In this document: piece after piece, positions 1 through 64,000 of the stretch
Position numbering within the stretch: position 1 is the first letter of the stretch
How the letters are laid out: every line of letters starts with the position of its first letter
NCBI GenBank assembly: GCA_944392175.1
Contig: CALXVT010000003.1
Span: 1,973 to 65,972, forward strand
Direction: 5' to 3'
Length of the DNA: 64,000 bases
Origin: an uncultured Clostridia bacterium
GTDB taxonomy: Bacteria; Bacillota; Clostridia; TANB77; CAG-508
Made by a program: the position numbers and the translations under genes
The notes under the pieces: model-generated
The model's input: only the letters and a program-made list of their open reading frames with translations
Told to the model about the DNA's origin: nothing
Databases searched by the model: none

Positions 1-587
1 GGTTCAGCCAATTGATATGGATCCATATCTTCAAATGGATATTCAACTATTTCTCCTGAAACATCATCTCTCATATAACATTTTCCTGACATATCAATTA
101 TATATAAAAAGTCTGAATTAATCATTTCTTCAATTTGTTTTGAATATTCATTGTTTGATTTATTACTTATTTTAAGATATCCATTATCATCCACATGAAA
201 ATTATTAATTCCATTATTAGATAAAAGTTCTAAGAATAAATCTTTTGATTGTTTAGGAATCCATACTCCGGTACCAGTAGGAGCATCCTCTAATATATCA
301 TCAATTTCATTTTCTTTTGGCATACCATTTTTTAAAATTCCGGCTAAAACTGTTTCAAATTGTATTTTTGGTTTTATCTGTAATACTTCTCTTCCATCAT
401 ATTCAGTTTCTACTTGAAGTATATCTGTATCAGCTGTTGTATTCATCTCGTTTTTTATACTTTCAATTTTGTTAATATCATTATTAACGTCAACCTTATC
501 TTCATGAGAATTTGATGAGATAAATGCAATAATAAATATAATTAATATACAAATTATAATAATTGGTAAAATTTTTTTGATTTTCAT
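1..587 (-). CDS. Hypothetical membrane-anchored or secreted protein, truncated at window edge
   Basis: ATG at 587 with GGAGG RBS; reads MKIKKILPIIIICILIIFIIAFISSNSHEDK..., an N-terminal hydrophobic segment; frame stays open to position 1; absent from the ORF track. Confidence 0.8.
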   Translation of the reverse strand, partial: MKIKKILPIIIICILIIFIIAFISSNSHEDKVDVNNDINKIESIKNEMNTTADTDILQVETEYDGREVLQIKPKIQFETVLAGILKNGMPKENEIDDILEDAPTGTGVWIPKQSKDLFLELLSNNGINNFHVDDNGYLKISNKSNNEYSKQIEEMINSDFLYIIDMSGKCYMRDDVSGEIVEYPFEDMDPYQLAE

Positions 588-599
588 AATTCCTCCAAA

Positions 600-3500
600 T
601 TAAATATTATTTAACATCTTTATTGTAGCATTTATATATTTAGTAGAATATTTTTTACTCACAACTTGACTATGTTTAGTAACTTCTGGTAATTCCACTA
701 AACTAGATCTACCATTTTTCAAATTAGATCTCGCCCAGTTAACTAAATAACCTCTACCATATGTAGATATGTGTTTACTCATTCCAAATTGATTTCTGTA
801 ATATTTACCAATTTCATTATCACCTATAGTTTCATTAAGCCATCCATGTAAATCTACTAATACATTTTCTTTACCTTGATGATCTAGTAAGAAATCTCTT
901 AAAGCTTTGGCTTCATAAGCTTGGAATGCTGCTGTACCATTATAATTTCTGTTATCAGAATATTTAGTGTATCCGGTTGACCAATTTCTATTCATATCAA
1001 TTCCTTTATGCTTTGGAGCACTACTATATAAAGTTGTTCTTCCTGGACCATTATTTGTAGTTCCATATTTTTGTCCATCAGGATTTAAATTAGGGAATAT
1101 ATATATTGTCCATTCATTAACTAAACTTTCTGTTATATTACTATCTAGATATTTTTTAAATTCGTTTGCAATATATGTTAGCTCTTCACCATCATGGTCA
1201 TAAGAGTCCTCAAATCCATGTATAGAAAATGTTGCAAAATATACCTTGTCACCTTTTCCATATTTATAATATTTTAAATTAGTTCCTCTTTTATCTCCTT
1301 TTTTAACTAAACCTGATTGACCATATGTTCCTTCTTCAAAAAATTTTCTAAAACCTGTAACAAACTTAAATGCTTGTGCATTATTTCCATTTTGTACATA
1401 TGTTTGTACATTTGTTCCATTAGTTTTTTTAGCATCTACAACATCTAATAATTTGCCATTTTCTTTTGATACTAAATTATAATATCCATTTCCAACTTCT
1501 TTTATGTACCATCTTTGATTATTGGCTTTAGTATCAGCAGATTGTACAACATTACCATTAGATTGCATTGTTAAAACTTTTCCAGAATGTTTTGCTTTTA
1601 TTGAATACTCTTCATTTGTTATTGATGTAAATATAAATCTTTGTTGATTAACATTATCTGCTTCCCATATTTGAACATTTCCACCATCTTCTTTTGAAGC
1701 ACTAGAAACATCTAATACCATGTTAGAATCAAGTTTTGTTTCTATTTCATAGGTGTTGTCTTTTACAATATCTATTGGAGTGAACTTAAATTTTTGTGCA
1801 TTTGAACCATTTCCATAATAAAGTTGTACATTTTGTCCATTTTTGTTTGCAACTCCTCCAGATATATCTAAGTATAATCCATTTTTTACTGAAATTATAC
1901 TATAATATCCATTTCCTAGACTTTTTAGATACCATTGTTGACTTGAAGTATTATTTATTGCATATTGTTGTACATTTGTTCCAATTTGACAATCTCCATT
2001 CGCAACATCAATTGCTTTTGCTGAATGTATTGCATTAATTTGATAATAATTTGTCCCTTTAATTTTTGATACTCTAAATTTTTGTTGTTGCACTTGGTCA
2101 TTTTCCCATGTCTGTACATTTGCAGAATTATTATAGCTTCCACTAGAAACATCGATTACTCTATTATTTGTTAATACAATTTGATATATTCCTTCTTTAA
2201 AATTATTATCAATATCTTTTGTTGGAGTTAAATTTACCAAAATAAATTGCTGAGCATTTGTATCGTTTTCCCTATATAATTGCAATTTAGTACCATTATT
2301 AGTACTTGCATTTGGAAGATCCACATATGAATTTGAACTTTTAGATATTAAATTATAATATTCTCCTTGTTTTTTTATTATCCATAATTGTGTATCTAGA
2401 TTTTCATCATTTGCTTCATATATTTTAGTTGAATCATTTGAATTTACTGTTAATATTTTATTTGAACTTGGTATAATAATTTTATAATAACCATTGCCTT
2501 GATATTTTATTTTATATTTTTGTGTATTTGATAAAGAATCATCATTTATTTCTAAATTTCCATTCTTAAATGTTACAGCTTTTTTTCTATTTGCATTTGA
2601 TATTATTCTATATGTTCCATCCTCTACTGTTTGTGTTCCTTTTTCTTTAGAGCATTCGTCTAATTTGAATTTTTGTGATGCTGTGCCATTACTTTTATAT
2701 ACTTGTATACTTGTTCCAACTTTTGTATTTGCATTATCTACATCTAATACATAATTTGAATCCAATTTTGAACTAAAGGTATATGTTCCATCAGAATTTT
2801 TATTTATATACCATTTTTGTGCATCTGTTCCATTTGATTTATACTGCCATACTTTTCTTTTGTTTGCAACTTTTCCATCTTGAACATCCAATGCATTTAG
2901 AGAATTCCATACTTTTATTGTATATGTTCCATCACTTTCATTAAATTTAATTTCAAATTTTTGACTTGCTGTGTTTGCATTTTCACCTAATTTAAAATAT
3001 GTTTTAGCATTTCTACTGTTATTTGGAGATTCAATTAGTCTATTATTTGTTAATGTAGAATATATTTTATATATTCCATTTTCTACAATTTGATTCATAT
3101 TTATTAGTTTAAATTGTTGTGCATCAGTATCATTTTCTCGGTATAATTGTATTTTAGTTCCATTAGTAGTGCTTCCATTAGTTAGATCCATATATAAATT
3201 TAAATATTTAGAAACAAAACTATATCCATTCTTTTGTTTTTTTATTATCCATAATTGTGTATCTAGATTTTCATCATTAGATTCATATATTTTACTTGTA
3301 TTATCTTTTCCAGCTGTTAAAATTTTATTTGATTTAGCATTTATTATTTTATAATATCCATCACTTTGATATTTAATTTCATATTTTTGTGAATTATCAC
3401 TTAGTAAATCACTTAATTTTAATTCAGAATTGTTCATTGTTATTGCTTTTTTAGTACTTGCAGAAGAAACAATTTTATATGTTCCGTTTTCTATTGTTTT

Positions 3501-4124
3501 AGATCCTTTTTCTTTAGAGCATTCTTCTAATTTAAATTTTTGTGATGCTGTTCCATTACTTTTATAGATTTGTATACTTGTACCAATATTTGTATTTGCA
3601 TTATCTACATCTAATACATAATTTGAATTAAGTTTAGATTTAAATGTATATGTATTATCTGTATTTTTTTCTATATACCATTTTTGCGCATCTGTTCCAT
3701 TTGATTTATATTGCCATACTTTTCTTTTATTTGCAGCTTTTCCATCTTGTACATCTAGTGCGTATAAAGAAGATAATAATTTGATAGTATATGTATTGTC
3801 AGAATTTTTTGTGATTTGGAATTTCTGATTAGCTGTATTAGAATTTTGTCCTAATTTAAAATATGTTTTAGCACCACGACTATTATTTGGAGCTTCAATT
3901 AATCTATTACTAGCTAATGAAGAATAAATTTTATAAATTCCTTCTTCTAGTATTACAGAATTACTTGAAGTCTTAGCAATTTGCTTTTCATTTGATTCTT
4001 CAATAGTAGAAATCAAATCTTCCTCTACAACATTATTTACTTGAATTTCATTATTAGCATATGAGGTACATGTAAGAAGCAATAATATTAATGAAATTAT
4101 TAAATAAATTTTAGCTTTTTTCAT
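600..4124 (-). CDS. Secreted multi-ricin-B (beta-trefoil) lectin repeat protein with C-terminal M14 zinc carboxypeptidase domain
   Basis: Signal peptide; repeated QxW/QxF ricin motifs (NGTDAQKWYI, VLDV...QIY); C-terminal M14 motifs IHGFE, NLNPDG, GIDMNRNW, VDLHGW, VELP. Confidence 0.85.
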   Translation of the reverse strand: MKKAKIYLIISLILLLLTCTSYANNEIQVNNVVEEDLISTIEESNEKQIAKTSSNSVILEEGIYKIYSSLASNRLIEAPNNSRGAKTYFKLGQNSNTANQKFQITKNSDNTYTIKLLSSLYALDVQDGKAANKRKVWQYKSNGTDAQKWYIEKNTDNTYTFKSKLNSNYVLDVDNANTNIGTSIQIYKSNGTASQKFKLEECSKEKGSKTIENGTYKIVSSASTKKAITMNNSELKLSDLLSDNSQKYEIKYQSDGYYKIINAKSNKILTAGKDNTSKIYESNDENLDTQLWIIKKQKNGYSFVSKYLNLYMDLTNGSTTNGTKIQLYRENDTDAQQFKLINMNQIVENGIYKIYSTLTNNRLIESPNNSRNAKTYFKLGENANTASQKFEIKFNESDGTYTIKVWNSLNALDVQDGKVANKRKVWQYKSNGTDAQKWYINKNSDGTYTFSSKLDSNYVLDVDNANTKVGTSIQVYKSNGTASQKFKLDECSKEKGTQTVEDGTYRIISNANRKKAVTFKNGNLEINDDSLSNTQKYKIKYQGNGYYKIIIPSSNKILTVNSNDSTKIYEANDENLDTQLWIIKKQGEYYNLISKSSNSYVDLPNASTNNGTKLQLYRENDTNAQQFILVNLTPTKDIDNNFKEGIYQIVLTNNRVIDVSSGSYNNSANVQTWENDQVQQQKFRVSKIKGTNYYQINAIHSAKAIDVANGDCQIGTNVQQYAINNTSSQQWYLKSLGNGYYSIISVKNGLYLDISGGVANKNGQNVQLYYGNGSNAQKFKFTPIDIVKDNTYEIETKLDSNMVLDVSSASKEDGGNVQIWEADNVNQQRFIFTSITNEEYSIKAKHSGKVLTMQSNGNVVQSADTKANNQRWYIKEVGNGYYNLVSKENGKLLDVVDAKKTNGTNVQTYVQNGNNAQAFKFVTGFRKFFEEGTYGQSGLVKKGDKRGTNLKYYKYGKGDKVYFATFSIHGFEDSYDHDGEELTYIANEFKKYLDSNITESLVNEWTIYIFPNLNPDGQKYGTTNNGPGRTTLYSSAPKHKGIDMNRNWSTGYTKYSDNRNYNGTAAFQAYEAKALRDFLLDHQGKENVLVDLHGWLNETIGDNEIGKYYRNQFGMSKHISTYGRGYLVNWARSNLKNGRSSLVELPEVTKHSQVVSKKYSTKYINATIKMLNNI

Positions 4125-4139
4125 TATAAAAATCCCCCT

Positions 4140-4769
4140 TTATTTATAAATTTTATCTAAAACTAAGCTAACTTTTTGAATTGCTTGGCTAATATAGTTA
4201 TCAAACATATCATAAGAAATTAAAATTAAGTCTTTTTCTTTTAAATCAAATAGTTTAAAATTGTCTTTTATAGAAGCCTTAAGTCTTTCATCATCTGTAA
4301 AATCTATGAATTCTTGTTGAAGTTTTGATATATTTAAATCACATTTTTTTAATAGATATCTATCAATTATAGGATAATCAGAATAAATCGCGTTTCTGAA
4401 TTCTTCTTCACTATGAACAGATTTATCCTTTTTAAAAATAATTTTATCATCCTTTTTGTCTGTCATATAAGGAATACATGTACTGAACCATATCATATCT
4501 TCAATTAAATGTGAAATATATCCTTGCATCATTTGACTATGTGGTAATAAATTTTTATTTTCTTTTAAATAAGATTCAATATCAGGATAGTCACCTTCTG
4601 CTCCATATAAGATTCCATGTCTTAAATAATGTGTAATCGCTTTATTTTGTCCATCAATAGTTCTCGTTAAAACATCTGGCATTATAGCTCCATATAAAAA
4701 TTCATCATTTAAATTATACTTTTGCTTTAAAATATTTCCCATATAAATATGGCTAATTATAGAACTCAT
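4140..4769 (-). CDS. Zinc-dependent phospholipase C-like hydrolase
   Basis: N-terminal His, FLYGAIMPD, THY and GYISHLIED pattern typical of the Zn_dep_PLC-like family. Confidence 0.6.
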   Translation of the reverse strand: MSSIISHIYMGNILKQKYNLNDEFLYGAIMPDVLTRTIDGQNKAITHYLRHGILYGAEGDYPDIESYLKENKNLLPHSQMMQGYISHLIEDMIWFSTCIPYMTDKKDDKIIFKKDKSVHSEEEFRNAIYSDYPIIDRYLLKKCDLNISKLQQEFIDFTDDERLKASIKDNFKLFDLKEKDLILISYDMFDNYISQAIQKVSLVLDKIYK

Positions 4770-4844
4770 TTTTTCCTCCTTAGTACGATTTTATTATATA
4801 TTAAAGGGAAAAAAACTACAAGAATATTTATAAATATATAATAC

Positions 4845-4871
4845 AAAAATAGAGCATTCTGCTCTATTTTT
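4845..4871 (-). terminator. Intrinsic terminator overlapping the sipW stop codon
   Basis: AAAAATAGAGCA-ttc-TGCTCTATTTTT inverted repeat. Confidence 0.7.
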
Positions 4872-5460
4872 GATGACTTGCTAATTTTCTTCTTTTTTCC
4901 CTTCTAATTTCACTTTTTTCTGTTTTATTTAATCTATATAAATAGAATATTAAAATTATCAATATTAGTATTAGGAATATAATTTGATTTTCTAAGAAAT
5001 CTACAATTCTACCTAAATATGGAATACTTATAACTTTAACACCTTCAATTTGTGAAAAAGAAAGTTTTTCAAGATCTGGAATATTATTATTATCACCTTT
5101 TGTAATATAGCGTTTTTCTCCATTTGTTTCAATTATATCAATAATTCTATGTGTTACTATCTCACCATTTTTTCTAAAAGAGATAATATCACCGGTTTTT
5201 AAGTTATCTTCTTTTTTTACATTTTTAACAATAATAATATCTCCAATGTTTATGTTTGGTTCCATACTATTAGTGGTTATATTATATGCTTTGTATCCAA
5301 AAAAGCCGTTAAAATCATGTTTACTAATAAATGATATACCAACTAAAACTAAATTATATATCAAAATTATTAGTATAATATATAAAATTTTACCAAGCGC
5401 GTTGGCTCTTTTCTTTCTTTTTCTTATAGAATCTTCATCATATTTCATTTGTATCCTCAC
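4864..5460 (-). CDS. sipW: Signal peptidase I, SipW/ER-type (S26B)
   Basis: TNSMEP (Ser), VTHRI (His), TKGDNN motifs; N- and C-terminal TM helices; start abuts the stop of the giant upstream gene. Confidence 0.88.
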   Translation of the reverse strand: MRIQMKYDEDSIRKRKKRANALGKILYIILIILIYNLVLVGISFISKHDFNGFFGYKAYNITTNSMEPNINIGDIIIVKNVKKEDNLKTGDIISFRKNGEIVTHRIIDIIETNGEKRYITKGDNNNIPDLEKLSFSQIEGVKVISIPYLGRIVDFLENQIIFLILILIILIFYLYRLNKTEKSEIRREKRRKLASHQK

Positions 5461-8400
5461 TATTTAATAATTATATATTCGTATTCTTCTCCAATAAATT
5501 CATCATTGTCATATAATTTAAATACTAACTTATATGTACCTGTCATTAAATTGGAGTTAGTATTAAATTCAAAATTCATAACATCTTTAGGTGAATCTGA
5601 AAATAGATATTCGTTTTTATTTGTTGCTTCGTCTAAATTAATTGATACATAATCTGCTAAATCAACTAATTCATATTCCTTAGAATAAACAGTATCATAT
5701 TTTCTCCTATATAAAGAAACAGTTATATTTGGATTCTCTAGTCCAGATGAATATTCAACTGTTCCTGAAATTTTGTTTTCAGAATTTTCGTTTTGACCTG
5801 TATCTTTATTTATTATCTTATATTCATCACCTGTAGTAACTTTTAAACCAAATCTTGAATTTATAATTGTTAAATGTACTTCCGTACTATCTGAAGAATT
5901 AAGTCCATAATATATACCATCTGATGATCCGAAAGACTCAATTTTTATTGTATAATCACCTGTTGCAAGAGTAGTATTATTAGAAGTATTAATAATTATT
6001 TTTGATAATCCATTAGATACTTTATCAGCTATTTTTATTCTAGTTGTACCATCAATTCTTGGATAATAATTTACTCCATCTATAGTAAAATAAATTCCAA
6101 GCAAACTATCATTTTGGAGTACATTTCCATTTATATCAGTAAAAGTTAACTTTATACCCATTTTTTGATTAAAATATTGTGTATCATAAATTATTTTAGA
6201 ATCTGCTATATTTTGCGTAAAATCTGTAGTTACTTCTAGATTAATATCATTTCCTAAATAATTAACTTGATCTACTTTGGCAGAAACTCCTATAGTAGAA
6301 TCTTTGTCATTATATACACTATATCTCATAACATCTCTTTGAATTCCTAATACGCCAAGAATAGTTTGATTATCTTTGTTTCTAACTTCCATCAAAATAT
6401 TATTATCAATAAGATCTGTATTTAGATTAGTATCTTTAAAGTTTATTTGGAAAATAAAGTTTTCATATACTAAATCTTGATCTTTATTATAATATATCTG
6501 TCCTCTTTCACTTTCAGGATATTTTCTGTCAGTACTACCCATATAAATAAAATCATAAATATTATATATGTATTTATTATTCGCAACATCATCTGCTGAA
6601 ACTATGTAATAATAGTATTCATTTGTAACCATATCAAGCATTGTAATATTTGTTCCTTCTGGTAACACATAAGGTGTTCCAGATGAAGTTGTTGAGACTA
6701 ATACTCTTTCATAATTATTATAATCATCATAATAATCTGTTTCTGCAAAATTTTCTATGTATAAAGAAAAATATGTTGAAAATGAACTTTTATTAGTAAT
6801 TGATGTTTCAGTAGATGTAAATAATCCAAATTGATCACCAGGTGTAATTGCAGCTTCTAGATAATCATCTTGATATAATCTAGAATTAATAGATACAATA
6901 ATATCTATATATTTTATCTCATAATTTAAATCATCAACCGGAACTAGTGCTTGAAGCCTTATTCTAACTTCTCCTAAATTTCTTTCTTGAGTTAAGTTTT
7001 GAGAATGATATAAACAGAAATTTAATGTTGGAGTAAATGTAGAATTATCTCCATCATATCTACTACTTCCAGTATAACTACCATTATTTTCAGTTAAAAA
7101 TGTTGTTTCGCTAGGATTAAACCAACCATTATTTCCTGTGCTCATAGTTAATCCATATGTATTATCTGCCGCCTCGTCAGTATCAGCAATTGATGGTATT
7201 TGACTTGGATCTACTAGATTTACTCCATTTTGGAATCCTGCAGTAACACCTGTTATGTCGAACCTGATATTTGGTTCTGAGAAACCTATTAATGATAATT
7301 CATAAGTACCAAATGTTGCATATTTAGAAGCAATTAATGATACTTCAAAAACAGTTACATCTATTGCTTCTCCAACTGTCCAAATGTAGTAAACATCATC
7401 TTTTGGAGTAGTATCTACATAATTAACTTTTATTTTGCCATCATTGTTATAATTTGTATAAAAACCGTCAACTGTAATATCATGATCAGGTTTGTGTTGT
7501 GCTCTTACATATGAATTTGAAGAGAATAATCCAGGATTTGTTATTTCATCACCATTATTGTAATTAGGTGCATATAGTCCAGTACTTGAACTTGGTGTTA
7601 TTCTATTAGAATATATTCCAAAGAATGTCATTCCATTAACCACACCATATGCAGTAACTTGTTCATTTGTAGCTACATTTAGATTCCTTCCTTCTGCCAT
7701 ATATATTCTATTGTCAACATTTTTAACTGTATTTCCATTTTCATCAATTGATACAGTTGCTTTAACTTCTTGTCCATTTATATCAACTAAACTATCAAAT
7801 TCCCTTAATAAGTTTGCACCATAATCTAAATAAAGTACAGAATTATTTTTTAATTTTACATTATCTACTCTACTTATTGTATAGTAAGTATCTGAATATT
7901 CATTTGTTCTATCTGTTGCACCATCAAGCGAAATCGCTGAATTGGAAATTGTACAAGTATTTGTTCTTTGAATTGAAACATTATATTTTGGATCATCTGG
8001 TGTACCATAATTTTTAATATCTATCATACTTGTACCACTTGTACTTGAAGCATTTCCTGAACCAAAAATACTTCCATCTATATCAAAATTATCATAACCA
8101 TTTCCATCTATATAAATTTCTATTCCTTTAGTAACACTTATGAATGAGTAATCAAATATTTCAGAACCAGATTCATTTGCTTCTCCACCGCCAAAAACTG
8201 TTCCTCCAATATGAATATCACCCATTTCTAAGTTTTGATTATTTACTGCATCAAATCCAATACTTGTTTTAGTTGTACCATAAACAACTGATGTGTTGGC
8301 GCCACCATATACATTACCGCCAATTTCTCCTGAAACAATATTAACAGTACTTGAAGAAGTATCTACTCCCTCTTCCCCTGTTGCGGCTTTATTTCCACCA

Positions 8401-11400
8401 CCAAAAGCATTTTTAGCAATTTTAGTATTAGCTCCGTCAATAATTAAAACTGTATTCCCTTTTACAATAGCTGCAGAACCATTTCCACCTGCATATACAC
8501 TATTTTCTAAGTTTGAATTTTTAATATGAACATTAGCATTTTCTTGTACTATACCTTCATTTCCGCCACCATATACATTATTTGTAACTTGAGCATTCTC
8601 TACTAATACATCTGTGGAGGTTTCAATTTGTGCAAGGTTTCCACCGCCATAAACACTTCCAGTTACTTTTCCATTAATTATAACTTTTGTCTCCTCTGTA
8701 ATGGCTTCATTTCCACCACCATATACATCTCCTGCTGTTCCATTTGTATTTACTGTAACATTAGAAGTTATTGTGCTTCCACCCATATTGTTTCCACCAT
8801 ATACGGTGTCAGTTATACCTCCATTAATATTTACGTTAGTGGTTGGAACTGTTCCATTAGTATTAGAACCTCCAAATACTGTTCCAATACTTCCTCCATT
8901 CATATTAATTATTGACGTAACAACATTTGCAGAATATCCACCACCAAAAACATTCGGAATTTTATCTGAATTATTATTTACAACTATATTACTATTTTGA
9001 GTATCTGCTTGATTTCCTCCTCCATATATCGCAGAAGTAATCTTACCAGAATTTATTGTAATATCTGATGTAGTAGTTACACCACCAGCATTATTTCCTC
9101 CATAAATTGTTCCAAAAGTTCCTGAATCTATTATAATTTCGCTATTTGGAACATCTCCAGATTGGTTAGAACCACCATATACATTTTCTGCTTGTCCACC
9201 TTGTCCATATATATGTGGCTCAGTAACACCCGCTTGGTTACCACCACCATATACATTTGGAACATTATTTCCTGATTTTATTAAATATATTTCTGCTTTT
9301 TGAGTATCAACTTCATTACCACCACCATATACGGAGTCTGTAACAGAACCTCCATTTATAGTAACATTTGCATCTGTAGTGTTTCCTCCTACATTGTTTC
9401 CACCATATATTATTCCTACAATTCCACCTGTAGCATTTATATTACTTGTATTAATATTTCCTGTTTGGTTTGAACCACCATAAAGAGTTGTAGTATTTCC
9501 TCCTGTTACCAAAACATTTGTAGTCTCTACATCAGCTGAATTTCCTCCAGCAAAAACATCAGTATTTGTACCACCATTTATATTAACTGTTGAATTTGTA
9601 ACTTTTGCTTGGTTACCACCACCGTATACAGTGTTTTGAGTTCCTCCAATAATGTTTACTGTAGAGTTTCCTTGGATTTCTCCAATATTTCCACCACCAT
9701 AAATTGCTGCTGTATGTGTACCATCTAATATATTTATGTTTGTATTTCCTTCTGTTTTAGCTATATTTCCTCCGCCATATACTTCTGTTCCTAAATTAGC
9801 TGAAATATTAATATTAGATGTCCCTATTAATTTGGCCATTTCTGCATATCCTGAAACACCTGCACCTGCACCAAATACTTTTCCGTTTATTACTGGTGTT
9901 CCTGAAATATCTATATTAGAATTTCCTTCCATTTGTGCTATTTCTTGTTTATTTCTATAGTTGTAACCACAACCTGCTGCATATATCTCTCCATTTATGG
10001 TTGGATTTCCAGATATAGTTATATTACTATCACCATATAAAGAACCACCATCTACTGCAGTAACATTAGCGTTTAAATATTCTGTATATCCATAGCCACC
10101 ACCATAAATATTACCACCAACAGTTCCTCCTGTTAAGTTTATATTTACAGCTGTATCAAATTCTTCTCCGTAAGATTTATATGGATCTGAAGAATTCTCG
10201 CTATATCCTGTAACACCACCTGCTCCTGCACCATAAATATTGCTTATAATTTCTCCACCAGAAATATTAATATCTATTGTTCCATAATAATAAGAATCAC
10301 ATGTATTATCTGTAGCATTAGGTCTACCTACAACATCCATATTTCTACCTAAGCATCCGCCATAAAGTTCATCAACACTTCCACCTGTTACATTTATTTT
10401 TGCTGTACCTAAAAATGTATTATTAGGATAATTCCAAGGATTTCCCCAGCTTCCTGATGGAATAGTTGCAGAATCTCCTATACTTCCTCCTATTAAACGA
10501 CCAACTGAACCATTTTTTATATTTTGAACAACATTTGAATAATTATTTCCAGCTGCTGAACCACCTGTAAGTAAATTTACATCATAATCATAATTATCAG
10601 CTGTTGTACTATTTTGAATATCTATTGTAATTGTAATATTAAATGAATCCTCTTTAGAAGATCCCATAAAATCGTGTGAAATTGGTTGCCCTTGACCAGA
10701 AGATGTTCCTGGGCTTCCTCCACCAACAATTCTTCCATAAGTTCCACTTTTAATTATTACTTCAGCATTTTTTCTAGGCAAAGTACTATAATTATATTGG
10801 TTCCATCCACAAAATATATGAAATGCCGGTGCATTTCCTCCAAGTAAACCTTGGTTTGTATTTGAAGTTGCATAATTTTGCATTGTAATACCTTCACCCA
10901 TAGTTAAGCTATGTCCTTGTAAATAGAAATACATTTGGTCTCTTCCACCGTAAAAAGTTAAGTTTTGGAAAGTTGTATCTTCTGTAATATATCTATAATT
11001 ATATGTACCACTATAAAAATATAATATTCCATTATAATCTACATTACTATATTTTCCAGTAAGAGTTGCTTTTTTAGCATAAGTATTAGCATTATTTGAG
11101 CCTTCTTTATAGTTATAGATACTATTACTATCATATGTTCCCATAATAACTATTATATTAGAACTTCTAGTACCATCATTATCTAATTTACTATATGCCG
11201 TACTTAAATTTTGTACTGGGGTATCTGGAGAAAAACCATCATTTCTATCATTACCATTAGCATGATTACAATAAACTACAGTTCTATCTCCATATAAATA
11301 TTTTCCTTCAACTGTAAGAGCGGAAAACTCATTATTTGTTGCAATTAGCTTATACTCTGTTCCATATTCAAGATTATCTAAAGTTAAACTCGTTTCTCCT

Positions 11401-13793
11401 TCAATTAAATTTTCGTGTTCTCCTGTTATATCTAAACTATACCATTGATATGTATAATCATCTAAATCTATATAAGGAAGGGCATCACCTGCAAAGTTAG
11501 CAGTAACTGTCTTTGCAGAATTGTTTCCTGTAAATTCAATATATAGTGAATATTTTTCAATCACTACATTACTAACAGAATAATATTTTCCATCTGATAC
11601 AACAACAGTATAAATAATGTCATTATATAAATCTTGTTCATGTGTTACCTGTGTTTTATCTTGTAATTCATCTACAACATTTCCTTCAAAATACCATGTA
11701 TATGAATAAGGTCCTGATGAATAATTGTTTTCCACACTCACACTATATACTGGCTTATTAGAATCGTCTATCAAAATGTCAAATCTTGGATTTAATTTAA
11801 ATGTACCATCTTCATAAATCCATTCCATATTATCATTTGCACTAGCATTTGAATTAAATGAATTTAATCTAGATGATTCATTATTTGTATATCTACCTTT
11901 ATTTAAACCTTGAACATATTCAATGTCTTCTGCTCTCCAACCAGAAGCGTTATATGAATCAGATGTGCCATTAGTTTCTGAATTTGTATATCTTGTACCA
12001 TTTGCATAAAAATTCGTATAATAACTGTCTGACATTGTTAAATTACCTGAATCATTTCCATTCCAAATTGTAGAATAATTATCACTATTATTAATGTTTG
12101 TGTTATTAATAAGTCCTGCAAAAATTGGTCCAATAAATCCATTTGAATCAATACTTCCATTATATAAACAATTTGTTGGCCATACCGCTTGTGACCTTAT
12201 TGTACCAATAATACCAGCTGTATGATATTGTCCATCACCTGTTGTAGTATAACCTCCCCAAGACCAAGAAGTATATGCCATCGCACTTACACTAATATTA
12301 CCATTTACATAACAATTAGATATTTCATATCTTTTATTATTTCCAGGATCAGTATTGCTACTAGCAGTATTTGTAGCATATCCTGCAATTCCACCAATTG
12401 CTAATTGAGTATAGTTTGTTCTTAGTGTAAGATTACTACCACCAGAAATCGCAAGATCTGTTACAATACAATTTTGAATTGTAGAATTATTATACATTGT
12501 TCCAACAATTCCACCTATATGCCAACCTTTTGCAGTATTATCACTTGCAGTAGTACCATTTGAATTAATTGTAATATTAACTGCTCTTAATTCTATGTTT
12601 TTTATAGTAATTCTATTATTTCCAGCTCCAATTGTTCCAAATAATCCAAAGTTTTCAATTGTATTAGTAGGCATAGATGCTATATCAATTTTTAAATTTG
12701 ATATATAATGACCTGCACCATCAAAAACACCTTTAAAAGAGTTATTTGTATTTCCTATAGGAGTCCAATTTTTATTATTTAAATTTATGTTTGTAGCTAA
12801 TTGGAAATATGAATTCTCGTATGTATTCCCATTATTTACCTGACTTGATAAAAAACTTAGTTCACTAGCACTTGTTATTAAATAAGGCTCTTGCTCTGTT
12901 CCATTTCCAAATTTAAATTCTGTTGCTATCGTACCATCCCATACATCTTCATAAGTTCCATCTTCTGTAATTGCTCTAGTTAAAGCAAGAGTATTAATCT
13001 TAACATCAATTTCTTGCATAATTATAAATGTACCTAAATTCTTACTCTCTAAAGATATTTCTTTGCCTTCTATTGAAAAATCATCAATTTCTGATAACTT
13101 ATCATTTTCATTTATATATAATAATTTGTATTTACTCTCATCAGTAATCTCTTCCGTGCCTTCAAAATTTATTTTAAGTTTTTCTTCAGAAGAAAATTCT
13201 TTTTCATCTTTAATAATCTCAAGCTTTAATGCAAATTTCCAGTCCATTACTGAATTAATATATTTATCTATTTCATCATTTGTTTTACTTAAATCTTCTG
13301 AATTTTGAGAAATAGCTTTTAATTCAGCATTTAATGGTAAATATCCTTCTACTATGATGTTATATCCATCTTTTTCGACTGATATTATTTGATTATATAA
13401 ATCATCTTTAATATCATAATCAATTTCAAAATTAATTTTTTTCTCTTCTATTTCTTTATCAGTTAAATAAATTGTGTCTCCTGGAAATTTTTCAACAACA
13501 TTTTCTTCTTCTGTTTCATTATCTTCATTAATTAATTTTGAAGTAATATAAAACTTACTAATTTTCTTATTATTAGCTTCATCTGGTAAAACAATACTAT
13601 AGCCACTTTCATCTTCGTCAGTGGCTTCTATAGTTTCTGTTATTTCATTTACTATATTTTTTGAATCTGAAAAGGTTGCACTAATAGAGATTACTTTTTC
13701 AGCTCGAGAATTTTGAAATGCAATTAATTCAAATATAATTAAAATTAATAGTAATATTAATAAAAGTATTTTTCCTTTTCTTATTTTTTTCAT
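5460..13793 (-). CDS. Giant (2777 aa) surface adhesin-like protein with GLUG-type region and long (V/I)YGGGN beta-helix repeats
   Basis: N-terminal TM/signal segment; WDGT...GNGTEQEPYLITSASEL motif; dozens of VYGGGN/VFGGSN Gly-Asn repeats; no LPxTG or SLH anchor seen. Confidence 0.7.
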   Translation of the reverse strand: MKKIRKGKILLLILLLILIIFELIAFQNSRAEKVISISATFSDSKNIVNEITETIEATDEDESGYSIVLPDEANNKKISKFYITSKLINEDNETEEENVVEKFPGDTIYLTDKEIEEKKINFEIDYDIKDDLYNQIISVEKDGYNIIVEGYLPLNAELKAISQNSEDLSKTNDEIDKYINSVMDWKFALKLEIIKDEKEFSSEEKLKINFEGTEEITDESKYKLLYINENDKLSEIDDFSIEGKEISLESKNLGTFIIMQEIDVKINTLALTRAITEDGTYEDVWDGTIATEFKFGNGTEQEPYLITSASELSFLSSQVNNGNTYENSYFQLATNINLNNKNWTPIGNTNNSFKGVFDGAGHYISNLKIDIASMPTNTIENFGLFGTIGAGNNRITIKNIELRAVNITINSNGTTASDNTAKGWHIGGIVGTMYNNSTIQNCIVTDLAISGGSNLTLRTNYTQLAIGGIAGYATNTASSNTDPGNNKRYEISNCYVNGNISVSAMAYTSWSWGGYTTTGDGQYHTAGIIGTIRSQAVWPTNCLYNGSIDSNGFIGPIFAGLINNTNINNSDNYSTIWNGNDSGNLTMSDSYYTNFYANGTRYTNSETNGTSDSYNASGWRAEDIEYVQGLNKGRYTNNESSRLNSFNSNASANDNMEWIYEDGTFKLNPRFDILIDDSNKPVYSVSVENNYSSGPYSYTWYFEGNVVDELQDKTQVTHEQDLYNDIIYTVVVSDGKYYSVSNVVIEKYSLYIEFTGNNSAKTVTANFAGDALPYIDLDDYTYQWYSLDITGEHENLIEGETSLTLDNLEYGTEYKLIATNNEFSALTVEGKYLYGDRTVVYCNHANGNDRNDGFSPDTPVQNLSTAYSKLDNDGTRSSNIIVIMGTYDSNSIYNYKEGSNNANTYAKKATLTGKYSNVDYNGILYFYSGTYNYRYITEDTTFQNLTFYGGRDQMYFYLQGHSLTMGEGITMQNYATSNTNQGLLGGNAPAFHIFCGWNQYNYSTLPRKNAEVIIKSGTYGRIVGGGSPGTSSGQGQPISHDFMGSSKEDSFNITITIDIQNSTTADNYDYDVNLLTGGSAAGNNYSNVVQNIKNGSVGRLIGGSIGDSATIPSGSWGNPWNYPNNTFLGTAKINVTGGSVDELYGGCLGRNMDVVGRPNATDNTCDSYYYGTIDINISGGEIISNIYGAGAGGVTGYSENSSDPYKSYGEEFDTAVNINLTGGTVGGNIYGGGYGYTEYLNANVTAVDGGSLYGDSNITISGNPTINGEIYAAGCGYNYRNKQEIAQMEGNSNIDISGTPVINGKVFGAGAGVSGYAEMAKLIGTSNINISANLGTEVYGGGNIAKTEGNTNINILDGTHTAAIYGGGNIGEIQGNSTVNIIGGTQNTVYGGGNQAKVTNSTVNINGGTNTDVFAGGNSADVETTNVLVTGGNTTTLYGGSNQTGNINTSNINATGGIVGIIYGGNNVGGNTTDANVTINGGSVTDSVYGGGNEVDTQKAEIYLIKSGNNVPNVYGGGNQAGVTEPHIYGQGGQAENVYGGSNQSGDVPNSEIIIDSGTFGTIYGGNNAGGVTTTSDITINSGKITSAIYGGGNQADTQNSNIVVNNNSDKIPNVFGGGYSANVVTSIINMNGGSIGTVFGGSNTNGTVPTTNVNINGGITDTVYGGNNMGGSTITSNVTVNTNGTAGDVYGGGNEAITEETKVIINGKVTGSVYGGGNLAQIETSTDVLVENAQVTNNVYGGGNEGIVQENANVHIKNSNLENSVYAGGNGSAAIVKGNTVLIIDGANTKIAKNAFGGGNKAATGEEGVDTSSSTVNIVSGEIGGNVYGGANTSVVYGTTKTSIGFDAVNNQNLEMGDIHIGGTVFGGGEANESGSEIFDYSFISVTKGIEIYIDGNGYDNFDIDGSIFGSGNASSTSGTSMIDIKNYGTPDDPKYNVSIQRTNTCTISNSAISLDGATDRTNEYSDTYYTISRVDNVKLKNNSVLYLDYGANLLREFDSLVDINGQEVKATVSIDENGNTVKNVDNRIYMAEGRNLNVATNEQVTAYGVVNGMTFFGIYSNRITPSSSTGLYAPNYNNGDEITNPGLFSSNSYVRAQHKPDHDITVDGFYTNYNNDGKIKVNYVDTTPKDDVYYIWTVGEAIDVTVFEVSLIASKYATFGTYELSLIGFSEPNIRFDITGVTAGFQNGVNLVDPSQIPSIADTDEAADNTYGLTMSTGNNGWFNPSETTFLTENNGSYTGSSRYDGDNSTFTPTLNFCLYHSQNLTQERNLGEVRIRLQALVPVDDLNYEIKYIDIIVSINSRLYQDDYLEAAITPGDQFGLFTSTETSITNKSSFSTYFSLYIENFAETDYYDDYNNYERVLVSTTSSGTPYVLPEGTNITMLDMVTNEYYYYIVSADDVANNKYIYNIYDFIYMGSTDRKYPESERGQIYYNKDQDLVYENFIFQINFKDTNLNTDLIDNNILMEVRNKDNQTILGVLGIQRDVMRYSVYNDKDSTIGVSAKVDQVNYLGNDINLEVTTDFTQNIADSKIIYDTQYFNQKMGIKLTFTDINGNVLQNDSLLGIYFTIDGVNYYPRIDGTTRIKIADKVSNGLSKIIINTSNNTTLATGDYTIKIESFGSSDGIYYGLNSSDSTEVHLTIINSRFGLKVTTGDEYKIINKDTGQNENSENKISGTVEYSSGLENPNITVSLYRRKYDTVYSKEYELVDLADYVSINLDEATNKNEYLFSDSPKDVMNFEFNTNSNLMTGTYKLVFKLYDNDEFIGEEYEYIIIK

Positions 13794-13812
13794 CTAATAA
13801 TTCTCTCCAATA

Positions 13813-15351
13813 TTAATTTATATTTTCGTATAAACTCATTATTTCATTAATTTGATTAATGTTCATATTGGCTTTTTCTATATTTATATCTAATTTTAGC
13901 TTTCCTAAAGTTTGATATAAATTATCTATGTTATCTTCTTGAACATCATCTTTTGCTATATTAAATTTTAATAAAGAATATCTATCTTTTATTATTAATG
14001 ATATATCTTTTTCTTCTTGCATTAGTATATTATTAATTATTTGAATATTCGTAGATTTTACAAAATTATTAAAATCAATAATAAGCTCATCTATTTCCGT
14101 TGGCGTTATCGTTGGAATATATATTATAGATATGTCCCTTACATAAGATTTAAAAGAATTCGCAAATTTAAATACATCATATATAGTTGCATTATCATTT
14201 AAATCTGTATAAATCTTATTATATACTTTTGCTTTATCTAATTCTTTATATAAATTTTGAATATTTTTAATTAGCTCCGCATATTGAACATTTGTATCTT
14301 CATCCTTCTTTTTGAACAAGAAAAATTTTTTAGTTTTAACATCATTAAATTTGTCCAATTTCTTTTCTTCAATTTGGATCTTTTTTAAAGTATCTTCATA
14401 TATTTTTTTATATTGTTCTCTTGCTAAATAATGTTTCTTTATATCATCAAAAATAAATTTAAATCTCAAATAATTTTTAAATTCAAAAATATTATTATAA
14501 AATTTCAGAATATTATCTTTAATTTCTTTATCTTCTTCTAAGAATTTTATATCTATAATTTTAGCATATTCTTTTTGGATTCTATTAGGCATAAAATCAT
14601 TAATATTTACTTCTTTATTTAAAAATTTATTAATAATTGTATGTTTATCAGTATCAATTGTATTTTCAAGAATTGATTTTAAATCTAGATACTTATTAAA
14701 TATTTCATCAGATGTAAGTTCAAATTTTTTAAGTAATTCATCTTTTGCCTTTTCAAAATATTTAGACAATCTAGCTTCGTTTTGTAAATAAATATATCTA
14801 ATGTTTAATTCCAAATGAACAATTATTTCTGGACACTTCCAATAAATATCCTCAAATGCCTTTTTTATTTTTTTAGAATTCAAATTATCTTTTTCGTCAA
14901 AAAAAACTTGCATATATTCTTTAGTATACTTACTATAATTAAAATCTGATGGTTTTAAATTAATTCCTACTGATTTAAAAGAATTTATACATTGTAATAT
15001 TTCTTTATTAACATTTTCCAAATTGTCTTTATAATATCTTTTAAGCCTCCATATGTTTTCATCTAAATTCATTTTTTCATATGGAGTTTTAAAAGAATTT
15101 AAAATATGTAAATTATCTTCCATTTGGTCTAATGATGTTTTTAATTCTAAAATTTCTTTATTTTCTTTTAAATCACTCATTTTTTTCGAATATCTATTTT
15201 TAATTTCATTATAGATTTCTTCTTTAATTTTAAAATATTCTTCTTTTAAATCTTCTAATGATTTTTTGAATTTTTCTTTATTTTTCTTATTGTTTTTTGG
15301 CATATTATCCAAAATTTCTTTACTTACTGATATTTTATCTAAAAACTCCAT
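13813..15351 (-). CDS. Hypothetical cytoplasmic helical/coiled-coil protein
   Basis: 512-aa ORF with AGGAG RBS; K/E/I-rich, no TM segment or recognisable catalytic motif; 19 bp upstream of the giant gene. Confidence 0.7.
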   Translation of the reverse strand: MEFLDKISVSKEILDNMPKNNKKNKEKFKKSLEDLKEEYFKIKEEIYNEIKNRYSKKMSDLKENKEILELKTSLDQMEDNLHILNSFKTPYEKMNLDENIWRLKRYYKDNLENVNKEILQCINSFKSVGINLKPSDFNYSKYTKEYMQVFFDEKDNLNSKKIKKAFEDIYWKCPEIIVHLELNIRYIYLQNEARLSKYFEKAKDELLKKFELTSDEIFNKYLDLKSILENTIDTDKHTIINKFLNKEVNINDFMPNRIQKEYAKIIDIKFLEEDKEIKDNILKFYNNIFEFKNYLRFKFIFDDIKKHYLAREQYKKIYEDTLKKIQIEEKKLDKFNDVKTKKFFLFKKKDEDTNVQYAELIKNIQNLYKELDKAKVYNKIYTDLNDNATIYDVFKFANSFKSYVRDISIIYIPTITPTEIDELIIDFNNFVKSTNIQIINNILMQEEKDISLIIKDRYSLLKFNIAKDDVQEDNIDNLYQTLGKLKLDINIEKANMNINQINEIMSLYENIN

Positions 15352-15359
15352 AACAACTC

Positions 15360-15467
15360 CTAATTCTCTAAATTATTTTCTTCAATTTCCAAATATTTTA
15401 AAAAATCATTTACCTGTTTATAGGCATCTAATAATTCTTCTGTTGAAATATCTTTAAATTCTTTCAT
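15360..15467 (-). CDS. Small 35-aa protein (MKEFKDISTEELLDAYKQVNDFLKYLEIEENNLEN)
   Basis: GAAAGGA RBS before the ATG; its TAG stop overlaps the AGGAG RBS of the 15351 gene; amphipathic helix pattern; below the ORF-track size cutoff. Confidence 0.65.
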   Translation of the reverse strand: MKEFKDISTEELLDAYKQVNDFLKYLEIEENNLEN

Positions 15468-15688
15468 AACAGTTCCTTTCTTGTATTATTTTCTTAGTGT
15501 ATTATATCAATAACAACAAAATATATCCATATTTTTTTGATATTTTATTCTTATTTTTTGTAGAAATTTTTAAGTATACAGTTAAATTATGACATTTAGT
15601 TTCGGAATAAAAGCTTATATTTATAATAATGCAAAACTTATCTAAAACTTACTTTACTTCGTACAGCCAAGAAATTCTCGCCTAATAC

Positions 15689-15722
15689 AAAAAAGCATTA
15701 GCTAAACTGCTAATGCTTTTTT
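15689..15722. terminator. Intrinsic terminator downstream of the tasA-like gene
   Basis: AAAAAAGCATTAGC-taaact-GCTAATGCTTTTTT. Confidence 0.8.
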
Positions 15723-15741
15723 AATATATATTAAATTAATA

Positions 15742-16728
15742 TTATTCAGTTGCTTTAGTTATTTGAACGTTAAATGATATATCTGTACCAGATGCATTAT
15801 TTTCACAGTCTACATCTTGTCCTTCTACCCACATATATATTCTAACTTTAGTAATACCAGCTTTTAAATTTAATAATGATTGTTGAGCATCAAAGTCTTT
15901 TGGAGTAGAAATTGTAGGTGTTACAGCTTGAAAATAGTCTCCAAAATCATCTGCACTCGCAGTTTTTAATGTTACACCTTGATCTATATCAAATGCAGCT
16001 TTTATTCCATCATAAGCTAATTGATCTCCACCAGTTGTTGTTGTATCTATATTATAAATTTCTTTTGCATTATAAACACCTGATTGAGTATGAACATCAT
16101 AATTTGGTTCCCAAATAATAGAAGTAGTTCCGTCTTTTAATGCCTGTGCTTGAGATGATTGTGAAACATCGGAAACATTACCTTCATCTATAAATGCAAC
16201 TCTTGCAGCATTTTGTAATCCTTTATCTGTTGCTCCTTGTTTATATGTAACATTAGACGCTGTTGTTAAATAAACTTGAGATGGTTGGTCAATTCTTAAG
16301 AAAATATCAAAAGCAATATATGTTCCTGTTGTTCCTCTTGTATCTGTTAATTTATTTGAAACTAAAGTATAGTCTGCTCCAGAATCATCTGCATCAACTT
16401 CTCCTGAGAACATATCCATAACACCAGCTGTTACAGTTCCAGCTGTTGAAACTGGTTCCATTTCATCAGGCATTTGGTTTGTATTTGTAGCATATGTAGC
16501 AGTAGCACCTGTTATATCTTCTTTTTGTAATATTGTTTTCCAATTTATTGCATCTGCTGAAATTTGTAAACCATTAGATGTTTGAACATTAACATCTAGT
16601 GTACTAATAGTTACTGTTTGGTTTGCAGTAAACCAAGCATATGTAGATACTATTAAAAATACTAATAAAAGTAATAGTAATAATAATGAGTATCTTAAAT
16701 TGTTTTTTCTTTTGTTCCTCTTTGCCAT
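15742..16728 (-). CDS. TasA/camelysin-like fibre subunit with SipW-type signal peptide (probable major subunit)
   Basis: Basic N-terminus, hydrophobic stretch, then STYAWFT (SipW-cognate cleavage motif); Thr/Asp-rich beta-type body; has its own promoter and terminator. Confidence 0.75.
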   Translation of the reverse strand: MAKRNKRKNNLRYSLLLLLLLLVFLIVSTYAWFTANQTVTISTLDVNVQTSNGLQISADAINWKTILQKEDITGATATYATNTNQMPDEMEPVSTAGTVTAGVMDMFSGEVDADDSGADYTLVSNKLTDTRGTTGTYIAFDIFLRIDQPSQVYLTTASNVTYKQGATDKGLQNAARVAFIDEGNVSDVSQSSQAQALKDGTTSIIWEPNYDVHTQSGVYNAKEIYNIDTTTTGGDQLAYDGIKAAFDIDQGVTLKTASADDFGDYFQAVTPTISTPKDFDAQQSLLNLKAGITKVRIYMWVEGQDVDCENNASGTDISFNVQITKATE

Positions 16729-16782
16729 AATTTATCCCTCTTTCTTTATTTTTTCTATTGTACGTTCTTTCACTATACTATC

Positions 16783-16811
16783 ATAATACAACAAATTTTA
16801 TTTTTTGTCAA
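16783..16811 (-). promoter_or_regulatory. Sigma-A-type promoter of the tasA-like gene
   Basis: TTGACA-17 bp-TATTAT on the minus strand. Confidence 0.65.
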
Positions 16812-16867
16812 CAATTGTAAATTCAGTCACAAAAATGTAATATATAGTTTGGCTGAAAATCACTTGA

Positions 16868-17608
16868 TTATACTTGATTTGCAGTATTTTGTTGCTCTGT
16901 GTGTTCTTCTGTAATATCCATGTGCATTTTCATTTCCCCGCCAATTAATTCATCCGTACAATCAGGATCATCTCCCTCTAAAAATATTACAATAGTAAAT
17001 TTATCTATCTCACCTGGTTGCATATTTTGTCTTTGCTGTAAAATTAAATTTGTATTACTATAAAATGGTGTTGTTATTTCATCTCCAAAAATCTCTGCTT
17101 CACCTGTTGTTTCATTGGCTTTAGCATATATTGTTTGTTCATCATTTCTTATTACCATTATTCTTATAGCTCTATCTACATTTTTTATAACATCGTCTGA
17201 AATAATTGTATACCAATAATTAATTGGATCCACACCTTGATTTTCCAAATAAAAACTATATGCTAAATAATTATCACCATTATGGCTTCCCTCTCCCTCA
17301 GACAAATTATCTGGAAGCCATTTTACACATATATTATCCATATATTCTAATTTTTCAGCTTTTAAAATTCTTTTATGTTGCTTATCTGCTAAACGCTCAT
17401 ACATAACAAGACCACTTTTTTCTTCTAATTGTGGATCTAAAGATACAGTAAAATCTCCTAATTCATATACAACTCTTAAAATAAAATACAATATAATTAA
17501 AAATAGTAAAATTAAAAGTATTGTAATTTTTAGAATTTTTATTTTTTGTTCTCTTTTCTTTACTTTCTCAGAATCTAAAGTAATTTTGGCTTTGTTCTTA
17601 TTTTTCAT
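16868..17608 (-). CDS. Membrane-anchored TasA-related accessory subunit
   Basis: N-terminal TM; C-terminus FLEGDDPDC matches WVEGQDVDC of the 15742 protein; MQPG motif. Confidence 0.6.
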   Translation of the reverse strand: MKNKNKAKITLDSEKVKKREQKIKILKITILLILLFLIILYFILRVVYELGDFTVSLDPQLEEKSGLVMYERLADKQHKRILKAEKLEYMDNICVKWLPDNLSEGEGSHNGDNYLAYSFYLENQGVDPINYWYTIISDDVIKNVDRAIRIMVIRNDEQTIYAKANETTGEAEIFGDEITTPFYSNTNLILQQRQNMQPGEIDKFTIVIFLEGDDPDCTDELIGGEMKMHMDITEEHTEQQNTANQV

Positions 17609-17678
17609 TCACTTTCCGCCTTTCTTTTGTATTGCTTTATTTTATTTTATATGTTATAAAGATTATAGGTGATTACAT

Positions 17679-18272
17679 ATGAAGAATTATAAAAAATTAT
17701 TAATTTTACTTGCAGTAATTTGTTTAGCAATTGCTATAATCTCATTTTTATTAATTTATGCTAAATATACTACATCTGCTAATAGTCAAACTGATGTGCC
17801 AATTGCAAGATGGAATATTTTAGTAAATAATATATCTATTAAGGATCAATCAGATATATCCCAAACATTACAACCAATCTTTCCTGGCAACGAAAATATC
17901 GCAAAAGATATACTCGCACCTACTGCTGAAGGCTATTTTGATTTATATTTTGATTATAATGATGTAGATGTATCCTTTAAATATACAATTTCATTAGCAC
18001 CTTCTGAACAAAGTTCAGTTAAAGATATTGTTGCAACAGGCTATTCAGTAGATGATGGTGAAATCATTAATTTTACAAATTATAATGAAGATATTACAGA
18101 TAGTATTAGTTTGGATAATCCAACCAGAACACGAAAGATTCGAGTATATGTAAAATGGAATGATGATTCAAATACTGCTACAATGGATAATTATGCAGAT
18201 ACAGAATCAGCTCTATCTGGTAATCCTGCATTATTTAACGTAAATATAACTTTTGACCAAATAATTGCTTAA
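17679..18272 (+). CDS. TasA-like subunit with SipW-type signal peptide
   Basis: IYAKYTT cleavage-like motif; ARWNI...LAPTAEGYF...DVSFKYTI...VKW shared with the 25362 protein. Confidence 0.65.
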   Translation: MKNYKKLLILLAVICLAIAIISFLLIYAKYTTSANSQTDVPIARWNILVNNISIKDQSDISQTLQPIFPGNENIAKDILAPTAEGYFDLYFDYNDVDVSFKYTISLAPSEQSSVKDIVATGYSVDDGEIINFTNYNEDITDSISLDNPTRTRKIRVYVKWNDDSNTATMDNYADTESALSGNPALFNVNITFDQIIA

Positions 18273-18281
18273 ATTATATTT

Positions 18282-18313
18282 ATAACTCTTGCTTAAAGCA
18301 AGAGTTATTTTTA
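18282..18313. terminator. Intrinsic terminator between convergent genes
   Basis: ATAACTCTTGC-ttaaa-GCAAGAGTTAT followed by a T run. Confidence 0.75.
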
Positions 18314-18367
18314 TTGGTTCTACCAAATTATCTCTTACCAAACGAAACTCAAGCTTTCGATGTAGGC

Positions 18368-19621
18368 TTAATTAGCACTCTGCTCTGCAGTTAATTCAAA
18401 TTTAACAATTAAACCTTTTCCATCTGGATTATTTTCTTGAAATTCATAAGATTTATTTCCATAATAAGTATCTACAATATCATTTCCAGATTCAAATGGC
18501 CATACAACTTTTACAGTAAACTTACCTTGACCAGTTCCTGCTTCAATTTGATTTGAAGATGTATCTATTGTAATCTTAAATGGATAAGATTCTAAAATGT
18601 TCTGTAAATCATCAGATGTATATTGCTCCCCTATTTCGTACTTTTCTCCAAATATTTCTATAGATGTTATTCTATAAGATAATTCAGCATTTATTTCACC
18701 TTTATTTACAACTTCAATTTCTTTTGTATAATCTTCCATTCCAGGATAAATTCTATCAATTTCTAATACGATATCATTTTTGATTATCTGGTCATCTGTT
18801 TTAAAATCAATTTCCCATGCAGCAACATGAGTATCTAATTCTAATGATGCTTTTGTAATATAAATAAACCATGCAAATGCATTAAACGCTAAAAGTACAA
18901 TTAAGATAATCATTGTTTTTGTATTAATATATTTAATTATGTTTTTTGTTTTTTTTTTATTTTTCTCCTCTGTTTCTTCAGTTACTTCTTCTTTTTCCTT
19001 TTCTTTCTCCTGTACTTTTTCTTCATTTGAATTATTTTTGTTTTTTTCTTCGTTATTTTCTTCTATTTCTTTTTTTCCTTCTTTATAACTTATTATGTTG
19101 TCAACAATTATTTTACAGATAATTACAGCTACTGGAACAAATATTAAGAAATAGAATGCATATATATTATTTATTATTTTACTTATAAAACTTAATATTA
19201 TTGTCTTATATACAATTTTTCCATAAATTTGATCTTCAGAAATTTCTGGATCTTCTAATTCATTTGCAACTCCTTTTGTAATAAAATAATATTTTCCGTT
19301 TTCTTCCCTTTTGGATATAACTCTATGTGTTACAATTCTACCGTTAAGATCTTGTGCTTCACCTTTGTATACTATATCATCGCCAACTTGAATTTCTTCC
19401 GGAGAAATTTCTCTAGATACCAAAATATCGCCAACATTATATACAGGAACCATACTTCCTGTTGCTACATTAAATATTCTAAAACCTGCAATAGTTAAAT
19501 TATTATTAGAAAACCTTTGTATTGCTACGACTAACAAAACGAAAACAATAATTATATATAATAATACATATATTGTTTTACCTATCCCTTTTAATATTTT
19601 ATTGTTCAGAATATTTTTCAT
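18368..19621 (-). CDS. SipW-type signal peptidase fused through a charged linker to a TasA-like subunit
   Basis: N-half VATGSMVP, VTHRV, TKGVAN; E/K linker; second signal-like segment ending NAFAWFI; C-half AAWEI...IYPG...VVW. Confidence 0.7.
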   Translation of the reverse strand: MKNILNNKILKGIGKTIYVLLYIIIVFVLLVVAIQRFSNNNLTIAGFRIFNVATGSMVPVYNVGDILVSREISPEEIQVGDDIVYKGEAQDLNGRIVTHRVISKREENGKYYFITKGVANELEDPEISEDQIYGKIVYKTIILSFISKIINNIYAFYFLIFVPVAVIICKIIVDNIISYKEGKKEIEENNEEKNKNNSNEEKVQEKEKEKEEVTEETEEKNKKKTKNIIKYINTKTMIILIVLLAFNAFAWFIYITKASLELDTHVAAWEIDFKTDDQIIKNDIVLEIDRIYPGMEDYTKEIEVVNKGEINAELSYRITSIEIFGEKYEIGEQYTSDDLQNILESYPFKITIDTSSNQIEAGTGQGKFTVKVVWPFESGNDIVDTYYGNKSYEFQENNPDGKGLIVKFELTAEQSAN

Positions 19622-19633
19622 CTTATGTTCCTC

Positions 19634-20746
19634 CTATATAAGTTGTTTCATATAGTCATCAATATATTTTTTAAATATAGCTTGAACTTCTTGCATACTA
19701 ACAGCTTTTTTAAATTTTATTTTTTCAAACTTATCTCCAACAAGTTCTTTAATTTGATCTATAGTTAAGTTTGCATTTAAATTAATTAATTTATCTAATA
19801 AATACTCTATCATTTCGTCTCTAGACATATCTTGTTCTTCGTCTAATTTACTCTTTTTAGTTAGTTCCTGTGATGCTAAATAATCAATAAAAAATGTTTC
19901 ATCAACTATTCTTTTTAGTTTTCCATTTTCAATATATTCTTTTTTTTCTTTTTCTATTTTTGTTTTATTATCCATATTTTCTTGAATATAATCCCATAAT
20001 TTCATTGCATATTGAAAATTTACATTTTTTAAAATTAAGTTTGTCTTTTTTATTGGTGGTCTAATTAATCTAATATTTATTTTATCAATTTGTTTATATA
20101 CATCCACCATTGTTAATTCATTAATTTTTTTGTCTATTCCATCTATTCTGTCTAAAATTTCTTTTTTTTTCTTTCTTTTCTCGTCTTCAGTAATATTTAA
20201 TTTTGTGGATAAAGTTAAATTTATCGCCACATCCTTATTATGAAGCCTTGCTGTTCCTATATAAGATATGTATTTTTCATCTTTAACATCTTTTTTTAAG
20301 TTTTCTTCTACTATTTTTCTTTTTTTACCAGAAAACATTTTCATATTTTGAATTAATGTATAAATAAGTCTATTTTCATATGTATCATACGTTTCTTCTT
20401 TATGGATATTAAGAATTTTAGATGGTTTTACATTATCTTCTTTCTTATCTACTTCTTGTATTAAATTAGTATGTTTAGAAAGATGCTTAATACTATCTAC
20501 AGTTATTTTTCTAGCCAATTCGATTTTTACAATTTCTTCTTCATTTACTATAAATCTATTAGGATTACGTAAAATGTTATCAATATATGGAATAGTTTCT
20601 TCCATTTTTTCTATCCATTCTATATCATTAAAATAATTCTCATAATCAATATTTATTTTTGCATTAGATTCTAATTTGGACATAAAACGATCTAATTCAT
20701 TTTTATTAGCATTTTCATACAATTCGTTTAATTCTAATTTTTTCAT
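19634..20746 (-). CDS. DUF2357-like (McrC-related N-terminal domain) protein with no evident nuclease domain
   Basis: TYDTYENRLIY and TNLILKNVNFQYAMKLW resemble DUF2357 motifs; lies directly downstream of the McrB-like gene. Confidence 0.6.
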   Translation of the reverse strand: MKKLELNELYENANKNELDRFMSKLESNAKINIDYENYFNDIEWIEKMEETIPYIDNILRNPNRFIVNEEEIVKIELARKITVDSIKHLSKHTNLIQEVDKKEDNVKPSKILNIHKEETYDTYENRLIYTLIQNMKMFSGKKRKIVEENLKKDVKDEKYISYIGTARLHNKDVAINLTLSTKLNITEDEKRKKKKEILDRIDGIDKKINELTMVDVYKQIDKINIRLIRPPIKKTNLILKNVNFQYAMKLWDYIQENMDNKTKIEKEKKEYIENGKLKRIVDETFFIDYLASQELTKKSKLDEEQDMSRDEMIEYLLDKLINLNANLTIDQIKELVGDKFEKIKFKKAVSMQEVQAIFKKYIDDYMKQLI

Positions 20747-20757
20747 TTAACTACCTC

Positions 20758-22278
20758 TTAAGTTAATTTTTTTAGCCTTAGTAAAAATTCTGTACATTCT
20801 TTCATTTTATTTTTTCCAAAAGTTTTGTCTAAAAAGTTTATATATGGATCAATTTCATCTTTTATGTATGCAATGTTTAATTGTTCGAATTTTCTTAGTA
20901 TTTTTTTTGCAATAAAATAATCTACACCTGCGACTTCATCTCCACCACATGCAACATAAACCGGTACAAATTTTTTCATATGTGAAACAATACGGTTACC
21001 AAAAGCTATTCTAAAATGTTGAATTACATAATCATCCATTTGTTCGATCTTTTCTAGTGTACTATTTGAAATTGGATGTTCATTCATTGCACTTTCAAAT
21101 ATTTCTTCTAAATATGAGTAATTAACATCCATTGGATCTGTATCTATTGGATTAAATGCTTTACCTTTATCATTAATATCTATAGGCATAGCTCTATCAT
21201 ATACTTTATCTGTAACCATAAATGTTGAATCATCATTATTAATTGTTCCTATATACCACATATTTGCTGGAACTTTTATTTTTCCTCCAATTATATGTTT
21301 AGGATCTGTTTTCCAACTATTTGGTACTAATTCAATAATCCATTCATCCTTATTTGGCATTTCCAAAATAGAAAGCATTTCGGCAAAATAATATTCAACA
21401 CGAGAAATGTTCATTTCATCTAAAATTACAGTATAAACGTCATCTGTATAGCCTGCAATATACATTTCTTTTAATACTTCTGTTTCATTAAACTTTTTAG
21501 TAAACTCATTAAAATATCCAAATAATTCTGTTCTATCTCTCCAAGATGGTTGTACAGATGCAACACAAGAATCATGTTTCATAAATTTTCCCCAAGCATA
21601 TGCTAATGATGTTTTACCAGTACCAGAAATACCTTGTAATATTACAAGTTTTGTAGAAGCTAGTGCTGATATAAATAATCTCATCATATCAATTGTATAA
21701 TATAAACCTAATCTTGAAGCTGCAAAATTTCTAAAGTTTTCACATAGTTCTGGTAAAGTAAATGAATCTCCATAATTTTTAACTCTATAATTTTTATATT
21801 CTTCATCAATAGCCGTTAATTTAGCAAATCTAGATTCTTTGTCAGGATCTATTGGTTCTTCATTATCAATATCTTCTGTTGGTGATTCTCCAGGTTTTAA
21901 TCCTAATTGAGAAACTTTCATTGCTAAAATATCTTCTTTTTCTTTTACTAAATTAGCTACTTTATTATTTAAAGTCGCAACTTCATCTAAAAGCTCTTCT
22001 TTCTCTATTGCAGATTTTCTAAATTTAAAATATTTTCTAAATAAAAAATAGATTAATAAAACAATTGCTGCAACAAATATAATTAAAAGAGCTATAGAAA
22101 TACCAACCAATAGCCATTCAGGAAGTGAAAGATCATTTTTGTATGAATTTAAAATGTTTTGATATTCTTTTAAATTAAAAGCCTTAGCTAATCCACTTCC
22201 TATTCCTTTAAATATATCTCCTATACCAGAAAAAAATTGATTTAAAAATTCGTATAAAAATCTTGTAAATGTTTCCAT
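20758..22278 (-). CDS. McrB-like AAA+ GTPase with N-terminal transmembrane helix and coiled coil
   Basis: Walker A GISGTGKT; VQPSWRD; Walker B ILDEMNISRVEYYFA; McrB-type NxxD in GTINNDDST; DKVYDRA; TM segment WLLVGISIALLIIFVAAIVLLIYFLF. Confidence 0.8.
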   Translation of the reverse strand: METFTRFLYEFLNQFFSGIGDIFKGIGSGLAKAFNLKEYQNILNSYKNDLSLPEWLLVGISIALLIIFVAAIVLLIYFLFRKYFKFRKSAIEKEELLDEVATLNNKVANLVKEKEDILAMKVSQLGLKPGESPTEDIDNEEPIDPDKESRFAKLTAIDEEYKNYRVKNYGDSFTLPELCENFRNFAASRLGLYYTIDMMRLFISALASTKLVILQGISGTGKTSLAYAWGKFMKHDSCVASVQPSWRDRTELFGYFNEFTKKFNETEVLKEMYIAGYTDDVYTVILDEMNISRVEYYFAEMLSILEMPNKDEWIIELVPNSWKTDPKHIIGGKIKVPANMWYIGTINNDDSTFMVTDKVYDRAMPIDINDKGKAFNPIDTDPMDVNYSYLEEIFESAMNEHPISNSTLEKIEQMDDYVIQHFRIAFGNRIVSHMKKFVPVYVACGGDEVAGVDYFIAKKILRKFEQLNIAYIKDEIDPYINFLDKTFGKNKMKECTEFLLRLKKLT

Positions 22279-22288
22279 GCCTTACCTC

Positions 22289-23275
22289 TTATTTTTCAAT
22301 TAAATTTTTTATTTCTTTTTTATGTTTTATTATTTCATTATAATTACTCAATTCATTACTTAAAATTGAATATTCAAACATGCTTAATCTTTCTAAACTT
22401 TCTAAATCAGGTTTAAAACTTTCATCTAAATAAACAGAAAATTTATAACCTAATTTAATAAACTTATATATATTATCTTTATATTTTATAAAATTACTAT
22501 ATGTAATTAGTAAACTAGCTTTTTCTTGTAAAGCAGAAGAGTTAAGTATATTTAATAAACTTTTCATCTTTTTTTGTTTATTTAGTAAGCTTTCAGCTAA
22601 ATTTAATATATATTTCTTCTTAAAATCATGGCCTAATATATCATTTAAGATATCTCTTGATACTATTGAATATTCTACTTGTAATTTATCTTCATTTGTA
22701 GTACCTGTAGAAAAAGCTGTTTCTATAAAACTTTTACTATAAATCTTAGAAAATTTTATATTAAATTCTAATTTCGAAATATAAATATATTTACCTAATT
22801 TAAAATATTTAACATTAAATATTTTACTTTCATACTTTTCCTTTAAAGATCTTTTTAAATTATCATAATAAATATTTTTATCTAAAAAGATATTTTTAAA
22901 ATTATTATCCTTATGTGTTTCTATATATATTTCTTGTAATTTATTTAATGAAACCTCTTCGCTTTGAACTGTACTTACATTATCAAACACCAATAAATTT
23001 TTAAATATTTCACATTGTGAGTTTAAAATATTTTCTTTATATATACCTTTATCAAGCATATTAGATTTTGTAGTTTCAATTTCATTAATTAACCTATCTC
23101 TAAAAGTCCTAATATTTGTATCTTCTATAAAATTATAATATCTTGATTCTATATAATTTTCTAAATAAATATTAAATATTTCAGTATTAAAATTTTTACC
23201 TAATATTAATTTAGAGTAATCTTTAAATTCTTCTTTTAAAATACTTATATATCTATCTACTATATTAGTAATCAT
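22289..23275 (-). CDS. Hypothetical protein with possible degenerate EAL domain at the C-terminus
   Basis: C-terminal LLITYSNF...KLGYKFSVYLDESF...LERLSMFEYSIL follows the EAL pattern LEITE...G..ialDDFG...L..l..d.iKID but lacks the catalytic residues. Confidence 0.45.
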   Translation of the reverse strand: MITNIVDRYISILKEEFKDYSKLILGKNFNTEIFNIYLENYIESRYYNFIEDTNIRTFRDRLINEIETTKSNMLDKGIYKENILNSQCEIFKNLLVFDNVSTVQSEEVSLNKLQEIYIETHKDNNFKNIFLDKNIYYDNLKRSLKEKYESKIFNVKYFKLGKYIYISKLEFNIKFSKIYSKSFIETAFSTGTTNEDKLQVEYSIVSRDILNDILGHDFKKKYILNLAESLLNKQKKMKSLLNILNSSALQEKASLLITYSNFIKYKDNIYKFIKLGYKFSVYLDESFKPDLESLERLSMFEYSILSNELSNYNEIIKHKKEIKNLIEK

Positions 23276-23285
23276 TTTTCTCTCC

Positions 23286-24215
23286 TTAGTATGTATTTAC
23301 TGTTATAATTGGTGTTCCTTCTCCTTTATAGCTATAATCTTTTGTAATATCAGTTTTGTAAAATCTAATTTTTATACTTGTTATTGCATCTATTGTTAAA
23401 GAAAACTTATTTATATATGTATAATTATCAATTTTAGCAGTTGTAACATCAGTTCCTTCTTTAAAAGTACTATCTGTTACATCAATTAAAACATTATTCG
23501 GATCAAATTCAACATTAACTCTTGCAGAATAACATTTAGCTTTATTTTCTTCTGATAATTGTTGGTAAGCATCTGATGTAATTCTATCTCCCACTGAATA
23601 ATTATCAAAAGCTTCATTAACTGTATAATATGAAAGTGTATTTGTTATTTTTAATTCTAAATATTGTCTATTTGAAACATCTTCAATTTGATATGATAAA
23701 TTTTCTTTTCCAACAACAAGAGTAAATTTTCCAGTTATTGTCTTTTTATATGGCCCTTTAGATGTTGCTGTAATTTCCACCCATACAGTATCGCCTGTAT
23801 CTAATCTTGCATTAGGCGTAATTAAAATATTAAAAAAATCTGTATTAGTATCTGCAGAAATTGTTCCATTTGTTTTACTTATATCACAAATTATATTGTC
23901 TGAATAGCTATAACTTATATCATAATCAATATCATATGAAGTTACTTTTAAATTATTGCTTCTGCTATTCATATTTATTGTAATTTCATAATTATCCACA
24001 CCTGACCAATTTTCTACTTGATATTCCGCTCCTTCTTCTTTTAATTTATCACTATAAAAATAAAATTCTTTAGAGCGTAAGAAAAAATCATGAATACTAC
24101 TTGTTGCGTATTTTCCAAATACTGTTATAAAAAATACAATTATTATAAATACTATAAAAAAAATCAATATTCTTTTGTTTCTTTTTGTCTTTTTAAAATA
24201 ACTTTTTTTAGACAT
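23286..24215 (-). CDS. Secreted beta-rich subunit with SipW-like signal peptide
   Basis: Basic N-terminus, hydrophobic stretch, then TVFGKYAT; Thr/Asp/Asn-rich body; within the sipW gene run. Confidence 0.6.
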   Translation of the reverse strand: MSKKSYFKKTKRNKRILIFFIVFIIIVFFITVFGKYATSSIHDFFLRSKEFYFYSDKLKEEGAEYQVENWSGVDNYEITINMNSRSNNLKVTSYDIDYDISYSYSDNIICDISKTNGTISADTNTDFFNILITPNARLDTGDTVWVEITATSKGPYKKTITGKFTLVVGKENLSYQIEDVSNRQYLELKITNTLSYYTVNEAFDNYSVGDRITSDAYQQLSEENKAKCYSARVNVEFDPNNVLIDVTDSTFKEGTDVTTAKIDNYTYINKFSLTIDAITSIKIRFYKTDITKDYSYKGEGTPIITVNTY

Positions 24216-24229
24216 CTTTTACTCCTAAA

Positions 24230-24793
24230 TTATTGAATTGTTGTTTGTGTTGAATCTACTGAAATTTCAATTAATTCTATTACATCTTGGTAATCTATAG
24301 AGCTATAGTCTTCAGAAAAATTAACTACTAATGTATATGTATTAATACTTTCATTACTATGCTTAAAATATCTAGAGCCTAATTCCATTGTTCTAAAATA
24401 TGTACCATCATCATCTTGTTCTGTTTTAGTAGTTAAATCAATAATTTCATTATTATTTTCAAGTAATTCAAATGTTAATGGCAAATTAGTAGTAGTTCTT
24501 AGTTTTAATTTATATTCCAAATCTGTTTCTGCTATATGTCCATCTTTTTCATTTGAAATTGTAAAAACATAAGTATATGGATTAGAACTAGGTAATAAAG
24601 AATCAAGATTTAATGTCATTTCCTGATAGTCCTCGTTTAGAATATAAAACGCTGTATCTATATTTGCTTCTGAATCTGCTGTTGTTTCATATCTAGACAT
24701 TACCAAAGTAATAATTCTTATTAGTATTAAAATACATAAAATTAATATAATTACTTTTTTTAATAATATCTTGTTTTTTCTTGACATGTCCAC
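24230..24793 (-). CDS. TasA-like minor subunit with SipW-like signal peptide
   Basis: VMSRYET after the hydrophobic stretch; LLPSS...FTISN...DLEYKL pattern similar to the other subunits. Confidence 0.6.
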   Translation of the reverse strand: MDMSRKNKILLKKVIILILCILILIRIITLVMSRYETTADSEANIDTAFYILNEDYQEMTLNLDSLLPSSNPYTYVFTISNEKDGHIAETDLEYKLKLRTTTNLPLTFELLENNNEIIDLTTKTEQDDDGTYFRTMELGSRYFKHSNESINTYTLVVNFSEDYSSIDYQDVIELIEISVDSTQTTIQ

Positions 24794-24866
24794 TCCATTT
24801 CTTTGTATCTTAAGTAAATAATTGTAACAATATTATTAATTTTCGTCTTTAATCTTTTCTTTTTTT

Positions 24867-25352
24867 TCATTTAAGAAGCAAAATAATCCGAAGTAATATT
24901 AGCATTATAAATATTGGAATAATTACTTGTGGTGTAAAAATGATTTTTCTCCAAAGGGAAAAATCCGGAATAATATTTACAACTTTACCAATCAAATCAC
25001 TTTTTTGCATTGGTTCATCTTCTGTATTATTTGCATCACCTTTAGTAATAAAATTATCTTCTTCAATCTTAATTAATCTATGTGTTATAAAAGCATTATC
25101 TTTATTACAAACAATAATATCGTTTTCATTTACTTCATTTGTTATTTTAACAATAATTACATCTCCAACATCAATTGTTGGCTCCATACTACCTGTTGCT
25201 ACCTCAAAAAAAGTATATCCAAAAATATTTGCGTATGGTTTATTCACAATTTTTATTTGTACAAAATAATATATTGCTAAAATTATAATTATTGTTACTA
25301 ATATAATTAAAATATTTAAAATATATCCTAATATCTTTGACAGTTTTTTCAA
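24867..25352 (-). CDS. sipW: Signal peptidase I, SipW/ER-type (S26B)
   Basis: VATGSMEP, ITHRL, TKGDANN; TTG start with AGGAG RBS. Confidence 0.88.
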   Translation of the reverse strand: MKKLSKILGYILNILIILVTIIIILAIYYFVQIKIVNKPYANIFGYTFFEVATGSMEPTIDVGDVIIVKITNEVNENDIIVCNKDNAFITHRLIKIEEDNFITKGDANNTEDEPMQKSDLIGKVVNIIPDFSLWRKIIFTPQVIIPIFIMLILLRIILLLK

Positions 25353-25361
25353 ATCAATCTC

Positions 25362-25967
25362 CTAACCATCGTATTTTTCAATCGTTTCACCAAGATACTG
25401 GCTAACTTTAATCTCAACTGGAATTTTAATTTGATTATTTGGTTTCTCACCAATATCTATATCTTTTAAATCATTATCTTCCCATTTAACATTCACTTGT
25501 ATATTATCTGTTGTCCCTTTTTTTATGTCATCAAGTAAAATTGTACCAGTATATTCATTTTTATTAGTATTAATTAAATCTTTATTATTATTTATCTCAT
25601 TAACTGAAACAATTTCTATATTTGCATTATCAATATATTGTGTATCTAACTTTATTTCATATTTAATAGATACATCTGTATCAGATGGATCTATTAAAAT
25701 ATTAAAATTACCATTCAAACCTGGTGCTAGTTTTCCAGATTCAACTCCTTGTGATTCATCTACGTTTAATGCATCTATAGTAAAAGTTTTTACAGTTGAT
25801 GAAGATATATCGGTATTATTTACTATAATTTTCCATGTTGCACTATCTATTTTCATATCTCCTGAAAACTCACTTGTAAAAGTAGCATATGTATAAATTA
25901 TTGCACAAATTATAAATATTGCTAATAATATTAAAAATAAAGCTATTATTATCTTCTTTTTATTCAT
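25362..25967 (-). CDS. TasA-like subunit with SipW-type signal peptide
   Basis: TYATFTS motif; ATWKI...LAPGLNGNF...DVSIKYEI...VKWED. Confidence 0.7.
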   Translation of the reverse strand: MNKKKIIIALFLILLAIFIICAIIYTYATFTSEFSGDMKIDSATWKIIVNNTDISSSTVKTFTIDALNVDESQGVESGKLAPGLNGNFNILIDPSDTDVSIKYEIKLDTQYIDNANIEIVSVNEINNNKDLINTNKNEYTGTILLDDIKKGTTDNIQVNVKWEDNDLKDIDIGEKPNNQIKIPVEIKVSQYLGETIEKYDG

Positions 25968-26808
25968 TTGATTTATCCTCTGGTTTTGTTTTCTTAGTTG
26001 TTTTTCTGGTTGTTTTTTTCTGAGTTGTCGGAGTTTCTGTTTTTCTTTCAGTATCTTTTTTTACTGAAGATTTTTTAGAAGTAGATTTAGTTGTTGATGA
26101 ATTAGTTTTATTTGATGTTTCTTTCTTTGTACTAGTTTTCTTTTTTTCTGTGTTTTTATTAGACTCCTTTTTTACTGGTTCTTCTATAACTTCTTCATTT
26201 TCTGTTTCGGTCTTTTTGTTTTTATTATCATCTATATCTTCTTCATCGTCATCTTTTTCTGATTTATCAGTCTCATTATCATCATCTTCTTCTGCTTCCG
26301 CCTTTTTACCTTCTCTAATTTCTGTAAAAACAACAGTGATTTCATATATGAATGCAAATAATGAAGGGAAAACAATCAGAATTAAGAATCCCCATTTTGA
26401 TTCTAATACACCAAGTACTGTACCGATAGTGGAAATTTTTGTTACATCTTCAGCATTTCCTAAAACATATTCACTTGAAATAGATCTATCACCATCAATA
26501 GCATAAGTATATTCTGAGTCATTTACTTTTTCCACATTTTGAACTGTTGCTAATGTAACCTCAACAACATCAGCAGAAGAATTGTAAAAGAAAATTGTAT
26601 CTCCTTCTCTTATTCTTTTGCTTTTATCTACAATTACTAAATCACCTTTATTATAGGTTGGTTCTAGTTCTTCATTATCTACAATAACTAAAGAAGTATC
26701 TCCAAATTCTGAAACCTTATACTCATTAAAAGATAGCAGACATATCGTTACAAATACTGCTATTATTGCATAAATTATAAATATTATATTTCCTATTGTT
26801 CTTTTCAT
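25960..26808 (-). CDS. Degenerate SipW-like protein (pseudo-peptidase) with acidic and then Lys/Thr-rich cytoplasmic tail
   Basis: SipW topology and LEPTYNKGDLVIV box, but the catalytic Ser and His positions are not conserved. Confidence 0.6.
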   Translation of the reverse strand: MKRTIGNIIFIIYAIIAVFVTICLLSFNEYKVSEFGDTSLVIVDNEELEPTYNKGDLVIVDKSKRIREGDTIFFYNSSADVVEVTLATVQNVEKVNDSEYTYAIDGDRSISSEYVLGNAEDVTKISTIGTVLGVLESKWGFLILIVFPSLFAFIYEITVVFTEIREGKKAEAEEDDDNETDKSEKDDDEEDIDDNKNKKTETENEEVIEEPVKKESNKNTEKKKTSTKKETSNKTNSSTTKSTSKKSSVKKDTERKTETPTTQKKTTRKTTKKTKPEDKSNE

Positions 26809-26982
26809 TTTTTCCTCCCTTTAGTTAACATGAGTTATGTTAATTTTTCTTTAGTTTTTTCTTGTTTTACTATAACATAACGATTTTTCTTTTTCAACTT
26901 TTTTAGATATTTTTATTGATTTAAATTACATAAATGTTTATAATAATAATACAAATAATAATAATTTCATGGAGGAACACAA

Positions 26983-27816
26983 ATGATTAAATTTTCTACT
27001 AAAGATGATTTGCTGAAAGACATTGAATTAGAGCAAAAATCAATTAATCTTCATATTAGTAGTCAAATAAGTTTAAGCAACGAATTAGTATCTTCTATAA
27101 ATTCAATTACAGAAGATAATTTTAATGATTTTACTAAATATATAATCAATATAAAAAATAATATTGGCTTATTTAATACACTTAGTGAGAAATTAGATAT
27201 TCTAAAAGAAGAAAACGATGATGATAAAATAAAAAATATTATAAATGATTATAATCAAATATATGTATCATCTATTAATAATATTTTTTCTTCTAACTTA
27301 GAAATTCAAAGATTTATTGATAATTTACCTACTAATAATGAAAATATAAATTTGGAAAATAAAATTAATAATATTACATATATAGAAAATACTTTACTTA
27401 TTTCTGAAGTTGCTAAAGTTGTAATCTTACCATACACAATAAAATCATTAAATGAAAAACTTTCAAATTCTTCAGAATATAAAAATATAAATGAAATAAT
27501 TAATGAAGAATATACTATTCCTTTAGTTTATTATAAACATACAGCTATATGTAGATTTAAAGAAGCTATGAAATTAGCATTAAACAAAGATAAAACATCA
27601 TATTTTAAAGCTCTTTCTTTAGCAATTGAATGTCTAACAAATTATAACTTACATCCAGCAATTATTACTGCATGTAAATCTCTTGATGATTTAGATATAT
27701 ATTTGTCTTGTTTAGAAGATAATCAATTAGAAGATTTTAAAATATTTAATATAAAATATGAAATGCTACCAAAAGTAGTTAAAGTAAAAGATAATGTTAT
27801 AACTCAAAATACATAA
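26983..27816 (+). CDS. Hypothetical protein
   Basis: 277-aa ORF with GGAGG RBS; conserved-looking C-terminus LHPAIITACKSLDDLDIYLSCLE. Confidence 0.7.
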   Translation: MIKFSTKDDLLKDIELEQKSINLHISSQISLSNELVSSINSITEDNFNDFTKYIINIKNNIGLFNTLSEKLDILKEENDDDKIKNIINDYNQIYVSSINNIFSSNLEIQRFIDNLPTNNENINLENKINNITYIENTLLISEVAKVVILPYTIKSLNEKLSNSSEYKNINEIINEEYTIPLVYYKHTAICRFKEAMKLALNKDKTSYFKALSLAIECLTNYNLHPAIITACKSLDDLDIYLSCLEDNQLEDFKIFNIKYEMLPKVVKVKDNVITQNT

Positions 27817-27853
27817 AAAGAATCAAAATATGAAATTATTTTGATTCTTTTTT
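27815..27853. terminator. Bidirectional terminator
   Basis: AAAAGAATCAAAATA-tgaaat-TATTTTGATTCTTTTT between convergent genes. Confidence 0.75.
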
Positions 27854-27856
27854 AAT

Positions 27857-28918
27857 CTATTCTGTCTTAGGTTCTTCACATATTTCATCTGGCATATTTT
27901 CGTATAGTGGAATTATAAAATTAAATTCTGAATCCACTGTGTTAGATTCTTCATATTGATTTAATAACATTACTGCTTCAGAACCTGGAGCCATTAAATT
28001 TTGCATATATTGATTTGTATATAATTTGTCTTTTTTTATAATATCAAATTTTTGTAAATATAATGTGCTTTGCCCCCTACTTATATATTTAGTATTTAAA
28101 AAATCTATTCCTCCTAAAATAGCTTTTTCTAATGTATCCCAATTTTGAGAATATGCATATTCTGCAGCGTTTTCTAGTATTGTAGATGTAGAATTTCCAG
28201 AAGCAGCAATATTAAATGGATTGTATACTACTTTTCCATTATATTCATAACCTCTAGATAATTTAGTTCCTGATTTTCCCTGCTCTTGAATCAATCTAGA
28301 AACTATAAAATAAGCATCGATATCAGCATTCTTTCCAGCTTCTAAAATTGCATTTGCAATACTTTCTCCTTCTAAAAAGCTATCTTCTGTCCTACTCATA
28401 ATTCCTTTAACTGTTTGAGCTTCTTCATTAAAAGTTAATTCTTTAAATTGAAAAATCCTTTCTTCATTTATTATATTTCTTGGATCCATTCTATATTCTA
28501 TTGCCTTTGTTGATGCACATACCCAATCACCAGTATCATATGTTTGGTCTTTATCTTTTTCACATTGCCATTCACCAGAATAATTAGAAGAATACGGAAC
28601 CAGATTTAATGGAGATGTTCTTTCATCAGAGTGTCCTTCATGCCTTATAACACTATTCCAATCAAGTTTTGTGTATAGTAATGTAAAATTCCAATTTGGG
28701 TGTTCCTCTTTTAATTCATCTATTAATTTTTTATATTTAGGATATCTTGTATCATCTAAATTAGTACCATCATATACAACAAGTTTTTGTTTTGATAAAT
28801 TTGTAATAACAATTGGTGTAGCAATAATAATTACTAATAATATTATTGCTATTAATATTTTAGTTTCTCTTGGCATATATTTAATCTTTTTCAGTATTGT
28901 TTTATAATTTATTCGCAT
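27857..28918 (-). CDS. Membrane-anchored beta-N-acetylglucosaminidase (GH73-like peptidoglycan hydrolase)
   Basis: N-terminal TM; RLIQEQG, YNPFNIAA, GQSTLYLQKF and QYMQNLMAP motifs. Confidence 0.7.
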   Translation of the reverse strand: MRINYKTILKKIKYMPRETKILIAIILLVIIIATPIVITNLSKQKLVVYDGTNLDDTRYPKYKKLIDELKEEHPNWNFTLLYTKLDWNSVIRHEGHSDERTSPLNLVPYSSNYSGEWQCEKDKDQTYDTGDWVCASTKAIEYRMDPRNIINEERIFQFKELTFNEEAQTVKGIMSRTEDSFLEGESIANAILEAGKNADIDAYFIVSRLIQEQGKSGTKLSRGYEYNGKVVYNPFNIAASGNSTSTILENAAEYAYSQNWDTLEKAILGGIDFLNTKYISRGQSTLYLQKFDIIKKDKLYTNQYMQNLMAPGSEAVMLLNQYEESNTVDSEFNFIIPLYENMPDEICEEPKTE

Positions 28919-28985
28919 TGTTTACTTCCTTCCTTTGTATAATATATATAATACCAATTATAATATAATTATTCAAGAAAAGATT

Positions 28986-29252
28986 TTAATATACTGGAAT
29001 TTTTAATTCCATCCCTTCTACTAATTCAGAACTATTTAAATTATTAATATATTTTATATCTGTAACAATTGAACGAATATCTTTATTTTTATAATAAGAA
29101 TTGTTATCTTTTTCGTCTGTAGCAATTGACCATAAAGTATCTCCCATTACCACATATTCTGTTTTATATGATATATCTTTTTGTGAATAAGAATTCTTTG
29201 CAACCATTGCTATTACTATAATTGTTAGAATCATTATTACTTTCTTTTTCAT
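28986..29252 (-). CDS. yneA: LysM-domain cell division suppressor, YneA-like (start reassigned to 29252)
   Basis: TM plus LysM (GDTLWSIA...INNL...LVEGMELKIP); AAGGAGG RBS at 29259-29265; two SOS boxes upstream. Confidence 0.7.
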   Translation of the reverse strand: MKKKVIMILTIIVIAMVAKNSYSQKDISYKTEYVVMGDTLWSIATDEKDNNSYYKNKDIRSIVTDIKYINNLNSSELVEGMELKIPVY

Positions 29253-29268
29253 TTTTTGCCTCCTTATA

Positions 29269-29320
29269 GAATATTTGTTCGCTATGATGATATTATATAA
29301 GAACATTTGTTTTTATGCAA
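29269..29320 (-). promoter_or_regulatory. Sigma-A promoter with two LexA (SOS/Cheo) boxes
   Basis: TTGCAT-17 bp-TATAAT on the minus strand; GAATATTTGTTC (29269-29280) and GAACATTTGTTT (29301-29312), each one mismatch from GAAC-N4-GTTC. Confidence 0.75.
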
Positions 29321-29449
29321 TAGTAAAATTAAATTTTTTCAATTTTATATAACAAATCGTAAAACCTTAATATTGATACGAGCTTTACCCTTTTCATATT
29401 GTATAAACAAAAAAATCAACCATAAATTATGATTGATTTTTTTATTATA

Positions 29450-31979
29450 TTATTCCGAATCTTCTTCATTTGGAACATCTTCCTCTTCTACATAAGATGT
29501 TCTGTCTTCTTCACTTGTATCCGTATTAGTATTTGTATTTGTATTGGTATTGGTATTAGTATTAGTATTGGTATTAATATTGGTATTTGAGTTGATATTA
29601 GTATTAACATTTGTATTAGTGTTTTCACCTAAATTATCATCTGTATTAGTATTACTATTTGTATTGGTATTTTCATTATTAGCATTTGAATTCAAATTAT
29701 CTTCCTCTTCTTCGTCTACAATTGTTGTAACAACATTTGTATCTATTTGTGGTTCTTCTGCGTCAATATCTTCTTTTATGTCTTCAACAATTTCTGTTTT
29801 AGAATTATCATCTTTTTCGTCTGTCTTAACTTCTGAACCACTATGTTTGTTGCATAAATCAGGAACAGTAAACATTAAGAAATATTCTGTATATGTATTT
29901 TTACATCCTGATCTAGCTTTCATACCAGTATCAGCACAAATAGTTACTTCTTGAACTAAAAATGGTTTTTCAAACTGTTTTGTTTCAAGACCTGCATGAA
30001 TTCTCGCCATTACATTTGCCCAAATAAGACCTGCAGGATTTCTTTTATTAAATTCTACAGTTTCATTTTGATCATATCCATACCATGTTACTGCAGTATA
30101 GTATGGAGTAAATCCGCATAACCATCTATCATAGTTTGAATCTGTTGTTCCTGTTTTTGCAGCAACATCCATTCCATCAATTGCACAATATGTAGCTGTA
30201 CCATTAGCACCTTTAACTGGTTGAGTTAGTAATTCTTGAACTATAAATGCAGTTTCTTTAGAAAATACTCTTCTTTTTTCCTGTTTAGGTTTCATTAAAG
30301 TTGAACCATAATGATCATTTATTTCTTCATAAAATACTGGTTCAATATATTCACCATTATTTGCTATTGTTGCATAAGCTGCTGCCATCTCTAATGGACT
30401 TATTCCTTTTTGTAATCCCCCTAATGCAAGAGCTAAATTATTATCTTCTTCTGTTAATGTAGATATTCCCATCTTCTCTAAGTAATCCATTGCAACCTTA
30501 GGTTTTAATTCCTGCATAATCTCTACAAATGGAATATTTTGTGAAGACTCAATAGCTCTTCTAACAGTTATTTCTCCTAGTTCTTTGTTATAATCATAAG
30601 GATGATATCCACCAGGAAAATCTTTGGATGTATCATCATAAATTGAAGAAGCTGTAATTATTTTTTTGTTAATTGCTGGAGCTACAACAGATAATGGCTT
30701 AATTGCCGAACCAGTTTGTCTTATACTTTGAATTGCTCTATTTAAAGAACGTGATTCTGTTTTTTCTCCAAGTCCGCCAACACATCCGTAAAACCTGTCC
30801 TGTTGTATGATCTATTACAACCATTGCTGCCTGTGATGAATCTCCTCCTTTTTTAGAAGGCTTACTATATTTACTTTTCTCCATTTCAGTTTCAATTTGA
30901 TTTTGAATTTTTTTATCTTGTGTACTTACAATTTCCAAACCTGCCATATTAATATAATTTGTTGCAAAATCAGAAGATATGTTATACTTATTACTTATGT
31001 CTCTTGTTATTTCATTAATAAGTGCATCAGTATGATATGAATATACTGCATCACTTGTTTTAATTGTACCTTTTTTAAACTTCAAACCAGCTTCCACATT
31101 TTTTATTGCTTCATCATATTCATCTTGATTAATATATTCTAACTCTAACATTTTAGAAAGCACTGTTTTGGTTCTTTTCTCTATTTTCTCAGTATTATCT
31201 TTTTCTCCAAATGGATTATATGAATTTGGCGAATTATTTATACCAGCTAAAAAAGCACATTCTGCTAAACTTAAATCTTCGCAATCTTTATTAAAATAAT
31301 ATTTGCTTCCAGCTCCTACTCCATATACACCATTACCAACATAAATTATATTTAGATATGTTTCTAATATTTCATCTTTATTAGAAATACATTCAAGATT
31401 CCATGCTTTCCACCATTCTTTAACTTTTCTTATAATACTATCTGTATTATCTCCTGTCATATTTTTAACTAATTGTTGAGTAATTGTGCTTCCTCCATAA
31501 GAAGAAGAGCCAAAATGAAATATATAATTAACTATAGCAGAACCAGTTCTTTTTATATCTACTCCACTATGATCATAAAATCTTTCATCTTCTATTGAAA
31601 CATATGCATTTTTTAAATTATTTGGAATTTCTGAGCCTTCTACTTTTATTTGTTTTCTCTCACTTCCTAATACAGCTAGTTTGTTATCATTACTATCTAC
31701 TATAACTGAGTTTTCATTAACTAGCATTTCTTTTGCAATCTTTCTCCACGAATGAGCAGAAACGGCTAGACTAATTCCTGATATAATAATTAATATTAAA
31801 ATTATAAAAAATATAATTAGTTTAACTCTTTTGTTTAAAGGTTTCTTAACTTTTTTATTCTTCTTAAATCTTGAAGTTTTACCTTTAGGAATAGTATCTT
31901 TTTCATTTTCTCTTTCTCTTCTAAAGGCTTTAGGAACAAATTCCTCTTCTTCTTGATTTTTTATCCTTTTTGCTTTCAT
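29450..31979 (-). pseudogene. Class A penicillin-binding protein (PBP1A family) interrupted by a +1 frameshift at ~30788
   Basis: Upstream ORF has transglycosylase motifs (EDERFYDHSG, GGSTITQQLVKN, RKVKE). Skipping one base in TTA-C-GGA restores GQVLGCVGG...GSAIKP (SxxK)...SQN (SxN), joining in frame the downstream ORF that carries KTG; repaired length 842 aa. Confidence 0.75.
29520..29680 (-). repeat. Asn-Thr dipeptide low-complexity repeat in the PBP C-terminal tail
   Basis: Imperfect hexamer repeats (gtattg/gtatta/gtattt on the + strand) encoding NTNTNT. Confidence 0.8.
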
Positions 31980-32040
31980 ATATCCACTCTTTTCCTTTAT
32001 TAGTAAAATATATTATTTATATGTAAAATAAATGTTCATA

Positions 32041-32442
32041 TTATAATTCTTTAGAAAAATATACAATATTGTCTGTTTCGGTAAATCCAGCAAAATTGTA
32101 AAATTCTCTTTTTTGTTTTTCTTCTGCTAAACAAGTAACTGCAAAAGTTTTGCAACCTTTATCTTTAGCCCATTTTTCACATCTATTTAATAATCTTTTA
32201 TCTATACCTTTATTTTTATATGTTTGCTTTAAAGTTATTTGATTTAATGTTCCTATTGGTTCTAATGATTTTTCATCATTAATAGAACAAATTGCAAAAC
32301 CAACAGGTATATCATTTTCATAGTCTATAAATACAGCTTCATTATAGCTAGTTAAACTTTTACGAATTTCTCCTTCAATATTTTTATTATCTGCTAGAGA
32401 AAGAATTAATTCAAAATCACTTATTTTTGCTTCTTTAATCAT
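32041..32442 (-). CDS. GNAT acetyltransferase (AAC(6')-I-like fold)
   Basis: YKNKGIDKRLL...CEKWAKDKGC...FYNFAGF GNAT motifs. Confidence 0.7.
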   Translation of the reverse strand: MIKEAKISDFELILSLADNKNIEGEIRKSLTSYNEAVFIDYENDIPVGFAICSINDEKSLEPIGTLNQITLKQTYKNKGIDKRLLNRCEKWAKDKGCKTFAVTCLAEEKQKREFYNFAGFTETDNIVYFSKEL

Positions 32443-32599
32443 ATGTACTCCTCCTTTTACATCTGTACTATACCAAAAAATAACTTTTTTTACAATAGCA
32501 TAATTTTTAAATATTTATTAACATTATATTAAATTAATCTTACTTAGAAGAATACAAAACAAAAAGCAGATCATTATGATCTGCTATAATATAATTTTC

Positions 32600-33643
32600 C
32601 TAAATTGTTTCTTTTATAATACCTCCACCTATAACAACATCATCTATATAAAATACCGCTGACTGACCTGGTGTTAAAGCTTTTTCTGGTTTAAGGAAAT
32701 TAATCTTTATCATTTTATTATCTAACTCTTGTAATATTGCTTCAGATTCTCTTGTAGAATACCTTGTTTTAACTTTTACATGTAAGTTTTCTATATCAAT
32801 ATCTTTTATTAAAATATTTACATTATCTATTATAGCACAATCCTTATATGCCTCTTCTTTTGTTCCTACAATAACTTCATTATTTCTAATATTAAATCCT
32901 ATAACAAATAATGGTTCTTTATATGAAATACCTAAACCTTTTCTTTGTCCAATAGTATAGTTATATAATCCAGAATGCTTACCTAAAACTGTTCCATCTT
33001 GTAATACTATATTTCCTATTTTTGGTTTTAAATCTGAATTGTTTTCTAAAAATCTTTTATAATTTCCATCTGGAATAAAACATATATCTTCACTATCTGG
33101 CTTATTTGCAACCATATTAAAATTATTGTCACTAGCAATTTTTCTAATTTCATCCTTTGTTTTAAATTTACCAAGAGGGAAAATTATATGTTCTAACATA
33201 TCCTCTGGTAATGTATATAAAACATAAGATTGATCCTTACCTATTGCATCTCCCTTTTTTAAAACATATTGTTTATATTTATTACTATATTCAATATTTG
33301 CATAATGACCTGTTGCCAAATAATCACAACCTAGCTCTTTTGCTTTATCAAACATAGCTCCAAATTTTAATTTTCTATTACATTCTATACATGGATTAGG
33401 AGTTTTAGCATTAGCATAACATTTTATAAAATTATCTATAACATATTTTTTAAATTCACTTTTTAAATCAACAAAATGATGTTCTATTCCAAGTTCTTTA
33501 CATACAGCTTTTGCATCTGTATCATCAGTTTCTTTTGATAATGCCATAGTAATTCCTATAACTTCATATCCTTCTTTTTGTAAAAGAATAGCCGATACGC
33601 TACTATCAACTCCTCCACTCATTCCTAATAAAACCTTTTTCAT
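32600..33643 (-). CDS. mnmA: tRNA-specific 2-thiouridylase MnmA
   Basis: MSGGVDSS, TPNPCIECN, ATGHYA, KDQSY, DSEDICF, TIGQRKGLG, TPGQSAVFY. Confidence 0.95.
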   Translation of the reverse strand: MKKVLLGMSGGVDSSVSAILLQKEGYEVIGITMALSKETDDTDAKAVCKELGIEHHFVDLKSEFKKYVIDNFIKCYANAKTPNPCIECNRKLKFGAMFDKAKELGCDYLATGHYANIEYSNKYKQYVLKKGDAIGKDQSYVLYTLPEDMLEHIIFPLGKFKTKDEIRKIASDNNFNMVANKPDSEDICFIPDGNYKRFLENNSDLKPKIGNIVLQDGTVLGKHSGLYNYTIGQRKGLGISYKEPLFVIGFNIRNNEVIVGTKEEAYKDCAIIDNVNILIKDIDIENLHVKVKTRYSTRESEAILQELDNKMIKINFLKPEKALTPGQSAVFYIDDVVIGGGIIKETI

Positions 33644-33767
33644 AATTCCTCCTAAAATTCTTTTAATATTTTAGCACATTATACAAAGTTTCTCAATAAA
33701 TATGGAAACTATTGTTAAACATTCATTTTTGTAGTATAATATTTATGTTAAGTACTAGGAGGTAATT

Positions 33768-35579
33768 ATGAATCTAAGCTCATTTGAACGAAACATGAAA
33801 AATGCTGAAAATTTTTCAAAAGGAATTGTAGTAAAAGATGGAAAAAGTATAAATAAAATAATTGAAAAAATATATAAATTCATTCAAAAAAAGAAAAAAG
33901 AAAATCCAGAATTAACGAGAGACGAACTATTAAGTGAATATGACAAATTCAATGAACGATTAGTAGATGCAGGAGTTGCAAATGCTGATGTATTAAGCTA
34001 TATAAGTGAATATAATGCTTGTTTATATTTAAAACAACATCCACAAAAATTTAAAGAAATAAATGATTATATAGAAAAGAACAATTTATCATGTGAAAAC
34101 GATTTTTTTATGCATAGTAATACTTTTGAAGAAAACTTAATTAATTTTACTTTATTAGCAAGACATTTAACCGCAAGACATATAGAAGAAACTTCTGATG
34201 TTTTACCATCATATTTACAAAATATAATATCGGACAATTCTAAGACTCCGTCAAAAAGAGATGAAGAAATAACAAAAGCTGTCGCAAATTTTCCAATAAT
34301 TCAAAAGAAAATGATATTAGATGTTGCTAGAATTCATCTTCATGGAGTAAATTATTTTATGAAAGATCATGATTTAGAAATTGAAAGAGATTTGAAATCG
34401 GTTTTATCTGAATCAACACATGAAATATACTCATTATTAGATGATCTAGGATTTATTGATGATTGGATGGAAACCGAAAATTCACAATTTGCAAAATGTG
34501 CAATACCAGAAATGAAAATAGATAAAAAAACAATTGATAGTCAATTATCTATACAATCACTTAAAGCTTTAAAAACAACAGATTTAATAGGAATACATAT
34601 TATGTATGTAAATAGATTATTCCATGTTTTAGAAAATTATTCTAGAGCCAAATTTCTTATAGATGAATATAATTTAGAGCCATTACTAACTGATGGTGAA
34701 GCAGCACCTCAATTAGAAAGAGAAAATATAAGGTTTGCATTAATAAAAATGGATTTCTTCTATTATCCAACTGATGCATATTATGTCGAAAATGACGAAC
34801 AACTTAGAGAATTAGAAATAAAAGGTGAACTTGAATTAGATGAAAATAATACTTATAGCTATTCTTTAGAGCCTCTAATCGAACAAGTCAGATTACAATA
34901 TGGAAAAAAATACAAAGAGTATTTTTCTGAACTATTACCATGTTCTGATAATGATATAGGAGAAGATTTATCAAGATATTCATATTTTGCAAATACAATT
35001 TATCATTTAAAAAATTCTAAAAATCAAAGTAGTCTATCACTTATAAGTCTTTTAACTTTATATGGTGATAAATCAAATTATGGAATTGTTCTTGATAATC
35101 TTTCTGAAGATGGAACATATGGTGAAATAAGACATTTTACGGATTTTATGGTTGATATAAATTCAATCTCACCAGTAAATATACATATGAATACTGGCGT
35201 TTTAAGAGACTTTATGAGAGAATATCTTAATACTTCAATAATTCCAATATATGCAGGAAATGAAGATTGGAAAATGTTAGATGGTAAAGTGATGAAATCT
35301 CATCTAATGATGCCATGGAATAAAAGTTTAAAGAAAACAATTAAAACTTCATCAAAAACTAATAAAAAAGCTAATGTTAGAACTCTTAATCATCTTAGAG
35401 CTTTATCTGATGAAAAAGCGTTGCCTATTCATTTAAAAGCTTCTCCAAAAGATAAGGATATACAAAGAAGATATTTTAATATGGATAGTAATTCAATTTT
35501 AGAAAAAGTTGGTGGAATATACGTAAAAACACTTCCACAAGGAGATACTCAAGGAGATGATATAAGAAGTGATAGATGA
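33768..35579 (+). CDS. Hypothetical protein (603 aa)
   Basis: Long ORF with AGGAGGT RBS; no recognised motif. Confidence 0.75.
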   Translation: MNLSSFERNMKNAENFSKGIVVKDGKSINKIIEKIYKFIQKKKKENPELTRDELLSEYDKFNERLVDAGVANADVLSYISEYNACLYLKQHPQKFKEINDYIEKNNLSCENDFFMHSNTFEENLINFTLLARHLTARHIEETSDVLPSYLQNIISDNSKTPSKRDEEITKAVANFPIIQKKMILDVARIHLHGVNYFMKDHDLEIERDLKSVLSESTHEIYSLLDDLGFIDDWMETENSQFAKCAIPEMKIDKKTIDSQLSIQSLKALKTTDLIGIHIMYVNRLFHVLENYSRAKFLIDEYNLEPLLTDGEAAPQLERENIRFALIKMDFFYYPTDAYYVENDEQLRELEIKGELELDENNTYSYSLEPLIEQVRLQYGKKYKEYFSELLPCSDNDIGEDLSRYSYFANTIYHLKNSKNQSSLSLISLLTLYGDKSNYGIVLDNLSEDGTYGEIRHFTDFMVDINSISPVNIHMNTGVLRDFMREYLNTSIIPIYAGNEDWKMLDGKVMKSHLMMPWNKSLKKTIKTSSKTNKKANVRTLNHLRALSDEKALPIHLKASPKDKDIQRRYFNMDSNSILEKVGGIYVKTLPQGDTQGDDIRSDR

Positions 35580-35859
35580 TAAAAAATTAAGAGAACAATT
35601 TAAAAATAAAAATTATGTTTATTGTATAAATGCATTGCGAAAAGAAATAAAACAAAAGTTAATATCAAGATTAAATATAATCCGTCCAGGATACAAATAT
35701 AAAAACTTAAAAGAATTAAAAACAAATTGCTATAAATATCTTAATGACGATGAAAAAAAATATATTTCTATGCTTTGTAGATATGCTGAAAAAGAATATC
35801 CAGAAAAACAAGAATTAGCTTCATTGTTGGATATATATTCTAAATATTGCAAAAAATAA
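35569..35859 (+). CDS. Small basic hypothetical protein
   Basis: GTG start overlapping the end of the 603-aa gene; AGGAG RBS. Confidence 0.6.
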   Translation: MIDDKKLREQFKNKNYVYCINALRKEIKQKLISRLNIIRPGYKYKNLKELKTNCYKYLNDDEKKYISMLCRYAEKEYPEKQELASLLDIYSKYCKK

Positions 35860-35904
35860 TGTTATACATAAAAGTATAACATTATTTTTTTGTTCTTTTC
35901 TAAA

Positions 35905-36216
35905 TTAAAATATCTCATTAATAATATCTTGTTTAGTATGTAATCCAATTAATGTATTTCTAACAGCTCCAGACTTAAACAATAACAATGTAGGTATTGA
36001 ATTAATATCATACTTTGTAGCTAATTCTGGTTCATCATCAACATTTACTTTTCCAACAATTATAGATGGAGTCTCCTCTGCGATTTCATCAATAATTGGC
36101 CCCATCATTCTACACGGTCCGCACCAAGGTGCCCAAAAATCAACTAAAACTGGATCTGTAGATTTTAAAACAACTTCCTCAAAATTTTCATTTGTTATTT
36201 CTATTGGTTTGCCCAT
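35905..36216 (-). CDS. trxA: Thioredoxin
   Basis: VDFWAPWCGPC motif. Confidence 0.93.
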   Translation of the reverse strand: MGKPIEITNENFEEVVLKSTDPVLVDFWAPWCGPCRMMGPIIDEIAEETPSIIVGKVNVDDEPELATKYDINSIPTLLLFKSGAVRNTLIGLHTKQDIINEIF

Positions 36217-36228
36217 ATAAAAACCTCC

Positions 36229-37092
36229 TTATATATTTTTTACTTTTTTGGCGATACTTAATCCACTTTTTGCACCATCATAAACTGCTTTGCTTATTTG
36301 TAGTAATCCACCTGTGCAATCACCTGCCGCATAAATTCCAGGAATATTTGTTTGCATATTTTCATCAACTTTAATATTGTTATTATCTAAAAATATCCCA
36401 AGTTTTTTTGCAAAATCAACACTACTTGCAGTCCCTTCTGCAATAAATATTCCATCAATATCATATTCTGTATTATCTTCTAATACAATTTTGCTTGCTT
36501 TTTCTTTTCCTTTTATAGCATCAATTTTTCCTTCAATATAATTTGTAATTTCAACACTTCTATTTTGTGGTAATTCTCTACCATTTGTAAATATAGTTAC
36601 ATCATCAGAAATATTTTTTAATATTTCTGCTTCGTGGATAGCGTATTCCCCACTTCCTATTACTGCTATTTTTTTGTTCTTGTAGAAAAATCCGTCACAA
36701 ATTGCACAATAACTAATTCCTCTTCCCTCAAATTCTTTAACTCCTCTTATATTAGCAGGATTTCTACTTTTACCAGTTGCAAGTAAAATTGTTTTAGCTT
36801 CATATTCAGAATTTACAGTTATAACAGCAAAAGTATTATTATTCCATTTAATATCTACTACTTCATCATTTTTTATATCTATATTTTGTTTCTTTGCTTG
36901 TTTAATTCCATTTTCAAACAATTCTTCCCCTGAAATAGGATTTTCAAAGCCATAATAGTTTTCAATTAAATGAGCTTTTTTTAAAGCAGTATCATCTTTA
37001 CCAATAACAAGTACTTTTAAATTTGATCTACTAATATATATTGCACCACTTATTCCAGCTGGGCCTTTTCCAATTATAATACAATCATACAT
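36229..37092 (-). CDS. trxB: Thioredoxin reductase
   Basis: GKGPAG, GISYCAICDG (CxxC), GIYAAGD; adjacent to trxA. Confidence 0.85.
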   Translation of the reverse strand: MYDCIIIGKGPAGISGAIYISRSNLKVLVIGKDDTALKKAHLIENYYGFENPISGEELFENGIKQAKKQNIDIKNDEVVDIKWNNNTFAVITVNSEYEAKTILLATGKSRNPANIRGVKEFEGRGISYCAICDGFFYKNKKIAVIGSGEYAIHEAEILKNISDDVTIFTNGRELPQNRSVEITNYIEGKIDAIKGKEKASKIVLEDNTEYDIDGIFIAEGTASSVDFAKKLGIFLDNNNIKVDENMQTNIPGIYAAGDCTGGLLQISKAVYDGAKSGLSIAKKVKNI

Positions 37093-37120
37093 ATATATTC
37101 CTCCATATTTGAAATGGATT

Positions 37121-38467
37121 TTAATTTATATTAGCTAATGTTCCCATTGGATCCCATGGTTCTAATTCCATATAATATTTATTTTCATTGTATGCTTCTA
37201 ATTCTTCAGGTTTTAAATGTTTCTTATTTATAACAACTTGATAAACATATGAATTAAACCAATCATCTGTTAAAACAAAAATTCCTTTATTACCAGGATC
37301 ATTTCCCCATGAGTTTTCTACCTTCCAACGACTTCCTTTCCAATTGTCGTCTAAATTAACACCCAAAAACATCATTGCATGTGTCATACAACTTTCTCTA
37401 TATTCAAGTTTTGTAGCTTTATCCATTTTATCTTCAAAGTTTATAATATCTTGAACATTAAATAAATTACGTGACATTATTCCTAAACTTCTAGAAGATT
37501 CTTGACCAACATCACTACCAAAAAACACTGGAACTCCATCTGTTAATTGAGCTACTGCCATTTCTTTTAATCTATTTATTGGTAAATTTAAATAAGTAAT
37601 TCTATTACCATCTGCAACATTTCCAATGTAATTTACAGTATATTTTTTATAATAAGGTCTATCTTCGTTTGGTGCATTTATAATGCTAATGTAATCATCC
37701 AAATTTAAATCTTTAATATATTTATCATAAAATTCCATTGGTGTAATATTTGAATCCCTATAAAATTCATCTTTTTTATTTGTATATTCAAAATCAAATT
37801 TAACAGGTGGCTTACCAAAAGCTGTACACAAAATTCCATATATCTTTTCCACCATATCTAATTTTTGTTCTTCTATTTTATCTAAACTAGTTCCATTTTT
37901 ATAATTAGTTCTTAATATATATGCAAAGTTTCTTAAAACTCTTTTTAAAATTTTGTTAATTTCTGCTGTATTAGAAGAATTATAAGTTTCCGGCATAGCA
38001 CTCTTTGGAACAATTCCATATTTCTTAATTATATTTAAGAACATATCCCATTGGCCACCATCATTTATTGGATTATCTAAAAAGAATGTTACATGTCTAT
38101 CTGTTGTATCTCTATCTATAGTATTTATAATACAATTTAAAAAGAAATTACATTTTTCTAATTTGTCATAAAAAGCTACATAATTTTGGGATAATTCAAT
38201 ATTTTTGATGTTTAATTTTTTTATTAAAAAGTATCTTATAAAATTAGTTGAAGCAAAAATCCAACATCTTCCACTACGTTTTTGATTAGTAATATCACCT
38301 TGTTTTAAATCAACAGAAAATTCATATCTTGTATTTCTAATTTCTTCATAATTTTCACAAGAATAAAAAAATCCATTTTTTGTAACAGAATTTGTAATTA
38401 CCTTGTTTTCAACAGAGTTAAAATCTTTTTCAAATTTTTTTAATTTTTCTTTAGAAATATTTTTCAT
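37121..38467 (-). CDS. pepC: Aminopeptidase C (bleomycin hydrolase family, C1B)
   Basis: NQKRSGRCWIFA, DGGQW, MTHAM, WKVENSWG, WDPMGTLA. Confidence 0.93.
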   Translation of the reverse strand: MKNISKEKLKKFEKDFNSVENKVITNSVTKNGFFYSCENYEEIRNTRYEFSVDLKQGDITNQKRSGRCWIFASTNFIRYFLIKKLNIKNIELSQNYVAFYDKLEKCNFFLNCIINTIDRDTTDRHVTFFLDNPINDGGQWDMFLNIIKKYGIVPKSAMPETYNSSNTAEINKILKRVLRNFAYILRTNYKNGTSLDKIEEQKLDMVEKIYGILCTAFGKPPVKFDFEYTNKKDEFYRDSNITPMEFYDKYIKDLNLDDYISIINAPNEDRPYYKKYTVNYIGNVADGNRITYLNLPINRLKEMAVAQLTDGVPVFFGSDVGQESSRSLGIMSRNLFNVQDIINFEDKMDKATKLEYRESCMTHAMMFLGVNLDDNWKGSRWKVENSWGNDPGNKGIFVLTDDWFNSYVYQVVINKKHLKPEELEAYNENKYYMELEPWDPMGTLANIN

Positions 38468-38533
38468 ATGTATATTCTTCCTTTCTTTTGTTTAATTGTT
38501 AAGGGCGATAAAATTCGCCCTTAATATAATAAT

Positions 38534-39712
38534 TTAACCAATTAACTCATTGTGTAATTGTTCTAAAATATTATCACCTAATTTATCTTTAAATATTATT
38601 CTTATTTTAGACTCATTTGTTTGAATGTTCAAAATTTCTAAAGCATTTGTATCTAATATTTTCATTGTTTTAGTTATTATATCAGAATCATTCATAATTC
38701 CATATCCTATTATAGATATTTTACTAATATTTTTATATGAACAATCTAATTTAGGATATTCTGTAGTGATAACATTTTCAAATTTATTAAACTCAGCAGC
38801 TTTTATTGTAAATTGAATTTCCAAAGTAGATGTACTTTTATTAATAATATTATTTATAAATATATTATTAGCTAATAACTTTCTATATATTCGATTTATC
38901 ATTCTTGGAGTATAAACTTCTTGTTTCGCAGTTACTAAAATAATATTATCATTTTTTACTATACTTTTTACTTTAGTATCTTCAATTTTTTCATTTATTA
39001 CACTACCAGGTCTATTATTAAATGTTGATTTAGTTATAATAGGAATATTAAATCTTTTTCCTATTTCAACACATCTATTATGCAAAACTTTTGCACCTTC
39101 ATTAGAAATATCTTGCATTTCTTCATATGATAATTCAGGTATTTTTTTTGCGTCTTGTATTTTGTTTGGATCTGTAGAATATACACCATCAACATCAGAA
39201 AAAATATAGCATTTATCTGCCTTTAGTGCTGCTGCTACTGCTACTGCCGTTGTGTCAGATCCTCCTCTTCCAAATGTTGTTATATCACCTTTTTCGTTAA
39301 TTCCTTGAAATCCTGCTATTATAACAATCTTTCTTTCCGCAAGTTCTTTTTCTATTCTTGATGTATCTATGCTCTCTACTACTGCTGATTGATTAGTAGG
39401 GCTTGTATAAATTCCAGCTTGCCATCCTGTAAGTGATATCGCTGGATATCCTAATCTATTAAGCAAAATACTTAGCTTAGACATAGAAATTTGCTCTCCT
39501 GCGCTAAGCAAGGTATCTAATTCTCTTTCATTTGGTACATTACTTAATTCATGTGCTTCTCTTAATAGATTATCCGTAGTTTTTCCTTGTGCTGATACTA
39601 CAACTACTACATTGTTTTCCTTATAAAATTCTTTAATTTTTTCAGCTACAATATTTAATTTAATATTGTCTGAAACTGAACTCCCTCCAAATTTTAATAC
39701 TATTGTGTCCAT
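38534..39712 (-). CDS. lysC: Aspartate kinase
   Basis: LKFGGSS, VVVVSAQG, TFGRGGSDTTA, DVDGVYSTDP; C-terminal ACT-like region. Confidence 0.9.
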   Translation of the reverse strand: MDTIVLKFGGSSVSDNIKLNIVAEKIKEFYKENNVVVVVSAQGKTTDNLLREAHELSNVPNERELDTLLSAGEQISMSKLSILLNRLGYPAISLTGWQAGIYTSPTNQSAVVESIDTSRIEKELAERKIVIIAGFQGINEKGDITTFGRGGSDTTAVAVAAALKADKCYIFSDVDGVYSTDPNKIQDAKKIPELSYEEMQDISNEGAKVLHNRCVEIGKRFNIPIITKSTFNNRPGSVINEKIEDTKVKSIVKNDNIILVTAKQEVYTPRMINRIYRKLLANNIFINNIINKSTSTLEIQFTIKAAEFNKFENVITTEYPKLDCSYKNISKISIIGYGIMNDSDIITKTMKILDTNALEILNIQTNESKIRIIFKDKLGDNILEQLHNELIG

Positions 39713-39817
39713 AATGGTACACCTCTTTTATAATAATGTAAGAAATCTATTTAATTAAATAGTATCTCTTTATAATATATGAAAATAATTGTATTTTAGA
39801 TACTTTGTATCATACAA

Positions 39818-40922
39818 TTACTTCGTATTATACATTTTTAAATATGCTTCCATAAAGTCATCTAAATCTCCGTCCATAACTGCATTAACATTTCCTACTT
39901 CATAATTTGTTCTATGATCTTTTACTAATGTATATGGACAAAATACATAGGACCTTATTTGGCTTCCCCAAGCTATATCTTTTTGTTCACCTTTCAAATC
40001 TGAAATCTTCTCTTGTCTTTCTTTTTCTTTCATGTCAAATAACTTGGATTTTAGCATTTTCATTGCTGTTTCTCTATTTTGAATTTGTGAACGTTCAGAT
40101 TGACAGCTAACTACTGTATTTGTTGGAATATGTGTTATTCTTACTGCAGAAGAGGTTTTATTTATATGTTGTCCTCCTGCTCCTGAAGCTCTGTATGTAT
40201 CTATTCTTAAATCATCAGGATTTATATCTATTTCAATATCATCATTTATCTCTGGAAGCACTTCTATTGAAGCAAAAGATGTATGTCTTCTTCCTCCACT
40301 ATCAAAAGGTGAAATTCTAACTAATCTATGTACTCCCATTTCTCCTTTAAGATATCCATAAGCATAATCTCCTGATACTAAAAAAGTAACACTTTTTATC
40401 CCTGCTTCATCGCCTTCTAAGTAATCTAATTCTTTAACTTGAAAACCATGTTTCTCTGCCCATCTAGTGTACATTCTATAAAGCATTTCTACCCAGTCTT
40501 GAGATTCTGTTCCTCCTGCTCCTGGATGCATAGAAACAATTGCATTATTAGAATCATATTTTCCTGAAAATAAAGTTTCAATTTCTAAATCTTTAATATC
40601 TTGTTCTAAAGTTTTTGTATCTTTTAATAATTCTTTAATAAGATCATGATCAGGTTCTTCTTCTAAAAGATTATTCATATCTAATAAATTATTTAATAAA
40701 TTTTCTATTTTATTATATTTAGTAATTTTATTTTTTAGAAGTTTTATTTCTTGTAAAACACTAGAGTTATTCTTAGACTCCCAAAAACCTTGTTTTAAAG
40801 TTTCAGCTTCTAATTCCGCTAATTTATTTTTAGAATTTTCTATGTCAAAGAGAATCCCTAATTTCAATCAATTTTGTATTTAATTCTTGAAGGACTCTTA
40901 TATTTTCTTCTAACTCTATCAT
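39818..40922 (-). CDS. prfB: Peptide chain release factor 2 with programmed +1 frameshift
   Basis: True start ATG at 40922 (MIELEENIRV...RDSL), then CTT-TGA-C slippery site at 40850-40844 preceded by SD-like AGGGAT; SPF and GGQ motifs. Confidence 0.95.
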
Positions 40923-41110
40923 TACATCACTCCAATCTACACGTTTGTATATTAACATACTTAATTTTATTTTTCAAGAGGGATAAAGAGTCGTCCATTT
41001 TTTTCTATTTTTTATAAATAGTAACTTATACAAAAAACTGTGGCAAAATGTTGATGTTTTACCACAGTTTTATTTCCATTTATAGATATTTTAAGAAATA
41101 TCCTTAATCA

Positions 41111-43147
41111 CTATTTTGTTCCAAAAATTCTATCTCCTGCGTCACCTAATCCTGGTAATATATAACCGTTTTCATTCAATTTTTCATCTATAGCTGCAGT
41201 ATATAATTCAACATCAGGAAATTCTTTATTTAATCTTTCTATTCCTTCAGGAGCTGATATTATTGATAAGAATTTTATTTTCTTTACTCCGTCTTCTTTT
41301 AAACATTTTATTGTATCTGCTGCAGATCCACCTGTTGCAAGCATTGGATCTAAAATTAATACCTCTCTTTTACTAATATCTTTTGGCATTTTATAATAAT
41401 ATTTTACAGGTTCTAATGTTTCTTCATTTCTATATAAACCAATATGACCTATTTTTGCATTTGGTATTACTTGTAATAAACCATCTAGCATTCCAGTTCC
41501 AGCTCTTAATATAGGAACAAATGCGTAATTGTCTTCTTTTAAAACTCTTGCCTTTGTTTTACATAAAGGTGTTTCAATTTCTATTTCTTCCAATTTTGCA
41601 TCTTTCATAGCTTCATAACATAAGAAAATAGCTATCTCTGTAATTATTTCCCTAAATTCTTTTGTTCCAGTATTTTTGTTTCTTATAATTGATAATTTAT
41701 GTTCTATTATTGGATTATCCAAAACATTAATATTCATGTTTTTCACCTCTGTTTCTGTCTTTTTTTCTGAAATACTTTCTTTCATTACTTTTGTCTCTTC
41801 ATTAGTTTTATCTGCTTCATTATTATCTTCTATTTTATTACTATCTTCTTCTACTTCTTTTTGCTCTTCTTTTTCATTTGGCAATAATAAATTTAATAAA
41901 ATTCCAACTATAGCTGCTAAACTCATTCCTGATATTGTAACAGATAAATCTCCAGATACAATTGATATTGCAGCTCCTCCTAGTCCTAAAACTAGCATTG
42001 TTGATGCAACAACAATATTTTTTGGTTTTCCAAAATCAATTTTATTTTCTATTAAAACTTTTAAACCATTTACAGATATAAATCCATAAAGTAATAATGA
42101 AACACCACCTAAAACAGGATCTGGAATTGTTGAAATAATTGCAGTAAATTTACCTAAGAAAGCTAAACATATTGCAATAATTGCAGCTAATCCTATTACC
42201 CATACTGAAGCTACTTTTGTCATACCTACTACTGAAGTATTTTCTCCATATGTTGTATTTGCAGGACCACCAAGCATACCTGCTACAAATGTTGCAATAC
42301 CATCACCTAATAATGTTCTATCTAATCCAGGATTTTTTAACAAATCTTTTCCTATTATTGAACTTAATGCTGTATGATCACCAATATGTTCTGCCATTGT
42401 AACTAATGCAATTGGTGCTATTGTAAGAATTGCAGAAAAACTTGGTGTATAATTTACAAATGGTAAAATAAAGTTTGGAATACTAAAGAATGCTGCTTCA
42501 GCTACCGGTGCAAAATCTACTAATCCTAAGCAAATAGAAGCAATATATCCAACTACTATTCCTATTAAAAAAGGAACTATCTTCAAAAATCCTTTTCCTC
42601 TAACCATAACTATTGCTGTAGTTAAAAATGTTATAAGTGCTACAATTACACCTCTCCATTCTATTTGTGTATCTGTTCCTAAACCAATCTGAGAAATCGC
42701 ATTAGGTGCTAATCCTAAACCTATTATCATTATCATTGGTCCTATAACTACATGTGGTAATAATTTATGTATCCAGTCTTTTCCAATAAAATGAATTAAT
42801 GTTGCAAATATTACATAAATTAAACCTACAACCATAATTCCTGTCATTGCTCCAGAAATTCCACCTTTTAAATATGCTGCTGCTAGTGGAGCAATAAAAG
42901 CAAATGAACTTCCTAGATAAACAGGTGATCTACCTTTAGTACATAAAATATAAATTAATGTTCCGATTCCAGATGTTGCTAATGCTACTGGAATTGTTAG
43001 TACTTCAGCACCTGCAGAACTATTTACTAAGATTGGTACTAATATTGTTGCACCAAACATAGCAAAAACATGCTGAATTGCAAGAACAATCCATTTACCA
43101 ACTGTTGGCTTTTCGTTTACATCAAGCAGTAATTTTTTTTCTTCCAT
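41111..43147 (-). CDS. upp: Uracil permease (UraA/PyrP, NCS2) fused in frame to uracil phosphoribosyltransferase (Upp)
   Basis: N-part QHVFAMFGAT, YLGSSFAF, NTTYGEN; C-part VPILRAG, DPMLATGGS, YILPGLGDAGDRIFGTK; internal GAGGTG RBS plus ATG at 41737. Confidence 0.9.
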   Translation of the reverse strand: MEEKKLLLDVNEKPTVGKWIVLAIQHVFAMFGATILVPILVNSSAGAEVLTIPVALATSGIGTLIYILCTKGRSPVYLGSSFAFIAPLAAAYLKGGISGAMTGIMVVGLIYVIFATLIHFIGKDWIHKLLPHVVIGPMIMIIGLGLAPNAISQIGLGTDTQIEWRGVIVALITFLTTAIVMVRGKGFLKIVPFLIGIVVGYIASICLGLVDFAPVAEAAFFSIPNFILPFVNYTPSFSAILTIAPIALVTMAEHIGDHTALSSIIGKDLLKNPGLDRTLLGDGIATFVAGMLGGPANTTYGENTSVVGMTKVASVWVIGLAAIIAICLAFLGKFTAIISTIPDPVLGGVSLLLYGFISVNGLKVLIENKIDFGKPKNIVVASTMLVLGLGGAAISIVSGDLSVTISGMSLAAIVGILLNLLLPNEKEEQKEVEEDSNKIEDNNEADKTNEETKVMKESISEKKTETEVKNMNINVLDNPIIEHKLSIIRNKNTGTKEFREIITEIAIFLCYEAMKDAKLEEIEIETPLCKTKARVLKEDNYAFVPILRAGTGMLDGLLQVIPNAKIGHIGLYRNEETLEPVKYYYKMPKDISKREVLILDPMLATGGSAADTIKCLKEDGVKKIKFLSIISAPEGIERLNKEFPDVELYTAAIDEKLNENGYILPGLGDAGDRIFGTK

Positions 43148-43206
43148 ACGAAGATACCCCCTCTTTTTTATTTATATAATCTTTGCATATTGTTTTTTCA
43201 ATATAC

Positions 43207-43239
43207 AAAAAAAATACTAATCCATAAAAGAATTAGTAC
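43207..43239 (-). terminator. Attenuator terminator in the uraA-upp leader
   Basis: TACTAATTC-ttttat-GGATTAGTA followed by U8 on the minus strand, upstream of the permease gene. Confidence 0.7.
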
Positions 43240-43333
43240 GAAAATGATAAATATTTAATTGGTTGCAAAAAAAAGCAAATTTTGCCTTATGTCTTTTTGT
43301 ATTTAATTCTAATGTTTTTACAAATTTTTGCAT
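43217..43333 (-). CDS. Putative 38-aa leader peptide (pyrL-like)
   Basis: MQKFVKTLELNTKRHKAKFAFFCNQLNIYHFRTNSFMD*; AAGGGTG SD-like sequence; stop codon inside the terminator stem; promoter TTGTAT-17-TATAGT at 43382-43354. Confidence 0.55.
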   Translation of the reverse strand: MQKFVKTLELNTKRHKAKFAFFCNQLNIYHFRTNSFMD

Positions 43334-43508
43334 TTTTCCACACCCTTTTACATACTATATATCAAGAAATAAAAAAATACAATACATTTTTTATATTTTA
43401 TAAAAATTATATTAAATTGGTTTTTGCATATGTGTATAAGTGATACATTTTATAAGCTATAAAATGAAGTCACCATTAAAATGATGACTTCATTTGGACA
43501 ATTGAAAT

Positions 43509-44177
43509 TTATAAATTGAAGATAGTCCCTAAAATTAAAGACATATTTAAAACTTTAATTTCAGAATACAATTTATGAGTTTTTCTTATAAGTTCTTCTA
43601 AATCAGGATTTATTTCCTTAATTTCATCAAAATATTTTTTTGCTTCTTCTATTGTTTCACATTTAATATTTGTACCAGCTTTTGATAATTCTTGATTCGC
43701 AAAAACTATCAGAATGGTTACTGCTTTTTGTAAGCGACTAACCAAAGTAAGTTGTTCAAAGTCATCATAGTTGCTATTTTGAATATGATTAAGCATTTTT
43801 ATGGCATCAGAATAATCTTTCACCTTAATTAACTGAATGAATAAAGTCGTTATCCAGTTACAGGATTGTTTGCATGTTTTAATGTATTCTTCATCCGCCA
43901 TTGCATTTTTCAAAGCATCTACAATCACATTTTCAGGCGCTGTAAGAATAACAACTGTAGCCTGCCGTGCTATTCGTTTGATTTGACTTAAACTTTCATC
44001 GTCAATATCGGCATAGATATCATGTTCATTTTTTAAGGTTTCCTGTGCATGTTTGCTTAAAATTTCAAAAGTTCTTTCAGCTACTGGAATTTTATCCCAA
44101 TATGGATTTGAACATAAAAAAGCCTCATTTTCATTTAACAAATTTATCCAATCATCAGCCGTCCGTATTGTTCTCAT
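43509..44177 (-). CDS. Hypothetical protein, paralog family A copy 1 (start reassigned to 44177)
   Basis: GAGGAGG RBS; MRTIRT...ERTF...ILTAPENV..ALK; promoter TTGACA-17-TATAAT. Confidence 0.7.
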   Translation of the reverse strand: MRTIRTADDWINLLNENEAFLCSNPYWDKIPVAERTFEILSKHAQETLKNEHDIYADIDDESLSQIKRIARQATVVILTAPENVIVDALKNAMADEEYIKTCKQSCNWITTLFIQLIKVKDYSDAIKMLNHIQNSNYDDFEQLTLVSRLQKAVTILIVFANQELSKAGTNIKCETIEEAKKYFDEIKEINPDLEELIRKTHKLYSEIKVLNMSLILGTIFNL

Positions 44178-44421
44178 TTTTTCCTCCTCTTGCATTATGC
44201 TATTAGAATTTATAAACAGATTTTCAATGACTATTATATATGCAGTTTTACATTATGTCAAGTAAATCTTTGTACTTATTTACCATCTGTTCATTAGTAT
44301 TTAACTAGAACAAATATTCCCTCTTTATATTAAATTATTTATTAATCAATGTTACTTTTTTATAAAATAAGAAAATCCACTAGATAAAACTATAAATTTA
44401 TCTAGTGGATACAGCGAAACA

Positions 44422-45153
44422 TTATTTGCCTTTAACATCCTTTATCACTCTACTTATTGCTTCTTTAAAAATAATTTTATTAAGAAGTTGCACAAATTTA
44501 TATCCTATTTTAACAACTTTAATCAAAATTTCTGCTATTTCAGGATTAACAATATACAATGGATTATTATATACATTTCCATCAATTAAATATTCTTTTA
44601 TTAATGAAACTTTTATTCCTTTTTCGTCTAATAATTCCTGTCCTTTAGCAATCAAGAAATTTACAAGCATTTCAAGAGTATCATAAGAATAAGCTATCAT
44701 AGTTAAATCCATTTCATAATCTTCCATTGATTCAATCACTGTAAGCAATTGCAATCCCATATCATAATACTCTGCGAGAATTGTAAATGTTGCCACAAAG
44801 ATTAAAGTAAATATATCCTTGTTATATTTTTGTAAATAGATATCATCTTGAAGTTCTAATTTTATTGCTGTTTTTAATACATTCTTAGGTACTGTCACAA
44901 TTACCAAAATGAACTTAATAGCTTCGTCCTCTTCTTCCATTTCTATACTTACAAGCATGTCTCTCTTTATTGCTTTTTTTGCAACCTTATATAACCGAGA
45001 AAAAGTTCTTTCTCTAATTGGAATTCCTCTCCAATATTCTTTATATGGCAAATCTAACTTATTATCAGTCTTTTTTCCATATAGTTTGTTTATATTTCCC
45101 ATTAAGCCCCGAGCAAAGTCTAAAAATTCAGCCTCAGTTTTCACTGTTTTCAT
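44422..45153 (-). CDS. Hypothetical protein, paralog family A copy 2 (start reassigned to 45153)
   Basis: AAGGAGG RBS; MKTVKT...ERTF...IVTVPKNV..AIK. Confidence 0.7.
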   Translation of the reverse strand: MKTVKTEAEFLDFARGLMGNINKLYGKKTDNKLDLPYKEYWRGIPIRERTFSRLYKVAKKAIKRDMLVSIEMEEEDEAIKFILVIVTVPKNVLKTAIKLELQDDIYLQKYNKDIFTLIFVATFTILAEYYDMGLQLLTVIESMEDYEMDLTMIAYSYDTLEMLVNFLIAKGQELLDEKGIKVSLIKEYLIDGNVYNNPLYIVNPEIAEILIKVVKIGYKFVQLLNKIIFKEAISRVIKDVKGK

Positions 45154-45240
45154 TTTTATTCCTCCTTTAGCATTGTGCTTATAGTTAAAATTGTACAAAT
45201 TTTTTCATATTATATATCTGTTTTTTATTAAAAGTCAATT

Positions 45241-46875
45241 TTATATTTTATTAGTTGCAGAATAAAAATAATATCCTCCCATAATATTAACAGCATCTAA
45301 ATTATTGCCTTTTAAAATTCTAGTTGCAATATAGCTTCTAAGACCTGTATGGCAATATACATATATCTTCTTACCTATTGGTAATTTATTTATATTTTCT
45401 CTTAATTCATCTAAAGGAATATGCACAGCATTTTCTATATGGCCATTTTTATATTCCTCTTCTGTTCTAACATCTAAAATAAATGCTTCTTCTAATTTTA
45501 ATACTTCTCCCCATGTTATTGTTTCTACCATTCCATCTATTTCATTTTGAATAGCATTTCCAACTAGATTTATAGGACTTTTTGCAGATGAAAATGGAGG
45601 AGCATATGATAATTCAAAATCTGCTAAATCATCTGCTGTCATTTTATGTTTAATTGCAACTGCCAAAATATCAGTTAACTTATCCACTCCTTCTTTTCCC
45701 CATACCTGTGCACCTAAAATTGTACCAGTATTTTCTTCATATATAACTTTTATTGTTGTTTGTGTTGCACATGGATAATAAGTTGCATGTGAATAAGGAG
45801 AAATTATCATAGTTTTATATTTTATATTATTTTGTTTTGCAGTATTTTCATTTAATCCTACAATTCCTAAATTATTTTCAAATATTTTTAGTATGCTACT
45901 TCCAATTGTACCTTCATATCTACCTGGTTTATTATAAATATTATTAGCTACAACTCTCGCTTGTTTATTTGCAGGACCTGCCAATGGAATATATGTTGGT
46001 ACATTAATTATAGGATTATTAACCTGAACACTATCTCCTAAAGCATAAATATCTGTATCACTTGTCATCATAAATTCATTAACAATTATACTACCTTTTT
46101 CTGACACTTTAAGTCCAGCATCAATTGCAAGTTTACTTTCTGGTCTAACTCCAATACATAAAATAATATAATCTATATTTAATGATCCGTTTTCTAATTT
46201 AATCTCAAGTTGATTATTATTATTTATTTCTTTTACTCCATTTTCTAATACAACATTAATATTATTTTTATTTAAAACTTTTTTAATAAATTTTGCCATA
46301 TCTTTATCAATAGGACCTATTAGATGATTTGCTTTTTCTATAATTGTTATATTAGCATCTTTATTATGATTTCTAATATTTTCTGCCATTTCAACACCAA
46401 TATAGCCACCACCAATTATTGCTACATCTTTTACATTATTATTTTCCAAATATTCTCTAATTTTTACTGCATCATTAACTGTCCTTAATGTTTGAATCCT
46501 CTCATCTTTTATTTCTTTAAATGGATTGATAGGTTCTGCTCCTGGAGAAAGTACTAATTTATCGTAATCTTCTTCATATATATTTCCCTCTTTTTTTCTT
46601 ATTTGTATTTTTTTGTCCTGTCTTAAAACTTTAATTACTTCTTCATTTAAACGTACATCAATATTAAATCTTTCTTTAAATGATTTAGGTGTTTGTAATA
46701 ATAACTTTTCCTTTGTTTTTATTACATTTCCTACGTAATAAGGTAAACCACAATTTGCAAAAGATACATAATCTCCTCTGTCAAATATAATTATTTCGCT
46801 TTTTTCATCTAGTCTTCTTAATCTGGTAGCTGTTGTTGCACCACCTGCAACTCCTCCAACAATTAATATTTTCAT
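45241..46875 (-). CDS. cdr: CoA-disulfide reductase-like FAD oxidoreductase with C-terminal rhodanese domain
   Basis: GGVAGG, SFANCGLPY, GGGYIGVE, YAPPFS; rhodanese DVRT...YCHTGLRS. Confidence 0.85.
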   Translation of the reverse strand: MKILIVGGVAGGATTATRLRRLDEKSEIIIFDRGDYVSFANCGLPYYVGNVIKTKEKLLLQTPKSFKERFNIDVRLNEEVIKVLRQDKKIQIRKKEGNIYEEDYDKLVLSPGAEPINPFKEIKDERIQTLRTVNDAVKIREYLENNNVKDVAIIGGGYIGVEMAENIRNHNKDANITIIEKANHLIGPIDKDMAKFIKKVLNKNNINVVLENGVKEINNNNQLEIKLENGSLNIDYIILCIGVRPESKLAIDAGLKVSEKGSIIVNEFMMTSDTDIYALGDSVQVNNPIINVPTYIPLAGPANKQARVVANNIYNKPGRYEGTIGSSILKIFENNLGIVGLNENTAKQNNIKYKTMIISPYSHATYYPCATQTTIKVIYEENTGTILGAQVWGKEGVDKLTDILAVAIKHKMTADDLADFELSYAPPFSSAKSPINLVGNAIQNEIDGMVETITWGEVLKLEEAFILDVRTEEEYKNGHIENAVHIPLDELRENINKLPIGKKIYVYCHTGLRSYIATRILKGNNLDAVNIMGGYYFYSATNKI

Positions 46876-47438
46876 TTAATTCTTCCTCCTCTAATCCTTT
46901 CATTCAATTTCTTATAAATAGGAATCATATGAGGTTCACTTACCATTTTTTCTATATCATCAATAGTAATCCATTTTACACCTTTATTTTCATCTTCCTT
47001 AATTCGCAAATTTTCTTTTTCATCAGCTTCAATTAAATAAGTACAATTTAAATGCAAATGTGTTGGTACAAATTTTCCTCTTTTAATATGGCTCTGCACT
47101 GGTAAAATTTCTATACTAGCAATATTTTTATCTAATAATTTAAAATTCTTTAGCCCTGTTTCCTCTGTAAGTTCTTTTATTGCAACATGTTCTAAATCTT
47201 CATCACCATCCGCATGTCCACCAGTCCAACACCATGAATCATATATATTATGGTACACCATTAAAACTTTAGTTCTATCTTTATTTACCACCCAATTTGA
47301 AGCAGAAAAATGACAAGTTCTATTATTTCTAGTTAAAACATCGTCAAATAAATTAATATAATATAACATCAGTTCTTTATCTACTTCTTCTTGTTCATTA
47401 TATGGTACATAGTTTTCAATTTCATCTTTTAAACTCAT
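46872..47438 (-). CDS. NUDIX hydrolase
   Basis: GGHADGDEDLEHVAIKELTEETG Nudix box. Confidence 0.85.
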   Translation of the reverse strand: MSLKDEIENYVPYNEQEEVDKELMLYYINLFDDVLTRNNRTCHFSASNWVVNKDRTKVLMVYHNIYDSWCWTGGHADGDEDLEHVAIKELTEETGLKNFKLLDKNIASIEILPVQSHIKRGKFVPTHLHLNCTYLIEADEKENLRIKEDENKGVKWITIDDIEKMVSEPHMIPIYKKLNERIRGGRIK

Positions 47439-47449
47439 ATTATGCTCCT

Positions 47450-47758
47450 TTATTTTAGTAAATCTAAAACTTCATCTTTGCTGATTAATCCAACACTTCT
47501 TTTTATTTCTTGACCATTATTAAATATAACTAAAGTTGGTATTGACATTACATTGTATTTTATAGCTAAATATTGTTCTTCATCTATATTTAATTTTACG
47601 AATTTTGCACCTTCATATTCTTTTGCAACTTCATCTATTATTGGTGATAGCATCTTACATGGCCCGCACCAATCAGCATAAAAATCTACTAAAACTTTTT
47701 TATCTGATTGTAATACTTCTTTCTCAAAATTTTCATTATTAACTTTTAATATTTCCAT
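47450..47758 (-). CDS. trxA: Thioredoxin (second copy)
   Basis: VDFYADWCGPC motif. Confidence 0.9.
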   Translation of the reverse strand: MEILKVNNENFEKEVLQSDKKVLVDFYADWCGPCKMLSPIIDEVAKEYEGAKFVKLNIDEEQYLAIKYNVMSIPTLVIFNNGQEIKRSVGLISKDEVLDLLK

Positions 47759-47837
47759 ATTTACCTCCTTATTTTTTAATTATATATACAATACTACACT
47801 ATTTTTTTATTGTAAATACCTTTAACTTAGTTGTATA

Positions 47838-47950
47838 TTTACATTTTATGTAAAGTATGGTATAATAATATTTGTAGCACATTGAAAAAAGAATAGCAAA
47901 GGGGGGAATAACTCTTTTAATCACATTTCCAGCTTTTAGCTGATTACATA
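47838..47950 (+). promoter_or_regulatory. Promoter and conserved structured leader (copy 1) of the sigma4/alpha-CTD gene
   Basis: TTTACA-17-TATAAT with extended TG; boxA-like GCACATTGAAAA at 47877; two hairpins; closely similar to 49936-50049. Confidence 0.65.
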
Positions 47951-47992
47951 CAGAAACTATTAAAAATCCAAAATATAAAGGAGATATCCAAT

Positions 47993-48763
47993 ATGGAAAA
48001 TTTCGTAAAAAAATTAAGCAACATTGAAACCTTCGATTCCAAAAAAGCAGATCAGATTGCTTATATGGCGAAAGCAATATTGGGCGAAGATATTCCTGAT
48101 GGAAGTGTTGACGGAAAAGCTTTGTTAGAAGCATTGTCAACCTTAGCGGGAAACGAAACCGCAATTATGAGGTTACACTATGGCCTTGAAACCGGTTATC
48201 CGTTAACTTTAGCAGCAATAGCGGATATGTATGATGTAACAACCGAAAGAATCAGACAGATCAGAGAAAAAGCGGTTCGCAAGCTTCGGCATCTGTCTAG
48301 AACCAGAAAGTTTTATATTCCGGCACGTGAGGAAGCAGAACGGATGGAAGCTGAAAAGAAAGCCCATCCAGAAAGGTTTATCCTCATAGAAAGACTCGAT
48401 CTGGAAGATGGCATAAGGTATGATCTTGTTCAGGCAGGCATATCTTATGTCACTGACTTAGAGGAAAAATCTGATGCAGAACTTCTCCAGATTCCGGGGA
48501 TTGATTCAATGTCGTTGAAAAAAATCCGGTATAAGCTGGAAAAATATCGTGGCACTTATGTAGTGCCCGAAGATTTGAAATGGCTTGATGAAATCGAGAT
48601 TGGCCTGTCTGAGCGTTCTCTTAGAGTTCTTGAACGCAATGGAATACAGACTGTGGGAGAACTGAAAAGACTGACAGACAGAGATCTGTATTCTCCGAAG
48701 TTCATATGCAAGTCTATTTCAAATGAAATAGCATCAAAGATTCGGGAATTAAAGGAGGGATAA
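47993..48763 (+). CDS. Sigma-70 region 4 HTH fused to two RNA polymerase alpha-CTD-like (HhH) domains
   Basis: LTLAAIADMYDVTTERIRQIREKAVRKLRH (RpoD region 4.2-like); IERLDL...AGI..V.DL...SDAELLQIPGI and LSERSLRVLERNGIQTVGEL (alpha-CTD-like); no sigma region 2. Confidence 0.75.
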   Translation: MENFVKKLSNIETFDSKKADQIAYMAKAILGEDIPDGSVDGKALLEALSTLAGNETAIMRLHYGLETGYPLTLAAIADMYDVTTERIRQIREKAVRKLRHLSRTRKFYIPAREEAERMEAEKKAHPERFILIERLDLEDGIRYDLVQAGISYVTDLEEKSDAELLQIPGIDSMSLKKIRYKLEKYRGTYVVPEDLKWLDEIEIGLSERSLRVLERNGIQTVGELKRLTDRDLYSPKFICKSISNEIASKIRELKEG

Positions 48764-48888
48764 CGCAGTGGCATCTTAGCCACATGTGTATTTTTCTTTA
48801 CAAATACACATAACTTAACCTGTCATGTAGGGAAAATCTAGCGATTTTTCCTATATGACAAAACATAGCCCTTTGTGGTTTTCTTTTA

Positions 48889-48928
48889 AGCGGTGGGTAT
48901 GCAACTTGTACCCATCGCTGTTTCTTTT
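48889..48928 (+). terminator. Intrinsic terminator of sigma4/alpha-CTD gene 1
   Basis: AGCGGTGGGTA-loop-TACCCATCGCT followed by a T-rich tail. Confidence 0.7.
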
Positions 48929-49050
48929 ATTATGCACAATTTCTATATAATGCAAAAACACTTATTAAGTAATAACTTAATAAGTGTTTTGATTGACATC
49001 TCATAATTTTAAGAAATAAAATAATTTATTGTTCTAAATTATAACATATC

Positions 49051-49764
49051 TTACACGGCATTCCTATCGCTTTCTGCTTTTCTCAGCAATCTAGCAATTT
49101 CCAGCATTAATTCAAGAGCCTCAATTAGTTGAGGATTCCGTTTTTTCATTTCAGCATATGGCCAGATGGCTTCTCTTTCTTCCCTTGTTTTCGTAAAGGC
49201 AATATTTGAAACTTCACTTTTCAATACAACCATATCTCCTATACTTTTCTTGTCAGGATACAATTCTGTTTGAATTTTTACTAAAATACCGGAAATTAGT
49301 TCAGAAAAAATTCTTGTTTCATACATCAAATTAACAAATTCAAACTTATTCCAGTTCTCTAATATAAAATCCAATAATTTAACACCTAATTCAAATTCAT
49401 CTGCTGAAATTAATGTTTCTGATAAAGTCATCAATAAATGAAAATCCTTCATGTTTTTATTCAAGAAATCATCATTACATGCATTTTTCATAGCAGTAAG
49501 AATTGTTTTAGTTGATGCTGTAAGAAAAACCAGATCGAATTTCATACTATCTGTATAAGCCTCCATCTGCAAATCTATTCCAACATCATGCAGTTTACGT
49601 TTTAAATTTTCAAATAAATTATCAAACGTTTTCTCTTCCTCAGAAAGGTCTGCATCAAATCCATCCAATAGAGTTTTAGCATTGCTAACATACTTTTCTC
49701 TAGCTAGATTGGCTAGCATTTTTAACAAAGATCCCCATTCTTCCCGCGTTTTTACTGTCGTCAT
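49051..49764 (-). CDS. Hypothetical protein, paralog family A copy 3
   Basis: MTTVKTREEW...EKTF...FLTASTKTILTAMK; AAGGAGG RBS; promoter TTGACA-17-TATAAT. Confidence 0.7.
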   Translation of the reverse strand: MTTVKTREEWGSLLKMLANLAREKYVSNAKTLLDGFDADLSEEEKTFDNLFENLKRKLHDVGIDLQMEAYTDSMKFDLVFLTASTKTILTAMKNACNDDFLNKNMKDFHLLMTLSETLISADEFELGVKLLDFILENWNKFEFVNLMYETRIFSELISGILVKIQTELYPDKKSIGDMVVLKSEVSNIAFTKTREEREAIWPYAEMKKRNPQLIEALELMLEIARLLRKAESDRNAV

Positions 49765-49935
49765 ATAATTCCTCCTTTTATTTGCAATTTGCTTATAAAA
49801 TAAAAACAGTATTTACAAAAGAATTATATAATCATATTAATGTTATGTCAATTTTTAGTACATTATTATCTTTTACAATAGTTACATTTAATTTTTTAAT
49901 TAAAAAAATCATTAAAATTTATATACCAAAAACCG

Positions 49936-50049
49936 CTTGCATTTTATGTAAAGTATGATATAATAATATTTATATATGCACATTGAAAAAATAGTAAAGG
50001 AGGGCACTTTTTACACTTTATTCCAGCGAATTGTTTCGCTGATTACATA
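49936..50049 (+). promoter_or_regulatory. Promoter and conserved structured leader (copy 2)
   Basis: CATTTTATGTAAAGTATGATATAATAATATTT nearly identical to copy 1; GCACATTGAAAA at 49978; CAGCGAA-ttgt-TTCGCTG hairpin followed by ATTACATA. Confidence 0.65.
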
Positions 50050-50080
50050 TTACAATAGAATTATTTAAAGGAGAAAAAAA

Positions 50081-50662
50081 ATGAATAAAGACATAAAAAA
50101 AGCAATAACTATATCTATAATTAAGGACAATAAAAAATTCAGTGAACAAAAAGCATATATGCTTGGAAAACTTGCATTTAAAATTGATAGTTCTTTTAAA
50201 GCCGGAGAAGTATCTGGAGAGGCTCTCCTTAACACAGTTAAGGACGTATTGCCAAATCAGGAAAGATCTGTACTGCTATTGCGGTATAATCTATCCTTGA
50301 AAAACTCAAAGATGCAGTTGCAATCACTTTCTGCCATAGGAGATTCACTTGGACTTTCTCATGAAAGAATAAGAAAGATAGAACTGCAGGCTTTGAAAAA
50401 ATTACGCCACCCGGCAAATATTATCAGATTTTCTTTAAGAGAATCTGATATTGCAACTAAAGAAAGGTTATCTAAAGGTGATCGAACTCTTGATATAGAG
50501 TGTCTTTGCCTTGATTCAAAGTTAACCTTATATTTAAAAAGGGCTGGCAAAAACAAAATTGCCGATTTGTGCGATATGACTTATGAAGAATTACTTCAGA
50601 TTAGGTCTGTCGGGCAAAAAGGTGTAGACGAGATTTTTGAAAGACTCAAACCTTTTAGATAA
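50081..50662 (+). CDS. Sigma-70 region 4 HTH fused to one alpha-CTD-like domain
   Basis: SLSAIGDSLGLSHERIRKIELQALKKLRHP; DIECLCL...YLKRAG..KIADL...EELLQIRSVGQKGVDEI. Confidence 0.75.
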   Translation: MNKDIKKAITISIIKDNKKFSEQKAYMLGKLAFKIDSSFKAGEVSGEALLNTVKDVLPNQERSVLLLRYNLSLKNSKMQLQSLSAIGDSLGLSHERIRKIELQALKKLRHPANIIRFSLRESDIATKERLSKGDRTLDIECLCLDSKLTLYLKRAGKNKIADLCDMTYEELLQIRSVGQKGVDEIFERLKPFR

Positions 50663-50748
50663 TCTTGTTTAAATAGAAGCAGGTGGGTATATTTAAGTAT
50701 CCCACCTGCTTGTTCTAATTTTATATTAACAATTTTGAATTATTATTT

Positions 50749-51201
50749 TTAATCTTTTTTAAATAAACTCCTTATTTTTATAAATAATTTTTTTATCCAA
50801 TTATTTTCTTTATATTCAATTATTTCATTTTTTTCTTTATTAATATTATTATATTTTACATTACTGTTTCTATTTTTAAAAACATTTTCTGGACTATATT
50901 TTTGGTTTATTTCTTTTCTTTTTTGTATATTTTGCTTGTCAATATATTCAAATCTTTTTTTATCTTCATCACTTGCCCAAAAAAGTCTATATAACATTGC
51001 TAAAATATTTTTCGTATCATCTGATAAATCTTGTTTTTCAAATGGAATAGCAATATTATAAGTAAAAGTACTCTTTTCGTCACAATTTTCTTCCATATAT
51101 GTAATGTAATTTTTGGGAATTTTATTATAATTCTCTAAAGAAATGTATTTTAATACTTCTAATACTTCAGCATATGCAATACCATAATCTAAGTTCTTCA
51201 T
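50749..51201 (-). CDS. Hypothetical protein
   Basis: AYAEVLEVL...KIP...TKNILAMLY..FW pattern; ATGA overlap with the helicase gene; GGAGG RBS. Confidence 0.7.
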   Translation of the reverse strand: MKNLDYGIAYAEVLEVLKYISLENYNKIPKNYITYMEENCDEKSTFTYNIAIPFEKQDLSDDTKNILAMLYRLFWASDEDKKRFEYIDKQNIQKRKEINQKYSPENVFKNRNSNVKYNNINKEKNEIIEYKENNWIKKLFIKIRSLFKKD

Positions 51202-53054
51202 TCGTGTTCCTCCAATCCAGTATATCCAGAATTATCTAGACCTACTCCATTATTTTTAAAATCGGCTTGCTTATTTAATGTTTGCGAAATATTGTCTGCA
51301 CTTAATTTCCCTTCTTTATCTAATTCTCTTCCAATTTCTTGTACAGAAACCTTACCTCTATATACATTAAGCACAGTATCATCAATCTCATTAATTCTAT
51401 CACTAATTTTTGTCAAACCTTTTCTATATTTTTTTGGTAATGATTTTACATATTTTCTAAATTGTAACATATCATAAAATCTATCTTGGTTAGCATATTG
51501 ACTTAAAATTATATCTGGATTAACTCCGCATATAATATCTGTAAATATTGCACAATTTTGATATGGTGAATATTCATCAAAATAAACTCTTGCAATATTT
51601 TTATCAAATTCTGCCCTCTTCTCTTCTAGCTTTATTCTTAATTCTTGTCTTTCCGCTTCTTTTGCTTTTTCTTGTTCATTATCATACTCATCATCATAAT
51701 CATCGTCATACTCATCATAATACTCGTCGTCATAATAATCATCATAAGACGGTCTTAAGTAGTCATCAATAATTCTATCAATTTGTTGATCAAAAGCATC
51801 ATTTTCAATATAATCAATTGTTCGAGATATTTCTTCAAATACTTCGTCTTTATCAACTGACTCTGTTGAAAAATTAGCTATAAATTCTGCTTCCTCTTCA
51901 ATAGTTGTGTTTCCAAGTAATATGTCTTTAATATTAGCACTTAATTTAATAGATAAATCTTCATTTGGAGCATCTAATAACCTATCATATAATCTTTCTG
52001 TACTATATTCATAAGACTCTGCATATCCAGCAAATTCAGAGCAATAATATGTATATCCCTCATCAAAATATCCTTTTCTTCCTGCTCTTCCAGCTAGTTG
52101 ATCGAATAGATTTTTACTAATAGGTCCCTCATAATATTTTGCAAGCTGGGCAAATATTACGTTTTGAACTGGAAAGTTAACACCTAATGCTAGTGCATCA
52201 GTACCAACAACAGTATCAATTAAACCTTGTTCAAAACACTTCTCTATAAAAAGCTTTTCTTTAGGTAATAATCCACCATAATATCCAGCAAGTCCTTTTT
52301 TCGCATCCTCTAATATTTTGTAATTATCTATTTTATCTTGCTTTGCTAATGCAGATATTTGACCTATTTTTTCATCGTCTTGATCACTTCTTAATTCCCA
52401 TAAATCATATACTATGTTATTTATATTTTTTCTTGAAAAAGTTACAATTAAAGAATCTTTAATATCTTTTGGTTCAATATCTCCTTTAAAGAATAAAGAT
52501 GTTAACCTTGAATCGTTTTCATAGCACATAAAATCTCTTTCAGAAACTTTATCAGCATAATCTTTTAATTTATTAACATCACCCAACGTGGCCGAACATA
52601 AAAGTATATTTTTAGCTTTTGAATTATGTAATGCATCAATATATGTTCTTGCTCTAGATGGATTTTCAAATATATAATGAAATTCATCAACAATTAATGT
52701 TGCATTTTCTATATTTGAATATTTATTTGTATATATTTCTTGAGTACAACAAATAAAGTCGCAATCTTCTGGAACATTTTTTACATCTCCAGTTTCTATT
52801 CCTACAGTATATCCTTCATCAACTAGTTCTCTATATCTTTGATTTGATAATGCTTTAATTGGCGCAGTTATAAAAATTGGTCTTTCTTTCTTTTTTAGTG
52901 CCCATTCTAGAAAAACTTTTGTCTTTCCACTTCCAGTTGGTGAACTTAAAATAACATTATCCTCGTTTTCAATTTCTTTTAAACATTTTTCTTGCCAATT
53001 TACATTTCCGTCACCAATTCTATCATATTTTCTATATTTATCTTCTGTTTCCAT
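51198..53054 (-). CDS. Ski2-like (DExH) superfamily 2 helicase
   Basis: SPTGSGKT, APIKALSNQ, DEFH, SAT, TDALALGVNFP, QLAGRAGRKG; Tyr/Asp-rich acidic insert. Confidence 0.85.
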   Translation of the reverse strand: METEDKYRKYDRIGDGNVNWQEKCLKEIENEDNVILSSPTGSGKTKVFLEWALKKKERPIFITAPIKALSNQRYRELVDEGYTVGIETGDVKNVPEDCDFICCTQEIYTNKYSNIENATLIVDEFHYIFENPSRARTYIDALHNSKAKNILLCSATLGDVNKLKDYADKVSERDFMCYENDSRLTSLFFKGDIEPKDIKDSLIVTFSRKNINNIVYDLWELRSDQDDEKIGQISALAKQDKIDNYKILEDAKKGLAGYYGGLLPKEKLFIEKCFEQGLIDTVVGTDALALGVNFPVQNVIFAQLAKYYEGPISKNLFDQLAGRAGRKGYFDEGYTYYCSEFAGYAESYEYSTERLYDRLLDAPNEDLSIKLSANIKDILLGNTTIEEEAEFIANFSTESVDKDEVFEEISRTIDYIENDAFDQQIDRIIDDYLRPSYDDYYDDEYYDEYDDDYDDEYDNEQEKAKEAERQELRIKLEEKRAEFDKNIARVYFDEYSPYQNCAIFTDIICGVNPDIILSQYANQDRFYDMLQFRKYVKSLPKKYRKGLTKISDRINEIDDTVLNVYRGKVSVQEIGRELDKEGKLSADNISQTLNKQADFKNNGVGLDNSGYTGLEEHE

Positions 53055-53066
53055 TTAATTACCTCT

Positions 53067-53825
53067 TTAACTTATAAAATATTCTTTTGCTTTATTCAAT
53101 GCCTTTTCTAATTCACCATATTTTTTCATTCTATGATCTGCACCTTCAATTTCAAATAATTCAAAATTTGATTTATCTAAATTTATCAATTCTTTTGTAT
53201 CATTTATAGGTGCAACATCATCTTCTGTTCCTTGAATAATTAAAATTTTCTGATTATTTTTATATAATTTTAATATTTGATTTTGTTTTAGTTCTTCATA
53301 AAATGAAAAAGGAATATTCATGCTTCTTTCAAATCCTAATTTAGTAAATCCTCTTTCTTTGAATTTATCAAATGGTTCTCTTAATAAAGTATTTTTTAAA
53401 ATCTCATCCATTTTTATTGCTGGAGCTCTTAATATTATTTTATTATACTTGGTTTTATATTTAAATAACTTAAGTAATGTAATATATGCTCCAAAACTTG
53501 TTGCAAAGATATCTATTTTTATCTCATTATCATATTTTACTTTTATATAATCTTCTATACTTATTATATCATTTATACAATTATCTATAGTTAATTTATC
53601 TGCTTCTACTTCACTTTCGCCATGCCCTGGGAAATCAAAACAAATTAGTCCAAATCCTTCTTCTAGCATTTTTTCAGCAAGTAAATTAATTGTACTACTT
53701 TCTTTATCTCCACCAAATCCGTGTATTGCTATAATAATCTCCTTAGGTTTACTTTCGGGCAAATAAAACTTAGTAGAAATATTATATCCTTTTAAACTTT
53801 TTGTTTTAAATTCTTGTATCTTCAT
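53067..53825 (-). CDS. Alpha/beta hydrolase
   Basis: IHGFGG, FDFPGHGES, ATSFGA nucleophile elbow, QGTEDDV, GADH. Confidence 0.85.
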   Translation of the reverse strand: MKIQEFKTKSLKGYNISTKFYLPESKPKEIIIAIHGFGGDKESSTINLLAEKMLEEGFGLICFDFPGHGESEVEADKLTIDNCINDIISIEDYIKVKYDNEIKIDIFATSFGAYITLLKLFKYKTKYNKIILRAPAIKMDEILKNTLLREPFDKFKERGFTKLGFERSMNIPFSFYEELKQNQILKLYKNNQKILIIQGTEDDVAPINDTKELINLDKSNFELFEIEGADHRMKKYGELEKALNKAKEYFIS

Positions 53826-54246
53826 TTTTACTCCTATTTAAATATTCTTTTATAAATTCTTTTGTAGGTGAATATAAATTATCTGGTAAATTATCTAAAT
53901 CAAACCATTTCCATTCAGTATGTTTATTTGGCTCCATATTTACTAATTCACCATCAAATTTATTAGCAATTATTTGAATAGTTATATAGTGTTTTTTAGG
54001 TGCAATATCATCTACCACATTAAATATCTTTAAATCAGATATATCTAAATTAGTTTCTTCTTTTGTTTCTCTAATTGCTCCTTCTAAAATCGTTTCATCA
54101 TATTCTTGTTTTCCTCCTGGAAAAGTCCAACTACCAGGTTCATATATTCCTCCGGTATCGCCATATTTTTCTGAACGATGACCTAGTAAAACTTTATTTC
54201 CATCTTTTATCATAATTCCTAATCCAACTTTTATAATCTCATTCAT
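53806..54246 (-). CDS. NUDIX hydrolase (MutT/NUDT15-like)
   Basis: PGGKQEYDETILEGAIRETKEETNL; NMEPNKHTEWKWF; GAGGTG RBS before ATG 54246. Confidence 0.85.
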   Translation of the reverse strand: MNEIIKVGLGIMIKDGNKVLLGHRSEKYGDTGGIYEPGSWTFPGGKQEYDETILEGAIRETKEETNLDISDLKIFNVVDDIAPKKHYITIQIIANKFDGELVNMEPNKHTEWKWFDLDNLPDNLYSPTKEFIKEYLNRSKNEDTRI

Positions 54247-54412
54247 AAAAAACACCTCAATATTATTTATTTAATTTTATATGATAACTAAATAATATAC
54301 AACATGTATTCAAAAAAAAAATTAGTATAAGAAATCCTTATACTAATTTTAATCTTTTAATCTGTGGGTATATAACTTATAGCCACAGATTTTTACGTAT
54401 ACAACAAGGTTA

Positions 54413-54477
54413 GGCTACATTGGACCGTCCGAGCAAAGCGAGTGACATGTATTTCGCCGTTGCTTCAGAGAGTAGCC
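54413..54477. ncRNA. Candidate structured RNA or DNA hairpin of unknown family
   Basis: GC-rich island in an AT-rich intergenic region; nested pairings GGCTAC/GTAGCC, TCCGA/TCAGA (G-U on the minus strand), AGCAA/TTGCT, GCGA/TCGC. Confidence 0.35.
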
Positions 54478-54504
54478 CTGCGAAATGCCTTTCTTATTTA
54501 AAAT

Positions 54505-55554
54505 TTAAACACTACATTCTTTTCCTCTTCCTTTTCGTAGCATTTCATAAAAGTCTTCTATATTAGCTTCTTTTCCCGTCTTTCCAAATCTAAATTCACC
54601 TAAATTACTTCTAAAATGCTTTCTTTCAATATTTTTTTCAATAATATTTTCTCTTTTTTGAAGAAGATTCTTTATTATTTTATTCTTTTCTTCTAATGAT
54701 GTATTATCTATTTTAACAACATTTTTATCATTTAGACAAACTGAAATATTCCCTTGTGGAGATATTCTAAGCTTATGACAAGAACCACATGGATATTTCC
54801 ATGAAAACATTGCAAGAATTCCAACGGTAATAGTATCATTAATTCTATAATATCTCATAGAAGGATTGTCTCCACTAATTTGTTTTCGTGAAATTTCTTT
54901 AATAGTTCCTAATTTTTTAAGTTCATTTAAAATATTAACTTCTGTAATATATTCATTAACCCAAAAGTTTTGACCATCTTCTTCTAGTTGATTTGGATTG
55001 CAGGGGAAAAATTGCAAAAATCTTACTATAATTCTTTCTTTGCCATATATTTTATTCTTTTCAATAGCATAATTTATAAAGTCTTTAATTTCATTTATAT
55101 TATCTTTCATCACAACCATATTTATTTTAATTAAACAATCAGTTTTTTCTAACATTTTGTCAATTCCTTTAAGAACATTATCTAATGCATCTATTCCAAC
55201 TATATTCTTAAATTTTTCTTTATTCATAGTATCTAAACTTATATTTATTCTACTAATACCACTATCTTTTAATTCTTCCACTTTTTTCTCTAAAAAGAAA
55301 CCATTTGTAGTCATTGATTGCTCTTCATATCCAAGTTCTTTTGCATATTTCATAAATTCACAAATACTATTTTTAAATAAAGGTTCTCCTCCTGTCCAAT
55401 GGATCCTTTTAACACCGTTATTTTTCGCAGCTTCTATTATTTCTTTAATATCTTTATCACTCATATCTTTCGAAACACTATTATGTGAATTACAGTAACT
55501 ACATCTAAAGTTACAATTTGATGTTATTCCAAATCTTAAATGCCAATCTTCCAT
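54505..55554 (-). CDS. Divergent MoaA-like radical SAM enzyme
   Basis: CNFRCSYC, TGGEP, MTTNG, RINISLDT, KINMV, second cluster CX2CX13C (CGSCHKLRISPQGNISVC); lacks the C-terminal GG motif of MoaA. Confidence 0.75.
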   Translation of the reverse strand: MEDWHLRFGITSNCNFRCSYCNSHNSVSKDMSDKDIKEIIEAAKNNGVKRIHWTGGEPLFKNSICEFMKYAKELGYEEQSMTTNGFFLEKKVEELKDSGISRINISLDTMNKEKFKNIVGIDALDNVLKGIDKMLEKTDCLIKINMVVMKDNINEIKDFINYAIEKNKIYGKERIIVRFLQFFPCNPNQLEEDGQNFWVNEYITEVNILNELKKLGTIKEISRKQISGDNPSMRYYRINDTITVGILAMFSWKYPCGSCHKLRISPQGNISVCLNDKNVVKIDNTSLEEKNKIIKNLLQKRENIIEKNIERKHFRSNLGEFRFGKTGKEANIEDFYEMLRKGRGKECSV

Positions 55555-55614
55555 TTTTAATCCCTCCTTTTAAAAATTTTTTAATGTGTTCTAAAACCAT
55601 AAAAATATAGTTTA

Positions 55615-56109
55615 TCATCTTTGATCAAATTCATTATCATTGTTTTCTGGACACTTTATATTACATTTCTTTACTTCTTCTTTTAAAAATTCCGTTATAA
55701 AGAAAATTACATCTTCAATAGCTTCATTCGCATCTGATTTATGTATAGCATTAAGAAAAAAAATATCATTTCCTATATTTAATACTGCATTTGGTGGACT
55801 AAATTTATATCTTATCGTTTCTTTGTCGCACATACTACCTAAAGGCTTATCACCACATATTTTTATTAAATCTTTAATAGCATTTTTACCAGCTACTAAA
55901 CCAACTATAGCACGTCCATTTTTTAATTGGTCTGTATTTAATTTTTTAAATTTTAAATTTTTTTCATTTTTATAAAGTCTATTCAAAAAATCTTCATTTA
56001 GAACAATATCTCTTGAAAATATTATATTTAAATTTTCAGAAATAATTTTTAAAATTTTATCCTTTTTTTCATATGCACAAGGCTTTATCATAAATAAACT
56101 ATATTCCAT
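55615..56109 (-). CDS. Nucleoside diphosphate kinase-like protein
   Basis: FMIKP, TIRYKF, NAIHKSD (canonical NxxHGSD); GGAG RBS before ATG 56109. Confidence 0.7.
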   Translation of the reverse strand: MEYSLFMIKPCAYEKKDKILKIISENLNIIFSRDIVLNEDFLNRLYKNEKNLKFKKLNTDQLKNGRAIVGLVAGKNAIKDLIKICGDKPLGSMCDKETIRYKFSPPNAVLNIGNDIFFLNAIHKSDANEAIEDVIFFITEFLKEEVKKCNIKCPENNDNEFDQR

Positions 56110-56110
56110 T

Positions 56111-56659
56111 TTAATCTCCAATATGATTTTTTAATAATTCCACAGATTTCATTGTAAAATTATATAATATTTTAAAATCATCTTTTATCATTTGCTTAAT
56201 TTTATACATTGTATAAAACGCTATATCATATTCTTCTTTTGATACAATATTATTTAAAAGTGCATCTTTTAATTCATTTTCATCTAACGCATAAAATGTA
56301 CCATCAGGTAATACAACTAAATCTAAATATAAATCTTCGCTATATGGTATTTCTCCATCATATTTACAATAAGATTTTCCAATATCAAAATACCATTGTT
56401 TTAAATTCCACTCATTATCAAACATTACTGTCATACAGTATTTTTCTTCTTTTGGAAAGTATGTCATAATTTTATAATCTTTTGCTATTACTAAATCAGT
56501 TGTTCCATCTGGTCTTATTACTTCAAAATTTTCATTTAATTTTTCTATTTCTATTAATGAAATTTTTCCTTTAAACTTTTCATCGTTTGAATCAGAAATT
56601 ATAAATTTTTTGTTTACTATATTTTTATCTGTTCTTCTATCTGCAAAATTTAATTTCAT
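56111..56659 (-). CDS. DUF402 family protein (nucleoside tri/diphosphate phosphatase-like)
   Basis: QWYFDI...EDLYLDLVV.PDG....LDENEL..AL. Confidence 0.75.
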   Translation of the reverse strand: MKLNFADRRTDKNIVNKKFIISDSNDEKFKGKISLIEIEKLNENFEVIRPDGTTDLVIAKDYKIMTYFPKEEKYCMTVMFDNEWNLKQWYFDIGKSYCKYDGEIPYSEDLYLDLVVLPDGTFYALDENELKDALLNNIVSKEEYDIAFYTMYKIKQMIKDDFKILYNFTMKSVELLKNHIGD

Positions 56660-56668
56660 ATTATCTTT

Positions 56669-57229
56669 TCATCGCTCCTCTAACATTTTCAATAAATTTT
56701 GATATTTATCTCTTTCTTTTTCTTTCATATATTCAAATTCTATTTTATTCCAGCTACGTTGTAATTTACTAATAATTCCATCTGCTCCCTCATCTATGCT
56801 ACATTGCCTTCTTCCATACCATGCATAAAAAAGAGTAAGCGGATGTTCAATATGTGCTACTGCATCAGCTGTTGCGATAATTTTTTCTTCAAGTGTATTT
56901 CTTATAAATTCAGATGAACCACGGTGTTTTAATATACAATTTTTTACTTTAGTTATAAATTCATTATCAATATCGTATTTTATTAAAAATTGTTCAGCAT
57001 ATTCTGTGCCAGTAATATGATGATTCTTTCTTTCCCCTACCATTTTAGTAATATCATGTAAATATGCAGAAATCTCAACTACTTGTAAATTTGCTCCTAG
57101 TTCTTTAGACATATTTGACGCAATTTCTACAACAGGATTTATGTGATATTTAATTCTGTCGTCTTTACATACATTATTTAATAATTCTTTAATATCATTT
57201 ATTAAAATTTGATATTCTTTATTTTGCAA
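56669..57229 (-). CDS. HD-domain phosphohydrolase
   Basis: YHI, AYLHDI, HH, ILKHR, IATADA. Confidence 0.8.
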   Translation of the reverse strand: MQNKEYQILINDIKELLNNVCKDDRIKYHINPVVEIASNMSKELGANLQVVEISAYLHDITKMVGERKNHHITGTEYAEQFLIKYDIDNEFITKVKNCILKHRGSSEFIRNTLEEKIIATADAVAHIEHPLTLFYAWYGRRQCSIDEGADGIISKLQRSWNKIEFEYMKEKERDKYQNLLKMLEER

Positions 57230-57451
57230 ATTATATCATCTCTTTCTAAAGCTTTTCCTACAAGAAATCTAATTTCTTCTTTATATAATATATATTCAAT
57301 ACTCTATATAAATATGCATATAATATTATTTTTATTTTCATTCACAAGCACAGATATTACTAACTTTATCCTTTGTCTTAGAGTTTCCATAAACTTGTGT
57401 ACAATTGTTGTAGCAAAGAGACTTCAATACAATATGAATGATTGTATTAAT

Positions 57452-57496
57452 AAAAAAGAAGTGTAATCTGTTTTATTTAGGTTACACTTCTTTTAT
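57452..57496 (-). terminator. secA terminator
   Basis: AAAAGAAGTGTAATCT-loop-AGGTTACACTTCTTTT. Confidence 0.7.
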
Positions 57497-57549
57497 TTTA
57501 AACTTTTTAAATTTTTTTATTTAAGTTTTAAAAGCTTTAAATATAGGTA

Positions 57550-60321
57550 TTATGCATTTTTTCCATGACAGTTTTTATATTTTAATCCTGAACCGCATGG
57601 ACAAGGATCATTTCTACCAATCTTTGGTCCATCATTTACAATTGTTTGATGTGTATGATTTTTATCACTTTGCGCAAGTTTTCCATTAACTAAGTTTACA
57701 GCTGCTTCGTCAAATCCTTCTTTTGTATCTTTTACATTAGAAGTTCTAACTACATTTCCAACTTTTTCAACATGTGAAAGTATTTTAACAACATCTAGTT
57801 TAATGTTTTCATTCATTTCATCAAACATATCTGTTCCTTCAATTCTATATTGAACAACTGGATCTTTTTGACCATAAGCACGAAGACCAATACCATTTTT
57901 TAGTTCTTCCATATCATCTATATGATCCATCCATTTTTGATCAACAACTTTTAATAATACAACTCTTTCAAGTTCTCTTATTTCTTTTTCACCAAAGTCT
58001 TTTTCTTTAGCTTCATATTTTTCAAATACTTTATTTGCAAGTTCATCAGAAAATTCTACTTGGTCAACATTATCAGCTTTAATTGTTTCTAATTCTGTTA
58101 TTCCAAAAACATCTTGAACATCTTGCATTAATGCTTCTTTGTTTAACTTTTCTCCATCAGTTAAAGTAAAGTGTGTTGATACAACAGCATCTACAACAGA
58201 ATTGAACATTTTTTGAATATTGTCTTTTAAATCTTTACCATCAAGAACTTCTCTTCTTTCTTTATAAATAAGTTCTCTTTGTGCATTCATAACATCATCA
58301 TATTTTAATACATTCTTTCTGATACTGAAGTTTCTTCCTTCAACTTTCTTTTGAGCATTTTCTACAGCTTTAGTAATAATTCTAGATTCTATTGGTAAAT
58401 CTTCTGAAGCATTTAATTTGTCATAAACTTTTGTAATTACATCTCCAGCGAATATTTTCATTAAATTATCATCTAAGCTTATATAAAATCTTGATGAACC
58501 TGGATCTCCTTGACGACCACTACGTCCACGTAATTGGTTATCAATTCTTCTTGATTCATGTCTTGATGTACCAATGATTTTTAATCCACCAGCATCAATT
58601 ACTTTTTGTTTTTCATCTGCTATTTCTTTATCATATTTACTAACTAAATCTCTAAATACTTTTCTTGCATTAATAATATCTTGATCATCAGTTTCATTAA
58701 ATGCTGTAGCTTGTTCTATCATTTCATCTGAATATTTTTTACGCTTCATTTCTTGTTTAGCTAAATATTCACTATTTCCTCCAAGCATAATATCAGTACC
58801 ACGACCAGCCATATTTGTTGCAATTGTTACTGCACCATATTTACCAGCTTGCGCGATAATTTCTGCTTCTCTTTCATGTGCTTTAGCATTTAATACTTGA
58901 TGCTTAATTCCTTCTTTAGTTAATATTTTACTTAATGCTTCTGATTTTTCTATTGAAACAGTACCAATTAGAACAGGTTGTCCTTTTTGATAGCTTTCTT
59001 TTACATCTTTTACTACTGCTCTAAATTTAGCCTTTTCATTTTTATATATAATATCTGGCAAATCTTCTCTTATCATTGGTTTATTTGTTGGTATAGAAAC
59101 AACATCTAAGTGATAAATTTCTTGGAATTCTGCTTCTTCTGTCATTGCAGTACCAGTCATACCAGATAATTTTTCATACATTCTGAAGTAGTTTTGGAAT
59201 GTAATTGTTGCAAGTGTTTTAGATTCATCTGCAATTTTTACATGCTCTTTTGCTTCAATAGCTTGATGTAAACCATTATTGTATCTTCTTCCATACATAA
59301 TACGTCCAGTAAATTCATCAACAATTAATACTTCTCCGTCTTTAACAATGTAATCTATATCTTTTTTCATTACACCATATGCACGTAATGCTTGATTTAC
59401 ATTGTGTACTATTTCTGAATTTTCTAAGTCATTAAAATTATCTACTTTAAAATATTCTTCTGCTTTTTTAATACCTTTTTGTGTAAGTGATGCAGATTTA
59501 GCTTTTAAATCTACTATATAATCATATTTTTCATTATCTTCTGCTTGCTCCATATCTTCAACATTTTCTTCAACAATTACCTTTGATTCCAATGTTCTTA
59601 CAAAGCTATCAGCTTTTTTGTATAATTCTGATGATTTATTTGCTCTACCAGAAATAATAAGTGGTGTACGAGCCTCATCAATTAAAATACTATCTATTTC
59701 ATCTACTATTGCATAGTTTAATTTTCTTTGAACTAATTGTTCTTTATATAAAACCATGTTATCTCTTAAATAATCAAATCCAAATTCATTATTTGTTCCA
59801 TATGTTATATCTGCAGCATATGCTTTTCTTCTTTGGTCTGGTTCTAGTCCATTTACTACTAATCCTACAGAAAGTCCTAAGAATTTATATAATTTACCCA
59901 TCCATTCACTATCTCTTTTAGCTAGGTAATCATTTACTGTTATAACATGAACACCTTTTCCTGTTAAAGCATTCAAATATGCTGGAAGTGTTGCAACAAG
60001 TGTTTTTCCTTCACCTGTTTTCATTTCAGCAATTCTACCTTGGTGTAATATAATACCACCAATTAATTGAACATCAAAATGTCTTAATCCTAATACTCTT
60101 TTAGACGCTTCCCTAACAACTGCAAAAGCTTCTGGTAATATATCATCTAAAGTTTTACCATTTTCTAATTGCTTTTTAAAATATTCTGTCTTTCCTGTTA
60201 GTTCTTTGTCTGATAATTTTGCCATTTCTGGTTCTAAGCTATTAATTTGCTCTACAATTGGCATTACTCTTTTTACTTCTTTTTCACTATATGTCTTAAA
60301 GATCTTTTTTAATACGCCCAT
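57550..60321 (-). CDS. secA: Preprotein translocase ATPase SecA
   Basis: [53 protein letters not shown]-terminal [15 protein letters not shown] motif. Confidence 0.97.
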
Positions 60322-60462
60322 TCGTCTTTTGCCTCCTAAATATAATTATCATGTGTACTATATCACTAAAATAAGTTTTTCGCAATAATTTATTCAAAAA
60401 AACATATATAAGATATCTTTTTCATAAAATTAAATATAAATATTCAGAAAGAGGTGCTAATT

Positions 60463-60996
60463 TTGTTTATATATAATATAAAAGTAAGCGGAAGTTTCCT
60501 TTTTAAAATCTTTTTTGTTATAGTTACAATTATTATTGTAGTTGTATTTTCTATTTCTTGTTATAGAATATTTAACTTAGCTAAATCTAATGCAGATATT
60601 TCTGATAAATCTTCTAATGTTATAGAAATTACAACAAGCACATATACCAACATTTTAAAAGACTCTCACGAAAATATAGACAAATATGTAGGTAAATCAT
60701 ATAAGTTTTCTGGTTACATATATAGGGCATATGATTTTACAGAAGATCAATTTGTTCTGGCACGTGATATGGTTATTAGTTCTGATTATCAAACTTTAAT
60801 TGTAGGATTTTTGTCAGAATATAAAGGAATTAAAGATTACTCAGATGACACATGGGTAGAAGTTACAGGAACAATAAAAAAAGTAGATTATCATGGTGAT
60901 ATGCCTGAACTACAAATCACTTCATTAAAAGAAATTGATAAGCCTACTGATGAATATGTATTTCCTCCAGATGACTCGTATGTTCCAACAGAATAA
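60463..60996 (+). CDS. YcgQ/TIGR03943-like membrane-anchored protein
   Basis: TM plus YVGK...GYIYR...QFVLAR...DDTWVEVTGTI...P.DEYV; TTG start after GAGGTG RBS. Confidence 0.55.
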   Translation: MFIYNIKVSGSFLFKIFFVIVTIIIVVVFSISCYRIFNLAKSNADISDKSSNVIEITTSTYTNILKDSHENIDKYVGKSYKFSGYIYRAYDFTEDQFVLARDMVISSDYQTLIVGFLSEYKGIKDYSDDTWVEVTGTIKKVDYHGDMPELQITSLKEIDKPTDEYVFPPDDSYVPTE

Positions 60997-61063
60997 TTTT
61001 TATCCAATAATTTTCTTTATTTTAAAAACTGTAATACGTCTAAATGTATTACAGTTTTTTAAT

Positions 61064-62158
61064 TTATCTCTCTAATATTGCTTTAACTACGCCTTTATCA
61101 ATTAATGTACTAAATATGTTTTTTATTATTATTAAAATAATAGGACCTATTACCATTCCCCAAACTCCTATAAATTTGAAACCTGTATACATTGCAATTA
61201 AAGTAAATATTGGATGAATTCCGATGTTTTTACTAACTAATTTAGGTTCTAAAAATTGTTTCGCAATTGACATTATTCCCCATAAAACTAGTATTGAAAT
61301 TCCCATTATTATTTCTCCATTTAAAGCTGAAAAAACTGCCCAAGGTATCATCACTGCACCTGAGCCTAATATAGGTAGTGCATCAACAAACGCTATTCCT
61401 AATGCAATAAGAAGAGGATATTTTATATTCATTCCAACTATTTTTAATATATATAAGCCTATTACACATATTACAAATGAGATTAGAATTAATATTACTT
61501 GTGCTTTTAGGTAATTTCCTAATGAATTTATTATTTCCTTTAAATGGGTGCCCAATTTTTTTGCCCAAGTTATTGGTAAATGATGCTCTATTTCATCTAC
61601 CATATAAACTTTGTCAACACATATAAAATATAATGCAATTAATGTAATTGTTACATATATTGCAATAGTAGGTATTTGCGTCAGGATTTCGATAAATTTT
61701 GCTAGAGCATTTTTTATCCAAATTGTTATATTGTCGAAAAATTCATTTCCAGAATTTTGAATTATATTTTCTACTTGAGTTGGTAAATGTAATCTTGTTA
61801 TTTCGAAATTATTTGTTATTTTTTCTATACTGCTATATGCTTTATCTATATAGGTATTTACTCCCTGCATTAAATTTGACGCCTCCGAAACTAAAGTTGT
61901 TATTCCCCAAATTAATAATGAAGTTATAATAGCAATACTAATTAAAAAAATTATTATACTACTTGTCCTTCTTTTTAGCTTAAATTTTTTCATGCAAAAC
62001 TTAATTGGCGACTCTAGTATAAGTGCTAGTACAAATGCAATCAAAAAAGGCATATAAAAAATACTAAGTTTAAAAAACAAATAAATTATTAATATAGATA
62101 AAACTAGAAAAAATATTCTTTTTATAACTTTAGAAACATATCCTAAATCAACAATCAT
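61064..62158 (-). CDS. ytvI: Sporulation integral membrane protein YtvI (AI-2E family)
   Basis: PFLIA, YLKAQ, DALPILGSG..MIPWA, EPKLVSKNIGIHP, GMVIGP. Confidence 0.85.
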   Translation of the reverse strand: MIVDLGYVSKVIKRIFFLVLSILIIYLFFKLSIFYMPFLIAFVLALILESPIKFCMKKFKLKRRTSSIIIFLISIAIITSLLIWGITTLVSEASNLMQGVNTYIDKAYSSIEKITNNFEITRLHLPTQVENIIQNSGNEFFDNITIWIKNALAKFIEILTQIPTIAIYVTITLIALYFICVDKVYMVDEIEHHLPITWAKKLGTHLKEIINSLGNYLKAQVILILISFVICVIGLYILKIVGMNIKYPLLIALGIAFVDALPILGSGAVMIPWAVFSALNGEIIMGISILVLWGIMSIAKQFLEPKLVSKNIGIHPIFTLIAMYTGFKFIGVWGMVIGPIILIIIKNIFSTLIDKGVVKAILER

Positions 62159-62265
62159 ACAACCACCTTATATTATTATATGTATATAATAAATAATTAT
62201 GTCTTTATTATTGCATTAAAAGAAGAGGCAAGAAATAATCCTACCTCTTTTACAATAATTGTTTA

Positions 62266-62703
62266 TTATTCTGCATTTTTAGTATTGCTCCAACAAATGT
62301 TACCAAAAGTATTACCTACGCATTCTGGTTCAATTTTCTCATTTTTAGCTAAATCTCCTATTGAAATAATTCCTACAACTTTATTTCCATCTACTATTGG
62401 TAATCTTCTTATTTGATATTCTGACATTTTGTCTTCTACTGTTTTCATTTCATCTTCAGGTGTACAACTATATACATTTGAACTCATAATGTCTTTAACT
62501 TTAGTTGACTTACTGTCTTTATCACAAGCTATACATCTTAAAGCAATATCTCTATCTGTTACTACTCCAACTAATTTTTGATTTGTATCACATACAGGTA
62601 AATATCCAATATGTTTACTATTCATTAATTTAGCACAATCTGAAATTGTAGTATCAGGCAAACAATAACAAACATCATTACACATACAATCTTTTACTTT
62701 CAC
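62266..62703 (-). CDS. CBS-pair domain protein (YhcV/YlbB-like)
   Basis: GVVTDRDI, QIRRLPIV, GIISIGDL; GTG start at 62703 after AGAAGG. Confidence 0.8.
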   Translation of the reverse strand: MKVKDCMCNDVCYCLPDTTISDCAKLMNSKHIGYLPVCDTNQKLVGVVTDRDIALRCIACDKDSKSTKVKDIMSSNVYSCTPEDEMKTVEDKMSEYQIRRLPIVDGNKVVGIISIGDLAKNEKIEPECVGNTFGNICWSNTKNAE

Positions 62704-62885
62704 TAAAAATACCTTCTTTGCTAAAAATTTAAACTCTTTTCGGTATTTTGATTTCACTTTAAGAGTTGTAATATTTGTGAAATCAATTTAATTAATTTAT
62801 TGCCACTAATATTTTCGTGGTTAAATTGCTGGTATGATATTATGATATCCTTTTTTCCAAAAAAAATTCTTCATATTTTTTCCAA

Positions 62886-63266
62886 TTAAAAATCAACATA
62901 TGGATTAAATCCCATTGGATATCTAACTTGTATGCCTCTATTTTGAAAATTATTATATCTATTATCATTAATTTTTCTATTTAAAATTATAATTTTAATT
63001 AAATCCAATATAATATTTTTTGTTTCTTTTGTTGCATCTTTTATATTTAATTTTTTATAAATTTCTTCCGAAATTTCATTAATATTTGTTTCATTAATTT
63101 CTTTTGTTATTTCTTCAATGTATTTATTAATCGTACTATTTAATTTTGGATATAATTTTTCCAATTCAAAATTATTATTATAACTATAATTATAATATGT
63201 AGGTTCTGGTTTTATATTATATCCTAATACTGTTCTCATATACTCTTCATAATCACTATTTTGCAT
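62886..63266 (-). CDS. Hypothetical protein, possibly sporulation-associated
   Basis: YEEYMRTVLGY N-terminus, AAGGAGG RBS; upstream ACA-N16-CATATTTT resembles a sigma-K/E promoter. Confidence 0.55.
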   Translation of the reverse strand: MQNSDYEEYMRTVLGYNIKPEPTYYNYSYNNNFELEKLYPKLNSTINKYIEEITKEINETNINEISEEIYKKLNIKDATKETKNIILDLIKIIILNRKINDNRYNNFQNRGIQVRYPMGFNPYVDF

Positions 63267-63376
63267 AATTCTTCCTCCTTATTGGCTTTATACAAAATAT
63301 GTTTTATTCTAAGAATATGTGCATGTTCATAGAATAAAACAGAATTGCTAGGTTAATTCTAACAATTCTGTTTTTC

Positions 63377-64000
63377 TTAAAGATGATTCACTAAGTTTTT
63401 AAATTGATTTCCTCTATCAGCAAAATTTTTAAACATATCAAAGCTTGCACTTGCTGGTGAAAATAGTACCACTTGACCTCTATTACTAATTTTGTTTGCA
63501 GTATCTACTGCTTCTTCTAACGTTTTGCATTCATAAATTGGAACAACTCTATTTTTTCTTTTGGCTTCATTTTCTACAGCTGTTTTTATTTTTTGAGCAG
63601 TAGCTCCAATTAATACTAGCCCTTTAACTTTTTCTACAATATATTTACCTATTGGAGAATAATCTAAATTTTTATCATATCCACCTGCAATTAAAATAAG
63701 GTCTTCATCGTATGCTTTTAATCCAGCAATTGTTCTAGATGGACTAGAACTTGCAGAATCATTATACCATTTAACTCCGTTTAATTCTCTTACAAATTCA
63801 AGTCTATGCTCAACAGCATTAAATTCTTTAATCGCATCAACAGCTTGTTTTTCGTCTACAAATGGTTTTGTTGCTGCAAAAGCCGCACAAATATTTTCAA
63901 AATTATGTGTTCCTCTTAATTTTATTTCCTTAGTATTTAAAATATGTGTTCTAAGCTTATTATCACATTCTTTTATTAAATCACCATCAACAATATATCC
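63377..64000 (-). CDS. murD: UDP-N-acetylmuramoyl-L-alanine:D-glutamate ligase, 3' part (truncated by window edge)
   Basis: Translates GTHNFEN...EHRLEFV...WYNDS...LIAGGYDK...LFSPASASFDMFKNFADRGNQF. Confidence 0.92.
   Translation of the reverse strand, partial: GYIVDGDLIKECDNKLRTHILNTKEIKLRGTHNFENICAAFAATKPFVDEKQAVDAIKEFNAVEHRLEFVRELNGVKWYNDSASSSPSRTIAGLKAYDEDLILIAGGYDKNLDYSPIGKYIVEKVKGLVLIGATAQKIKTAVENEAKRKNRVVPIYECKTLEEAVDTANKISNRGQVVLFSPASASFDMFKNFADRGNQFKNLVNHL

Follow-up and report, generated by a model that had tools for sequence, protein, structure and literature searches.

Gene content of the locus

The window, a stretch of 64,000 nucleotides from an uncultured Clostridia bacterium to which all positions refer, carries on its reverse strand two adjoining genes separated by 11 bp. 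One (20758..22278) encodes a 506-aa GTPase homologue of the McrB family of AAA+ proteins (NxD type), the other (19634..20746) an McrC-like partner of 370 aa, composed of a DUF2357 domain, i.e. the N-domain of McrC, and a helical C-terminus. Directly upstream of the GTPase gene lies the gene of u328 (22289..23275, reverse strand), a conserved cytoplasmic protein of 328 aa. The partner gene is followed on the same strand by a gene for a 417-aa protein (18368..19621), in which a SipW-type signal peptidase (N-terminal half) is fused to a secreted-type domain with a TM/AWF segment of its own (C-terminal half); most relatives encode the two parts as separate genes. The genes of this block are spaced by 10-14 bp.

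Beyond u328, the reverse strand encodes the secreted proteins sec309 (23286..24215), with a signal anchor and a KYATS motif, and sec187 (24230..24793), a SipW-type signal peptidase of 161 aa (24867..25352), the secreted protein sec201 (25362..25967) and a signal-peptidase-like, SipA-like protein of 282 aa with a long K/E/T-rich tail (25960..26808). The 277-aa protein u277, at the edge of the locus, is encoded on the forward strand (26983..27816). On the other side of the pair, the gene of the secreted protein sec197 (17679..18272) is the only core-block gene on the opposite strand. It is followed on the reverse strand by sec246 (16868..17608), a secreted or membrane protein with a long basic N-terminal tail, sec328 (15742..16728), a secreted protein with a SipW-dependent-type signal peptide (YAWFT), cc512 (13813..15351), a K/E/N-rich cytoplasmic protein of 512 aa, a giant N/G/T/S-rich secreted protein of 2777 aa with a Sec-type signal peptide (5460..13793), and a fourth signal peptidase paralogue of 198 aa (4864..5460). 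Within the 10-kb flanks of 80 related loci, u277 was present in 17 and cc512 in 23.

TIGR02228 matched the 417-aa and the 161-aa signal peptidases above its cut-off (7.5e-25 and 2.9e-22, respectively). The catalytic Ser and His are kept in these two and in the 198-aa paralogue, i.e. in three of the four, while the 282-aa protein lacks both residues and is probably inactive. Judged by the TIGR02228 matches and these residues, the locus appears to have the competent archaeal-type signal peptidase I that is a feature of SipW/TasA-type fibre operons. Among the secreted proteins, TIGR04088 matched 17 of 43 members of the sec328 family (best E 2.5e-5), a profile search of the PDB with this family gave nothing, and no direct match to a TasA/Peptidase_M73 model was obtained; a TasA-like nature of these proteins is a lead based on the signal-peptide matches and one weak Atlas hit (Peptidase_M73, 0.86). 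Pfam returned no family for the giant protein, cc512 or u277. For u328, no family was found with Pfam, further profile searches or a profile search of the PDB, and its alignment holds no conserved Arg or His. An Atlas cluster (0.88, rank 17, 13% EAL members) had hinted at a degenerate EAL domain in u328, and Pfam EAL was matched by two of 38 u328 members (best E 0.035); this candidate was rejected, as hhalign against eight genuine EAL domains of relatives gave a probability of 0.15% and the PDB profile search nothing. A sequencing run guessed to be RNA (X20, share 0.06) contained short contigs identical to parts of sec328, sec309, cc512 and the junction of sec201 with the 282-aa peptidase-like gene; over the GTPase and partner genes it held diverged pieces only, which are too weak as expression evidence.

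Architecture of the GTPase homologue and its partner

An intact McrB-type AAA+ core had been recognised in the preliminary description of this DNA, and the alignment of 24 homologues bears this out, with GISGTGKT (216-223), DEMN (287-290), GTINNDD (344-350) and DRA (361-363) all invariant. In a phmmer search of the PDB with the single protein, E. coli McrB was the only match (E 0.033), and the family profile built from the alignment retrieved three distinct sequences, all McrB (E 7.6e-5 to 1.5e-4); Pfam AAA_5 gave no match at E<=0.1. The stretch GTINNDDST aligns column for column with GTANHDETT of plasmid-borne CoCoNuT-like GTPases and with GTINLDETT of the related locus L023. With the plasmid-borne proteins in the alignment, N347 and D349 do not vary and either D or E occupies position 350, as in the NxD branch, with the caveat that NNDD can also be read as NxxD in an ungapped alignment with the NTAD of McrB. 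The AAA+ core was poorly modelled by AF2 (pLDDT <50 for residues 236-337), a shallow alignment of overly similar sequences being the probable reason. A Foldseek search with this model ranked RavA first (2.3e-4), also found MCM and dynein, and placed McrB at rank 9 (E 7.6e-3); these matches mark only the general AAA+ helix-2-insert fold.

The N-terminus had been described as an amphipathic segment, a TM helix and a coiled coil in the place of the DNA-binding domain of McrB, and both parts of this description hold. An amphipathic helix (residues ~2-45), a TM helix (~55-80) and a coiled coil (~85-120) are followed by an acidic linker (~121-165) and the AAA+ domain (~170-506), so that residues 1-165 are occupied otherwise and the domain that binds modified DNA is absent. 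The Kyte-Doolittle maximum over 19 residues is 3.28 (residues 62-80) and lies between 2.93 and 3.76 in the homologues, all 24 of which have the TM helix by this measure; residues 2-33 are amphipathic, with a mean hydropathy of 0.17-0.76 and a hydrophobic moment of 1.7-2.0. In the AF2 model, residues 52-120 form one continuous helix. The anchor segment also gave a weak FtsL-like match (FtsL_Actino, NF053549; E 0.0032) over residues 58-134.

In McrBC, activation of the GTPase by its partner depends on residues whose counterparts can be located in this protein. N290 aligns with N282 of McrB, and N347 and D349/D350 with N333 and D336. According to part of one study, stimulation by McrC is lost when N282 or D336 of McrB is mutated (PMC6624300). 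Walker A, Walker B, the Asn after Walker B (N290) and the N..D signature are invariant in the GTPase homologues. Thus, the residues coupling GTP hydrolysis to an McrC-type activator appear conserved and, as proposed in the preliminary description, the GTPase-activator module appears to have been kept.

The partner had been likewise described as a protein with DUF2357-like motifs that ends in helical sequence with no visible PD-(D/E)xK motif. Pfam DUF2357 matched its residues 54-150 over profile positions 95-191 of 251 (E 1.5e-12, 47.8 bits, cut-off 23.3), and in the alignment of the partner family the motif DTYENR sits within an invariant block comprising E117, E118, Y123, E124 and N125. PF09823 is the sole Pfam domain in all 120 partner homologues listed, and the copies measure 360-410 aa in 80 of 80 loci. 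Neither a PD-(D/E)xK motif nor a Pfam nuclease match was detected in the partner, and its family alignment contains no conserved acidic/Lys triad past residue 131. The AF2 model (pLDDT 72.6) has four helices from 276 to 369, with pLDDT of only 47-62 at residues 300-350, where the absence of a nuclease is slightly less certain. A Foldseek search of the PDB with this model gave nothing at E<=0.001, the top rows being TolC-like helices, whereas the VIA wide search placed the McrC chains 6ut5_G and 6hz4_M at ranks 10-11 (Z 7.5) amid unrelated helical bundles, which is compatible with DUF2357 and not significant by itself. Nuclease chains were absent from the best 50 structural matches, in searches covering mostly residues 34-225. 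A long K/R/E-rich coiled-coil tail is present in 48 of the best 150 partner relatives, and the window partner represents the short form without this tail. A predicted complex of two AAA+ domains (170-506) with the partner (1-310) scored 0.00 and carries no weight either way.

McrBC is the textbook modification-dependent restriction enzyme. With the E. coli system (PDB 6hz4, 6ut6), the window pair shares the core of an AAA+ GTPase, including Walker A, DE(I/M)N and the N..D signature, as well as the position of the DUF2357 activator gene directly downstream of the GTPase gene. The two differ in that the window GTPase has a TM helix and coiled coil and no DNA-binding N-domain, in that no PD-(D/E)xK domain is detectable in the partner, in the low sequence similarity (profile E 7.6e-5) and in the lack of a methyltransferase or restriction context.

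Synteny and distribution

The arrangement around the pair is strictly kept. The McrC-like gene directly follows the GTPase gene in 80 of 80 related loci. A SipW gene comes next after it in 75 of 76, and among the 75 loci having upstream sequence, u328 lies ahead of the GTPase in 69. A signal-peptidase gene is present in 78 of the 80 loci, and in some related loci (L019, L022 and L104) one lies directly beside the GTPase gene. Among 201 genomes of the order, 23 gave a strong match to the GTPase, the same 23 gave a strong match to the McrC-like protein, and sec328 was found in 23 of 23. The distribution is patchy, with 24 of the 201 genomes in the order and five of 26 in the genus. Across the 80 loci, the GTPase copies are 65-88% identical, the values for the partner range over 34-69% and those for u328 over 23-54%; the stronger conservation of the GTPase suits the core of a machine. 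More than 8000 full-length homologues without stops were found and more than 8000 protein clusters match. The branch is common, a relative being encoded in at least 581 of the 599 candidate stretches listed from species-representative genomes. The carriers are abundant, mostly uncultured gut bacteria with small genomes.

These data bear on whether the pair might be a decayed McrBC restriction system, unconnected with the surface-protein genes among which it happened to land. The missing DNA-binding domain and nuclease would be expected of such a degenerate remnant; this explanation is nevertheless contradicted by the adjacency of the two genes in all loci with SipW next to them, by the occurrence of GTPase, partner and sec328 in the same genomes, by the thousands of uninterrupted homologues and by the invariant catalytic motifs, and we regard it as extremely improbable. 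The pair belongs to a conserved block of SipW peptidases and SipW-dependent secreted proteins and thus does not represent a restriction system gone astray.

Mobile elements yielded no close copies: the best plasmid match shows 36% and the best phage match 32.5% identity, and none covers 80% of the query. The nearest plasmid relatives lie in CoCoNuT-like operons, which encode an AAA ATPase of ~800 aa, a 630-705-aa DUF2357 protein and an AAA-domain protein of 1095 aa.

Probable CoCoPALM membership and possible function

The class to which the pair can be assigned was named CoCoPALM in 2024 by Bell et al., who treated it as a 'CoCoNuT-like' clade (PMC11090510, section 7); in the full-text literature, the name was found only in that paper and its preprint, and papers naming both SipW and McrB did so merely in passing, for instance in an E. 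coli genotype. CoCoPALM is defined there by a GTPase of the NxD type that carries an FtsB-like TM/coiled-coil segment and is linked to signal-peptidase genes, with a coiled coil 'usually' fused to the McrC homologue and the neighbours RHC33374/RHC33375 as an example of a signal peptidase next to the GTPase (PMC11090510). The window locus has the NxD-branch GTPase with D or E in the next position, the TM helix and coiled coil on the GTPase, and the signal-peptidase genes; as in the original description (HHpred E 1.2; PMC11090510, supplementary file 1), the homology to FtsB is weak. It also shares with the class the DUF2357 partner and the affiliation to Bacillota, but differs in its short partner (370 aa), which has four predicted C-terminal helices in place of a long K/R/E-rich tail. 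Neither CoCoPALM accessions nor MBO6243434 were found in the part of supplementary file 3 of PMC11090510 examined, so that membership rests on features and not on the authors' list. Judged by these features, the window pair is best explained as a CoCoPALM system with its McrB-like and its McrC-like subunit.

The preliminary description had further suggested that the module was redirected from DNA cleavage to a membrane process. The missing DNA-binding domain and nuclease, together with the co-inheritance with SipW and secreted-protein genes, fit such a redirection to the membrane or surface, the process itself, be it secretion, assembly or sensing, being deduced from the context. This idea is not new here, as it has been published as a prediction for CoCoPALM (PMC11090510). 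That paper suggested SipA/sortase pilus assembly, whereas the window locus looks like SipW/TasA-type export, since three of the four peptidases keep Ser and His and the substrates carry SipW-type signal peptides. As in the SipW-TasA and SipW-BsaA fibre operons of B. subtilis and C. perfringens, genes of archaeal-type signal peptidases stand beside secreted proteins of the SipW-dependent type, and part of PMC11580942 describes paralogous subunits within one operon for these systems. In contrast to them, the window locus has an NTPase homologue and the 2777-aa secreted protein.

We consider it fairly probable that the pair, anchored in the membrane and driven by GTP, takes part in the biogenesis of a surface fibre and is not a nuclease. 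An FtsB-like membrane anchor would have replaced the DNA-reading N-domain of an McrB homologue, while the McrC homologue would have lost its nuclease and kept the ring-binding, GTPase-activating DUF2357 domain. By analogy with McrBC we infer that the GTPase assembles into a hexameric ring suspended beneath the membrane by coiled-coil stalks, and that GTP is hydrolysed sequentially once the DUF2357 protein has docked on this ring. The GTP cycle would not drive DNA cleavage but serve its own locus of ~20 kb, with three predicted active and one inactive SipW-type peptidases, six or more putatively SipW-dependent secreted proteins and the giant secreted protein. Most likely, it would power or time the steps by which membrane-tethered precursors are processed, released or polymerised into a surface fibre. 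MoxR/RavA proteins, which belong to the same helix-2-insert clade and remodel proteins rather than acting on DNA, are a precedent for a protein substrate, although they have no match at the sequence level and the partners of RavA are VWA proteins, not DUF2357 proteins. In a more specific and tentative version, the McrB-like ring and its nuclease-less McrC-like activator might be an NTP-driven motor for assembly or extraction in an unrecognised class of SipW-dependent fibres of small-genome gut Bacillota.

Against a role in fibre biogenesis, part of PMC11580942 states that the Sec-dependent donor-strand fibres TasA and BsaA assemble without a dedicated NTPase. The same statement suits a regulatory switch, in which the GTPase on its FtsB-like anchor would gate the time or place of export or cleavage, for instance at the division site, and would not act on the proteins mechanically as a motor does. 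The FtsB/FtsL-like TM helix and coiled coil agree with such a role, as does the GTP hydrolysis of McrBC, described in part of PMC6624300 as a partner-gated cycle. However, the similarity to FtsB has little statistical support, building a switch from a hexameric AAA+ ring plus its own activator would be costly, and nothing like a signalling input domain is present in the locus, the EAL lead for u328 having failed; we therefore find a switch improbable.

The fibre reading must also be weighed against the ancestry of the pair. To our knowledge, every relative characterised so far (McrBC) is a conflict system, and the same applies to the closest predicted relatives (CoCoNuT). The patchy distribution resembles that of defence islands, though adhesin and pilus islands behave likewise, and the GTPase homologue matches the PADLOC defence-candidate model PDC-M26A (9.1e-34); no mention of the term 'PDC-M26' was found in papers. 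CoCoPALM might accordingly be an anti-phage or conflict system, with the McrBC-like module as the sensor of an invader or an envelope insult and the peptidases and secreted proteins as the effector arm, which might, for example, form a barrier at the surface, mask receptors or cause abortive infection directed at the membrane. Homology to Type IV restriction and CoCoNuT, the placement in a 'CoCoNuT-like' clade by Bell et al. (PMC11090510), the operons of the nearest plasmid relatives and an OLD-like TOPRIM domain in a longer partner relative (P0313) point in this direction. With the CnuB/CnuC proteins of CoCoNuT, the window pair shares the NxD GTPase branch (34-37% identity to plasmid-borne members), the N-terminal coiled-coil fusion and an McrC homologue that is often without active nuclease. 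CoCoNuTs lacking the McrC nuclease are, however, always paired with HEPN or other nucleases (PMC11090510), while Pfam and PADLOC revealed no tandem nuclease in the window locus, and a TM helix is absent from the GTPases of CoCoNuT. Pfam scans of 14+10 locus proteins revealed no nuclease family, and neither a nuclease nor HEPN or another known effector domain was detected in the pair, u328, cc512 and u277 (Pfam; PADLOC best E 0.042), although distant or novel nucleases may escape such scans. The identity among the GTPase copies is unusually high for defence genes, close homologues are missing from plasmids and phages, and a 2777-aa secreted protein with several pilin-like proteins would make odd effectors. 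Taken with these objections, a defence function is a serious rival reading, though one that we consider rather unlikely.

So far, CoCoPALM has been a class described in three sentences, without locus anatomy, distribution or mechanism (PMC11090510). Our analysis adds the anatomy of a locus, figures on co-inheritance and the split between peptidases predicted to be active and inactive. It portrays a widespread branch of McrBC that has lost both DNA-handling domains, has gained a membrane anchor and is locked into a locus of secreted proteins. This would be a clear case in which a motor of defence was exapted for the biology of the cell surface or, alternatively, a defence system whose effector arm is of an entirely new kind and directed at the envelope. 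If the motor reading is true, it would be a pilus machine built from the motor of a restriction enzyme, and no AAA+ GTPase would have been shown before to act on protein precursors tethered to the membrane and not on DNA.

Anatomy of the GTPase and its McrC-like partner

The McrB-like GTPase (506 aa; 20758-22278, minus strand) and its McrC-like partner (370 aa; 19634-20746, minus strand) are encoded by ORFs separated by 11 bp, both within a co-directional gene run with intergenic gaps of 10-14 bp, in a window of approximately 25% G+C belonging to a genome of 1.8 Mb in 68 contigs. The motifs GISGTGKT, DEMN, GTINNDD and DRA, named in the preliminary description as an intact McrB-type core, were each found and are invariant across an alignment of 24 homologues. 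AAA_5 was not reported for the GTPase in Pfam at E≤0.1. Its PDB matches were McrB only (phmmer E 0.033), and a profile of the 24 homologues retrieved three distinct McrB sequences (E 7.6e-5 to 1.5e-4) and no others. When aligned to McrB, DEMN falls on DEIN and N347 on N333. Mutating McrB N282 and D336 is described as abolishing stimulation by McrC (PMC6624300); the counterparts N290 and D349/D350 are invariant. The PADLOC defence-candidate model PDC-M26A also matches the GTPase (9.1e-34), and a close homologue is annotated at NCBI as "hypothetical protein".

The N-terminus proved to be built as initially described, with an amphipathic helix at residues 2-33 (mean hydropathy 0.17-0.76, hydrophobic moment 1.7-2.0) and a strong TM helix, whose 19-residue hydropathy maximum of 3.28 lies at residues 62-80 and ranges from 2.93 to 3.76 in 24/24 homologues. 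RKYFKFRK follows directly, and the helix continues to residue 120 in the AF2 model. The AAA+ core was modelled poorly (pLDDT <50 at 236-337), and the Foldseek matches of this model (RavA, MCM, dynein, McrB) are informative for "AAA+" only.

The partner carries the McrC N-terminal domain (Pfam DUF2357, E 1.5e-12, 47.8 bits against a cut-off of 23.3, residues 54-150), and all of the 120 homologues listed have this family and no other. In its AF2 model (pLDDT 72.6) a beta-hairpin at 155-182 projects from a helical bundle, and four helices at 276-369 form the end, in agreement with the helical end noted earlier. Foldseek returned no match to this model at E≤0.001. An exhaustive VIA structure search found two McrC chains (Z 7.5, ranks 10-11, rmsd 3.5-4.0 A over 109-113 residues), compatible with an McrC relationship but of no independent significance, because they ranked among unrelated helical bundles. 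The preliminary description had seen no PD-(D/E)xK motif, and this was upheld. Since no nuclease family was detected in the partner, the residues invariant beyond 131 (P231, T235, N236, L239, K240, N241, F244, A247, L250, W251) include no acidic/Lys triad, and the length is uniform at 360-410 aa in 80/80 related loci, the nuclease is regarded as absent, with residues 300-350 modelled at low confidence.

Among the best 150 representatives of the partner family, 69 have a short form as in the window (301-420 aa) and 48 exceed 500 aa. The long forms bear K/R/E-rich extensions (K+R+E ≥40% in 28/48), some with YjbR-like domains and one with an OLD-like TOPRIM domain; PD-(D/E)xK was found in 0/20 scanned. 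Two such relatives carry these domains behind a full McrC-like module, namely AAA_15 and OLD-like TOPRIM in P0313 (652 aa) and YjbR-like domains in P0321 (1124 aa).

Peptidases and secreted proteins of the locus

Four signal-peptidase-I paralogues neighbour the pair. TIGR02228 matches two of them (7.5e-25, 2.9e-22) and Pfam S24/S26 a 198-aa one. The catalytic Ser and His columns are kept in three of the four, and judging from these residues most look catalytically competent. The 282-aa paralogue (25960-26808, minus strand) lacks both, has a K/E/T/S-rich tail about 120 residues long, and is reminiscent of inactive pilus assembly factors of the SipA type. Six or more small secreted proteins have signal anchors ending in Y-A-x-F/T-T/S motifs; TIGR04088 ("SipW-dependent-type signal peptide") matches 17/43 members of the family of one of them, sec328 (15742-16728, minus strand), with a best E of 2.5e-5. 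Downstream lies an N/G/T/S-rich protein of 2777 aa that has a Sec signal peptide and no C-terminal LPxTG, and the locus proteins scanned yielded no sortase. With Ser/His kept, SipW-type signal peptides, no sortase and no LPxTG, the system resembles SipW/TasA export more than SipA/sortase pili. No family was found for the cytoplasmic proteins u328 (22289-23275, minus), cc512 (13813-15351, minus) and u277 (26983-27816, plus).

A 417-aa protein (18368-19621, minus strand) joins an N-terminal SipW peptidase half to a secreted-type domain that has a TM/AWF segment of its own; nearly all related loci encode the halves as two neighbouring genes, each about 200 aa. It could be a genuine fusion or the result of stop codon loss. 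Just past the locus are a 1174-aa protein with about ten ricin-type lectin repeats and a peptidase M14 domain (600-4124, minus) and, beside it, a 209-aa protein (4140-4769, minus) whose Zn-phospholipase-C-like match is weak and whose gene also accompanies loci L027 and L028. Transpeptidase (355 aa) and transglycosylase (413 aa) ORFs at 29450-30517 and 30738-31979 (minus), about 220 bp apart, could represent one class A PBP that has been split or frameshifted; the transpeptidase part is matched by longer ORFs in relatives (691 and 568 aa).

Co-inheritance and distribution

In genomes of the same order, the partner directly follows the GTPase in 12/13 close loci. The exception, G121 (L018; C1:391295-415248), is rearranged: an unrelated gene comes after the GTPase, and the partner and sec328 are found on the same contig some 18-22 kb upstream, the partner at a distance of 21 kb. 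In a wider set of 80 loci, drawn from species-representative genomes, the partner is next to the GTPase, behind it, in 80/80, a SipW gene comes after the partner in 75/76 with sequence there and is present in 78/80, and u328 precedes the GTPase in 69/75.

The GTPase was matched in 24/201 sampled genomes of the order, one of which (G180) has a distant AAA_5 protein, 32% identical, in a different context. The remaining 23 are the same 23 in which the partner is matched strongly (E≤2.1e-48), three further genomes giving marginal matches. All 23 have sec328, with weak or fragmentary matches in four others; 21/23 have the secreted protein sec309 (23286-24215, minus), with matches in four others, one of them strong (G086, contig end). 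Thus the pair belongs to a secreted-protein locus and, given that GTPase, partner and sec328 occur in the same 23 genomes and patchily (5/26 in the genus), this locus is gained and lost as one unit. One of the four weak or fragmentary sec328 matches is a 40-residue piece in a genome without the GTPase (G074:C5:123501-123620), 73% identical to the sec328 C-terminus and perhaps left over from a locus since lost.

The GTPase is the most conserved gene (65-88% identity, compared with 34-69% for the partner, 24-77% for sec328 and 23-54% for u328); that the pair is itself a decayed stray remnant is scarcely credible. Some genomes hold two GTPase copies (G050 on C24 and C56, G125 on C11 and C88), 72-73% and 63-64% identical to that of the window, which apparently represent two subtypes of the locus that differ in gene order, like L013 versus L020/L021. 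Close copies were found neither on plasmids (281/281 records <60% identity) nor in phages (best match 32.5%). Most of the carriers listed are uncultured gut Bacillota, under the labels Clostridia, Bacilli, Tenericutes, Mycoplasma or Erysipelotrichaceae.

CoCoPALM membership and proposed role

Bell et al. (eLife 2024, PMC11090510) describe an McrB branch with a shortened signature, NxD in place of NxxD, usually preceding D or E, and name within it a clade, CoCoPALM, in which the GTPase carries an FtsB-like TM/coiled coil and occurs with signal-peptidase genes, and which they defer to a future paper; their supplementary file 1 gives a weak FtsB similarity (HHpred E 1.2) and a SipA similarity of the neighbouring peptidase (8.1e-8). 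A full-text search found the name in this article and its preprint only. The NNDD motif by itself is non-discriminating, because it is formally readable as NxxD too. Plasmid-borne CoCoNuT-like GTPases align column for column with that of the window (34-37% identity, GTANHDETT versus GTINNDDST), N347 and D349 being invariant. Having also a TM/coiled coil (FtsL-like match weak, E 0.0032) and signal peptidases at its locus, the GTPase qualifies as CoCoPALM. According to the same article, CoCoNuTs whose McrC is nuclease-less always have a nuclease or HEPN partner, whereas none was found among the locus proteins scanned here (Pfam, PADLOC).

The anatomy, conserved residues and co-inheritance of the module were observed directly, and the pair is probably a dedicated non-nuclease component of a surface-protein locus. 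A defence role of the whole locus, for which the ancestry of the module and the patchy distribution speak, is plausible but less likely. Because all DNA-handling parts are lost and the module is linked to membrane-tethered precursor and peptidase genes, it most likely powers or times the processing of these precursors or their polymerisation into a structure at the cell surface. On the model of McrBC, a hexameric GTPase ring would sit below the membrane, tethered by six TM/coiled-coil stalks, and the DUF2357 subunit would dock on this ring and set off hydrolysis around it. That the module is a purely regulatory switch seems improbable. The earlier suggestion of a GTPase-activator module redirected to a membrane process is supported by this context, but it is not new, being an already published prediction (PMC11090510). 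The pair is a member of CoCoPALM, a class so far predicted only, to whose published description our analysis adds the partner forms, the type of peptidase and substrate, the lack of a detected nuclease and of close plasmid or phage copies, and the carriers.
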